DNA of 63,851 bases, counting the filler, from Dimargaris cristalligena (Eukaryota), in the NCBI GenBank assembly GCA_003614675.1. It is 12 parts of 12 records of this genome, joined end to end, with 100 filler letters (N's around TTAATTAATTAA, not from the genome) between each part and the next. Parts side by side here need not be neighbours in the genome. Positions count along the whole stretch, not along the records: positions 10,727 to 15,979 come from ML003661.1; 11 more parts are not named here. One strand, written 5' to 3'. A program made the position numbers and the translations under genes. Below are positions 1 through 63,851 of the stretch, one piece after another. Positions within the stretch are counted from its first letter, which is position 1. Every line of letters starts with the position of its first letter. The notes under the pieces are model-generated. The model searched no databases and was not told the DNA's origin. It was given only the letters and a program-made list of their open reading frames with translations.

Positions 1-339
1 GCTTTAAAATCATCATTGACTTTGACGACCTATAACTTCATCAATAATAGACGGAAAGGCAAATAGAAGTATGATTTGGAAAGCTGAAGGAAAAGAGAAT
101 CAGCTAGCATAAAGAAATACAATATTATTAACGACCCCGGACCGTTCCCATGGAAATAACTCGTCAATCATCCGGGGGCCTTGAATTCACCCAAAGTATG
201 ACTACTTTGTGGATTAGCAATATGTGTTGGAGCTTACGTGGCCCCTGGCCAGCTGCCCACGGCAGCACACATGTATACCGGTAGCCTGGTTAGACTTCCA
301 TTTATTGTTTGTTTTCCTGCTCCTTACCAATATGGCCAG

Positions 340-857
340 CCGGTGTGACTGGGAAAGTAACTAGATCTCTCGAGATGTGCGACGAGCAAAATTGGTCAAA
401 CGAACCTCCAGGAATTCTCTGTGAATTGGCCTTCTTTGAAATCGACGTCGACGACATTCACACCCAGTGGATGGAAGATGACCGTAAACGTCAATGGGTA
501 AGTCCTACTTCTTCAAAATGCTAGGCAAATTTCCAGCCATTCCACGGTGACTTTATGCGTACTAAGGGGATGATTGGTTCCGGCTCGCGTATTCGTATCT
601 GTTGGTAGCTAAACGTACCGGTTCAACTCTAAGTTGGCCTTTTTAAATCCATATTCTATAGCTGACACCAGCATACTGGTATTTAATATGGACACACTTT
701 GAACTTGATACTGTGTCTTTAAAATAATTGCACCATATAGAATTTTTTGCCAATGTGCGAACTCCTAAAGGTAACCTACGATGAGGCCCTAGAGCTTGTC
801 GCCAATAAGATTATGCGTGAAGCTGTTCGCAACTGCTCATTAAAACCCACTCCCTGA
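340..857 (+). CDS. Nudix hydrolase, Ddp1/Aps1/DIPP-like (diphosphoinositol polyphosphate phosphohydrolase), 3' exons only: join(340..497,771..857)
   Basis: AG at 338-339, GTAAGT at 498, AG at 769-770. Spliced product (A)GVTGKVTRSL...FFEIDVDDIHTQWMEDDRKRQW|VTYDEALELVANKIMREAVRNCSLKPTP* matches the end of the Nudix box and the C-terminus of the DIPP family. Upstream exons not seen. Confidence 0.7.
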
Positions 858-1527
858 GAGTTCGTTAGGCGTAACTTCGTTTTATCCCGGCAGGGTTGGT
901 CTTGGTCAGTAACGCAATTTCGGCGAACTACTCCGTTGTCGGGCCAGTTCGTAGCGGGCCCTTTCCTATAACTCAGAAGGAACTACTCGTGATTCTCTCC
1001 GGGTTAAATTGGGATTGGAAGATTTCTAGTCTATTAATAAAATCATTACTCTGGTCTTTGATAAATCATTGAAGTTGACTCCCATAATAACGCCACTATG
1101 ACGAGTTGATGATGCCTTAAATAGAATGCCCTGGTTAAATATTAGAAAGAAGCCCCAGTCTGAGTTTGTCGGGCTACAAGTCTATCAGGTGGTGTCCAAA
1201 TAGGCATTCTAGCTGTCGTTGGAACTCATTATAGACGCTGGGTAGGGCCGCATGAGAAAAATGAATTACAATTGCGGAGGTGTTTGGAAATACTGGCGAC
1301 AATGGAAATGATATATTTAAAAATAATATTAATGTCGAAATGAGCTTCAATGAGTAGATAGTTGTTGGTTTTCATTCGCAGGATTCCAACGTATTTTATA
1401 TGGGAATTAGGGCACCATAGAAGTGTCAATTGCATTGCAAGAGTATATACTAAAATAATGAAAGGCAAGCAATAATAAAAGGTTCTATTGGTAATTCATC
1501 AACATATAAAAAAATTGCAATGTTATT

Positions 1528-2110
1528 TGTCACCCAGGTTAACCACTCTTAGTCCATCAAGAGTCCTGAGGATAGGCTTCTAATAGTAGGTGGGGCTTAG
1601 GCTTGGCCAAGCAGGCTACTAGCATCAGGTATGGGGTACAGTACTAACTAATAAAGGTTTAGGTAATTGGTTATGCAAGGGATGTGTAGTAGGTACACTT
1701 ACTAGTTAGTATAAGGGAGTAAGTGTATATAGAGTTTATTAGGGTAAACTGGGGGGTAAGGATAAGCTAAGGAATCTAACCAGTCCCAATGGGGGCCAAT
1801 TATATATATGCAGGGGACAACTCCAAAGGGAGGTCCTAAGGGAAATACTACTATGGCTAAGGTATGGATAGGTAAAGAATATGACCAGGCTTCACATCGG
1901 GAAAACTCTCATGGGAACTGGAAGAGTCTTGGATCAGCATATTGAGTGTTTGGGGTGCAAAGTATTGGGGTTGGAATGAGCAGGGTTATATAATAAATGA
2001 TGACCCCATAGTACCAGGGGTGACTATGGGAGGGTTAATATGGCACTATAAGGCCTAATACAGATGGGCAATTATTAGGTCTGGATTAAGTCGGATTAGG
2101 AGGGCCAACA
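1528..2110 (-). mobile_element. LTR family A, full-length copy
   Basis: TGTCACCC...GGCCAACA termini; close similarity to the other family-A copies. TATA and AATAAA read on the minus strand. No target-site duplication (TSD). Confidence 0.9.
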
Positions 2111-3949
2111 CCCTCATATGTCTTTTTAAAAGGTCAAGGTCAAGGGGCCTCCCACAGCCGGAATTATTAAAAAACCAACATGTGTGGACTACTAGGGGAT
2201 TGTATTGCCTTACTAACACATACACCATGATGGTTATCACTATTCTAAGTCATATTAGACTGTCAGTTTGTATAATATTGGATGTTTACCATTCAAACTA
2301 TCTAATTACCTATAAAATTTCCACTGTATATCCCAAACTAAGCCATACATTGTTTTACTTGTGTCTTTAGATAAAATCCGCCTCATCTTGGTATTTGTGC
2401 ATTACTTAGAAGCTATTATAAAACTACTTTCGTGTTGGTGGGTTTGTAACCCAAGGAAAAAAGTATTATCGACTAACTTCGAAATCCACTGCCCAATATC
2501 TTCAAACCAAACGCACTTGTATACATAACAATTTACTATGTGCACCTACGCTTGATACCTTGCTAGTGTTAATCTGGTATTCTCGGCTTCGCCAGGTTTG
2601 CTGTTCTCCCAGCCAATATTACTAAAAAACTGGATGCTATTGAGCAGATCCGCAATCAATTGGATTGATACTACTCCATTCTAGTTGGTAAAAATGTCCT
2701 GGTTGGTGTAGCTAAGAAAGTGCACTTCGATATGTAAAAGACCATTCAAAAAAGCTGCAAAGGCCTCCGCAGGCATGACTGAGGTTGCTCGGAAGAGGTC
2801 CAGTCCCGTAATATACCGAAAGTCAGTTGTATACGGCAGATTTCATTCGTCAGAAATTGTATTCTCATCTGGCTACCCATTATTGATTTATTTCAAAAGA
2901 CGATACAGTTGGGGTGAATTTCGCCCACGCCTCGTATGATTATTTACAGGACTAGTGCGCCCTTGTATCCAAAATTATGGGTTTAGCTTGGTAATTCCAA
3001 AACAAATGGCACAACCAGAGAATTGGCATAGAAGTGGATAGGCATTGCCCTGTTTAGACCCATCATATATCTCATATTTTCTGTATTACCATAGTTTCCT
3101 AGTTGGCCTATTGGATTACTCGACCAATAATATAACAGTTTTGATCTTACATTCACAGTTCTTTTTTTAATCATCAATTATATACTTTATAAATCTTGAT
3201 ATATACATGCATTGCACAACCAATACGCCATGGACATGTCTGATTTGATCAATATAGACGCCTAATGGTCAGTAAATACACGTCACCCTAGACACCACGC
3301 TTCCAGGTGGCTTTACTTGCTAATTTTTCAACAATCTGATGTGTTCACATAGCGGATTGCCTACATATTTTGTCCAGGTCGTATACCCCGTTATCAATTA
3401 CGGAAGGACGAGTGTTTATTATTGAAAAAATCTGAATCCGAACGTGCCTTTTTTTAGGCTGATTAAATCCATGCATTTATCGCAGACAACAATGCCCCCT
3501 GACTGAATGCTCCATTTGAAAGTCAAAGTATTACAATTGTCTTTGTTGCCATTTGATGGCTGGTCACACCACCAATGTGTCACCATTGCATCAAATTCAG
3601 CACACCTGTTAGCATGTAGGAACTAGCCAAGGGAAGTCCAACGATGTCTGCAGTTTTAAGCGGCACATATGGAATCAATTGATACTTTCATTTTAAATTC
3701 CTTACATCATTTGCTAGATTTTTCGGCTGGTCTAGCCTTGACGACCAAGTCTAGCTTAATTTGTATATAACCCATACCACCGCCCCGTAGAAAATAGTAA
3801 GTACATAATTAACCTCATACTTACACTCCACCACTTTGAAAATCGAATGCCCCTGACTCGCTTCAGCTGAACCTTTCGGTTTAGTTCAATAATACACACT
3901 CTCTCCCTGCCGCTCACCCACCATATTTGTAGCCGTATCGCAAAGTACT

Positions 3950-4425
3950 ATGTACCTCCAGGAAGATTCCGGCACTTGGAAGCAAGCATATATTGACCGT
4001 AAGGCAGTGAACTATTATTATATTATGACTATTACCGAATCTGGCATTACATTCCAAAGACATTGTCACTTTATCCAGCCCCAATCCTCCACGGATTGTT
4101 TCACTCCCTTCTCTATTTATATGTTATACTCGACTAGGCTGGTTAAACATGGTGAGATAAATGAGAGTACTAATACCACGTGAACCATTACTATGTATTC
4201 ACGTATAAATATCTAACTGTGCATTGGTCCGTACCTTAATTTAATCCTGGATGGCTAGTCTATTTTCAATATGCATTTCGCGTAGACCCCGGGACGTGGT
4301 TCGATGGCACTGTTATCAAAATAGACAAGGAGGCCCATACACTTACCATGGAAGATCCTGAAGGAGTTGTCACTACTTTAAAACCCTTGGAGGTCATTAT
4401 TTTTGTTTCCCCGGATGAAGAATGA
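3950..4425 (+). CDS. Putative 62-aa beta-rich micro-protein, join(3950..3998,4286..4425)
   Basis: ATG 3950, donor GTAAGG 3999, acceptor TAG 4283-4285, in frame to TGA 4423-4425: MYLQEDSGTWKQAYIDHPGTWFDGTVIKIDKEAHTLTMEDPEGVVTTLKPLEVIIFVSPDEE. Confidence 0.4.
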
Positions 4426-4655
4426 AGAACCAGGGAATGCCAGAAATTACGCTGGCCTTCTCCACAATTCCTCACCCATATTAGTACCAATAACCGAAAT
4501 AGGCCTGCCTTCTCCACTGACATAACTTGTTAAATCAGGAGACGATTTTTGAATATTGAGACTCTATCTTTTTTGTAACTAGATGTATGTCCACAGTTAC
4601 TAATTTCTTACTACATACTGGCTGATCCAATAGGACTAAAATAAAATAGTTATCC

Positions 4656-5167
4656 TATCACCAGGGTTAACCACTCTTAGTCCATCAAGAGTCCCGAGGA
4701 TAGGCTTCTAATGGTAGGCAGGGCTTAGGCTTGGCCAAGTGGGCTACTAGCATCAGGTATGGGGTACATTACTAACTAATAAAGGTTTAGGTAATTGGTT
4801 ATGCAAGGGACATGCAGTAGGTACACCTACTAGTCAGTATGGGGGGGGTGAGTGTATGTAAGGTTTATTAGAGGTAAACCAGGGGGTAAGAATAAGCTGA
4901 AGAGTTGAACTGGTCCCAATGGGGCCCAGTTATATATACATGGGGATAGCTCTAGAGGGAGGTCCCAAGGGAAATGCTACTAAGACTAAGGTGTAGGTAG
5001 ATAAATAGACTAATGGGACAGCTTTGTATCTGGAAGACTATCATGGGAACCGGAAGAGACTTGGGATCAGTAGGTTGAGTATTTTGTGTGAAGCATTGGG
5101 GCTGGAAGGAAAAAGGTTATATACTAAATAATGATCCCAGAGTACTGGGGGTAACTATGAGAGGGTT
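4656..5167 (-). mobile_element. LTR family A copy interrupted by a family-B LTR
   Basis: Begins TATCACC (TG->TA mutated terminus); aligns with 1528..2110 until 5167. Confidence 0.9.
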
Positions 5168-5265
5168 TGTAAAGAACTGAAATTAAATCCTTGAAACTGA
5201 ACTTTATTTGAAAAGATAGATAATAAAAGGGAAAGGTGATAATAGACTTGCTGTTCCAAGAGGGG
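5168..5265 (-). mobile_element. LTR family B end (contig terminus)
   Basis: TGTAAAGAACTGAAATTAAATCCTTG..., near-identical to four other contig-end copies. Confidence 0.85.
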
Positions 5266-5365
5266 NNNNNNNNNNNNNNNNNNNNNNNNNNNNNNNNNNN
5301 NNNNNNNNNTTAATTAATTAANNNNNNNNNNNNNNNNNNNNNNNNNNNNNNNNNNNNNNNNNNNN
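5266..5365. other. Artificial contig spacer
   Basis: 100 bp of N with central TTAATTAATTAA (stops in all six frames). Confidence 0.99.
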
Positions 5366-7864
5366 GTGGGGGTGCGCGTAAGGTGAAGGGGAAGAAGGAT
5401 GAAGGTAGGGCTAGGTAGCCAGACGATATTTTAATGAAGGAAAACTGCACTACTAGTCAGGAGGGAGTCGCGAACAATGGCCAGTCTAAAAAAATGGCTA
5501 TGGAAGTGGAAACGCCTTTATGGAATATATATTCAAAGGGTAGCGAACCGGCTGGGTAGGAGACTATGTGCCGAGTTCCAAAGTATGTAAACCCTCAAGC
5601 GGGGTTAGTATAGAGCAAGTAGTGAAGCCGAATATTTAACCAGCAGTTATAATACCGTCGGAGAGTAGTTCAAGGTTATAAACGGATACTCCAAAGGTAC
5701 TACAACACAAGGTGCCTTCAAACCCAATTAGCAAGAGAAAAAAACGAAGACAGTAATTAGAGGTAGTTGATAATTATTCAAGATGTGATATATGGGGAAA
5801 ACTAGGACAGAGGCCAGGTCGGGGGTATTTATGGTAAGGGCGGATAGGACGCTACTACTACTACGACTACTACTACTACTAATAGATTGCTGCTCCTTAA
5901 ACAGGCCGATGCCTTAAGCTGCAACTGGTCAGCGTCAATCCCCCACCAACGGCTGATCATCACCACGGCCAAAGACCCGATGAGGATTTACTGACCTATA
6001 AGGCCTGTATATTTAGGTGCACATCACTTATATTGATCACAGTACCATTTTCAAGATTGCCGGAGGGGCCATACAATAAAGGGAGCGGTGTAGAAGGGAG
6101 GGAGAGAAGATTAGGGCGGCGGTGGTTCTTTCAATAGACCTTCTGTGCATTACAAGGTGATGTGAAAACGGGCTGGATTAATGGTGGGAATATGAACAAC
6201 TAGGGTCGCAGCCGATGGCCAGTCATTTAGTCGGGATGGCCTTGTCAAAGAAAGGGCGGAGCGTATTATAATGTCTGGATCTTCCCCCCGCCGCCTTCTT
6301 CTCCCCGTCCATTTCTATTGTTCCGTCGACTGAGTGGGGTGTTGGTCTTGGCGAATGCCGCTGGGGTAATGGGGATAGGGGGAGTCCACATGGTTGCAGA
6401 GGAGAAAAGACAGAGTGAGCCCACTAGTCTACTGCTACATGCCGGTTTGCTTACTCCGCTTTGCCTTTTCAGCCCCTTCGCAGGCGATACCCATTGTTTT
6501 CGGGGTGGCATTTGCCCGCGCCCCCTCGCTGGTAATAAATCTCAACGACCCTGGCAGTAAACCTTCCAGCCCCCTTTCTGCAGGCTGTGACGGCCAAACG
6601 AAGTCAGATGAAGTAGAGTTTTATTTAAAGTGAATCTAAGGCAGGCGACGCCAAACGAAGTCAGGCATCTCCACTTAATGTAAGCATTTTTTATATGGGA
6701 AGCAATGGACCTCCAGGAGAAGGAAAATGAAGCCTTCCGTGCCTGCCAGTCCAGTCCGCCCTGGTTGATCGACCGGTTGCATTAGCCGTCCATACACATA
6801 CACACCCTTCCATTGATTCCGCCGACGTATTGGTCGGAGAAATATTCCGATGGAATAACCTAAATATGCCAATAAACATTCCACGATTCCAGCAGGTTCG
6901 CCAGTCAAGCTTATTTTGCGTATCCACCTGACGTCGTTCGTCACAGTTGGACCCGGGCATTTATTTAACCGGCGATACCAACCAGTGTTGGCGGATACAC
7001 CGCTGCGGGTACTTACCGCTTTGTACTCCTGATGACTTATACGATTTGAATGCAGCAAGTTGTTAACCTCTGCAGCTTTTTAGGCCCGGCCCTAACACCC
7101 CGTTTATTATTAGTCTTGCCTCCCCCCCCATGTTTCCCTATTGGGCTTTACAATGGAATATTTATTCATATACTACCCTATAATCCGACAGTGGATCATT
7201 CTATCCACCTTTGTCCTCAAGTGCCGGAATCGTTATTACACCTACCATAGGTCAGCCTTGGGAGGGGGGAAAGAAGAGGGTGTCAAGCATCGCTACTAGT
7301 CCAGATGATTTAGATTTAAGTTTTTTTGTTTAATTTTACTGCTATCCTTCTTCCTATCCTGGCCAGGTCTGTAGTGCTTGCGCATATTATTATTTCCAAC
7401 CTGCGATACATTGGCTAATTATAGCTGGACTAGCCCGAGGTTGCAATTGGTGGACTGTTTGCCTTTTGACGAGTATGTGCATTACGAATTTTAGCCTGTG
7501 TAACTTGAATATGGCCGATGACGACCACCCCTGCCCTCTTTCCCCCTTTTCCGCAAAAACATCTTTCTTTTTAAAATATACAAAGAACGACTTGATGACG
7601 TTGGGGGGAGGGGGGTAAATCCAGACAGGAGACAATACCCCATATTTTAGCACTAATTGAGTAAATCAAGCTGTAATTTTATTTGCAATCATATTGCTCC
7701 AAATGGCCCGAATCTAAGTATCATTGGATTCTAAGTTTGTGGGCTGAGATGACAGGCACACCCGTGAAGATACAGCGTAAGCAAATGTAGAAAGGGGGAA
7801 TATAGGACGGAATGAGCAATTGATTTCCGAAATGGCGGGTCCTGTTATTACTATTTTTCACCCG

Positions 7865-9889
7865 CTACCGATAATAGTACGCCAGGAACTTTTGCTTTTC
7901 CTGGTAACCCTGTTTGGTGGCACGCAAACGGCCCAGATTAGCCAGGAGTTGGGTCAATTGGGAATTTAAATTGTCGACGGGCAAAGCACTTTTCGGTTGA
8001 CTGGGAAGATCCTGGTCAGCCAATTTCGGGGTTTCGGCCTGTGCCAGCTGTTTGACGTGTAGCTGATTATCGAACTGGCGGATTAGAGGCAACAGGTCCA
8101 CCGATTGGTGATGGCAAATTTGGTATTGGCGTATTAAGGGCGAGGGCGTTAATATAAATAGAAAGAATGTCGGGTAATTGGGCGTGACTATTTCCGCCGA
8201 AACTATTTCAGCCCAGTCAAATGAATTAAATGTATGGATATCTTACCTGACAACACATTTTAAAGCAGTGGGCCAATTTGTTGCCAACTGGGAACACGGG
8301 GGACGGATAAGATGTGGTGTACCTATACGAAGTGATTGAAACACAGGGACGTAGCAAGGGGCGGTATACATAGTAGGTCGCATCAGCATATTAGACTGGT
8401 CAGTGGGGCAAGTATGTCTGGATCAGAAAACCACCAAGTCAATTTTGCGCAATCTCCGCCTGAGACGACTACCCGTTACACCATTCCCTCAGTAGATACT
8501 TCGAATCCATGGGAAATATGATCCAAATAAACGACAATTCCTTGGATAATAAAAAGCACTACCATCTATATAAACAAGGTGACCCATGACTTACTTGAGA
8601 AGCAAAAGGTGGATGCGAGACTCCCGGTCCACGTCAGCCTGCACACGAAACACGTCCATAGGTTTCAGCAGGGCGCGACCATTCGACGTAGTGCCCTCAA
8701 TGAACACCACCACGGGACCCGACCGGCGGGCCCGGGCTTCCCGGGTCAAGGCGGCCAAAGAGGTGCCACTGGACGAGGCGGCGGCGGGACAGCCACCGCA
8801 CCCACGCAGGGCCTCGTACACGGAAACACGCCGGAATCGGTGTTCCACCTGGGTGGGATCACGGGATGTCGTCGTTGTCGTCGTATCCAACGGTTTCATC
8901 TGAACGAACACCGGGTTGAAACGACCGTAGAGGTAGATGATGTCTACATAGGAAGTATGGTTGGCCACGATAATATCGCCCGATTGGATGCTATCGGGTT
9001 GACGCTGACCGGAACCCGAGGCAGTAGGGTCCTGGCGCCCCTTTTTCAGGGACACGACGTTGAACGGAATGAAATGGAACCCCAGGAGGAATAGGGTCAG
9101 TCGAATGAGCCCGCCAGTCACCCAATCCTGGTATAGTCGCTTAAGGGCGTGGAAGACGAACTAAGGCCGGAATCACGAGCAACGGGTAAAATAGAGGGCA
9201 CAGATAAAACCAGGATAGTCGATTTAGTATTAAAAGTATATATACATGTGAACCGAGGATTGTCCGGACAGCTGCCGAAGTGCCCCAAAATGCAGGACCA
9301 CAGTCGAACGACAACTTCCCATAAAGCGATAACACTTACCAAATAGCTGATGTACCGCGTGCTAACGAGCAACACGAGCACGGGGATAAGGAGGACAATC
9401 CGCGCCAGGGCAATAAGCGGACCGAATAAGTAGTCCCGAACACAGGCAACCACGATTTGGCCAATGTGGCGGTCAATTTTTACGGGCTATCCAAGGCAAG
9501 GGGTTCGGTTTTAAGAATAAGACGTCGGATCAAGAAAGTTGATCAGTCATTAGGGTTTAAATTATGATGGCCGGGCAACCTGGATAAAATAGGATGGATA
9601 ATCTAGAATCAGCGAAAAGATTAGATGGCTCGGCATCATTAAAGCACTTACCGCGGGCGGAAGAAAGGGTTGGATGCCCGTTCCGGGGTCCTAAGCAGAT
9701 TGGATCCAAAGGCACATAGTCGTTAGTTATACTTTGCATTAATAAAGAGGCCATTTAATGGCAGGATAATATGCACTAGGGCAGGGACAAGGGGGTGGGG
9801 CGGGGTACTCCCTCCACTGAATGGACAATTCAGTTCGGGTCGAATCCTTAATAAGCATAACTTACTCGCCAATTGGAGTACTTTTCCAT
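7865..9889 (-). CDS. LOA1: Lysophosphatidic acid acyltransferase, Loa1/Vps66-like (PlsC family); exons 9889..9866, 9690..9652, 9486..9340, 9160..8595, 8322..8247, 8074..7865
   Basis: Spliced N-terminus MEKYSNWR|DPGTGIQPFLPP resembles yeast Loa1/Vps66 (MEKYTNWRDNGTGIAPF). Motifs NHTSYVD (HX4D) and FIEGTTSNG present. All five introns are GT-AG and keep the frame. Confidence 0.88.
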
Positions 9890-10626
9890 GGTGTCGTTTG
9901 GGGATTGAGGGGGAGAACAGCAGAAATAACGAAAATAAAACAGTGAATTGGCTGACTGATGGGCTTCTTTTCGGATTAGTGAATTCTGGAACGGGTGGAT
10001 CCAGCAACAACCGAGACGAATAAGCAGAACTGAAACTAAACTATGAACAAGATAAGAATAATACACGACAATTAGACTGAACACCGTTAAGAGATGAGCT
10101 TCCCCGGAATTGGGGTGGTTGGGAATATACTTTCATGCGCTCAGTTGTAGCTTGGGCAAGGGAAGGGCGCACAATGGCTAGAGTGACTGAGGGGACTCCT
10201 CCTATGCACTAACCCCAACCAAACGCCAGGGCATTCTAAACAACCGAATGGACAAAGTGTGAGGAAGGTTTGGGTTACCAAAACCGGCCCGAGAAAGAAT
10301 ACATAAAAGTCTAATGCTTAGTGGGTCCTAGTATTTATGTAACGCCGAGACCCGGTGGACCGGTTAGGTCGGGGATTACGTCATGGGGGGAAAAAGCCGG
10401 GAAAATCGGCGGGAGGTTCGAACTACTATCAGGGATCTCGTTGTTGGCAGATTGTAGTGGAGCCAACGGTGGGGTTGTAGAAGCGCTTTGCGGTGAGAAA
10501 GACATTGTGGTTTTTTACAAATTTATTTACTAAAAAGAAATAGAGCAATATGAAAATAATAGACTAAGTGAAATATAAGAGAATTGAAAATAATGTGTGA
10601 GGAAAATCGGCTAATTCGGGGTTTAT

Positions 10627-10726
10627 NNNNNNNNNNNNNNNNNNNNNNNNNNNNNNNNNNNNNNNNNNNNTTAATTAATTAANNNNNNNNNNNNNNNNNN
10701 NNNNNNNNNNNNNNNNNNNNNNNNNN
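10627..10726. other. Artificial contig spacer
   Basis: N-TTAATTAATTAA-N, 100 bp. Confidence 0.99.
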
Positions 10727-10727
10727 T

Positions 10728-11027
10728 GCCGATCCACCAAACTACGAAATGATGATTAAGAATAACAACCGCGTAGTGTTTATATGGACCCATATGGAAC
10801 CCACGAGCCTGTTGGCCGCTTTAAAACTGGGTTATACGCCGGTCGTGGTATATTTCAAAGATGATGTACGGGGCTTTGTGGAAGAATTGGACAGATTAGT
10901 TCTTTTCGACTGTCACGGACAAGAAACGTCTTATATCGCCTGGGACAAAGAGAGCATGACAAAATTTTATGAAGACTTTACTGCGGCCATGAAGGAAGTA
11001 ATTGCTTTATACACGCCGTGTCCTTGA
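10728..11027 (+). CDS. Hypothetical protein, C-terminal fragment cut by contig start
   Basis: Frame open from the contig edge to TGA 11025-11027; protein-like alpha/beta composition; no family recognised. Confidence 0.45.
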   Translation, partial: ADPPNYEMMIKNNNRVVFIWTHMEPTSLLAALKLGYTPVVVYFKDDVRGFVEELDRLVLFDCHGQETSYIAWDKESMTKFYEDFTAAMKEVIALYTPCP

Positions 11028-12085
11028 TGACCAATCGTTTTGTAACCATGATTTAAACCTGATCCACCATCGGATTCATCACTAGGAATTATTACAGTTG
11101 TCCGTATCACTGCTTAACACTACCGTCCGGTATGCCATGGTTGAATGCTAATAGTTGATACCAAATCCCGCTTATGGCCTTTTCATTGGATATATTTTTA
11201 GCTTTTTAATCATGCCAACGTCTAAAGCGACGAATTTCATTTATTGCATTGCTGCGATTAATAACTAGCAAACCAATTAGTGTTGATGCATTGTCAACGA
11301 AATCATCCATCATAGCTTCCTCACAACTCCTTTGTATCTATTCTTGTAGCGTAGCTGACATTGCCATAGTATTCGAATTTGCATAAAGAATCGTTGTAAT
11401 TCCGTAAAGGAAATCAAGAAGTAGTTTACCGATTTTTGAAGTTCACATTTTTTATTCGATACTGTTATTCATTGTCAATAAACCCCATGTTGCTTTCACT
11501 AGAATTTTTGTTAAACCCTCCGGTAATGACATTCCCCTGTTCCGTACGGTTTTACCTAGTGACCATCATGAGTTCCAGCGGCCCTGAAACCTAACAGTAT
11601 TTGTCCAGAAGCATCCTTAGACCCGTCTAGTATTATGCTGGTGGTTTGAGGCGTCTCCATTTCGGGGTTAGGACTTGAGTTGGGTTCTTGGCCTTCTCCC
11701 TAAACGGCAGAGTCACCGGACGTCAGATTCGAGGGGCTGATGCCTACGTGGAACATTGAGAATTCGGGAAACAGTCCCACTGCTAGTCGGAATTAGTCGG
11801 AACTATTATTGGAGCTGGTACTGGGATTTGGTGGAAACGGATCCAGAGTAATGGGTCCTATACTCCCGTCGTCAGAGTTAGGTGCTGGAGGAGCCACAGT
11901 GGCTACGATCTGTAAACCAAAAATTAAAAAATAAAATACAATAAATGATAAATTTAAGCTTCCATATGAAATTTCTGGTAATGCTGGGGTAAATGCTGGA
12001 TGAAGTTCAAAAACAGACATTTATTTGAAATGTACCTCGAAGATACTTTACCATTTTAAGGGCCAACTAAAATGCCATATATATA

Positions 12086-12627
12086 TGTCGCCTGAATTAA
12101 CCACTCTTAGTCCATCAAGAGTCTCGAGGATAGGCTTCTAATGGTAGGTGGGGCATTGGGCATTGCCAAGTGGGCTACTAGCATTAGGTGGGGGTTGTAC
12201 TAACTAAATAAAGCAAGTGTAGGTTATGTACGTAGGGGGGGGTGGTTACTGATGCACACTTACTAGTCAGTATGAGGGGGTGAGTATATATAGGAGTTTA
12301 TTGAGTAAACGGGGGGGGGGGGTAAGAATAAGCTAAAGAATCTAACTGGTCCCAATGCGACCCAGTTGTATATACATGGGGGAACTACATAACTAAGATA
12401 TCAATAAGGGAGACTGGGTGGTCCTCACGTTAGAGGAGGCCTCTATGGGAACTGGAAGATACTAGGATCATTGGGGAGTGAGTGGTGTGAACCCTGAGAG
12501 GTCTGGCCAATAAAGTGATCCATGATGTTTGGTGCCTGGGTAGGACCGGGGTGTCCAATATTGTGTTATAAGGCCTGATATGGTAGTGATTGCTAGGACG
12601 GATTAGGCTAGATTAGAAGGGGCAATA
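12086..12627 (-). mobile_element. Solo LTR, family A (divergent subfamily)
   Basis: TGTCGCC...GGCAATA termini; flanked by ATATA on both sides (12081-12085, 12628-12632; low-complexity TSD). Confidence 0.85.
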
Positions 12628-12872
12628 ATATATATATGAAATTTTATTACATGTTAAGCTTATACTACAACTTTTGGACTTTGTCCTCAGATGGACTGGT
12701 AACTATAAAACTATGAAGGGGAAACCTCATCAGGTCTTTAAATTTGAACATTGTGCAGAATGACTGGAATAATGGAAAATATAAAATGGAAATCACCTTG
12801 GATCTACCAAGGTGTTCATATTAACTAGATGAAATGAGTTTTGAGTGGAGGACTTTAATACTACATATCCTC

Positions 12873-13420
12873 TGTTGGCCCTCCTAATCCCGCCTAAATC
12901 TGGGAGTACTAATTGTCCCATCCTATCTTGCCTTATAGTGCCATATTACCCCTCTTCTCTCTTATAACCTCCTAGGACTGGTCCCCAATGCTTCACATGC
13001 AACACTCTGCCGGCTGATCCAATGACCCCCCAGTTCCCATGAGAGTCCTCTAGAAGCAAGGCCACCTGGTCAGACTTCCCCCTTATTATAACTAGTCTTT
13101 ATTGTATTCTCCTTAGGATCTCTTATTATGAGCAGTCCCTGTATATAAATAGCTGGCCCTCTGGGACTAGTTAGTGCTTCAGCTTATTCATATGCCAGTA
13201 GTTTACCCCCAATAAACTCTCTATATACTTACCCATTGTATTGACCAGTAAGTGTGCTACTACACAACCCTTGTATTAAGCCCTGCACTTATCCTTTATT
13301 AGTTAGTACTGCTCCTGCCCTAATACTATCTGCCTGCTTAGCTAAGTCTAAGCCCCACCTATTATTAGAAGCCTGCCCCCAGGACTCTTAATAGACTAAG
13401 AGTAGTTAACTTGGGTAATA
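12873..13420 (+). mobile_element. Solo LTR, family A, with 5-bp TSD
   Basis: TGTTGGCC...GGGTAATA termini; TCCTC at 12868-12872 and 13421-13425; TATATAAAT (~13142) followed by AATAAA (13211) defines the sense orientation. Confidence 0.92.
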
Positions 13421-13681
13421 TCCTCTTCCAATAGATGGAATTTTCCTCCTCTTACTTAATATAATGTGTGAATATGTAATCCTGAAGATAAATAAAGTAT
13501 TACTAAACTAACTAGAAATAGTGGTTAGATTTGGAAATATTTATCATAACATCTGTTGCACTATCATAAGAACTGTTTAAGGTGGTGGGCTTTTATTTGT
13601 CAAGTATCTGTAAGGTACTATAGGTACTAATTAATAGTATATTCTTATGGAGGGGAAATTCCATCCCTGCCCATGGCAGTA

Positions 13682-14657
13682 TATTACCTAGGTTAACCAC
13701 TCTTAGTCCATCACGAGTCCCAAGGATAGGCTTCTAATGGTAATTAGGGCTTAGTCATAGCCAAGTGGGCCACTAGCATCAGATATAGTGTTGGCACTAT
13801 TAAAAGAGTAAAGTGTGAGTGGTTTTTATCAAGGAAAGAATATAAGTAGTATGGACTTGCAGAAGCCATGTGAATATTAGTAAATGGAAGAATAAGAGTA
13901 CACACCCAATGCTTATTTATATGGACCATAACAGGCATCTGGGAAAGCTAAGGAGGGTTAATAACATATTCATTGGACTTTCTGGAAAAATATTCTAGAT
14001 GACAGAATTAGTGGTATCCTTAGAGAGTATCAATTTACCAGGGGTCCCTATGCTAGACATATGTAGCTGAAATGAATTCTCAGTCAAAGATACTATGGTT
14101 AGAACATCAGGATTAGTAAAATCTATGGGGTCCAAAGGAACCTTGCTACCTTAATGCCTGGGGCTGGTCCCTGAATTAGCTGTGGATGCAAAAGTACAAA
14201 CTAATAAAGGCTATAGTAGGTATATATAAGGGATGTGCAGTAGTATACTTACTAGTTAGTATATAAGGGGGTGAGTATATATAAAGTTTATTAAGGTAAA
14301 CTAAGGGTAATAATAAGTTAAGGGGTCTAACTAGTCCTAAGGGAGCCCAGTTATATATAGGGATAGCTCTAAAGGAAGGTCCCAAGGGAATAATATTACT
14401 AAGAATAAGGTATAGGTAAATGGGTTAACTGGATAGCTACTAGTATCTGGAAGATTCTGATGGTAACTGAAAGAGTCTATAGATTAGCACTTGAGTAATT
14501 AGTATAAAGAGGTAGAGTCCAGAAGGAGAAGAGTTATATAATATAGGATAATCCCATAGTACTGGGGGTGACTACAGGAAGGTTAATATAGTACTCTAAG
14601 GCCTAATAGGGCCAGACACTAAGCCAGCTGGATTAAGGGGGATTAAATAGTTCAATA
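13682..14657 (-). mobile_element. LTR family A copy split by a ~400-bp insert starting TGTTGG (13789..~14190)
   Basis: Family-A alignment stops at 13788 and resumes near 14191 at the next consensus position. Confidence 0.75.
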
Positions 14658-14871
14658 ATGATCAAGAGAAACTATTACTTTCCCTGAATTAAGAAATGAA
14701 AATTATTATAGGGAAAATTTAAATCTTATTTTTTCCTTTATTTCCTTCCTCCTAAGCAGCCCTATTTAGTGTCTAATATTACTACTGTCAATTCTTATTA
14801 CCAGTCACTTTTAAAAATTTGTACAATGGGGTTTTCAGTTATTATAGACCAGTCAGTTACCCTTTAAGTAT

Positions 14872-15122
14872 TGTTGCCCCTCCTATTCCAACCTAATCTG
14901 TCCCGCTAAGGATTACCATCATAGCAGGCCGTATAGTGCTATAGTGTATCCCCGGTCCTAATGGGGCCAGACACCATATATATCATCTTACTGGCCGGAC
15001 CCCCCTTGGAGTTTGTACTACTCACTCCTAGGTGATCTTAGTGTCTTCCAATTCCCATGGAAGCCTCCGCTCATACGAGGACCACCTGGCCCTCCCTGTC
15101 ATTATCCTAGTTATGTAGTTTC
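14872..15122 (+). mobile_element. LTR family A 5' half, interrupted by a Copia element
   Basis: TGTTGCCCC start; reverse-complement match to the 12086..12627 subfamily. Confidence 0.8.
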
Positions 15123-15979
15123 TGTTGAACTGCATCTCCCCCCGAGTACCATTTACTGTATTGGGTATTTCGAGCAATCCTATTGGTCAAAACTACACCC
15201 AATAAATACCACTACAATGAGCTTAATTCTCATCTTGCGGTTCTTTCTTACTTCTATCTATCTTACAATAAACTTTATCTTTAGTCTATCTTGGATTATA
15301 ACTAAGAGAATCTGTGGTTACTCCAACAGGTTATGAGCCCTGCTGTCCGTGCTACTCATCACACAAACATTCATATATACTTATAGCTTAAAGTGATCTA
15401 AAGCATAACTCACTTGAGTTCTCTATCAATCCATCTCTCACCATCACCAATCCTCAACATCCATCCATCCATCCAATCACCAATAGCTTCAATCAAAACA
15501 TTCACGTTCCCATTCCCCTGTCTGACTGGTAACAACTACAAGACGTGGTCTGGCGACATGCAGGCAATTCTTGAAATGGAAGATCTCTGGGCAATCATCA
15601 TTGATCCACCAACTGTGAAAGAAGAGACAATTGACAAGGCCATCCATCATGCCAAATACCTGATGGACCATAAGGCTGTTTGCTACCTCCGTCAAGCAAC
15701 TTGTGAGAAGATTCGTAACACTCTTCTACTGAACAAGACTGCAAAGGAGATCTGGGACTCCCTCGCCAACTAGTACACCTGTATGACTTCAACAAAGGTC
15801 TTCCGCCTACACGCCCAGCTCTACCATCTGAAACAGGGTGATATGAGTATCAGTGACCTGGCAACCAAAATTGAAACACTGGATGACGAACTTTTGCACT
15901 TTGAGCTATCCCAAGATCAGCGCTGTATGCTCATCCTTCTCCAATCAGTGGATCCGAAGTACCATCTGTATGTGACTCA
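15123..15979 (+). mobile_element. Ty1/Copia retrotransposon 5' end: LTR 15123..15328, primer-binding site (PBS) 15329..15340, gag
   Basis: TGTTG...CAACA LTR of 206 bp followed by GGTTATGAGCCC (Copia-type PBS) and a gag-like frame. Confidence 0.88.
15414..15979 (+). pseudogene. gag: Copia gag with in-frame stop at 15771
   Basis: LTGNNYKTW...LWAII and KTAKEIWDSL motifs of Copia gag; ORFs 15414 and 15783 share a frame across TAG. Confidence 0.85.
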
Positions 15980-16079
15980 NNNNNNNNNNNNNNNNNNNNN
16001 NNNNNNNNNNNNNNNNNNNNNNNTTAATTAATTAANNNNNNNNNNNNNNNNNNNNNNNNNNNNNNNNNNNNNNNNNNNN
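15980..16079. other. Artificial contig spacer
   Basis: N-TTAATTAATTAA-N, 100 bp. Confidence 0.99.
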
Positions 16080-16162
16080 AAGTCTATCATCACCTTTCCC
16101 TTTTATTATCTATCTTTTCAAATAAAGTTCAGTTTTCAAGGATTTGATTTCAGTTCTTTACA
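16080..16162 (+). mobile_element. LTR family B end abutting the degenerate Gypsy pol
   Basis: ...GATTTGATTTCAGTTCTTTACA, reverse complement of the other family-B ends. Confidence 0.85.
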
Positions 16163-19100
16163 CAGGGTATTCCCAGTACCTGTATGTTCCTCTTCATGGA
16201 CCAGATGAATTAATTGTGGAGTATATCTATTATAGAATTTAAATTCACAATTCCCTAAGTTTGTTTTCAACAGTTTACCATCCTTGAGTTTTTACCCACA
16301 AATTTGGAGGTAAATTATATGGTAGACCACATAATCTGTTCCATTGGGATAAGCCTTGGACTTGGGGTACTATTATAAAACTGAATATTTGTAAAAATTG
16401 AGGGCATTGCTATCTCATTCTTATTCATTGTTTGTTTTAGATTCCATTTCTGGATAGGAAATCAGCTAGGTTGTTCTGTCCAACACAGTGCTTCAGAGTG
16501 AAGCTGTACTCTCTGATAGTTATGGCCCATCTAGCTAGGTGGCTAGTAGCCTCTTTGGAATCAAATAGGTAAATTAATGCAGTGTGGTCTGTAAAAATAG
16601 TAAAAATTTGATCCTAAAGATAGTTTTTAAAGTATACAACAACCCATATACCACCTGGGTCTTCCAGATGAGTTGCAGCATAGTTTTGTTCACTTTTTCA
16701 CAATGTACAGCTGGTAAAAGTTATGAGTCTTTCCTTCCCTTCATGTTCTTGGGGTAGGATTGCTATAATGCCATTTAAAGAGGCAATAATAATAAAATAA
16801 ACAATTGTTCCCAGTCTGGATGAGCTAAATCTGGGGCCATAACCATCAAATTATTGAGGGATTCTACAGCTGATCCTGCCACTTCTGTCCAATGCCACAG
16901 TATATTTTTCTTTAATAATTGGGTCAGTAGTTTTGCTTATCATGTAAATTTTTCAATAAAATAGTAATATTAACTAACTATTCCAAAAAAAGGACTGTAA
17001 GTCTATGATGTTTTTTGGAGATATAGCCTGATGAACTTTTTAGATTTTTAATTAATCAGTAATGATCCCTTAACTGTAAATGACATGGCCAAGATATAAG
17101 AGGCTCTTCATAGCAGGTTGACATGTTTCATTTTGTAATTTGATATTAGCAGCTTTCAATAGTTAAAAAACAGTGGCTAAATATTAGTGATGTTTAGCAG
17201 GATTTGATGAATAAACAATTGCATTATTAATAAAGACAAAAGTGAATTTCCAGAGGATAAGTGTTAATGCAGTTTCCAGCATGTGCTAATATGTAGGCAA
17301 ACTGTTAGTTAATCCAAAGGTTATAACCTTGTACCTATACAGTCCATCACCCGGTAGGGCAAATGCAGTCTTGCTTCTATCCTCAAGTTTCAAAGGGACT
17401 TGCCAGAATCCAGAGAGGGCATTGAGGGTAGAGTAGATTGTTGCTTTGGAGAGTGCATGGAATAGATCATCAATCACTAGCAGTAGGTACTGATCCTTTC
17501 AGATAATAGTGTTTAGGTGACAATAGTCTAAACATATACAAATTTTTCTATTCTTTTTCCAGACAACAACTACTGGGGCACACCAACCAGATTGGCAGGG
17601 CTCAATTACCCCATATTCCTTCATTGTTTTTATTTCTTCCCTTGCTTATTTTTTGGCAGCCTGTGGGATTCTATATGGTCACAGCTTAATTAGTTTAGCC
17701 TCTCCGGTGTTGATTGTATACTCAATCAGTGTGGTTTAAGTGAGTTCTGTGATGTCTGTGGCCAATAAATCTTTGTATTCTTCAAATATACCATTGAAGA
17801 GGGATTATTCATGTAGTGTGAGTTCATAATGACATGTTGATGCTGATTGTTCCTCCACACCTATGACTAGGAAATCATTTTCCAAATCTGGTTCACTGGG
17901 ATTGGATTGGCCAGTCAAAGTGGGCAATACTACATCCACTAAAGGATGGGAGAGGGTGATCTGGTTGTGGCAGAGATCCACTGTGGCAGGGTATTTTTTG
18001 AACTAGTCAACACCAAGGATTAACTCATTATGAGAGTATTTTAATACTATTGCTTGTCCAGGAAAATCATAGCTGGTGATGGTAATAGGAACCATTGAGA
18101 TAACACTGAGGGGGCTGTGTAGGATTCATGGTCAATCTTCAGGTTTTCCTTTTCTGTTTCTTTATAGCACAACTTCAGTAGTTCAGTCTTGATACTGGGT
18201 GCACATTGAATGAGTTGCCCAAAGGAGATTGTTGCCTTAGTGTCCAATAGATCCTCAATTGAGTATAGATTAGCACTCGCCATGAGTTTCAGAGTAGGAG
18301 GGCCACAGGAATGGGGTTCTGGGGCTCTGGCTACCACAATTAGCTTGTTGGATTCTTTGTTGGGATTGACCTTCTGCTGCTTGACTTGATTAGCTACTAG
18401 TTCACTATTGTTGGCCCTTTTGATAGTGAACAAATCCAGATTGGGATCTTCCAGTTCTACACAGTTAAATTGAGTGGAGTTCCTCTTTTGGAGAAGGGGA
18501 CATTCAAATTTCCTATGGCTGGGCACCATAGAGTTGAAACATACCCTTTGCTGGTATACGTCTACCTCACTAGCTGTGAGTTGCCTTTTTGGGTACTGGG
18601 GATGAGTGGTTTCATGGTTCATCAAATTGATAGTAAGCTATTCCACTTTCTTGATCAACCAACCAATTATTGCTGTTGAATCATCGAGTATGGGTGGTGC
18701 TAAAGGATTTGCCATCCTTGAGTTGGTCGCCACAGTTTTCCCATCAAATTTTAGGTTACCCTGCTGGCTGGCTGCATCCAGGTTTTCCTCATAGGTACAG
18801 ATGTTGATTGCCTCCACAAACATGGCCACACTATTTCGTAGGATTTGCTTCTGGTGATCACTGTTGACTGCATTCAGCAGGTAGTGTAGCTTATCCACAT
18901 CATTGGTAGTTTTAGTTTGCTTGAATAATTGGGTCAGGGTTGCTGCAAGATCCATGATTGACCTCTGCCCCTGTTGGACCCCTTGCAGTTCATTCCAGGC
19001 CCAAATTTCCCACTCCTTATTGTCAAATTTGGCTAGGGACAGTTCTTCAAAGATATCCCAATTTTTGAAATGATCTTTTTGGTAGACATACCAGGCCTGG

Positions 19101-19370
19101 GCCATTGCACTGAGGTACAGTAGTACCGTTTCTAAATTGACTTCTTCATCCCATGATTGGGGGTGGCAATACAGCTTGTAAATTTATAGCCAGATGATAG
19201 GATTGGCATTAGGACTTCCTATGAATACCTTGGGTTCCATGAGGACTTGCTAAACCTATTTTTCAGTGCTTTCTTTTTCCTTCATTTTGATTAAAATTCT
19301 CATTTTTTGATTTTTCTTGAAAAATAAACTTTTTGTGATATAATTGGTGGTTAGTTGAGGGTTTTGACAT
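16163..19370 (-). pseudogene. Degenerate Ty3/Gypsy gag-pol (gag, zinc knuckle, RT, RNase H)
   Basis: Gag-like ORF 18638..19105; knuckle CFNSMVPSHRKFECP; RT YSTLNALSGFWQVPL...DRSKTAF; FVFINN at the YxDD position (17223-17234); RNase H FTIFTDHTAL...LARWAI; many stops. Confidence 0.92.
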
Positions 19371-19708
19371 CATTATTGGTAATAAAATATAAATATAAAA
19401 GAAGTAATACCCTCAGGTACTCGAAAATAACTAAAACGTAATCAAACTTCCACAGAAGTGCTATCTGGTGAATTCTTTAGCCTCAACTAAAAAGTTATGT
19501 TTATAAATAAGATATTCCACTGAGTATTTCTACTAAAACTTGGGGATTATAAATTGATAAATGCTAAGGACTAAAGAACTAAATTTGGACTAATGGTAAA
19601 TGATAATAAAATGGTTAGACCCATTTGTATAACCAAAACAAAAGTAAAGACAAGGGTCTTCAAATTATACCATTGGTTATATATGGTAAACCATTTATTA
19701 GTATTACC

Positions 19709-20290
19709 TGTCACCTAGGTTAACTACTCTTAGTCTGTCAAGAATCCTGAGGATAGGCTTCTAATGGTAGGTGGGGCTTGGGCTTGGCCAAGTGGGCTAC
19801 TAGTATTAGGTATAGGTACAGTACTAACTAATAAAGGCTAAGTGCAAGTATATGCAAGGGACATGCAGTGGGTACACTTACTAGTTAGTATGAGGGAGTG
19901 AGCATATATAGAGTTTATTGGAGTAAAGTAGGGGGTAATGATAAGCTAAGGAATCAAACTGATCCCAGTGGGGCCCAGTTATATATATGCAGGGATAGCT
20001 CCAGAGGGAAGTCCTAAGGGAAATGCCACTAAGGCTAAGGTATAGGTAGATAAAGGATCCAACCAAATGGTTTCATAACTGGAAGACTCTCATGGGAACT
20101 GGAAGAGTCTTGGATCAGTAGGTTGGGTATTTTGGTGCAAAGCATTGGGGCTGGAAGGGGAAGGGTTATATAATAAATGATGACCCTATAGTACTGGGGG
20201 TGACTATGGGAGGGTTAATATGGTACTATAAGGCCTAATATGGATGAATAATTATTAAGTCCAGATTAAGTCAGATTAGGAGGGCCAACA
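19709..20290 (-). mobile_element. LTR family A, probable 5' LTR of the Gypsy element
   Basis: Full TG...CA copy in the same orientation, ~340 bp upstream of gag; no TSD. A further short family-A end follows at 20291..20333. Confidence 0.85.
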
Positions 20291-20998
20291 GATACTAAAC
20301 TAGCTGGATTAGGGTGGATTAGAAGGTCTGATAGGCAGATTATAATGTTCATAAAATGGTACTAGTTTGACTGTCCAGACTACAGCAATACTTCTGGGAG
20401 TTGCTACTGTCTAGTATAATGTACCCCAGTCAATTGATAATGCTCATAACAGTTTCTGAGGCATGGGAAGAATGGGGTGGAATTTTAATTACCCATTATT
20501 ACCCCCAAGAAATCAGCATCTATATACCCCATCAAATATTCCTAATAAATAAGAAATAGTAATACAGAATTTCAGATGTAATGAATAGGAATAGTAGTAC
20601 CTGAATCCAGTATAGATAGTTTAATTATAGAGATAATAAGAGATATATAGTGAAAATAATGTGGTCAAGATTATGACACAAAAACTAGGCCTGGGCCTAC
20701 TGGTTTTAATTACTATATTACTAAATATTAAACTAGACTTACTGTTAGAAAGGCAGCTCACACCTCTATCAAATTATATTCTTGGAGATTCTCCCATCAT
20801 AGAGTGAATTATATCCTAACTCTTGACACAGTCAATAGTCATATAATAAAATACATAGTAGAGTGTATTCCACACAACTCTTGCAGCTTTCTTTACTTTT
20901 ATTCTCTTTGATATACTAAGGCTTTGCATTGTAGTATATTCATTCATTCTAACACTTACAACTTCTGTAGAGAGCCTTAGTAATGATAAAAACCTCCA

Positions 20999-21199
20999 TA
21001 TTACCTGGGTTAACCACTCTTAGTCCATCAAGAGTCCTGAGGATAGGCTTCTAATGGTAGGTGAGGCTTAGGCTCAGCCAAGTGGGTCACTTGTATCAGG
21101 TATAGGTGGGGTATACTGACTAATAAAGGCTAGCAATAGGTATATGCAAAGGACATATAGTAAGTACACTTACTAGTTAATATAGGGGGAGTGAGTATA
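20999..21199 (-). mobile_element. LTR family A part interrupted by a family-B LTR
   Basis: TATTACCTGGGTTAACC start; alignment ends at the TGTAAAG junction. Confidence 0.88.
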
Positions 21200-21324
21200 T
21201 GTAAAGAACTACAATCAAATCCTTAAAAACTGAACTTTATTTGAAAAAATAGATAATAAGAAGGGAAAGATAATAATAGACTTGCTGTTCCAAGAAGTGG
21301 CAGCAAGGGGGAGTATTTATACTC
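21200..21324 (-). mobile_element. LTR family B end
   Basis: TGTAAAGAAC...; the minus strand has TATAAAT then AATAAA, i.e. the promoter-to-U5 end of an LTR. Confidence 0.85.
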
Positions 21325-21424
21325 NNNNNNNNNNNNNNNNNNNNNNNNNNNNNNNNNNNNNNNNNNNNTTAATTAATTAANNNNNNNNNNNNNNNNNNNN
21401 NNNNNNNNNNNNNNNNNNNNNNNN
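21325..21424. other. Artificial contig spacer
   Basis: N-TTAATTAATTAA-N, 100 bp. Confidence 0.99.
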
Positions 21425-21908
21425 CTGGCAGTCGCTCATTACGCCAGTCTCCCCCCCCACACAGCAATAAGAGCCAGACTGGCGGCGAATCACATACCAC
21501 TACCACCAATCGCTCCTACACATCGTTGTGGCTTCGATAGCGCCCACCAGTGGTGTGAGTTGATTCCAACCGGGGATGAGTATAATCCTCAGGTGGGCCT
21601 AACCATTGGTTGCGGGTGGGCCAATGGGAGAGGTCATGTGACTTGGGAGGTACTGATGGGAATGGCTGCTTCCCAACACCGCCTGACCTTAGTTGCAGAT
21701 GGCGCTAAACTCCTACAGGCCACTAAAAAGCATTGCCCAGCCTACATGGTATTCGGCTGTTCTATGCCACTAAAAGAGGAGAAAGGGGCCTTTGGAATTG
21801 TACCTATGTGTACGAACGAGGCCCAGCTGTATGGTTATCGAAGTACAGCGGAAAGAGACTCAGGGTTTCTCTGTGGGGGGAGAGACTGGCGTAATGAGCG
21901 ACTGCCAG
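21425..21908. mobile_element. MITE-like element with inverted repeats of at least 37 bp
   Basis: CTGGCAGTCGCTCATTACGCCAGTCTC...CCCCACA (21425..21461) is nearly the exact reverse complement of 21872..21908; left end cut by contig start. Confidence 0.7.
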
Positions 21909-22053
21909 CAAAAGGCGGATTAAGTGAGGGGGATTTTTAATCTCGGGTATATTCTCTGTACTCTGGCAGTATCCCTTACCAAGCTCTTCTTTCGTTAGGT
22001 CTTATTATCCTTTTCCCTTTTCTCTCCTCCTTCGGCTCATCGCTTAATCCACT

Positions 22054-23446
22054 ATGCTTCGCAACGCCCTTTCGCAACTGGGTGAGTAGCCCGATCCGGA
22101 ACGCTCCATTGGCAGCATTCACTGCCCCAGGCCTCACAAGTAGTCGAGAATAACTGCGGGGGGGGGCGGGGATAGGTGCTTTCTATACCATCGAGACCGC
22201 CCTTCGCATATAACCAACCTCCTGCTGTAGCGATCGTTACTCGGCTGATCTAGCTGAAGAACCGCCCCAGTACCCGGCCCCATGCTTCAGAATTTACTAG
22301 GCTAGGGCGCAATCCCTCCATATATTCACACATTGACCCATTTCGTATGTGGCCTGGACATAGAGCCCCACTACCCACGATGGTAACTAACCCTAACTTA
22401 ATATATTTTTATATATTGTCACTTCCCCTTTCCCTCGCCCTATGCCATGCCTTCCTCGTTTACTTCCCCATTTGCCTCACACAGCCCAGCGCCGTGCCTT
22501 TTCCACCTCTGTCCTCCGGGCCTCGCCCTATGACAGCACCTTTGGCAACATGGCCATCGGCAAGAACACCCGGGTCATCTGCCAGGGGTTCACCGGCAAG
22601 CAGGGTACTTTCCATTCCCAACAGGCCATCGAATACGGCACCAACATGGTCGGGGGCACTTCGCCCAAGAAGGCCGGTACCACCCACCTGGGTCTGCCCG
22701 TTTTTGGTTCGGTGAAGGAGGCCGTGCGTGAAGTGAAGCCCGACGCTTCGGTGATTTATGTGCCCCCGCCCGGGGCCGCCGCCGCCATTCTGGAGGCCAT
22801 TGAAAACGAAGTGCCCCTGGTGGTGGCCATTACCGAAGGTATCCCCCAGAAGGACATGATCAATGTGGTCAAGGCCCTCCAAACCCAGAACAAGACCCGT
22901 CTGATCGGCCCCAACTGCCCCGGCATCATCAAGCCCGGCGCCTGCAAGATCGGTATCATGCCCGGCCATATCCACTCCGCCGGTAAAATCGGTATCGTGT
23001 CGCGTTCCGGCACTCTAACCTACGAAGCCGTCAACCAGACCACCGAGGTGGGTCTGGGCCAGTCGCTGGTCGTCGGTATCGGCGGTGACCCGTTCAACGG
23101 TACCAACTTCATCGACTGCCTCAAGGTGTTTTTGAACGACCCCGAAACGGAGGGCATCATCCTGATTGGTGAAATCGGCGGGTCCGCCGAGGAAGAGGCC
23201 GCTGCTTATCTGCGGGAATACAACCTGACCCGGACCCTGCCCAAGCCCGTCGTGTCCTTCATCGCCGGTCTGACCGCTCCCCCCGGTCGCCGCATGGGTC
23301 ACGCCGGTGCCATCATTGCCGGTGGTAAGGGTGGTGCTCAAGATAAGATCAAGGCCCTGGAAGACGTCAATGTCGTGGTGTCCAAGTCCCCGGCCCAGCT
23401 CGGTATGCTTATGCAGAAGGCCATGAAGGAAGCCGGTCTGGCCTAA
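22054..23446 (+). CDS. LSC1: Succinyl-CoA ligase alpha subunit, mitochondrial; join(22054..22081,22485..23446)
   Basis: [27 protein letters not shown] and RMGHAGA motifs; GTGAGT/CAG intron gives presequence [22 protein letters not shown]. Confidence 0.97.
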
Positions 23447-24044
23447 GGTGTGGGATCTTCTCATCTCATCTCTTGTCTCACCTTTTCCTTTTTGCCGTGC
23501 AACCCCTCCGCGTTTATTTATACCCTTGGATCCGCCCACCCATGGCCGTCCTCCCCCCTCCTGACTTATTTCCCTTCATCATCCTTCGGAAGACAGACCA
23601 ATTGACTGGCCTCCTGCCCCCTGATTGTTTACACACCCCTTTTATTTTCTAGGCCATGTACAGCTGGATAACTCCGCGGCCCAACTGCCGGCCAAACCGG
23701 CTATGTTGATGGTCCAGTTAGAATAAATGTTACTTTCTTACAAAAGGGGTTTGTCAAAAAGAAAAGGTGGGGGTGTATGAAGATCTAAGCTGCCCTCACT
23801 GTCTCGAATGGGTGGAATATATGGCTGAGTTCGCAGGTATGGTGACTATAATCAATCAAGGTTTATTTTGAAGCGAAAAAATAGTTGGCCAATTCGGATA
23901 GATAATTGATGCCAGGGTCGATCCAGTCTACCACAATTTATCACTTCCCTCTATTTCGGTGAAAAGGATAATTATTGACCTGGTTGGTCGACTGGTCTAC
24001 ACACTAGACTAGGAATATGATGGGTGGAAGGGGAGGGCGATGAT

Positions 24045-24894
24045 TTAAAGGTTGATGGTTTTTCCCTCTGACTTGAGTGCGGCATGGATATCCTGCTCAA
24101 CATCACGGATTTGGGCCCGGAGACTCAGTTGGTCGCGGCTGGTTTGGTCGTAGAGGCGACGCATGTCATCGTTCACCTTGGACACGTGGTCCTTGGTGGC
24201 CATCTTTGACTCGAGGACCTGCATCTGCTTCTCTAGCTCATCGATGCGCTTCAAATAGCCGCGCACCTGGATAGCGGGTAATGCAGTGATCAGGCCCCAA
24301 GGGACATAAAGTCACGGATAATACGGATAACATAGTAAACGGGTTAGTACCTCCTACGATATTGTAAGGCATTCCTCCAGGTCGAGGTCTTCAGTCGATA
24401 TCTTAGCCACGCCCAATACGGCCCAAAAGAAAGAGCAACTATTTGATTTTAGTACCAATCATCATTGGGTACAATGTATGGGCGAGTGCCGTGGTTCACT
24501 AAGCACCGGACTGGATTGATAGGGGACCTGAGAAATGGTCGCCCCTCCCCCACTTTATTAGCCCTCTCTTATCCAGGCGTACCTTTTCGGTTTCCTTGTA
24601 CAGGTCATCGACCGTCGACAGCAGCTTCACGTTGGCCTTCTGGATCTCTTCCACCAGGTACGACGCTCCGAAAATGGAAGCAAAAGTGGCACCGAAGAAC
24701 AGGCCAAACAACGCCGAGCGCACCGAACCCTTACGGGTGTAGACGATTTTGGTGGGGGCGGCCTTACGCAGCTCCTCGGCGTTCACGGGGCTAGATTGGC
24801 GAACCATGCGGGTGGTTTGGAGACCCCGGGTCAGTACCATGGAGGGCGTGGCACGGGCCGAGAAACGGGCGGTGAAGGAGCGGAAAAGGACCAT
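24045..24894 (-). CDS. Hypothetical mitochondrial single-TM coiled-coil protein; exons 24894..24583, 24266..24045
   Basis: R/S/T-rich presequence, TM segment ALFGLFFGATFASIFGASYL, coiled-coil tail; phase-0 GT-AG intron joins the two ORFs. Confidence 0.8.
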
Positions 24895-25653
24895 AGTGAT
24901 GGGAAGATTCTGTAGGGAGGTGGAGGAAGGGAAGGAGGCTCAAAATTTAGGCGGCAGGTGGATTCAGGATCGGTGGCAATGGGCTTAGCCAAAGGTGGAA
25001 TGAAATAATCGGGGTGGGTATTGAATAGAAACTAAGGGAGACAAGAGACTTGTGAGTGGCAGTAGTACCCTGGGCAAATGTGGTGAAGGGGAATCCCACT
25101 TGTATTTGGGAGTGGATTGGGACGGCCCACTGCTTCGAATTGCCGGGTTTGCATTAGCTGCGCTTGGTGCTTACCGCGCTGGGCTCAGCAGCACACACAT
25201 ACCCTGGCGTCGCATGCTCTGGATCTCTTAGTTATTCCTGGACAGCAATGATCTGACCCATTCCATTGGTGAGGTGGGGGGTAACCAGCCGAGCTGATGG
25301 TTAACCGACCATCCTGGGCCATGGCCATATCCGCAGCTTAGCCTAGGCATTTGCTGTTGGGGTAAAAATAAATCTCCCCGCTAATCGACAAGATAATGTA
25401 CCGCCGATGTTAAATCTATCCCGGATTGCCACAGCCATTTTGTTATGTTGGCCACTTTCTGAACCGTTTGAGAATTATTCCCTTACATCCAGTCAAGCGA
25501 ACTGCCCGTAGCTACTTGTCGAATAACCCGTTCTTTAGCCATTAACGCTAACTCAATATCCGGCTTATTTATTGAGTGTTAATAGTAAAAAATGACACCG
25601 GCAAATACCCTTTTATCCAGAGGGCGTATGTTTCTTTTTTCTTTTTCTGAAGG

Positions 25654-26668
25654 CTATTTGATCTGTCGCCACGTCGCATCAATTACCCGAGGCTCCTTCA
25701 CCCGATCCCGGCGCCCGGTACCCGAGCCTGGCTTTCGGATTTCGCGCTGGGTCACAGGCACTTCGTACGTGTCACCGGTTTCGGTGCAGACCACCGTGAT
25801 GCGGTCCAGCACAATGGCCCCGGGGTCGGTGATATGGGCCGTCACCGTAGCCAAAGCCACCGCTTCGTTCTTTATACACTCGCTATCCGCTATATCGAAG
25901 CGGACCTCCAGGTCCAATTTATAGCGCGAGACCCGGGTGGAAATCATGACCGCTTCTTCGGCCATTCGGACCAATTCCGGGCTGTAAAAACTGAACGCCT
26001 CGGGGTCCGGGGTATCGAGGATTTCGGCCAGCTTATCGGATTGGGGCAAGGCCTGTTTAATCTGTTCCGCGGCCGCTTCATAAATGTAATCTTTCGTCGC
26101 GTGGGTGACCTGGAAGCGGCGGCGCAGATCCTCGGTGCCCTCCATTTCAATCGACTGTTTCACCTCCTCGAAGAGGCGGTCAAACGGCGACTCTTCGGTG
26201 CGGTAGAGCTTGGCATGGGTGCTGCGGTGCTTGTATTTCTCTTCGTTGTAGAGGGCATCATCCCCCAAACCGAGGATGTGATGAATATCCCGGCGGACCC
26301 GGCGGTAGATGGTCCAAATCCGGAAGATCACGTAACCGGAGGCGCCGATGATGAAAACCGAGAAAAATGGGAGCGTGTAGGCCAGGAAGGCGACACCAGC
26401 GGGGATGGTAGTGGCGATCAGCTTCCACCGCATGGGCAGGACGCTCCAAACGGTTTTGATGAGCCCCCGGGCCACTGGGGTGGACGAGAAAAACCGAACC
26501 GACTGTCCCAAAGGGCCCGGGTTGGATGGAGGTGGTAATAGGGCCAAGGGCCGGCGGAAGGAGGGACGGGCATTGGATAGGTTCGATTCTAATTGCCGGT
26601 CAACGGACAATGGCCGGGTCGGGCGCGATATGGGGTGGTGGATTCTGGCCAGTAAGGAAATGAAGCGT
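25654..26668 (-). CDS. Hypothetical, probably mitochondrial, membrane protein; 5' end cut by contig end
   Basis: 318+ aa ORF with coding-like GC3, presequence-like RFFSSTPVAR and two hydrophobic segments. Confidence 0.75.
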
Positions 26669-26768
26669 NNNNNNNNNNNNNNNNNNNNNNNNNNNNNNNN
26701 NNNNNNNNNNNNTTAATTAATTAANNNNNNNNNNNNNNNNNNNNNNNNNNNNNNNNNNNNNNNNNNNN
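26669..26768. other. Artificial contig spacer
   Basis: N-TTAATTAATTAA-N, 100 bp. Confidence 0.99.
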
Positions 26769-26948
26769 TGCGAAAAATAGATAAAAAATAAAAGTAGGTA
26801 AAAAATGTGGTAAGTTCACCACAGTAATCAAACACATATCTCGCGATAATTTAGGAATGTCCTTTATGGACTACCTTTCGATCTCTCCTTGTGCCCAGAA
26901 CTTCCTTCATAGTCAGCACTTAACCCCAGACTGTGGATGGCCAGCCCT

Positions 26949-27252
26949 CATTTTTTATTTCCTTGAATTCTATGGTGACTTTTTTCTATTGATTTATTAT
27001 TTATTAACATCACCATTTTTTATTATCTTTCAATAAACTTTGTACTCCTCATTTATATCCCCCATCCTCCACTTTGTTTCACTGATCATTTGCCCCTCTA
27101 CTATCTCACCGTGACAATGTCCAACTCTGCCCCAGTCTCATTCAACTCTGTGAACCTCCCATCTTCTGCCACCAGGGAGCTGGCCACTGCAATTTTAGGC
27201 CATACCAATAAGGAGGCTGCTAGCAATAGGCCGGACATCCCAGGTAGTACAA
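26949..27252 (+). repeat. Dispersed repeat E (probable transposon 5' UTR and ORF start), copy 1
   Basis: Aligns with 49330..49672 through ...CCCAGGTAGTACAA. Confidence 0.8.
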
Positions 27253-27733
27253 AACTATACTTAGTGTAAAAACTGACTGTTAATTAAGAGAATACCCAAT
27301 AGGTATTTATATGAAATGGGACATAGCAACCTACTGGTACTATGATAGTACTAGATAAAATAGAATAAAGAAGGCTACCAATGCTGGCAACTTTGGAGGT
27401 GCTAAGTCTGGGGATATGCCCCAAACTTCTATAACTAAAAGATCCTTAAGCTGTGAATAATAACTATGAATACTGAATATTGAATATTGAATACTGGAAG
27501 AGTAGCCTAGTCATTGCATGGCCTATAAATGGGTAGGAAAAGATGAAGACTGACCTTTGGTGATGGTCTTCATCTTTTCTAAACTAAAAATAGTTTGGCC
27601 AGGATATGCTATTAGAGATTAAGCAGGCCTGGTCACAATACTACATTATATTTCATTTCCATTAACCCTGTTTTATATAAATACCCATTGAGTATTCTCT
27701 CAATAAAGGCAAACAGTTTTACACTAGTATAAT
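27253..27733. mobile_element. MITE with ~70-bp imperfect TIRs carrying an LTR-like insert (family C, ending at 27640)
   Basis: 27253..27320 is the approximate reverse complement of 27666..27733; internal ~27517..27640 matches the reverse complement of 58526..58650. Confidence 0.65.
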
Positions 27734-28962
27734 TTAATATTGGTTTTTATTTGATCCCCCGTATTGTCTTATCCGCATCGTCATTTGGCCTAAGCCCATT
27801 CATTATGCACTATCCGCCACGTACTAGAAGGATCCCTGAGTGACCCCCGGTTGCCTAATTGTCCCTGTCTGAAGATCAGATGAGAATCGCCCCCGCTGAG
27901 TGCGCGTTTTTCCATAGTTATCTAGTTTTACCACCGGGCTGTCACTGCTCCAGCCGGCCCTGATAAAGTTATCAGGTTATATTACCTTGTGGTTTTAATT
28001 ACGACCACAACAACGGAAACCCCCACCAATAGATTTAGCAAGTTTACATATTAATGGAGTCAGAATTGTAAATATAACGATATAGAATATGTGAATAGGG
28101 ACATGGGAAATGGTAATGGCTGAATGGAGGTGATTCTTGCACTGATTGAAATCCCTCGACCTGTTGATAAAACCAGATGATGACGTCGCCTTACTCCCAA
28201 CGACAAGTCGGCTTTAATCCCATTGGCTATTAAACACAACAGCCACACCTCTCTTGTTCAATTAATGGTAAGTATCACAGCATTGTTCATTGAAAAACTA
28301 ATAAATACTCACTTTCCAGCGTAGACTGGAGTATATTTCCCCTTATTATCTTAGTATGGAAGATATATTTAAACGGTTTCATGTAAGTATTTGGCACCCC
28401 GGTCCCGAGCCCGAATATCACCTGCCAAGAATAGGCTAGTCAGTATTCTAATTAGCTTAGTCATTTCGCAGGGTACTGAGCGTACGGGAAAACTTCAATA
28501 CGGTTGCATAATTTTGACTGAAATATAGCCGGGAAAATAGGCGGGAATCTGTTCATTTAACTGGTACACACCGCCTCATAGCAAGGATTGATCGCTATAC
28601 TGCCAAACTGAGTTATGCATGTACTTATGTTGGTCCGAATATAGGTAAATGGCCTCGGTATTGAATTGGTGTAGATATACCACATACCCTATCTATTTGG
28701 GTGGGGTGTGAAATGAGGAACCCGTTAAATTCCATATTTATTATAATGCATACCTTGCTCGATAATCCACTAATGGATATTAGTCGATGAATGTTTATTA
28801 TATACATAGAGAGTAGGCCTAACAAACCAAGGCTCCAATAGTCAACAATGGGCTATAGGAGAGGGGACCTTGGATTACGGCCGTATAATTACAAATATAC
28901 TTGAGAAATTGGAATGAGCGATGTCGCATGACGCATGTGATGGATTATTTGAATAAATCTAA

Positions 28963-31218
28963 CTACAGTTCAGACCATAGATGATGTCCGATATCCAGGC
29001 TTCGTCTGACAAAAGGCGAGTCCCGCATGGTCCGAATCTCGTCCACAATCTTAATGTTGGCCTTCCACAGATCCCCAAAGCAATCTAAGACTTGGACGAT
29101 TTCGTCGATAAGCCGAGTAGCCAACCTCCGATCAGCAGCCGCCACCAGACTAGGAATAGCCGAGCCCATCCCGTGGATATGCTCGCTGCACACCATGGCA
29201 GCGGGATACAAAGACGCAATAAACAGCGTGTTGTTGATAAAAGCAGGCGGGGTAGCCGAATCAATTAGCAGTTCACGAAGCCGAACAGTGTTGGTCCAGC
29301 ACCGCTCATGACATTCCGACAGAGTGCGACCAGTCAAATCCCCCGCCGCCTGAAGGGCACTGTTTAGGGCCAGGCCGGGAAAGGGGTCTGGACTATCGGG
29401 GGAATGACCATCGAAGTGATTGAGGTGGATGATCAGCGTGGCACACAGTACGCGGACCTGAAAATAATAGGTATTAGCTTCCACCCAAGTGGGAAGGTCA
29501 GACGTGCCTTCCGTTTCCTGCCAATCCGTGCGGGCCAGTGCGGTATATCGAGTGTGCCATTGCTCAAGTTCGTAATTGAGACTGGGTAAACTATTTAACC
29601 AGGCTGCGGGGTCAGAGGTCTGCAGCGCCCGGAGCTTGGCCACATGATGGCCAAGAATGACCACCTCAGCTTTGACAATAGTGATGTTGTTTTTAAGGCG
29701 GGAATTACTTAAAAGAGTCGGGTACTCTTTACCAGTAAAAATGGCTGAGTTCGGATTAGCAAGTTCAGTGTCCAACAGGGATTCAACTACAACGCCGGGA
29801 CATGGCGGGTTGACGTAGCAGTCATCCAAATCAATAAGTGGCCGATGCCCCAACACGAGTGCCCCGATCATATCTTTGAATAATGCGGCCCACCACAGTA
29901 CCCGGTAGCACTCGCGTAGTATTTCGCTGCCGATGGCTGGAACATCCACGGCCGCGCCCAACTTCGAGCCAAGGTAGGCCAGTCGCGGGGGTGGATTAGG
30001 GTGGTCCAAGAGATGGATTCGTTCAGTTTGCTGTTTACGGATTGAAGCGGCAATTAAGGACTGGTGCAGTGAGAACATGCCCAAGTTAAGTGTAGCATCG
30101 GCTACTAGGTTGAGTACACCGTACATATCCGGACTGGAGTCTTCCAGGCAAAAAGGTACCATGGAAAGGAGACGACTGTGGTATTCGATATTCACACTGT
30201 GCGGCGTGATATGATCGAAAATGGGGTGGTCCGAGAAGGGCGCTACAGCCATCATGGCAGCCAGCTGAAAGGGTTTGGAAATAAGTCCGTTATCCAGCCG
30301 AAATAATACCCGGAAATTATTCAATGGATTACAGCCCTTGTAAATAAACGTGGAAAAGTTGTCGATTGAATGTCGAACCACGCTAGAATGGTATAACAAG
30401 TCGGTGGGAATGATTAGAGAGCGGGTATTGAAGGGGCCAGCGCCAGGACTCCGTGAAACGACAGTGGGTGGCTGGGAATCGCTCTGCTTGACCAGGCGGG
30501 AAATCTGGTCAAGGTAGGTGATACCCTGGGGGGAGGCTGGTCGATTTCGAATCAGTTTGAACAGTAGCCGTGATGTAATCTGACTAATGCTATCGAGAGC
30601 TAGGCGAGTCGAGGGCAGCTGCCTCACACTTGTCGCTAGCCAAAAAGGAAGCGCGAGTGGGGTCGCTGTAATAAGGTTCGGTGGCGACGTTGGGGATACT
30701 AGGGAAGAAACTTCGAGACCGATATCGTCCCAAGACGACGAATAACCGACGACAGTTGTCGAGTGCGGGTTCGATAAGTTTGGTAGCTGGTCTTGATCAG
30801 CCCGCCCCCCAGTTGTCACCAAGGGAACTGTTACGGTTTGGCATTTAGTAGGGGGATAAAGCGAGCCATCACCATCGCTTGGCGGGGAAAGTGGCACTAT
30901 AGGGGACAGGGTTCTAGCTTCGGGAAACCTCTGCAGGTCAGGTGGACCGGCTGACGGACAATTGGCATAGGTCACCGGGTTACTAAAGACGGGTATCCTC
31001 TGGGTAGCGAGGTGTGCCAAGACTTTGCGACGGCGGGCTGGGGTCATCTGGTAATGACAATCAGTACCCCACTGCAAGCACCTGAAGCAACGGGGCAGAA
31101 GTCGATTGCAGCCAGATTTGCGCTTCCGGCAGGCAAGGCAGGAATATCGGGAACGGCTGGGGTTTGACCCCCCAGGGACGGTAATTAAAACGGGGGCATC
31201 AGTGGTAGCGCGACTCAT
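28963..31218 (-). CDS. Zn(II)2Cys6 fungal transcription factor, 751 aa, intronless
   Basis: CLACRKRKSGCNRLLPRCFRCLQWGTDC cluster; middle-homology-like region RECYRVLWWAALFKD. Confidence 0.93.
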   Translation of the reverse strand: MSRATTDAPVLITVPGGSNPSRSRYSCLACRKRKSGCNRLLPRCFRCLQWGTDCHYQMTPARRRKVLAHLATQRIPVFSNPVTYANCPSAGPPDLQRFPEARTLSPIVPLSPPSDGDGSLYPPTKCQTVTVPLVTTGGRADQDQLPNLSNPHSTTVVGYSSSWDDIGLEVSSLVSPTSPPNLITATPLALPFWLATSVRQLPSTRLALDSISQITSRLLFKLIRNRPASPQGITYLDQISRLVKQSDSQPPTVVSRSPGAGPFNTRSLIIPTDLLYHSSVVRHSIDNFSTFIYKGCNPLNNFRVLFRLDNGLISKPFQLAAMMAVAPFSDHPIFDHITPHSVNIEYHSRLLSMVPFCLEDSSPDMYGVLNLVADATLNLGMFSLHQSLIAASIRKQQTERIHLLDHPNPPPRLAYLGSKLGAAVDVPAIGSEILRECYRVLWWAALFKDMIGALVLGHRPLIDLDDCYVNPPCPGVVVESLLDTELANPNSAIFTGKEYPTLLSNSRLKNNITIVKAEVVILGHHVAKLRALQTSDPAAWLNSLPSLNYELEQWHTRYTALARTDWQETEGTSDLPTWVEANTYYFQVRVLCATLIIHLNHFDGHSPDSPDPFPGLALNSALQAAGDLTGRTLSECHERCWTNTVRLRELLIDSATPPAFINNTLFIASLYPAAMVCSEHIHGMGSAIPSLVAAADRRLATRLIDEIVQVLDCFGDLWKANIKIVDEIRTMRDSPFVRRSLDIGHHLWSEL

Positions 31219-31874
31219 GGGAGAGCGTCCTAAGGGCGGTTCTGTGTAGTCGGACTGGAAAGTGTATAAGCCTGACAGATACCAAAAACGAAAGAGAAGG
31301 TGAATGGGTAATAGTGGATCGAAGAGAAGTAAACGAAAAACCCACTTCTTTAAAGTGTTAACCGCAGGTGTAAGGAGTAGAGTTGGCTGTGGTGGACATG
31401 TATATCCTCCAAAGGGTCATATTGGTAAGGATAGGGTGGTATTGTTAGGATGCGAACTGGAATAGAAACTTAATCGAGGTAAACTTGGACCGAGTAGAAC
31501 TAACAATGATTCCACTTACATGAGACGAAAACAGTATAAAGCGAGTTTCGGTGGATGTTACCATCATATGCAGGCAAGTCACAACTATTAGGCTATGCGA
31601 ATAATTAGATCGCACACTACATACCAAATTACTATACATTAAAGATATTTCGGCCAATGATTTGGCTATAATGTGCTGATATGATAAGCAATGGCCCCAA
31701 AGATACTAGCAATGTATATACCAGATTACTGGTTTTACCAGACGGACTTTCTACAAATGGGGCGCTTAGCCGTGGGGCACTACTAATTGGGGAGGCGGGC
31801 GTATAATGGAGGTTACGGGATACAACCAATACTATCTAAGGGTACATCTATATGGCAGAAGTTCAACTATGCTG

Positions 31875-31995
31875 TATATCAAAAAATCCGTTAGAAGAGG
31901 TCAATCCTACACATGGAAAATATATATCCCGATTATTTTTCCATATACATCAGCCAAAACCTTGTACAGCAGGGTCAATTTTCATCCGTATAATT
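31875..31995 (+). repeat. Dispersed ~120-bp repeat D
   Basis: AAAAATCCGTT...TTCATCCGTATA; similar to 35586..35705 and 38745..38870. Confidence 0.55.
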
Positions 31996-32010
31996 AGTTA
32001 AACGGTTTCT

Positions 32011-32110
32011 NNNNNNNNNNNNNNNNNNNNNNNNNNNNNNNNNNNNNNNNNNNNTTAATTAATTAANNNNNNNNNNNNNNNNNNNNNNNNNNNNNNNNNN
32101 NNNNNNNNNN
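32011..32110. other. Artificial contig spacer
   Basis: N-TTAATTAATTAA-N, 100 bp. Confidence 0.99.
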
Positions 32111-32910
32111 GAATGGCCAATGAGTATCACGGACTCAGGGAGGGCCCAGTCGAGAGTCGGGTCCGAATCTAAGCCCAGTTGGGACCGGTACTTGGAGCGG
32201 TTCTCCGAGTACACGGACAAAATATAGGCAATAGCATCATTAACAAACTCGGCCTGCTCATGTAGTGAAAAGCCATGAAGTGCGGTGAATTCTTCGTTCA
32301 AGTCCAGGCTAAAGAAGTCGAACCCTATATTTCCCTGGGCCTGGGAATCTTTCAAAAAGGCAGTTCGGGCGTGGTCAAACTGGCGGGAGGCTGTAGCCGC
32401 GATGGACCGAACCTGTTTATAACTGCCGGCATTCCCGGGGATAAATAAAATGGGGATGCGGAAGGGCTCCCGGAGTAGTTCGTCCACGCCGCCTTCGCGG
32501 TAGAGATAGAGCCGGTACTTGGAGGCAAACCGAGTGCGGGAGAGGTCCAGACCATTCTGCCGAATGTAGTTGGGGTACATGTAGAAGAGGTCGCACCCAC
32601 GCGGCTCGACTTGCTGTTGAAAGAAGACGTGAAGCATTATGGCTAGGAACCCCACGGCAAAGGTGGCCAGAGCCCATAAAATGACGGTGCACCGGTGAAA
32701 CGGCCAGTGGCCGCGCGGATTGTATATTACATGAGACTTGCGTCGCGCGATGAAGGAGGACGAGGGACAGTCATTGAGATCCCCCAGGAGAGTATGAGTG
32801 TCTTCGGCTTTGGTGGAGGAGTCGGAACCCTCTTCACAGTACCGACGCCTGCTAAGGGTTGGGGCAAGGGCAGTCCCATAGTAGTTGGACGAGGTGGGAT
32901 TCGTCGCCAT
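32111..32910 (-). CDS. BST1: GPI inositol-deacylase (Bst1/PGAP1), 5' part
   Basis: TM anchor, KYRLYLYRE, PILFIPGNAGSYKQVRS, DLNEEFTALHG, VILIGH(S) lipase motif at the contig edge. Confidence 0.95.
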
Positions 32911-35585
32911 GGTATAAGAACTGGGTACAGGATAAAGGGGGAGGGGGGGGTGATTCGGGAGGACAGTTTCGGAATGGGGCGAATAAGTTAAGGGGCCTAT
33001 ACGGCCAATCGCGTAGAGTGGGGTATGTAGCTACAATGTAGCCGTGAAGAGACCGTTGAAGGGCTAGGTGGAAAGTTTCGATTGGAGATACGTCACAGCG
33101 ACGGGGGTTCAATAGGCGTACGGCGAAACACAAATATAGAAAAGACTAGTAGTGGTACGTAGGACAAAAGAACGATTACAAGATATATATTGGGTACAAA
33201 ACGTAAGAAAACGCCAGACCGAATGGTAGCAGGGAATTCAAGCGACAACCTAGGGGGAAAGACGCAGCGGCAGACCAGAAACAGGTAGAGTAATGCGGTA
33301 ATGTGGTAGAAGGGGGGGTATATAGTAAGCGAGGAGGGAGTTGGAAACAACCACGGCCTTTGTCGCTTGAGACCTATGGCTGAGGCTAGTGGGTGGTAAT
33401 AAAGTAAAGGTGTTTCAAAGTGAGTCGGCCACCAACAGATAGATATGTTGCAAAGAAAAGAAAGAAATATATGTTGGGCCCTAAACCACCTCTACCATAC
33501 AACATGCGCGGGGAAAGTAAGGGGGAAGTAGGTAAAAATAAGCAAGAAAGTGGGTTTGCCAAGGCTTTTTCTTCCTCCATATACAGTGGCCTTCTAAAGA
33601 GTGGATAGGATCGTTAACGGCGCATACGTAATCGGATTAAACTGGGGGCCATCAAAAACTGGACATTGAGCTCTCCACAGTTACCATTGAAATTGAGACT
33701 AATTGCTACGGTTCTTGGTAAAGATAATTCGCCCCCAGCCTCCCACAAAACCGAACTGTACTGACCGTTTGCTATTCTTGCGGACTAGCCATATCTGCAT
33801 CCAGGCCGTGGTAATCCACACTGACCTGGCCGAATAGCAGGCATTGGCGGTGCGGTTAATTGTTCCATGATGGAAACAGTCGAAATTAAGCGAGGGTGTG
33901 AGTATTTCCCATATCGTATTGGCCTGCCAGCTTGTCATGGTTACACTAAGCGGGGGGGCTGGTCTTGGGCAACCTGTGTTTAGCCCTCCCCTAGGCCTGC
34001 TTACCTGCTTAGGCCAGAGGAACATGTGTGTGGAGAGATACGGGGCGTCTCAGGTGGACAGTGAGAGGTGAAATTATGACTGCCTGCTGATGCGCATTGA
34101 ACCATAGACGGTTAAAGCATAATGGCTAACTTGCTACATTCTGGGGGGATTGGTGGGGATTGCCCCCAAGTATAAGGTCGCCCCATGACGACTTACAAGA
34201 TGCAAGCCGATGGTACTCGTGCATTATACAGCCAGGATAACACATCAATGTCGAGGCAAATAAATCTAAGCGAGGCAGTTACGAAATAAAGGAAGCGGTA
34301 CCCTTTAGATATGGTGGCGGCTGAGTTAGACCATTTATAGAATACGACTGGGAGGACTATTTAACCTGGATATCAAGTGAGGGTATATGCGCATGAAGTG
34401 ACCCCCCTATCCTTTGGTGAATATACACACAAATGTATGCACGAAAGAGCCGGAGGTTTCTCTCCATTCAACGCATCTGTCCCAATATATTTAACTCTTA
34501 AAAATTAGACACTGTCAGTGGGAATGGCCATTTTTTTAGTATCCCTAATCCCGTACAGATAAGAATGGTCGGTGGCTGACTCCAAAACTTCATGCAACAG
34601 CCCAGGGAATGCGACATAGCAATTCGATAGAAGGTATCGTCGACCAGTCCAGCGAACTAATAGAACCCCAATTACAACTCCACCCTCCCACGTCTCCTAT
34701 CGTGGAATGTAGAATTACCCGTAGCCTGGTACTTTGGGGGTTGTGGGAGGTTAGAACACTGTGCAAAAGTAGGGAACAATATCTGCCGCAGGGTTCATAG
34801 AGGGGCTTAATGGTGGTTTAGGTAGAGTTGGGGAGAGGAAACCCTCAGTCTTTCTTAAAACACCTATAATGAATACAGGCGCCATCTCATGAAAATGCTA
34901 TTATTCCACCATCCTGATCTTCAATTTAGCAGGAAAAACTGTTTTGCCAGCTTCGCAAGGCATACCAATTAGGCAGCCGTGGGCAATCCCATCTTTATTG
35001 AGGAGGCCCCCTCTCGTTTTTTTCGGACATGGTATCCGCATTAGAATGGACCTATAGAACAGAACAGATAATAGCATGGCCCGTCTCTATATTTCCCCCC
35101 TAGTGCTTGGCACTCTCACCGCCTCATTCCTCAAACCCATAGCTTAAAATCTCTAGTTAATATGTGTCTATACACCCTAAAAACTAATAAATGTGCGATT
35201 GGTATAAAATGGCAGTATCCCCAAACCACGTACCAAATATTACTAGGTGAGTGGGTCTTGGGGGGAAAGAAAATATAGTGTTTAGATATATCTCCAGGTG
35301 TGTCTTCTGTGGTGTACACCCAGCCAACAACCATATTCCAACACCTATCATCTGTTTTATTTTTTGGCGTTTACTTTATTATAATAGCTGGGACCTGGCC
35401 AAAAATGCTTACCATGGTCCGCGAGTACAAAGTCACCCGTGTACATGCCTTGGTGAAGCGTGAGTAGTAAAATATTTTGGGCTATAAAAATCCGGTGCCA
35501 AACATATACTTTGCTATGTGTAATGAATACCCATTCTTTTTTTGTATATATGTAAAGATATGGGAGAGATTCAACCGAACTGTAC

Positions 35586-35705
35586 AACGAAAAATCCGTT
35601 GGATGAAGTAAAAATTACTGGTTCAGAATAAATATCCCATATATTTTCCCATATATATATTATTGAAACCATTATACTGCTGGGCCGAATTTCACCCATA
35701 TTATA
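35586..35705 (+). repeat. Dispersed ~120-bp repeat D
   Basis: AACGAAAAATCCGTTGGATGA...CCGAATTTCACCCATAT; aligns with 38745..38870. Confidence 0.7.
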
Positions 35706-37352
35706 ATAAACAAACACACCTTATTAGGGTATTAACAGGTGAACCAACTGTATAGTGCAGGGAGGTAAAACCTGAATGGCGAGGGGATTATCCTGTATAC
35801 CTGTTTTAGTGGACTTTCTTTCCAGTACTTCATTACAATCCTATCATCGATACTGTAGTATCCGCGCCTCTAATCAGCCGATGGTATCGATAAATTAAAC
35901 AGCGAAGATTCCAGTATTCTCTCAGTGGTCCTTCACATCACCAATATACTGGGTCAAGCTTGTGTACCTACTTCAACACAGTGCCATTGAGAGGACCTGC
36001 AGCTATTGCTTCCAATAATATCCACTCTTCAAAGACTGACATATCACTATCAATTTGGGACCAAGTCAAAACACCGATACTGGGTTAGGCAGTGTTGACA
36101 TTAGAATTGAAGACACCAAAGTGTAGAGCTGCAAGGAACCACGATACCACGGGGAAACCAAACAACAGTCTGATAATTCCACCTTTTCGGGATGTTGGGG
36201 GTTTCCCTGAAAAAAGTATATTCTAAGCTGACATTAGGGGTATGATATGGCATTGACAGGCAGATGGGAGTTATTTCAGTATGTATTCACAATTTCTGGA
36301 CAACACAGTGGGTAGCTACATCTTTATCTATTGTTATATAAAGACCCCCACGTCTATTTGGCCATGTGTCAATCACCAGCACCCTGGGTGTTTGTCTACA
36401 TCATTTAGCTATATTTTTCACACGAGTTGGCCTTTAAGGGTAATATACTGTGACCATTGGCTCAGATTGGGCCAGTCCCTTTAACAACCCATGTGTCTGA
36501 TATGGGAAAGGATTATACATTGATAATATAGCTGATTCATACATTTATATATTCATTATAAATAGCTGGTTGTAGCCCCAATAAATTTTAAATGTGTATG
36601 CGGGGCTCTTTTTTCCACGCTTTGTTTGATTAATAGATGGTTGCACGTAATCACCTGCATATTCCACTGCCGGTAGATAATATTCAGGTATTTAATAGAA
36701 TGTATTATGCTGGAATGCTTTATTTGAGGCCACTCATGTTGGAAATTCATTTCTCCCGCCCCTCCGAATCCTTTACTCTGATTGGTCCGTCCTAATACCC
36801 GGGACTATTCTCTATCTATGATTATATCACCCTATACTCGGAACAACGTTTTTATCATCATTACTGCTATTTCCAATACAATAAAACCAACCACGGGCAT
36901 CTAGCTTTGCCCCTTGCGGTTCTTTCTCTCTTATTTAAATCTTTATAGTTGCAATTGAAGGTACTTGCGTTTACCATCATATTTATATTTCCAACAACTC
37001 AAGCTAGATCGTAGCAAAAGCCATGGGTAGCTGGGTTAACTCAGGGAGAGCAGAGACTGTGTAAGGATATTCTTACCTTCCTTATGCGTTTAAAGTATTG
37101 AATATCCTAGAAAAAAGACTCGACTGTTGCCAATTCTCTCTCAATTTCACTACATGTACGAAGTAACCACCTTCCTTCAGGATTCGCATTCATGTTCACT
37201 GGACTGTAGGGGATCGCCCCACACTAAGTAAATAATCAGACAACATGCAGGTATTAAGGATCAGCGTTGCCCATCGCACTACCATTTTGGTATAGATACT
37301 GTAACGGTTTAGGTCGAGTGGGACCTATGGATTAACCGAGTTTCCAAAGAAG

Positions 37353-37452
37353 NNNNNNNNNNNNNNNNNNNNNNNNNNNNNNNNNNNNNNNNNNNNTTAA
37401 TTAATTAANNNNNNNNNNNNNNNNNNNNNNNNNNNNNNNNNNNNNNNNNNNN
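37353..37452. other. Artificial contig spacer
   Basis: N-TTAATTAATTAA-N, 100 bp. Confidence 0.99.
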
Positions 37453-38160
37453 TTTTTAGTTGCATCTGAAGGCACTTGCGTTTACTATTGAATTCATATT
37501 TCCAACAGCGGATTGAAATAAGAGAATGAGAGTGCATGTGAGAAAGCTACATCCAAGTGTTAGCTGATCAATGTCGAGCGGTGCCGACGAGCTTGGAGGG
37601 TCGCTTGATATGTTGGCCACAATACTTTCCCATTTTCCCCAGACATGAAGAACGTCACTATGGAATGGGCAGTGGGGGGACCCATGTTGCGATTTACTCA
37701 TGAAAAACCGGGCTTGGTCTTTGTTTTATACCCGATATAAAGACCTTTGTCTCTTAAGCCGCCGATTTTTTTAAGCAGCAATTACAGAGGCCAGTTGGGA
37801 TGAGCGGCAGCCGTGTACAATTTCATTTTCACGCCGCTCCGCAATCTATAGTGTTGAGCTCCATCTAACCTATTCTTCTGCTGTTTCCAGCCGTATAAAT
37901 ACGGTCCCGTTGCCTCCACTTGCTCAGCTTCATTAGTATCATCATCATCAGCAGCAGCACCAACATCAACACCATCGTCACCACCCACTGATTTGCACTC
38001 GTCGAATTCTCACTTCACCTATCTCGCTTTTCTTACGGCTTACCATTTTCTCGGTCCGGTCATATTTCCCCGTGCTTGCCAAGCCAGTTCCACCACCACC
38101 ACCCCCTACGATCATATTCCATCCCCATCCTCCATATTCACTCACTCACTCACCATTACC

Positions 38161-38439
38161 ATGCGTTTCCTAGCCCTTACCGGTGCCCTAATGGCCCTCG
38201 CTTTGACGTCTCTCTACACCGTGGAAGCCGCTGCTCCACCCAAGCCCTCTACTGGCGGAAACAAATTTACTCCAGTAAAAACGGAAAGCACTTACGGAGG
38301 GACGAATAGAAAGCCCGGCCAAACCGTTTCCGGCTGGAAAAAAGAAAGTAAACCTGCTCCACCCCCAGCGGCTAAACCTGTCGAGAAGAAGCAGTGGGCC
38401 ACAGTTATTACAAAGCCCGGTGTCCGAAGCAGAGGCTAA
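38161..38439 (+). CDS. Small secreted basic K/P-rich protein, 92 aa
   Basis: Signal-peptide-like MRFLALTGALMALALTSLYTVEA followed by a Cys-free Lys/Pro-rich mature region. Confidence 0.8.
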   Translation: MRFLALTGALMALALTSLYTVEAAAPPKPSTGGNKFTPVKTESTYGGTNRKPGQTVSGWKKESKPAPPPAAKPVEKKQWATVITKPGVRSRG

Positions 38440-38744
38440 GCCTAAGTCGCCGAACCACGCTATTCCATCGGGTAGACCTCCCCTTTTCCCCCGTTGAATC
38501 CCGTCCGCCGACTTTCATATGAATAGATCATTTTCTGTAGACGTCGCAGCACTATTCATGGCAGTTAAATTGATCCCTCGGGACAGTTACTTTTACCCAC
38601 ACCAGGCCTATTATTAGTTAGACCGCTGCTGCTTGTTGCAATTTAAATAAAAAATCTTCTTTTTTTGTATATAAGCGGAGTTAAATTGTAAAGTAGGTTA
38701 GGTTAGTTGATTACATATAGGAAAGTTTCAACATAATTGGATTT

Positions 38745-38870
38745 AACGAAAAATTCGTTGGATGAGGCAAGTATTACTCTCTACTGGTTGAAAATAAATC
38801 CTTTGCCAATTATCCTATATGAATATTATGTAAAATCTTATACAGTTGGACCGAATTCCATCCATATAAT
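38745..38870 (+). repeat. Dispersed ~120-bp repeat D
   Basis: AACGAAAAATTCGTTGGATGA...CCGAATTCCATCCATAT. Confidence 0.7.
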
Positions 38871-40382
38871 AGACATACAGTGAGCGGTAATATTGGCCAT
38901 TTAATTTAAAGTATGGCTGGTTGGTTGGTGTATAGGTTCCTTTATCACCCCTAGGCTAAATGGACTGGGTCCCCAAGACCAGCTGACCGCGCGGAACTAA
39001 TATACGATGGGAGGATTGACCGCTGGCCATCAATAGCTGATTCAATAGAGGCTAATACTACAAGGGGGGAAGGGGTTCAAGTTTACCCATAACTGCCGGA
39101 CCCGCGCTTGATCGAATCCCTGCTTGAATTTCTGTAAATTTCTTGCTCGCTCATTTAATATAGCACTTATTGGCCGGTGCGGACCCGGCGCAAAAGTGTT
39201 TTACTTGAAGGCTAGGAACGTAGCGTTAATGACGGTCAAGGGGAAGGAGCTGAAGGTGTTGTTAAAGCTGGAGTAGTACCCCTAAGAAGGAGTATCGACC
39301 AGATATAACTAACACGCGGATGAAGACTAGGGGGGGGGGTATTGTAGGCTAGTGCCGGAAAAAATGAATACAATACATAGAATAAAAATGACTAGAGTGA
39401 AAGTGTGCCAAAGTTAAGGATGGAAATGCCGGAAAACGGCAGATAGGGCTAAGCAATAATCTCGCCGACAAGGGGGTCATCCCTTTAGTTCACACCAATC
39501 CGGCCCCAGTATCAATTAATCGGGGGCCCCGATAAAAATACGTATATAATGATCCTGGCATTGGTCTTGGACCGGGCCATTGGCGCTGGTGGGTATACTA
39601 GAAACGACCAGCGAAGAGGGCTATACTTCGCCATTTGCCAATGGGAACGAGGCAACTATGCTCAAGCGGGCCTACCCTCCCTTGTTCATGGAAATCCGAC
39701 AGGCCATTCCATTCGGCTCATCCCCCCCCCCCGAGTCGACCGTTGACGAACACTTTTGCATAAATATCCAAGGCAGCGGCTTCCTATCCATAGCAATTAT
39801 CATTCTCACATTGGCTGTTAAGTCCACTAATCCGCTTAATCTCCTTCCCTCATTCTTTTTCTACCCACCTTCTTTTGGGTTCTCTAATTTTTTGCTAGTC
39901 TTTTGGCCGCGATATTCCCTATATTTCGCGGACAATCGCTAGCACCACCTTCGACATATTTGAATCCGACCTGTTTCCGATATTCTACTATAGCCTTGAC
40001 ATTAAAAAACTCCCCCTTTTAGTCACCCCGTCATACTAAAATATTCATCCCAGTCCGCTTAAACTTTCCCGTATACATATTTGAACCCATTCGCACCGCC
40101 ACCACACCCGCAATGTAAGACATTCTCCAACCCCCCCCTTGAGCAAAACCCCTCCTATGTTCATGCCCACCCGGTTCTTTCAACTACCCTGATTATCTAA
40201 GGGTACCCTCATAATTACAAAAATAGTACTCCATGAGCTAACCATTATCAATTATCAATTATCAATTATCCAATTTTACACTATTAAATTTCCAATACCC
40301 ATATTTAACCTAATTCCTCCCACGACCTTCCTATACGTAGCCATCCCCTCCACCCCTGGCATTCTGCTATTAATACAACACC

Positions 40383-41608
40383 ATGTCTACTTTGAATGTT
40401 ATACGGTCCGGCCTTTTCGGTCTCCTGGGGAGCCTGATGCTTCTGACCTCTACGCTTGCTCAGGACGCTTCGAAAGTGAATATTCCTGTCCCTCCCTATC
40501 AGCGCTGCGATTCCTTCAAGTACCAAATGACCAAGGAGGATATCGAGAAGGACTTCGTAGTGGACTTGCCGGAACAAGTTACCTATGAAAACGGCGTCAT
40601 GTACTGGGAGGCAAACGAACAGAAGTACTGGCCCGGTTTGACCTATCGCGAGAATGACATCTGGTATGGCAAGGCTTCGATCACGCTCAAGATGGCTCCG
40701 AAATCCGGCATTGCCACAGCTTTCATTGTAAGTAATGAGTTGGGTACACTTATGTTGTTTTTCTTCACATTTTTGTTTGGAAATTCCTACATACCCGTCC
40801 ATACCGGACATGGACTACAGTTCGACTACTTTCATAAATAGTCGGTAAATCACGCATGATGAACGCTACATTCCTGGCAGCTATCCCTTGAATGGACTTC
40901 CATACTAACTTTCGTTCTCTCTATAAATTTTTAACCCTGTTGGCAATTTAAAAATTATCCGTACACCATCGTACCCAGCGCGGTAAGCAATCGGCTGATG
41001 AGATCGACTATGAATGGGTAGGTAAGGATACCAAAAATGTGCAATCCACCTTTTTCGTCGATGGTCATCATAAAGAGCGTGTTGAAGCCAAATATTCCGC
41101 GGGCAGTTCCGATTTAGCGGCCGAGTTCCACACGTACGATTTAGTCTACAAGAAGGATATGATTGAGTGGTGGATGGACGGCAAACAAATTGACTCGTGG
41201 AGCAAGAACGAGCACCCCACTGCCTTCCCGGCGAACGCGCGCGAGTGGAAGATGAATCTGTGGAACGGGGGTCTCCAGCACGGGGATTGGGCCGGAAAAA
41301 TTGATTGGACCAGCGAGCCGAAATCGGCCAAGGCAGCCATTAGTGCCATTAGTTTCGAAAGCTACTGTGATGCGGATACCGTCAAAGGTCAGCACAAGAC
41401 TTTGGGAGGGGAAGTGGAGACCGGCACTACTCCTGCTCCGGTTCAACCGGCGCTGCCACCTCCCCCAGTAGCTCAGACCACTACTGATCAGCCTGAGGCT
41501 CAACCCGAGGTTACCCAGTTAGAGACCCAACCCGACGCTACCCAGACTCCGGCCATCGATGGTAATTCTTCGCCAAAAAAATGTAGACAACGCGGATCGC
41601 CAAGTTAA
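40383..41608 (+). CDS. Secreted glycoside hydrolase family 16; join(40383..40727,40979..41608)
   Basis: Signal peptide, YGKASITLK...GIATAFI, catalytic DEIDYEW (ExDxE), FHTYDL..W; GTAAGT/CAG phase-0 intron. Confidence 0.92.
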
Positions 41609-42263
41609 TAGTGCACTTTACTAACCTGTATCCACTAGTTACCGGACGGCAATTTCGCTCGTTTGATGCAGGGATTAACGTCCAGATTGTTTTCCTGTAT
41701 ATAGGTATCATGCCACCATTTTAGGTAGATTTTCTCTGGTGGAATTATCAACCTTTAGCTCTTTATCAAATTTTCATATGTTCTGTAGTCTCATTTTTCA
41801 CCTGTATAGTACAATTACGACTTTATGCATTGGGGTAGATTGTTTGGTGGTTTAACTAGTCCTCCCGGCATTGACTGTCGGTTTTTGGTACAATACTCAA
41901 TTTTATTGATCATTCCTGGTTGAATGACATTGTAATACTTTTATCTATTCAACGCCGTATGCCTCAACCAATGTATCTCCATTTCTATTCTTTTTGAAAA
42001 ATTCAATAAACACTGTGTGGTTATTGCCAATATATAAATATGATTAAACATCAAACTAAAGGCAATGGATGGGCGCAATAATAAATTGATATTATACTGA
42101 CAATGACTGAGGGATAGGAATAGAAGAAGCACTATTGAACAATAATTTGCTATGGGAAGGGGAAAGGCCACAGCCCAATAAGGTTGTATTAGCTGGCATG
42201 ACACAACTACCCTAAGTATCTACTGATATAAGTTTAAACCACTGGTGTTTTATGTAAATAGAC

Positions 42264-42640
42264 TGTTACCCAGGTTAACCACTCTTAGTCCATCAAGAGT
42301 CCTGAGGATAGGCTTCTAATGGTAGATGGGACTTAGGCTTAGCCAAGCAGGTTACTAACATTAGGTACAGGCACAGTACTAACTAATAAAGGCTTGAGTA
42401 CAGGTATAGGTAAGGGATGGGTAGTATGCACATTTACTAGTTAGTATAGGGGGGGAGGTAAGTATATATGGGGTTTATTAGGGGAAAACCAGGGGGGGGG
42501 TAAGAATAAGCTAAGGAATCTAACTAGTCCTAATGGGGCCCAGTTATATATACATAGGGACAACTTTAGAGGGAGGTCCCAGGGGAAGGATACTACTAAG
42601 ATTAAGGTATAGGAAAATGGGCTAACCAGATGGCTATTAG
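42264..42640 (-). mobile_element. LTR family A part interrupted by a family-B LTR
   Basis: TGTTACCCAGGTTAACC start; alignment ends at the TGTAAAG junction. Confidence 0.9.
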
Positions 42641-42693
42641 TGTAAAGAACTGAAATCAAATCCTTGAAAACTGAACTTTATTTGAAAAGATAG
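42641..42693 (-). mobile_element. LTR family B end
   Basis: TGTAAAGAACTGAAATCAAATCC... at contig end. Confidence 0.85.
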
Positions 42694-42793
42694 NNNNNNN
42701 NNNNNNNNNNNNNNNNNNNNNNNNNNNNNNNNNNNNNTTAATTAATTAANNNNNNNNNNNNNNNNNNNNNNNNNNNNNNNNNNNNNNNNNNNN
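42694..42793. other. Artificial contig spacer
   Basis: N-TTAATTAATTAA-N, 100 bp. Confidence 0.99.
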
Positions 42794-45700
42794 GGGTGTT
42801 TGTCAAATCGCCATTGGGTGCGCCCTGTAAAACCAGTGGGAACTGGCAGGCAAAGAACCCGACAGTCCGAGAGACATCGCACTGGCCACGGGGGTCCTTG
42901 CGCCCATGGCCTATATACGCCAAATCCATCTGGGATAGTCTGAAGTGACGGTGGTAGGCACATACCAGGGTCGTCAAAATAAGTTCAACTGGGGTGGCCC
43001 CGAGTTGTTGAGCTACTGTGGCCATGAGGTGGTAGGTGGTTTTTTGGTCAATCAGGCTGGTCACACGTTCCCGGGTTTCATTGGTAATTGGTGAATTATC
43101 CGCAGGCAGCCCTATAGGCAGAGGAACAGCGGTTATGGGCAGGTCAACACTATTTGGGTCAATGGACTGGGCCAGGGACCAGAGATGATCAGCCCAATCC
43201 CTGTACGAAAAGGTCAGGGGCTCGAGGGGCTGTCCATTTAAGAAGGCCGAAAGGTCTTCCCGAACAATCTGGACGGACAGGTAGTCAAAGACCAGATGGT
43301 GGACGGAAATATAGACGTATTGGACACCAGTGACGTCAAATACGCGAATCTGGGAGATTGGCCCAATCTCGAAATTAATTTGGTGATTAATGTCGTTGAG
43401 CTGGTCCAGTGCATCGCGGATATTCGACAATTGGTGGTATTCAAAACAGGTCGACGAAGGGTCGTCCAAATCGGCAAACCTGACGACAGTCTCTCCGTCA
43501 ATAGACTGGAAGCGGGCCCGGAGCATATCATGGCGTTGAACCACCTTGGTCCAGGCGGCCTGCCACTGTTGAGCAGTGAATCGAGTGCGGGACTCAAATA
43601 GGGTGGGTAGGGGGAAGAAGTGGGGGTCCGCCAGTTGCAGAGCGAGTAGTTCTAGTTGGGGCGGGGTGAGTCGTACACTCCGAGCTTCCGAATCAATGGG
43701 GCCGTGGACATCCCCATTAAACACTTCGATAGAATCGGGCGGAGTCGAAGTTAATTGGGCGAGGTAGGAAATCGTGTTGGCCCGGTTGATATCTATCAAG
43801 GCCAGTTGCAAGTTCTGGCGACGACAGCGGGATACCAATTGGATGGCCGACAGGGAGTTACCACCGACTTGGAAAAAGGTAGCTGCTGGTGAGATACCAT
43901 TTGGATCAATCCGAAGAGTCTCAGCAATCAAACCGATGAACCGGGCTTCGGCTGGGCTAACCTGCTCGGTCTCGTGGTTACCACTACTAATGGCAAAGTT
44001 ATGCTTGGGCAGGGCCTTGCGGTCAACTTTACCCACCCGAGTCAGTGGCAATTTGGTTAGTTCCACGAGGACAGATGGTATCATGTAATGGGGCAGTCGA
44101 GATCGCAGAGAGTCCAAAATAACATCGGTCTGACCAGAAGGGGGAACAATGTAGCCGACCAGGTGGTTGTCATCTTGGACAACAGTGCAGGCCTGGTCCA
44201 CGGCGGGATGGAGTTCCAGGGCACTTTCGACCTCCCCTAGTTCAATCCGGAACCCCCGCAATTTGACTTGATTATCAATCCGGCCGAGGCATTCGATTTG
44301 GCCATTGGGTAGCCAGCGGGCCAAGTCCCCAGACTGGTAAATGCGCTCACCAGTGAACGGACTCAAAATAAATTTATCTTGGGTAAGTTCAGGACGATTG
44401 AGGTAGCCACGGGCCACACCGCGGCCGCCTAAGTAGAGCTGCCCTACGGCACCAACAGGGACTGGGCGCAAATGGGAATCGAGAATAATGCCAGTGGCAT
44501 TGGGTAGCGGAGCACCGATGGGAATCGTTTCATGGTTGGCCTGGAGCCGAGTCCAGTGTGATCCACACGCCACTTCGGTGGGACCGTACCAGTTGAAGAG
44601 GTCAACGTAGTCGGCCCATTTGTTCACTATCCCCCGGTTAACCGGCTCACCGGTGATAGTAACTTGGCGTAAGTTAGTGAAATTAGTCGGATCGAAGCTG
44701 GAGAGAAGGGAGGGGGTGCAGCAGGCTCGAGTGGCCTGCGCAAGGGCATCTTCGTATTCCCCTTGGGCTACCAAGAGGGTACCACCGAAGGACAAAGTGG
44801 ACCATATCTCGGACAAAGATACGTCAAAAGTGGGCGTAACAAGGGTGGGAGTAATGGTACCAGGGGCCATCTTAGTAATACTGCCCATACCCTGGCAGTG
44901 GTTGGCTAAAGCGTGGTGTTCGTGCATAACGCCCTTGGGGGTACCCGTTGAACCCGATGTGTAGATGATTGCTGCCAAATGGGAGGGGTCAATAGGTGGT
45001 GATATGTACGCGCTGGTGGGGCCATCAGCAAGTAGCGCAGTAATGTTAAACGGTATTGTAGGGATATTCGATTCAAGGCCTCCTAGAACGGAGAGACTGG
45101 AGGGTTTGCCCATAATGGCGATGGCTTGCGTGTCTTCCAAAATCAACCGGTGCCGTTCAAGGGGGTAGTCGGGGGCCAGAATCGCAAACGCACAGCCGGT
45201 CTTCCAAATGGCCAGTTGTCCTATAATGAGTTCTGGGCAGTTGTCAGCGACCAGGGCTACTATCTGGTCGGAGCCACAGGGTGCTTTCAGGGCCAGCGAG
45301 TGGGCCAGCCGATTGGCAGCCGTATCCAGCTGAGCGTAAGTGTAGTGTTGGCCATTGTAGGTGAGGGCTGTAAGGCGAGGTGCATTCTCGCATTGTTGTT
45401 TGAATAGGTCGTGGGCCAGGACTCGGGGGGTATCGTGTGGGTTAGTGGCCCAACTTGACAGCAGTTGTTCGCGTTCAGCTAAAGTGAGAATCTGGATACT
45501 TGTAAGTGGGCTACTGGCATCCACTGACACTAGAGACGATAAAGCGGCAATAAAGTGGTCAGCAAATGAGTTAATAAACTCAGGACTAAAATCTAGAGTC
45601 CGGTAGGATACTCGGAATTGAAGCCGATCCCCTTGGGCATGGGCAATGAATGCCAGCGGGAAGTCCGTGGGGTCCCAATAGCTGTCCAGCTCCATTTGGA

Positions 45701-48020
45701 AAGGATGATTCGGATTGGCTGGTGTTTCAGGGTAGTTTTCCAGCACCAAAAGTGTATTAAATAATTGACGCTCTTGGTTAATGCCGCTCCAGCGATGAAT
45801 GTCGGTCAGCCGACAGTGTTCGAAGCCGTGGGCCTGGGTGCTCGTCGCGTATACCGCCTGTAGAATATCCCGGACTGAGGGGTTGCCGCCCAGTGCCACC
45901 CGGCAGGGTATAGTATTGATACATGCTCCGATGATGGTCTCAACCCCTTCCACAGGGACATTCCGACCCGAGACGACCACACCAAAGATTGGGTCTGTAG
46001 ATCCTATATGATGGTTAAGTACCACCGCCATTGCCACTCGTAGCAAGCTTGAGAGAGTAACCCCGTGGTCGCTAATCAGCCTATTGATCTGTTTGAGAAT
46101 AGGCACGGACTTTTCCACGGTTCCATAAAAAGCAGCGTCGCTAGGTTGCAGATTGGGGAAAGTTGGGTGATGGTGCGCCTGTACTAATAAACTCGGTTCC
46201 TCAACTCCGGAGAACTGATTGGACCAGAATTGCTCGGCCACGCCATTGTCTTGGCACCCAACATGGTCGACGAAATCCCGGTAATGAATCGCTTTGGGTA
46301 ATTCGTCACCGGTATAGTGACTGCAGACGCTATGGAGTAGTAGTCCAATGGACCAGCCGTCAATTAACGCGTGGTGAACCGAAACCAGTAATTTAAATGA
46401 ATCAGAGGTCGTCCGGAATAGGCCAAACCGGATCCAGGGGCGGTGTGGGGTGAATCCAATAGTCCGCTCTTGTTGGAAGAATTGGTCACGCATAGTATCA
46501 ACACAGGCTTTTTCCCAGCTTCGAATAATCCAATGGGCATTGAAATTCTTTGCCACGACCTGTAGGTTCTTATTCGCGTCACATCCACTGGCAGTTAAGA
46601 AGCGGGTTCGAAGGATAGCGTGGTTCTGGGCAGTGTTCTCCCAGGCCTGATGGAAGCGGCTGACATTGAGCTGACCTTTAATAGTGAATCCCAGCTGGAC
46701 CATGTAAGCGGCCGGGTCCTGCAGGGTGGCAAACAACAGACCTTCCTGAACAGGTAGGCAAGGGTATATATCCTCAACATCAGTCATTACTAGGTCCAAT
46801 GAAGGAAGATCATCATGAACTAATGTGGAAAAGTCGGAGTCGGTTAGTTTGGCGGAGGCAAAGTCGCTGGCTGTCACAATAGAGGGCACAGGATTTTTTT
46901 TGCACTCGAGAATGAGCTCCTCAAGAAAAGTGCGCCACAGATCAGCTACTCGCTGGATGGTACTTGCACGGTGCAGTTCGTTGGAGTACATCACGCTGAG
47001 CACGGGGCCCTCGTTGACGCTGTAGTCGCAGGCCACACTGAGTGCTCGATTGAAGAGTTCATCTTTATTCAGGTCGTCAGTCCAGCCCATTTCGACGTGA
47101 TGAGGGCGCCAAAACGCGTCCCGGGCCTCTAGCTGCTCGAACCGACCCGAATAATTGAAGACAATCCGGTTCCAGTCAGCCGCGGGTATTCCCGCCGTAT
47201 TCGGCGCAGTTCTATCGATTACAGGGGCGAATAACGGCGAAGTGTCCTTGAGGTAGCGCTGAAGACTATATGGGAAGCCATGATCGGGAATCGAGCGCAT
47301 ACGCTGTTTCGCCAGGGCCAAAGCGCGCAAGTTATTACTATAGGTCAAGTTGACACGCGTCTGGTTCAGGTCAAAAACAACTGGATAGATGGAGGTAAAC
47401 CAGCCTACAGTGCGACTGATGTCAATGGCCGAGTCCCAGGCCCGACGACCATGGCCTTCCAGTTCTAACTCAATCACAGACATTCCAAGCGCTGCCTGTA
47501 GAGAGAGCAGAAGAGAAGCAATCAGGAATTCTTGAGGAGAGGCCCCTACAGCTGGGGCAACCTCGGAATATAGGGTGTCGGACAATGCTCGGCCTAGTGA
47601 TGCTCGCTGGACTTCAAAGGTATGGTAAGTCACTTGGGGTGGGGTGGATTGGCCACTTCCTTGAAAAAGTGGATAATCCAGCGGAATAGGGTCAGCCGGA
47701 GTGAGTGGCACTGGCCAGATGGAGTCAGATAATGACTGGGCATAGACATGGACCTGCGTAGCCCACTCCCGGAACGGCATAGTCTTGGTGGGCAGGTCTT
47801 GGTTTGTGAGTAGGGCCTCCAGGTCTTCGAGGATAATCCGCCACGAAATGAAATCGACAGTGAAGTGGTGGACAGCCATATAAACGAATTGTTCACCATC
47901 TAAGGTCAACAGACCACAGGCCACGGTGGGGCCGTGTTCAATGGAAATGGTTTGCTGCATTTGACTGGCCCAAGCGGGGTATTCCTTGAGGGTAAGTGTG
48001 GCTTCTTCAATGACCAAGAA
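42794..48020 (-). CDS. Nonribosomal peptide synthetase, internal fragment (E-C-A-T-E) spanning the whole contig
   Basis: E: HHFTVDFISWRIILEDL, EGHGR, RTVGWFT. C: EDIYPCLPVQEGLLF, HHALIDGWS. A: YTSGSTGTPKG, YGPTE, YQSGDL, QVKLRGFRIELGEVE. T: FFQVGGNSLSA. Second E: HHLVFD, GHGR, RTVGFF. Confidence 0.97.
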
Positions 48021-48120
48021 NNNNNNNNNNNNNNNNNNNNNNNNNNNNNNNNNNNNNNNNNNNNTTAATTAATTAANNNNNNNNNNNNNNNNNNNNNNNN
48101 NNNNNNNNNNNNNNNNNNNN
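48021..48120. other. Artificial contig spacer
   Basis: N-TTAATTAATTAA-N, 100 bp. Confidence 0.99.
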
Positions 48121-48312
48121 GCATCCCCAAAGGCGGCCCCGGTTGACAAGAAAGCCATCGCCCCACCCTCTAAAGGTTCTGCAAATGGCAAATCTAATAG
48201 TGGCAACTTTCAAAAACCCACCATTAGTAGCACAAACAAGAAAGGTGCCCCTAATAAGACCGCTTCCGTGACCACAAAACCGAGGTGGGTTAATACGATT
48301 CGTGTACGATAG
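48121..48312 (+). CDS. C-terminal fragment of a basic K/P-rich protein resembling 38161..38439
   Basis: Open from contig start: ASPKAAPVDKKAIAPPSKGSANGKSNSGNFQKPTISSTNKKGAPNKTASVTTKPRWVNTIRVR*. Confidence 0.55.
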   Translation, partial: ASPKAAPVDKKAIAPPSKGSANGKSNSGNFQKPTISSTNKKGAPNKTASVTTKPRWVNTIRVR

Positions 48313-49079
48313 CCAGCTCACTTCCTTTTCCAACTCCAAATCCTGCAAGCCGTGACTAGGTCGGACCTACTGGCCACTGGCCACTCTCGGAGATGCAAAC
48401 CACTCGAAGCCGTACCGGACAATACGTACACATGCTTTCTGTTGTTCTTACCCTGAATGTCAATAAATTTATTCGTCAGTTGGGATTTTAATAGGGTTCC
48501 TGTCATACGGGTTCGCTAATCTTAATTCACTAAGAGTCGAAGTAGATGGGTTTCTACCGGGTCTAGTACTGGGAGAACCCTCGACCAATACTCGTTACTC
48601 AACAGGTACAGGGAGAATAACACTATAAATAGGTCCCGATAATTATTGCTGATGCATACTTGCTATTGAGGGATAGGAGCGCATGAGGGTTCATTAGATA
48701 TCCAGGGTGAATATAAGCCAAGGAACTAATTGATTATAGCCTGGGCCAGAATACCTATATACCTGGTTGGTAGAGTGGGGCCGTCCTGGTGGGACCACTA
48801 TGAAGGCCCGGCTGTGGTTATTGGTATTCGGACGTCACTAATGGGAAGGTAAGGTATCCTTGGACCAGTAACTAAGTGCAAATGGTGTGGTTGAGTGATA
48901 GTGTAGTGCCATCCGGAGGTCGGCACTTATCCCCGGACTATGGACAGCCAGTCATCATCATCAGGGGGCGGAATATACCGCGATATACAATGGCGGTATC
49001 ATTCCCAGCATTTTCCCACTGAAATTACCTCCCATACTGTGGCATATACTAAGAATACCGAAAATATTATTCATTTTTT

Positions 49080-49134
49080 CTTATACTCGCAGTTTGCATT
49101 AAAAAATCTTATACTCGCAGTTTGCATTAAAAAA
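49080..49134 (+). repeat. 28-bp tandem duplication
   Basis: CTTATACTCGCAGTTTGCATTAAAAAA twice, period 28. Confidence 0.9.
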
Positions 49135-49329
49135 GCCTGCCTTTCTTCTTTGCATTAAAAAGTCCGACCTATTTCTCGGTAGATTCTCTTGCATTGTATC
49201 TTATTCCATTCGCCAATTGTTTTCCACGTCCTTTTCTCTGTATCTAGCGGCCCCTAAGGCCCTCAGAATAGTTACATAAGTAGCCAGCGAATTCCCGCTC
49301 ATTTGGAAAAGGGGGAGAATCATCATCAC

Positions 49330-49672
49330 TCATTTTATTTAAACTCATCTTTTCTATTCCTGAAAACTCGACTGCAATTTTCTATTGACTATTTATTATT
49401 AACACCACCGTTTTTATTATCTTTCAATAAACTTTTGCACCCCTCGTTTATACCCCTGTCCTCTATTTGTTTTACTGGCCATTCGCCCCTCCGAAACCCT
49501 ACCATGATGACACCCAACTCTGCCCCTGTCTCATCCAACTCTGCGAACCCCCCGTCTTCTACCACCAGGGAGCTGGCCACTGCGACTTTAGGCCGCGCTG
49601 ATAAGGAGGCCACTGCCTCTTTGCGAATCTCAAAGGCCGTTAGCCACAAGCCGGACCTCCCAGGTAGTACAA
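49330..49672 (+). repeat. Dispersed repeat E, copy 2
   Basis: Aligns with 26949..27252 and retains CpGs lost in copy 1. Confidence 0.8.
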
Positions 49673-50193
49673 TAGCAACCGAGGGATGGGTAAAATGGTC
49701 CTTATAGTAGCCAGTGTTGACACAGGGAGGGGCTATGGCACATTAAGGAGTAATACAGGTTAGTCGCATTGGAAAGACCTCTACCTGATTTGGTTGGATT
49801 AATTGGGGTGATAACAGCTATATGTTATTGTTGGCATAATGAAATGCCATTTAAAAAGCGTGGTATTAATGGCGAATATTACAGCTTGTCCGCGTAAGTG
49901 TGAATTTCATTATATAGAGGGACTGAACTTCTCCCATAGAATAAGTAATTATGTGATCAATAGACAACACAGATAATAGGTCGGGTATTGCTTTCACTTT
50001 ATATTTTTATTGGGTTATGGTTTATTTATTAGATGCCAAAAAGAATATACTCGAATAGGTCAACAAGCCGATGGCAATAGCAGGCCATGGGAAATGGTGA
50101 TACCTGGGCTGGTATTCGTCATCAGCGTAGCTTACTTAGTGGCATCAGTGCCGGAAATGATCGGACCCGGCCTCGCACATATTAACTAGTGTT

Positions 50194-50754
50194 CTAGAAA
50201 TCCCAGGCGTATGCACCGGTCTTCCGGTCAAAATAATAATCGCAACCCTTGGCCGAGCCAATGTATTCAAGCAATTTCATTTCGGCAGGGTCTTTTATGT
50301 CCAGGGAAAAGACACTGGGAACCTTGGCCTGGCTATTAATTGTGAGGGCATTGTAGTGCAGTTTGATATCGTTGTGGGATAAAGGACTCACGAGAGCCCA
50401 ATCCGTCTCCTCGACAAACTTGATTGAGAAGACCAGTGCCAGTTTTTTATCCATGACCGATTGGTATTGGATAAGAGCCAAACCTTGCCAGTCAGGCGAA
50501 TCAGTCGTATACTCAGCAGCTTTAAGATGGCCCAGCAAATCGGTTTGAGACGGTGAAGGAGCTACCGATGGTCTCACCCGGTCCACGAAGCTGTGCACCT
50601 TATTACGGAGACGGTCGCGTCTGCGGGCCTTTGGAACTTGTGTTTGGTCTTCATTTCGCTCGGGCAACGTCGGGGGTGCCTGCGAGTTACTCGCCATTCC
50701 CACAGCGCACACCACAATTAGACACGTAACAGCCACTAAGTGCGGGAGTCTCAT
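50194..50754 (-). CDS. Orphan secreted protein, 186 aa
   Basis: Signal-peptide-like MRLPHLVAVTCLIVVCAVGMA; basic cluster KARRRDRLRNK; globular-looking C-terminal half. Confidence 0.8.
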   Translation of the reverse strand: MRLPHLVAVTCLIVVCAVGMASNSQAPPTLPERNEDQTQVPKARRRDRLRNKVHSFVDRVRPSVAPSPSQTDLLGHLKAAEYTTDSPDWQGLALIQYQSVMDKKLALVFSIKFVEETDWALVSPLSHNDIKLHYNALTINSQAKVPSVFSLDIKDPAEMKLLEYIGSAKGCDYYFDRKTGAYAWDF

Positions 50755-52048
50755 GACGGTTCTTATTCGACTTGGAAAGTAGGGCGCAAGTATTACTAAA
50801 TAATAAGACCCCTTCAAAATATAGTGTTTAGAATATACGGCGAGTGGTGGTGATGGGTAGGCAGTATATGAAAACCATAACAAAGAAAATATAATGGCCG
50901 TGGTGTATCTTTAGAGAGATGTGCGAGAATCTCTCTATTTATGTAATGTGACTTCACAGCACAAGTCTCTGTGGGGTTTGAGCAACATAAAAACAGGGCA
51001 GCGTCAGCAACCCAAAAATTAATCTACAAAATACCCATAGGGACCTAGCCATTTGTTTTCTCATTGTTTCCATAGTTGTTGGGTTAACCATCAGCTGTTT
51101 TGTCCACTTGATTCCCTAACAAAAAGGTCAATTCCATCGAAGAAACCCTGTAGAACATCAGCCGACTGACCATGGTGGTACCAGTGCTCAAAAAGGAACC
51201 AAAAGAACCTCCGTACAGTTGAACATGTCTAACCAACAGCCGGCCAATTGCCGGTTCCGCGGGCAAATGTGGAAGTACTGCGGAAAATATAAAGATTAAG
51301 TGGAATCTCAAATCCCATTTAGGGTAGCGAAATAGTGAAAAATAATTTCAAATGAATACTTTTAGCCCAATCTTCCTCTCATTGAAAGCAACAGGAAATG
51401 CCCATGGTGGGACAGCATAGTATTACATTGAAATACCAACCCCCGATGCTGACTGTGGCAATATGAGCCAGCTTCACTTACTCCGGCGGTACTACATTTT
51501 CAACCAATAAAACGGGGGCAAGTGGCCTTCTAAGCAGCGAAGACGCATGGGGTCTTTGCGAATTTAACGAATAGGGCAGGTGGGTTCAACTGGTGGTCAC
51601 ATATTATCATTAATAGATGCCGTCGACGTTTTGTTATTTATTGGCGATACTTATTTCACCCAATGGACAAGTCCACGGCCTATAATAACCGAAAAGTCGT
51701 CGTGTACATATGTAAAGAACACGGCAGAGACAAATTCTGATAGTAAAAATAGAATAACCTAATAGGGTCGGATGGTAGGAAGGAATAAAAGAAGGAGAAA
51801 GATAGAGAAAACAATTTTCGCATGAAAATTTTTCCTTTCTACTTCGGGGAAAGTAATATTTTTACGGATTTTTTTTTCTTTCCCCTCTATTAACATAATA
51901 TGTTTAAAAAACGAATTATCATTAATAGATGCCTATTCCCAATAACTCTACCTCTCGAACTGGCAACTCCGTTATTTAAGGAGATGCCCAAGAGGCTATA
52001 GAGGGATATAAAAATGATATAAAACGATAAATAGACTAATAGAAATAA

Positions 52049-53125
52049 CTAAATAATAAATGAGAAAATCTGCCCTAGATCAGTATGATATGGCAGTGTC
52101 ACTCGGCAATATGCTCACATAGTTTCCAAGGCCTCCCAGCGGCCCCAATCTAACACCCTCAGTGGGTCTACCTTGGCGGCTAACACCCCAGCTACCATTG
52201 TTTTTCTTAAACTGTGTGATGAATACTCGGAGACAATGGTGGTATGATGCCCAAATGATATTAAAAGCGCGTGAAGACACCTTGTAACCCAGGCGGCTGG
52301 GTTTGTCTTGTAGGTTTTCCATAGGCTACCAGAACCGACCTGGGATAGATACTGCCGGATTATAGCTACAAATCCCGGGCAAATTGGGTTTGCTATCCGT
52401 TGTACTCCTTCGAGGCGAGCCTTACGTTTTTCGCCGATAATAAAAATGGATAGTGCATGCTCCTGGAGGGTCACATCCTGAGCTTGCAATGCTGCTAATG
52501 AACCCACCCGTAACCCGAAAATGATGCCGATAATAAAGAGGACCGCCCATTCTAACTGCGATGAGTTTGGTACCCAGCCAGGGATATATAGTTGAGTGAA
52601 GAGATGAATCAGTATGGGCCGAGCACCATGGGGATCCTTCGATGCTGGAAATTCTTGGAAAAAGGATACAGAATATCCCTTACGAAACTGGGCTACTGCC
52701 TCTTCGGAAAACTGGACTCTACCAAACATAATCCTATCGAATTTTGCTAAGGGTGCCAGCTTCCCTGGGATTGATCTAGGGTTCACCTGGGAAGTAAATA
52801 AATGAAGGAAATATAGGAATAATGTAGTATTTGTAATAGGGTGTGGTGATAAACCCGAATTTTCACAGAATTGAAGGTATTGATGATGTTGCCCAGCATA
52901 GGTCTTCCAGGTAGCTTTTGAAAGACTATTTGACAGAATCCTTTGGGCTATGGGATGACCCAGTAAACTAGGGACTATCTGGTTTAACCAGCACCCCGTC
53001 ATCATTGTGGCATAATCACCACTCTCCCCAGCTGATTTTAAAACCGGGCCACCACCATCTTCCACTGCCGATTTAGAAAAGGCTCTGGCATCAATTGGGA
53101 GGACCCGGCTGGGGATATGGCCCAT
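52049..53125 (-). pseudogene. DIRS tyrosine recombinase with premature TGA at 52115-52117
   Basis: SLSKATWKTY...FC N-terminal domain; GLR, HSLR, WGRW motifs; frame continues ETM*AYCRV to TAG at 52049-52051. Confidence 0.88.
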
Positions 53126-53278
53126 TGCCCATGGGTTGGCAGCTCAATAATTGACTGGGCATTTTTCTGGAGGGTCAGCTACCAGGGTTGGCCCCGCCAG
53201 AGGGGTAGTACAATCGTCCCCTGTGCCCTTTCTTGGATTATTTTTGCTAAGACCTGGCCAATGATTCCGAATGGAGGG
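53038..53278 (-). pseudogene. DIRS N6-adenine methyltransferase-like domain fragment
   Basis: PPFGIIGQVLAKIIQERAQGTIVLPLWRGQPW* matches the DIRS MT pattern (N)PPF...L.KI..E.A...V.P.W..QPW. Confidence 0.8.
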
Positions 53279-53339
53279 TGTAAAGAACTGAAATCAAATC
53301 CTTGAAAACTGAACTTTATTTGAAAAGATAGATAATAAA
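53279..53339 (-). mobile_element. LTR family B end inserted in the DIRS MT domain
   Basis: TGTAAAGAACTGAAATCAAATCC... at contig end. Confidence 0.85.
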
Positions 53340-53439
53340 NNNNNNNNNNNNNNNNNNNNNNNNNNNNNNNNNNNNNNNNNNNNTTAATTAATTAANNNNN
53401 NNNNNNNNNNNNNNNNNNNNNNNNNNNNNNNNNNNNNNN
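53340..53439. other. Artificial contig spacer
   Basis: N-TTAATTAATTAA-N, 100 bp. Confidence 0.99.
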
Positions 53440-53517
53440 GTATTTTATAAAATAAAAAATTATAGATATGTATAGACATATGAAGCAATATTAACCCTAG
53501 GTGGCAACAGTGCGCCA

Positions 53518-56085
53518 CTACCACTGAATAATGAACTTCGACGAGTTCCAGATAACAAAGTCGGCATCGCTGTCGGGGCCCCGATTAGGCTTCAACCACT
53601 TGGCCTGCAGGCTGTATGTTCCACTGGGGAGCATTTCGTAAGCACCGGTACTGGCATTGACTATGCCGCCTACGAAGCGCCAGCTATAGGGATTGCTGGT
53701 TGGGTTCCAGTTGCGCCGCATGTAAGGATTAGCCCCGTAGATGGCCTGCCGGTAGAGAGTGGTTCCGTCGGGTAGGACAGAGGCAACATTAATAAGAAGC
53801 ATGGCCGAGTTAAAAATTTGTTGGAAGGTGAACCCGGGATTGTCCTTATTGAGCATAGTATAGGTGGGCAAGGCACCGGCGGCGGGTGGGTTGGCAGGAC
53901 CCCAAAAAGCGGGGTAGCCAGGGGCGGTGGGTGGGGGCAAAATGGGGAGCCGAGCGATAGTATCTTTCATTCCCATTATGGGATAGTTGCGGTAGAGGGT
54001 TGTGGATCCCGTAACCAGAGTGTAATTGAGGAAGAACCCGAACATCATGTAGCCATTGCTGGCAATATTGGTGGTGGTGACCCTAGCGTTAGCTTCGAAT
54101 ATACTATTAGGCGTCACTTTACCAGAAACTGGCGAATTTATAAAAGTGATGCCGATACTGTCCGCCACTGTTTGGGGCGTCATGAGTAGGTTCTTGCTCG
54201 AATCATACACCGTGTACTGCCGGCAATTAAAGTAGAGGCTACTATAAGTGTACGTTGCCGGACCATTGTTCATGATACCGACAGCGAAAGACTGGTAACC
54301 AGCGATAGGGCCCTCGGCCTCCAAATCAGTCAGAGGGATGGATGTATATGTCCGTACACGAAGATCATCAAACAGTTTACCCATGGCAAGACTGCCCCCT
54401 CCCTGGATGGCCGGAAGATATGCCTTACCCGAGTCAAACAGTACCGTCGCATGTTCCACTAGTAAACCGGTCACCTGTTCAACGAATTCATAAGGCGAGT
54501 ATTGGAATACCAGAGCGAAGCAGCCAGCGACATAGGGGGAGGCCATGGATGTGCCCGATAATATGGCATAGGAACCGAGGTTGGTGGGATAGGTGGAGTA
54601 GACATTAGAGCCGGGGGCGACGATGGTGGGTTTCATTTCCATGTTGAGACCGGGCCCACGCGAGGAGAAGGACGACACCTGGTTGGCTTTGGGATTATTG
54701 AGCACTTGATAATTGTCGTTGGAAGTGATGCGAGGTATCCATCCTTTGCCGTACCATTCGATGAACTTATCGCCGGTGACTTTGCCCACCCGCACTGTAG
54801 GGATGGTGTTGGGGTTGGTGAATAGAGGGGGTTGGATTGGTACATCTTCAATGTCATACACAATCATGGCCACGGCCCCGGTTGCCGCCACATTAGCGGC
54901 CTTGACATCGAGGGTACACTCGCCCACTTGGACAAGGGCGATTTTACCGGTTAGCACAGTGGTGATAGCGGAACAAGCGCACAACGAGCCAGATGCGGTT
55001 TTGGCCTGGAGGACAGCCAAATTAGTGAATGCGAACGATTTGGAGATGCCCTGGGTACTCGATCGGATATGCGGGGACACACCCGTAGGGTTGGTAAACG
55101 TAAGTCCGTAACCGTATACCGTTGGAGGCTCCATGCTTCCTACTGTGAAAACCAACCGCCCGGTGGCGGGGGATCCAGTCATCCAAAAGGAGCGCTGACC
55201 TTCGTTACCCGCGGCCGCAATGATGGCGACCCCCATGGCGGTCATGTAGTCACTACAGAAGGCATCAATGTCCGAATTGAAGCCCGATGGGGCGGCAATG
55301 GAAATATTAATGACCTTCATGCCATCGACGTAGGCCATCTGCAGGGCCTTGATAAGAATGGCGCTGTTAGTCGTGGTAGAACAGCCCATGGCCCGATACA
55401 CGCCTAGGGTTGCGCCCGGTGCCACGCCCTTGAAATTACCGCTGTTGCCTGCGATAATACCAGCGACATGGGTGCCATGGCCATTACATGTATCTAAGGG
55501 ATTGGCCTTGGGCTGAGGGGTATTATAACCAGTAAAGGCGTCCCCCACCAAGTCGTACCCGTAACGCACCTTACAGCTGGTGGTATTGAAGCAATTGCCG
55601 AACGCCGGGTGGGTATAGTCGATGCCGCTATCGATGATTCCGACTTTGACGCCCGCTCCAGTCAGTCCATAAGCGGATGTCAGTGTGCTAACGCCGGTAT
55701 GGCCGTGATTGATTTGAGCCAACCCCGCGTTGGTAGTTGACTGTCGAGCCTGCAGATCCATGGTACTGTCCTGTGCCATAATTTGGTTGGGGGAAATTTT
55801 CCAAACCGAAGCAAATGTAGAGATGGCGGTTTGGTAGTACTCGTCCACCAAAACCTGAGAGCCAGCAAATACATCACTGTAGTTGGTGGCCAAAATGAAG
55901 GGAATTGACGAAGCCTTTAAGTCACTCACTAAAGAGGCACGAAGTTGGTTTGAGACTGCCAGGTCATACGACGTGCCAGGAAATTGAACGATGAACGAGT
56001 TGGGGACCACATCAGCTTGTGCGATATTCAGGGCTAGAAGCAAATTCAGCAAGAGGGCACTGACACGGCGCATAGACCGGGCCAT
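53518..56085 (-). CDS. Secreted S8 subtilisin-like protease with PA domain, 855 aa, intronless
   Basis: Signal peptide; triad IIDSGID, GHGTHVAG, GTSMASP; AAGNEG oxyanion residue; PA insert GKIALVQVGEC. Confidence 0.96.
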   Translation of the reverse strand: MARSMRRVSALLLNLLLALNIAQADVVPNSFIVQFPGTSYDLAVSNQLRASLVSDLKASSIPFILATNYSDVFAGSQVLVDEYYQTAISTFASVWKISPNQIMAQDSTMDLQARQSTTNAGLAQINHGHTGVSTLTSAYGLTGAGVKVGIIDSGIDYTHPAFGNCFNTTSCKVRYGYDLVGDAFTGYNTPQPKANPLDTCNGHGTHVAGIIAGNSGNFKGVAPGATLGVYRAMGCSTTTNSAILIKALQMAYVDGMKVINISIAAPSGFNSDIDAFCSDYMTAMGVAIIAAAGNEGQRSFWMTGSPATGRLVFTVGSMEPPTVYGYGLTFTNPTGVSPHIRSSTQGISKSFAFTNLAVLQAKTASGSLCACSAITTVLTGKIALVQVGECTLDVKAANVAATGAVAMIVYDIEDVPIQPPLFTNPNTIPTVRVGKVTGDKFIEWYGKGWIPRITSNDNYQVLNNPKANQVSSFSSRGPGLNMEMKPTIVAPGSNVYSTYPTNLGSYAILSGTSMASPYVAGCFALVFQYSPYEFVEQVTGLLVEHATVLFDSGKAYLPAIQGGGSLAMGKLFDDLRVRTYTSIPLTDLEAEGPIAGYQSFAVGIMNNGPATYTYSSLYFNCRQYTVYDSSKNLLMTPQTVADSIGITFINSPVSGKVTPNSIFEANARVTTTNIASNGYMMFGFFLNYTLVTGSTTLYRNYPIMGMKDTIARLPILPPPTAPGYPAFWGPANPPAAGALPTYTMLNKDNPGFTFQQIFNSAMLLINVASVLPDGTTLYRQAIYGANPYMRRNWNPTSNPYSWRFVGGIVNASTGAYEMLPSGTYSLQAKWLKPNRGPDSDADFVIWNSSKFIIQW

Positions 56086-58525
56086 AATTGGATAGATGGA
56101 AATGAATAAACGCTTCCTAGACTGTAAATCAACGTATCACAATAAAATCAATGGTTAAATAACCGGTAGTTAGGTGTGGATAGAAAACGATACATGTTCG
56201 GGTGATGGCGGGCGATTTAGGGCTAAACATAGCCGATTTTCTAGATTCCTGATGTTAGGAAACTTACCTGGATTATGGAAGGCTAATAGTTATGTATTAG
56301 TGGATGGCTATGAAATAATTAAGTCAACGGTGATAAGGTTAAAGTACGAAGTGGGATCAAGCCTTTATATATAAATTAGTAGACACTGGCCAATCCAGTT
56401 TTTTAATTAAGTTGGGAGTCGGGCTTTAGTAAAGTGCCGAGATCCATGGTGTAGCTAACCAAGTAGATAGGCATACATCCCTCTATGTTGGTTATTAGAT
56501 GCATGTATATTAAACCTAAGCAACAAACTCTGCTACTGGTCCTGAAACGCCCTGCCGAGATTCCCATAGCCTTATTAGGATATAATATACAAAAAGGCGA
56601 TCGAAAGGGAGGATCTAGAGGCCACCCATGTATTATCCACGCAATATATAGATTTTCCATGGCACTAATCCCGGAACTCACGCAGGCAAAAATGTCTATA
56701 TGAATTGTCTGATGCGGCAGTATGTTAAAACAGTATTCTGTAAGACAAATTTGACCTAATAATAAGCCAACAATCACATTTAGGTACTTCTCACTCCAGT
56801 GGGAATTCCCATTCAGGCCCCATCCCCACGCACAGTATTAGTGACCTCCAATACCGCGGCTGGTGAAGATCACATACCTCACTCACCTATCAATATACCC
56901 TTACACGGCTGCTGGACTTCTAAATTTTTTTCCGGTGGAGGATCTTCACAGCCATGTATAAACATTTCTACTATTTCCAAATTCAGTAGCTACTCCGATA
57001 CCACAGAGCCGCTAATCCCGGTCAGGTATGCGGTGTGTCGTTTTATTCTTGCATCTCCATAAGGTTCCTCTTTTGTTATTTTTGATTAGCAAATAATTAT
57101 GCTACCAACCCATTCAACCCCAAATTATAGCACGCTTAAACAGTACTTTATATTTATTTGTGTGGTTCCCCAAGTCTATTACTTTCTATAAAGTGCATTA
57201 CATCAGTAGTCAACCATATGGTCCTGGCCTAAGAATATATTTTAAAATGAAAAGCGATTTGCAAGCTCGAGGATTACCAACTAGCCATTGCAAATAATAC
57301 TAGTGTCTCGAAAGACCGGGTTGGGCCCCATGGAACACATTGTTTAAAATAGCCAATATGAAAATATAAGATAGGCTGGAGGTACCCAGTACATTTCCGC
57401 TCCATGTAAAACAGTTGCAATGCCGATTGGGGTATCATCACAATAATTTCATATATTATGGCCCAGTAGAAAGATATCAGGTAATGGTAGAATCAAAAGC
57501 AGAAGATAAATAGGAGCGGAGGCCAATATATGGGCTAATTATACAGACAGTGTCGTAAATGAGTTACACTCGCTCAATTAAGTAGTATGCCCCTGGGTAC
57601 AATAACTTAGTTCTCTATAGTCTGAGGATCGGATGGTCAGAAAAAACCCCTCCCGCAATGGCTAACTGGCGGCTTCGTTGCCTAAATAGCAAACTTCCCC
57701 GGCCCTGTACTTGAACCGTGCCTCAATTTCACGACGCCATTCCCTTGCAACCACTGAACGAGGTAGATCACTCCAAACTCGGACCGCCACTTGATACCAC
57801 TAATAGGGATGTCCCACCGTGTTCACATGGGAATCGCTCTCCGCCCGGTAAGTGGTAAATAGTGACCGCTCCAATCAACTGACAGAAAAATAAGAGATAA
57901 AAAAATAGAAAATAGCACTCACTGCCCCGAGCCCTTTATATCTTAATATAATAATTGCCTTATTCTTAGCAAATTCCTGTCGTAGGGTAAAATCCCGGCT
58001 ATTTCTAGAATCCCCGCGCCCAAAAGGGGGATCCCTTCCGAATATCTGAAGGTGACCATGTAACATCCATAAGCGACCGCCTAAGTGCAATACTGGGAGC
58101 ACCTTCATGCGCAATGCCTTGTCTATTTAGTTTCGAATGACGCTCGCCTGACTATGAACACAAATCACTCGAGGTTGGTACCGCAGATTTGTCTAAACAC
58201 AATTCCTGGCTTGTAATACCTCGCAACGCTCAGCCAGTCCCTATACCGCTACCCGAAAGTCTCCAAAGCTATCAGTGACACCCCCTCGGCTAACTCCAGG
58301 ATTTGACCTCAAGCTATCGACCATTAGTAAGCCCTAGTCTAGATATAAGGGGCCTACTGGCTTGGCGGACGGCCCTTTATTTGATTAGAGATTACTATTT
58401 AACTTCAAACAGTTGGCTTGGCATACGCTATTTACGCGAGCTGGCCCATTCGTATTTTTCCTTTTCTGGTCATTATGGTCATCCATCAATTTATTATCAG
58501 TCAGTTCACCTGTTTCCGTATGTTA

Positions 58526-58650
58526 TGTTGTGGCCGGGCCTACTTAATCCCTAATAGCATATCCCGGCCAAACTATTTTTAGTTTAGAAAAGATGAAGAA
58601 CATCACCAAATATCAGTCTTCATCTTTTCCCACCCAGTTATAAGCCATTC
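58526..58650 (+). mobile_element. LTR-like family C end
   Basis: Starts TGTTGTGGCC; matches the reverse complement of ~27517..27640; includes GAAAAGATGAAGA/TCTTCATCTTTTC hairpin. Confidence 0.65.
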
Positions 58651-58750
58651 NNNNNNNNNNNNNNNNNNNNNNNNNNNNNNNNNNNNNNNNNNNNTTAATT
58701 AATTAANNNNNNNNNNNNNNNNNNNNNNNNNNNNNNNNNNNNNNNNNNNN
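58651..58750. other. Artificial contig spacer
   Basis: N-TTAATTAATTAA-N, 100 bp. Confidence 0.99.
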
Positions 58751-60018
58751 TCCACGGAAATATATGTGTTGCCCGGAATACTAGACTCACCCAACGAATT
58801 GTCAGCTATACAGCCCTATACCGAACCTTTACCATTATGATATGGTTCAATATGAGTTTATAATCATACACTCTTGTTTCCACTAAACCCGGTTTTATGG
58901 AGTCATATATGGTACGAGTTAAAGGCCATAGACCTATTTGGCCGATTATTCAAACCTCAAATTTCGACATGCCAATATGCAAAAGCACTAAATGTGTATT
59001 ACTGGGGTGGCGAGTGAAGGGTATTTTAAGATTAGTTTCCAATAGAGGAGTCCAGGATTTAATAAGAAATAGCCCACACGTAATATAAATTATTAGCTAT
59101 ATAGGAGATAACGGCCTCTTTAGAAGGGGGAGAAGTCAGAACCCAATAGGTCGTTGACCTATCAGAGTCGCCCAAGTCCGGGAGTATTATACAGGAAGAG
59201 TCGGTTTTCTATAATAGCTTAAGTGACTCTTTCATCAATTAGCCAAGGGTTTAAAAAGTAGGGGTGTTGATAGAGTCAGTGAGGCGGAGTTGCCTTGTCT
59301 AAGTCTAAGGCCTCGTATTCGGCGGCTAGTGTCTCCATGAATTTACCGCGAATGTAACTTGGCGGGGGGTCTTGCATGAGCTGGGTTAATTGTCGGGCTT
59401 CGCTAAGGAGGATGTCGAGAAGACGGTGTTCAGGGTCGTCCGCCAGCAGGGGAATATTCCTTGGCTGATGGGACTGGCCACTTGGGCTAGCTTGGTTTAA
59501 GTTCATGGGGGGCTCCGCTGGTGGGTAAAACTGGCTGATATAGGGGGAAGGGTTCAAAGGGGAAACCAAGCTACAGACTATAAAGGTATCAAAGGGAAGG
59601 AGGGACAAGGAAAGAAAAAGAGAGAGTGAGAGAGAGAAGCAACTGGGATAGCCCCGCCAATTCAATGACCTGGACTTGCGCTTAAAGAGGGACAACAAAG
59701 AAGCTCATGGCATTCCCTCCCTCGCGGCCGGCTAGTTGTCTCCGTGGACACTGTTTACTGGTGGGTATTATTACGCTGTGGCCCTCATCATATTGGGCTT
59801 AAACAACTCGGCCTGCAAGTCAAGTACTATGCGGCAATGCACAGTGCTCACTTGTATCTGATGTCCTCGATGAAAACTCGCCGTTCGCCTGTTCAGCTCC
59901 ACCATCACCACCTCGGCCATTCATCCCTATACTATTTACTCCGTAGTTCCCCATTTCTTTCATTTACCATAGTCATCTTATCCCCCGCAACCGCTTCTAT
60001 ACTCGAGTGCTTGTCGCA

Positions 60019-61058
60019 ATGGAAATCCTGCAAACCATCCGCAGCTTCAGCATCCGCCAGGTAGGTCCTAAGTCCCGTTTCGCCTCCAGCAACCCCCATC
60101 TCCGACCCAGTCTCGGGCCGTCAGTCAGTCAGTCAGTCAGTCATGTAAAGCCCCCCCCCGCGCTCCCCGGACTGGGCGTTAGCCCCAACCTTTCTATTAA
60201 TATAACCGACTCATCCCGAAAACTCGGCTATTGTACCGACTGTATTGCACACCTCAATCTACGATAATTTAACCCACCCCCACTCGACGCGGTTCCGGGC
60301 CACCCCATAGATGCTTCTCCAAACCCTCAATTTTATGATGGTCCTTTCCACTGCTTTCATGTTTTGGAAGGGACTGGGCCTGTACCATAACACCGAAAGT
60401 CCCATCGTGGTTGTCCTAAGTGGTAGTATGGAGCCGGCTTTCTACAAAAACGATATTCTATTCTTGGCTAACCCCAAGACCCCCATTGATATCGGTGAAA
60501 TCGTCGTGTTTAAGGTGGAGGGCAAGGAAATTCCCATCGTCCACCGTGTTCTACGCGTACATACCGACGCCGAAACCGGCTCCCAGCGCTTCTTGACTAA
60601 GGGCGATAACAATAAGGTGGACGACCGTGGCCTGTACAACCCTGGTCAGCTCTGGGTGGACCGGAAGGACGTCGTTGGTCGGGTGCGGGGGTAAGTCGAT
60701 TGGGTTGGTGACCGCGCAGTTCATTTGGACATGACCCGGTCCTTCTCCTTATATTATATTATTGGATAGTGTTGTTGATTCCACCCAGGAATAGACCTCA
60801 ATCTAATCAGGGCTACTTCGTTTGCACCACCACACAGAATTCCTTGACAGACACCTTGGACTTGACTCCCAGATAACACCAACTAACTTTACCTCAAATC
60901 ATTGGCCTCCCATATTTAATTCCCCTCCTTTTTCCAACACCAATTTTAGATATGTGAGCTACATTGGCATGATCACCATCGTTCTCAACGAAAACCCGCA
61001 AATCAAATACGCCGTACTTGGCCTTATGGGTCTCATGATTCTACTCTCCAAGGAATAG
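60019..61058 (+). CDS. SEC11: Signal peptidase complex catalytic subunit; join(60019..60060,60311..60690,60950..61058)
   Basis: [32 protein letters not shown] motifs; two GT-AG introns keep the frame. Confidence 0.97.
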
Positions 61059-62095
61059 CGGGTCTACTCCCACGTATAGCACCAACCGCCACATACATCC
61101 TCTCTTTTTCTTTATTTGCTCGCGTCATATAAGTACCGATGCCATATAGAATGGCCCGCCCTGAATGTAGGCTATGGTATATACATAAACCTGCCTACTC
61201 AGCTTACATATAAATATATGACCGACTTTGTGTTTTATCATCCCCATAGCGACTATGTTTGCTGATTGGGGTCAGAGAGCTGTCTCCATATATATTTTTA
61301 TGCTTCCGAATAAAAACGACATTTCATTTTTGGACTTCCTAAAGACATTGTATCAACTTGTTGGAGGAATTAGGCCACTCGCAGACCTCCATACTTCCAT
61401 GTTGATTCAATCTTCGGCCGATAACAGTATACCCTGTCGCAGAACTGAATGTCAGTAGCCCCCTAGACAACTTGGGTTCCTCTTTATGGATAAATGTGTA
61501 ACCAGGGAAAGGGCTGAACCCGAAGTGGTCCCCGTTGAATCTTATTAACCAGGCGAACTTCGGCGACTAAAATGCACACCTTACACTACCCTGGGAGCAT
61601 AGTCAGATCATTAAATGGCTGAATACCTCTCCCCGTTCACGAAATGTAGGTGAATGCTGGTGCTACTACAACCCAAAGGATGGTTATTAAAACTGCGGGT
61701 GGGAGTAGGAAGACAGCCTGTGCTCAAGGTGGTGGGTAGGACAAGTGCGCTTGCTTAACTGGGGGAAATACTGATGGTTTACATTGATAGCCTTAGCTAA
61801 TACAAATGCATTAGCCATCTAACTATCTTTTGGGCACTTCACCCAATTGTCCATATCGATGGCAAAGCGTCCTATCCTGCCGTGCGATCCATACCCCCTC
61901 CTCATTTATATATATATATGGAGGCAGTCGCGGCTGATGCTTTCCATTACAGTGGCTTCTAATCCTACGTTTATTCTACACCACCCTGATCTTGTCATTG
62001 TCAGATATACCTAACCCTTCCATAGACCTGCCATTGTGGATATCGGTCGATAAGCCTTGTCATTTCGTAGAATTACAGCTATCAGCTGTGACAAT

Positions 62096-63647
62096 ATGAA
62101 GTATGGCCACTTGTTATTCGCATTGCTGGGTGTGTTAATTGACTCAACTCCGGCACTACCTATAGGGGGTCGAGGCAATCGCTGTCACAATCCTACTCCA
62201 ACCCTGGCCCCGCCCCAGTCAATTAAAATCGGAACACCCATTATGGCAGATATCTTGGCACATACCCATCCCCGTACATTATTTAGCCTCATTAACGAAC
62301 CGGATTTCGGACCAGAGGCTCAGTATCAGCTTTGGCGCAACGTAAGTGCCCCAGAAATTCTGCTGCTATTCACATTACCTTGCCGGTCGTTAGACTAACG
62401 GATATGCTCACGGTAAACGTATGGCATTGAATTCCCGCAACTCTAAGTAATCTAGCGTCCGCTATAACACATCCGACACTCGCATACAAATTTCTTTCAA
62501 CTGCATCCCGTAATCCACGTAGGGAATGTCCCAGATGAAGGGCATTTACGCCTCCCAAACTGCCTGGGATACCTATTCGAGCTTCTGGTTCGACCTTGCC
62601 CCTCTAGATATGTGGGACTACATACTTCAGGCCCTAGGTGATCGCTTCGGATCTTCCAGCAACACGCCGCTTCCAACAATCCGAGGTGGTCCTTTGACCG
62701 CACCGTGTACCAATCTTACTTCTATAGAAAGGTTCGCGCTCTATAACCGCAAGCATCCACTGATTCAAGGTACCAACCGCCGAATGAATCTCGTACTGCA
62801 AAGTCTCGACGCCCCGCAAATGGCCCTGTACTTTCCACTAGCCCACCAATTAAATGGTGAGGGTATGTTCCAGCTGGTACAATTGCTGCAGTACGCCACA
62901 GAAACCCCGGTGAACAGCGACTCCCCGATGCCAGACGTGGTGCTTACCAACCCCCAGGATATTGACGTAGCGATGGTGGCTTCGGCCTTAAGTCTCCGGG
63001 CCCGACTACCAGTAATTATTATTCGCACCGTGTATATTGGCGTGTGGGACTTGTATCGGGAAGGAGAAACGGCTGAAATTTTTCGGTTCCTCCGCAGGTA
63101 CATCGGCCCTCACCGAGTCGCGGATGTGCCTCCTTCTCCACCATCAATTGCGCTTAAAATCGTTTTGCATGACGTCGTTTTCCCAATACTGCGGTTTCTA
63201 GTGGTTCTAGCCGCACAGGACCATAGAAACGAAATTATTGATGCAGTTCTCGATTTAGCATCAGCGTATCCTAACCCAACCTCCCAGGAGAGTTTTACTC
63301 CTATTGATCACAATGATTTAATGAGTTGCCTTAATACCTGGGGCCCCGACGTGGCCTTCCTTAGCCTCCGCCCGCGCTGGCCCAAAGGTGCCCTTAAGAT
63401 GCACTCGGTCACTGGTGAATTTTGCCGGTCTTATATTTTGGGTCGCAGTACACTACAGGTAACCAGGATGGGCCAGCTGCAGGTCCAAATACCCCAGGCG
63501 CTCCTAAAGGGGGGGCTGTTCGGTTTGCGGTGGAAAGGGTTGCCGGCTCTGGATGCGAACGTGGATTCGTACGCGTCTTCGCAGGCACACAATTTTATTG
63601 TGCGATGTCCGCAATCCATTCTAAATAGCAATGTTGCCATGGGATAG
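62096..63647 (+). CDS. Secreted protein of unknown function, ~456 aa; join(62096..62341,62523..63647)
   Basis: Signal-peptide-like MKYGHLLFALLGVLIDSTPA; GTAAGT at 62342, AG at 62521-62522, phase 0 into the 373-aa ORF. Confidence 0.8.
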
Positions 63648-63851
63648 CACTCCTACTTCAATTACAATTATATTTGATTAAATAAAACCTTCATAGTTGA
63701 TTGTGTGTTTTTGCATATATACCCAAATCTACCTTGCTATTAGCGTTTTGACCTGGTCATGCAGCGCTGGTATTATGTTGATATGGGAATTTATAGCAAA
63801 CAGTGCGTTGGATGAATTTGACCCTCTAGACTATAAATAGATTTTTGATGG

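Follow-up and report, generated by a model that had tools for sequence, protein, structure and literature searches.

Repeat-induced point mutation (RIP), the RID-dependent process of Neurospora and the Pezizomycotina, changes C to T preferentially at CpA, on both strands, in repeated transposon DNA and not in genes. In the RIP-affected repeat families described for Stagonospora, the TpA/ApT index is 1.35–2.2 and the (CpA+TpG)/(ApC+GpT) index is 0.24–0.74, with control values of 0.83 and 1.25 (PMC2621366). The occurrence of RID is described as limited to Ascomycota (PMC13297926; PMC4352252), and a kingdom-wide screen that used scaffolds of more than 50 kb is summarized as finding repeat-enriched mutation signatures in ascomycetes only (Badet & Croll, 2025; PMC12543289). 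According to the account of Amselem et al. (2015; PMC4352252), CpA signatures are tied to RID/Masc1 and CpG-only signatures to the Masc2-type Dnmt1; Tuber melanosporum has a CpG signature with a weaker CpA signature, and Microbotryum, Puccinia and Melampsora have CpG-only signatures. A mitotic, Dim2-dependent mutator producing C-to-T changes at CA has been described in Zymoseptoria tritici (Moeller et al., 2021; PMC8016269), and 5-methylcytosine is reported almost exclusively in the repeats of the kickxellomycete Linderina pennispora and also in Phycomyces (PMC11258239). Our literature search found no report of RIP-like mutation and no DNMT inventory for Dimargaris or the Zoopagomycota. Because the known repeat-directed C-to-T signatures are, as these sources present them, confined to ascomycetes, and CpA signatures occur there only together with RID/Masc1 (PMC12543289; PMC4352252), a zoopagomycete with a solid CpA signature would imply that such genome defence or a methylation-linked mutator originated much deeper in fungal evolution.

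In this study, we examined an LTR in the genome of Dimargaris cristalligena for which a preliminary description had proposed a RIP-like CpA-to-TpA bias. The result that the window supports is more ordinary than RIP. Its transposons bear what is probably the mutational mark of CpG methylation, to which CpA adds a modest component, a combination apparently undocumented for this lineage. As in RIP, the affected DNA is repeated transposon DNA rather than genes, C-to-T change, by majority polarity, appears to prefer CpA on both strands, and the TpA/ApT index is raised and the (CpA+TpG)/(ApC+GpT) index lowered in repeats compared with unique DNA. Unlike in RIP, the effect is small (25% vs. 7–8% of sites, and approximately twofold when unpolarised), reverse transitions and transversions are abundant, no net AT gain is seen, CpG is hit far harder than CpA, and the transposon interiors are not enriched in TA; moreover, the host is a zoopagomycete, a group from which RID is not known in the sources cited above. 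The systems of Tuber and the other species treated by Amselem et al. (PMC4352252) are similar in that the younger Dimargaris copies have Ti/Tv above 2, a dominant CpG signature is joined by a secondary CpA signature, and the link to Dnmt1-class methylation is drawn from sequence alone. They differ in that CpA change is described there as tied to species with RID/Masc1, whereas Dimargaris lies outside the Dikarya, and in that whole genomes were compared there and nine copies here. The Zymoseptoria mutator (PMC8016269) is linked to a methyltransferase, acts on methylated transposon regions, and is described as lowering CA and raising TA without meiosis, and a process of that type would give a CpA excess of the kind seen in Dimargaris. 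However, more than 95% of the mutations reported there are C-to-T, more than 98% of those are at CA, and CG is spared, whereas in Dimargaris CpG is nearly erased and CpA change moderately raised. The repeat-confined 5-methylcytosine described for Linderina and Phycomyces predicts a transposon-limited CpG depletion such as that found here; those are direct methylome measurements, whereas methylation in Dimargaris would be deduced from a mutational footprint (PMC11258239).

The solo LTR and its relatives

The window, by which we mean the whole stretch of DNA analysed, comprises 63,851 bases in 12 pieces of approximately 5.3 kb each, joined by linkers. Since the pieces are separate, distances and neighbourhood are meaningful within one piece only. 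Piece ends frequently lie inside repeats, several of them inside a young repeat, family B, which is found at five ends. The detectable repeats amount to approximately 6.1 kb of the window, and all repeat counts are based on these. The features are as follows.

5266–5365, 10627–10726, ... 58651–58750: linkers, N44-TTAATTAATTAA-N44
12873–13420, plus strand: solo LTR of family A, copy A7; blastn to 8 other copies at 69–74% identity, boundaries set by the target duplication
12868–12872: left target-site duplication TCCTC, 5 bp, read directly and identical to 13421–13425
13421–13425: right target-site duplication TCCTC, 5 bp, read directly
1528–2110, minus strand: A1, full-length LTR, 583 bp, from the alignment; CpG 2, TA 69, CA+TG 66
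4654–5160, minus strand: A3, LTR cut by a family-B repeat at 5161, from the alignment; 5′ TG changed to TA
12089–12629, minus strand: A6, divergent LTR that keeps 8 CpG; its 3′ half matches 14869–15120, not the main family
13682–13790, minus strand: A9, LTR fragment, 109 bp; 5′ end TATTACC
14170–14625, minus strand: A5, the one LTR copy with a clear directional C-to-T shift; GC 0.36, TA 80 vs. CA+TG 27, CpG 0
19709–20290, minus strand: A2, 5′ LTR of the partial gypsy element of piece 4, from the alignment and the adjoining domains
20999–21199, minus strand: A8, LTR fragment cut by a family-B repeat; 5′ end TATTACC
42263–42633, minus strand: A4, LTR cut by a family-B repeat; TA 52 vs. CA+TG 30
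16164–19708, minus strand: decayed Ty3/gypsy interior; gag 18641–19183, RT 17289–17498, RNase H 16440–16936 (Pfam)
21200–21324, plus strand: B3, family-B copy, 90–100% identical to 4 other copies, differences counted by eye
5161–5265, 16080–16163 (minus strand), 42634–42693, 53274–53339: other family-B copies

The preliminary description had guessed that the host is a non-Dikarya fungus, and two marker genes bear this out. The succinyl-CoA ligase alpha ORF at 22397–23446 is 99% identical to a D. cristalligena protein among 8000 candidates scored, followed by Dispira simplex (89–90%) and D. xerosporica (88%). On piece 8, where the repeat copies A4 and B4 also lie, a GH16 ORF has D. cristalligena CRH2 as its best match, with 86% identity, and Tieghemiomyces comes next (five hits among 112 candidates). 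Because both ORFs are closest to Dimargaris, we assign the host to the Dimargaris lineage of the zoopagomycetes. A degenerate family-A motif and a family-B stretch each had 0 matches in a bacterial and archaeal contig collection.

The family-A LTR is approximately 583 bp long, has the ends TGTCACC...CCAACA, and is represented in the window by nine full or partial copies. Since A2 adjoins gag, RT and RNase H, the family belongs to Ty3/gypsy; on the minus strand of piece 4, the domains beside A2 follow the order Retrotrans_gag (weak, E 0.023), RVT_1 (E 1e-6) and RT_RNaseH (E 4e-7), and the integrase is absent from view because the piece ends. The family thus has the TG..CA-type ends, the 5-bp TCCTC duplication and the adjoining gag-RT-RNase H of a Ty3/gypsy LTR. 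Copy A7 is complete at 548 bp and reads TGTTGG...GTAATA on the plus strand; with the element of piece 4 as a guide, this would be its sense orientation. Because it is complete and has a perfect TCCTC duplication on either side, it is a solo LTR. We conclude that 12873–13420 is an ordinary old, decayed solo LTR of a Ty3/gypsy family. The interval given in the preliminary description holds exactly one LTR copy, and the copy and consensus strings quoted there match our alignment.

The mutated TG/CA termini that had been pointed out are real. Among the eight readable 5′ ends, four read TA instead of TG (4654, 13420, 13682 and 20999) and four keep TG (1528, 19709, 42263 and ~12089); the 3′ end near 12627 reads CAATA vs. 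CAACA, and a second LTR family near 27640 reads CACAATA vs. CACAACA in its partner. Because LTR termini are needed for integration, these changes arose after insertion.

Between A1 and A3, which have the same orientation, lie 2.5 kb (2111–4653) with a near-normal rhoCpG of 0.66 and no transposon domains; therefore, it is probable either that the two LTRs do not belong together as the ends of a single intact element or that host DNA has been captured between them. Family B, which begins TGTAAAGAAC, resembles the end of a young LTR. Three LTRs of family A are broken by it, each at a different position, and so is the gypsy interior, once; this pattern suggests that a high-copy element caused assembly breaks or that family B inserted itself into older elements.

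Loss of CpG from transposon DNA

The dominant signal in the window is a near-total loss of CpG that is confined to transposon DNA. Six family-A LTR copies have a rhoCpG of 0.00–0.08, A9 (109 bp) has 0.19 and the divergent copy at 12069–12630 has 0.27; the value is 0.08 for the gypsy interior and 0.39 for a copia gag region, compared with 0.73–0.95 in unique DNA and 0.73–0.82 in the gene pieces. The edges are sharp, with values of 0.95 at 10727–12068 and, as given above, 0.66 at 2111–4653 in the unique DNA that flanks or separates copies; all transposon segments lie at 0.00–0.39 and the adjacent unique segments at 0.66–0.95. In addition, polarised CpG-to-TpG/CpA changes are accompanied by a reciprocal excess of CA/TG in the interiors, where rhoCA and rhoTA are 1.25 and 0.84 for gypsy and 1.32 and 0.74 for the copia gag region. 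The LTRs themselves have no reciprocal CA/TG excess (rhoCA 0.5–0.9).

The coding remains of the gypsy element record the same decay. Among the 410 codons of the pol frame, 13 are stops and none is CGN, and the best of 619 hits to it is 29–36% identical. Codon changes were polarised by eye at the residues strongly conserved in 120 homologues only, and there we counted 8 CpG-to-TpG/CpA changes, including R to C four times, R to H twice and R to Q once. The same residues gave 9 CpA-type, 4 CpC-type and 4–8 CpT-type changes, 5–6 reverse transitions and approximately 30 transversions; because CpA makes up approximately 39% of the C sites, the gypsy interior shows no clear preference for CpA. RIP should mutate whole repeat units and turn Gln and Trp codons into stops. 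Here, both interiors are poor in TA and rich in CA/TG, the pol frame still has 7 intact TGG codons, a clear Gln-to-stop change accounts for only 1 of its 13 stops, and the most mutated context is CpG rather than CpA.

Outside the family, the repeat pair C (26975–27325 and 49370–49720) is approximately 75% identical; one of its copies lies in DNA that is rich in AT and poor in CpG, and this copy shows a 41:14 shift towards T/A. The 11 CpG of one copy that face TG, CA or TA in the other account for the shift, and the CA/TA differences are balanced. Neither pair C nor pair E shows a CpA asymmetry, which is a further argument against RIP. At 15402–15770 (plus strand), the copia-type gag remnant (DUF4219, E 4e-8; Retrotran_gag_2, weak) adds another class of transposon that bears the footprint of CpG decay. 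Taken from their sequence, the transposons of Dimargaris bear a clear mutational footprint of what is probably CpG methylation, with a modest CpA component.

The CpA component and its possible causes

According to the preliminary description, most changes in A7 are TG to TA or CA to TA. This is true of the end that was quoted, but over the whole copy such changes are 11 to 13 of 128 substitutions. With the majority of the other family-A copies as reference, the 128 substitutions (498 sites) comprise 37 C>T/G>A, 45 T>C/A>G and 46 transversions, and the counts of these three classes by thirds from the quoted end are 10/6/5, 15/11/16 and 12/28/25. A7 does show more C-to-T change at CpA (11/27) than at CpC and CpT (8/103, p=1e-4), but this excess is offset by 10/93 TA-to-CA changes. 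Its content of TA, CA and TG is the same as in its relatives, and TA/(TA+CA+TG) is 0.52, compared with 0.50–0.52 in A1–A3. Paired with A1–A4 in turn, the sites with C/G in A7 vs. in the partner number 46:47, 58:52, 45:54 and 29:33, that is, without C/T asymmetry.

At the level of the family, a CpA effect is present. We counted sites at which the neighbour is identical in copy and reference, with polarity taken from the majority state when at least 60% of the remaining copies shared it. C-to-T change was found at 50/197 CpA (25%), 28/418 CpC (7%), 37/439 CpT (8%) and 2/2 CpG sites. CpA vs. CpC+CpT (50/197 vs. 65/857) gives an odds ratio of 4.1 and p=6e-11, counts that are pseudo-replicated across copies because the copies share history. 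The CpA count is 77/246 when double differences at former CpG sites are included, and 50/197 is the corrected count. The excess persists without A5 (40/176 vs. 52/767) and in four alignment settings (25–28% vs. 7–9%), is tied to the 3′ and not to the 5′ neighbour, is equal on both strands (24/90 top, 26/104 bottom), and has no preference for CAG/CWG within family A (CAA 10/50, CAC 10/34, CAG 4/26, CAT 18/57). In four disjoint pairs, compared without polarity and at sites where both copies have the same neighbour, differences were found at 74/365 YpA, 23/224 YpC and 40/295 YpT sites (YpA vs. YpC+YpT, 63/519: OR 1.84, p=0.0013). A column-pair test (29/32 vs. 28/65) overstates the effect because many TA sites gaining C inflate the class of polymorphic CpA. 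Polarity, the least secure element of these counts, was also read from singletons; where all other copies agree, CpA gives 9/152 and the other contexts 27/796 (OR 1.8, p=0.16), and without A5 the odds ratio is 1.3 (p=0.58).

The bias does not extend to genes. Ten ORFs supply 3315 synonymous Y sites at third codon positions, and the share of these occupied by C amounts to 0.586 when A follows, 0.619 when C follows, 0.548 for T and 0.504 for G, and thus these sites show no CpA deficit (A vs. C+T: OR 0.99, p=0.90). The index TpA/ApT and the index (CpA+TpG)/(ApC+GpT) are 1.26 and 1.01 in repeats and 0.83–0.95 and 1.15–1.20 in unique DNA. For unique non-coding DNA the comparison is one of composition only (rhoTA 1.06 and rhoCA 1.02, vs. 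1.32 and 0.89 in repeats), and so confinement to duplicated DNA is seen in composition rather than in rates. The preliminary description would have been contradicted by C-to-T rates at CpA no higher than at CpC and CpT after correction for CpG decay, by the same bias in unique DNA, or by an ascomycete host; none of the three was found. Its claim of a CpA-to-TpA bias in repeats holds as a family-level excess on both strands, but not as a net direction, since CA-to-TA changes number 50 and TA-to-CA changes 76 and the singletons are not significant. We regard the CpA effect as real but modest and as superimposed on a CpG decay of the methylation type. With a single LTR family in nine copies, the sample is too small to settle what causes the CpA effect.

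The explanation towards which we lean, without strong conviction, is that A7 is an old solo LTR in long neutral decay, with methylation-type loss of CpG and a weaker effect at CpA, and not a product of RIP. The differences of A7 from its relatives would then have accumulated over a long time, against a background of roughly symmetric transitions of approximately 7–10% per site in each direction. CpG would have been almost wholly lost, inside transposon sequence only, through 5-methylcytosine at CpG and its deamination. The weaker rise of C-to-T change at CpA/TpG, approximately 25% per site by majority polarity and approximately twofold unpolarised, may come most readily from low-level non-CG methylation or from poorer repair in methylated transposon chromatin. 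T-to-C change in the family (TpA 76/726, TpC 24/236, TpT 24/355) is about as frequent as C-to-T change, and therefore no net flow to TA results. The LTR family would be near compositional equilibrium, so that old and young copies look alike; A1, A2, A3 and A7 share a TA/(TA+CA+TG) of 0.50–0.52 despite threefold different transversion distances. RIP is set aside in this explanation because the process lacks a strong direction and does not act on repeat units in their entirety. The preliminary description had offered methylation with deamination as an alternative to a repeat-directed system, and this option fits better than RIP, although the "dense non-CpG methylation" that it named exceeds the data. 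Several observations count against slow neutral decay with methylation. A5 and B3 look more directional than would be expected of a slow process at equilibrium, the loss of CpG may pre-date the insertions in a family that was possibly already CpG-poor, and the CpA excess is not significant with clean polarity and has no clear counterpart in the gypsy interior. A simple clock-like picture is also difficult to square with a four-gamete test on 99 informative columns, in which 36–46% of pairs are incompatible in every class alike, transversions included, so that the test did not separate recurrent hits from shared ancestry.

A tenable but less probable explanation is that no CpA-specific process exists and that the excess of CA/TG-to-TA differences, in both directions, is a by-product of family history. 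The LTR would have been TA-rich and CpG-poor when it spread, most variable sites would be old differences between master lineages that are counted repeatedly, polarity would be partly wrong, and the two-step decay of former CpG would add YR variability. The lack of a significant CpA preference among the singletons, the high incompatibility in every class of informative sites and the shared TA/(TA+CA+TG) of four copies of very different age agree with such a history, as do the mismatch rates seen from the T side, which are uniform across contexts (0.21, 0.19 and 0.22). Approximately 20 YR column pairs are likely former CpG sites because they have CA together with TG or still have CG. However, the disjoint unpolarised pairs still favour YpA, former CpG cannot give TA without a further, non-CpG transition, and two copies depart from the common pattern. 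Among the singletons of A5 (14170–14625), 16 are C>T/G>A and 3 are the reverse, and its C-to-T changes prefer CpA (10/21 vs. 13/90 at CpC+CpT, p=0.002); A4 is similar to A5 in composition. The young B3 differs from its four relatives mainly by G-to-A changes, of which there are 5–6, 3 of them at TpG. Both A5 and B3 look directionally mutated.

It is conceivable, but in our view doubtful, that a RID-independent C-to-T mutator acting on methylated repeats, with CpG >> CpA > CpT/CpC, operates in the Dimargaritales. If so, A5 and B3 would be its freshest victims, the signature would be the first that is RIP-like (or like Dim2 "mitotic RIP") outside the Dikarya, and the reported link between the CpA signature and RID/Masc1 would be broken.

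RIP itself, in which a RID-like enzyme or some analogue hypermutates duplicates recognized by homology from C to T, with a preference for CpA, during sexual reproduction, is not supported, and we consider it improbable here. The CpA share of C-to-T change (0.43) and the dominance of 0.75 would count as "medium" on the RIPCAL scale as given in PMC2621366. The indices of A5 and A4 (TpA/ApT 1.78 and 1.93; (CpA+TpG)/(ApC+GpT) 0.53 and 0.68) fall within the range given there for RIP-affected families, Ti/Tv is 3.4–9.3 among A1–A4, the indices separate repeats from unique DNA as reported above, and genes are unaffected. However, RIP changes are overwhelmingly C>T/G>A, whereas in A7 these are fewer than the reverse transitions and than the transversions, and the family as a whole has 205 vs. 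215 transitions in the two directions. A7 has a Ti/Tv of 1.8, and its GC content of 0.44 lies above the 0.32 of both flanks, without AT enrichment. RIP also calls for a TpA/ApT of at least 0.89 together with a (CpA+TpG)/(ApC+GpT) of at most 1.03, and A7 gives 64/41=1.56 and 58/55=1.05; the first threshold does not discriminate here because unique DNA (0.83–0.95) passes it too. With the CA/TG-rich, TA-poor interiors and the singletons added to this, the repeat-directed, RIP-like system put forward in the preliminary description finds no support, and the ascomycete-restricted distribution described for RID and for repeat-enriched signatures points the same way.

Editing of the cDNA before integration by a cytidine deaminase, as APOBEC does on retroelements, would suit the fact that LTR retrotransposons are affected and that B3 has almost only G-to-A changes on one strand, but it is rejected as highly improbable, given that both strands of family A are hit equally at CpA (see above), that the per-base rate of G>A (141/1021) equals that of C>T (64/470), that the changes in the LTR termini arose after insertion, and that the one-strand look of B3 is uninformative because the B segment is very C-poor.

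Other contents of the window

The dinucleotides CC/GG are over-represented throughout the window, with rho values of 1.17–1.47 per piece and 1.69 in repeats, and G runs of variable length are present in the LTRs. No DNMT gene lies within the window. The remaining pieces carry ordinary fungal genes, namely an NRPS fragment, an S8 subtilase, a Zn2Cys6 factor, PGAP1 and an acyltransferase. The NRPS modules occupy a single open frame of 1742 codons across an entire piece (42795–48020, minus strand), in the order Condensation, AMP-binding, PP-binding and then more Condensation, and the frame is without intron-like breaks, which is notable in a zoopagomycete. Long uninterrupted frames also encode the S8 subtilase with an inserted PA domain (53518–56136, minus strand, 872 codons) and the Zn2Cys6 transcription factor (28963–31416, minus strand, 817 codons).
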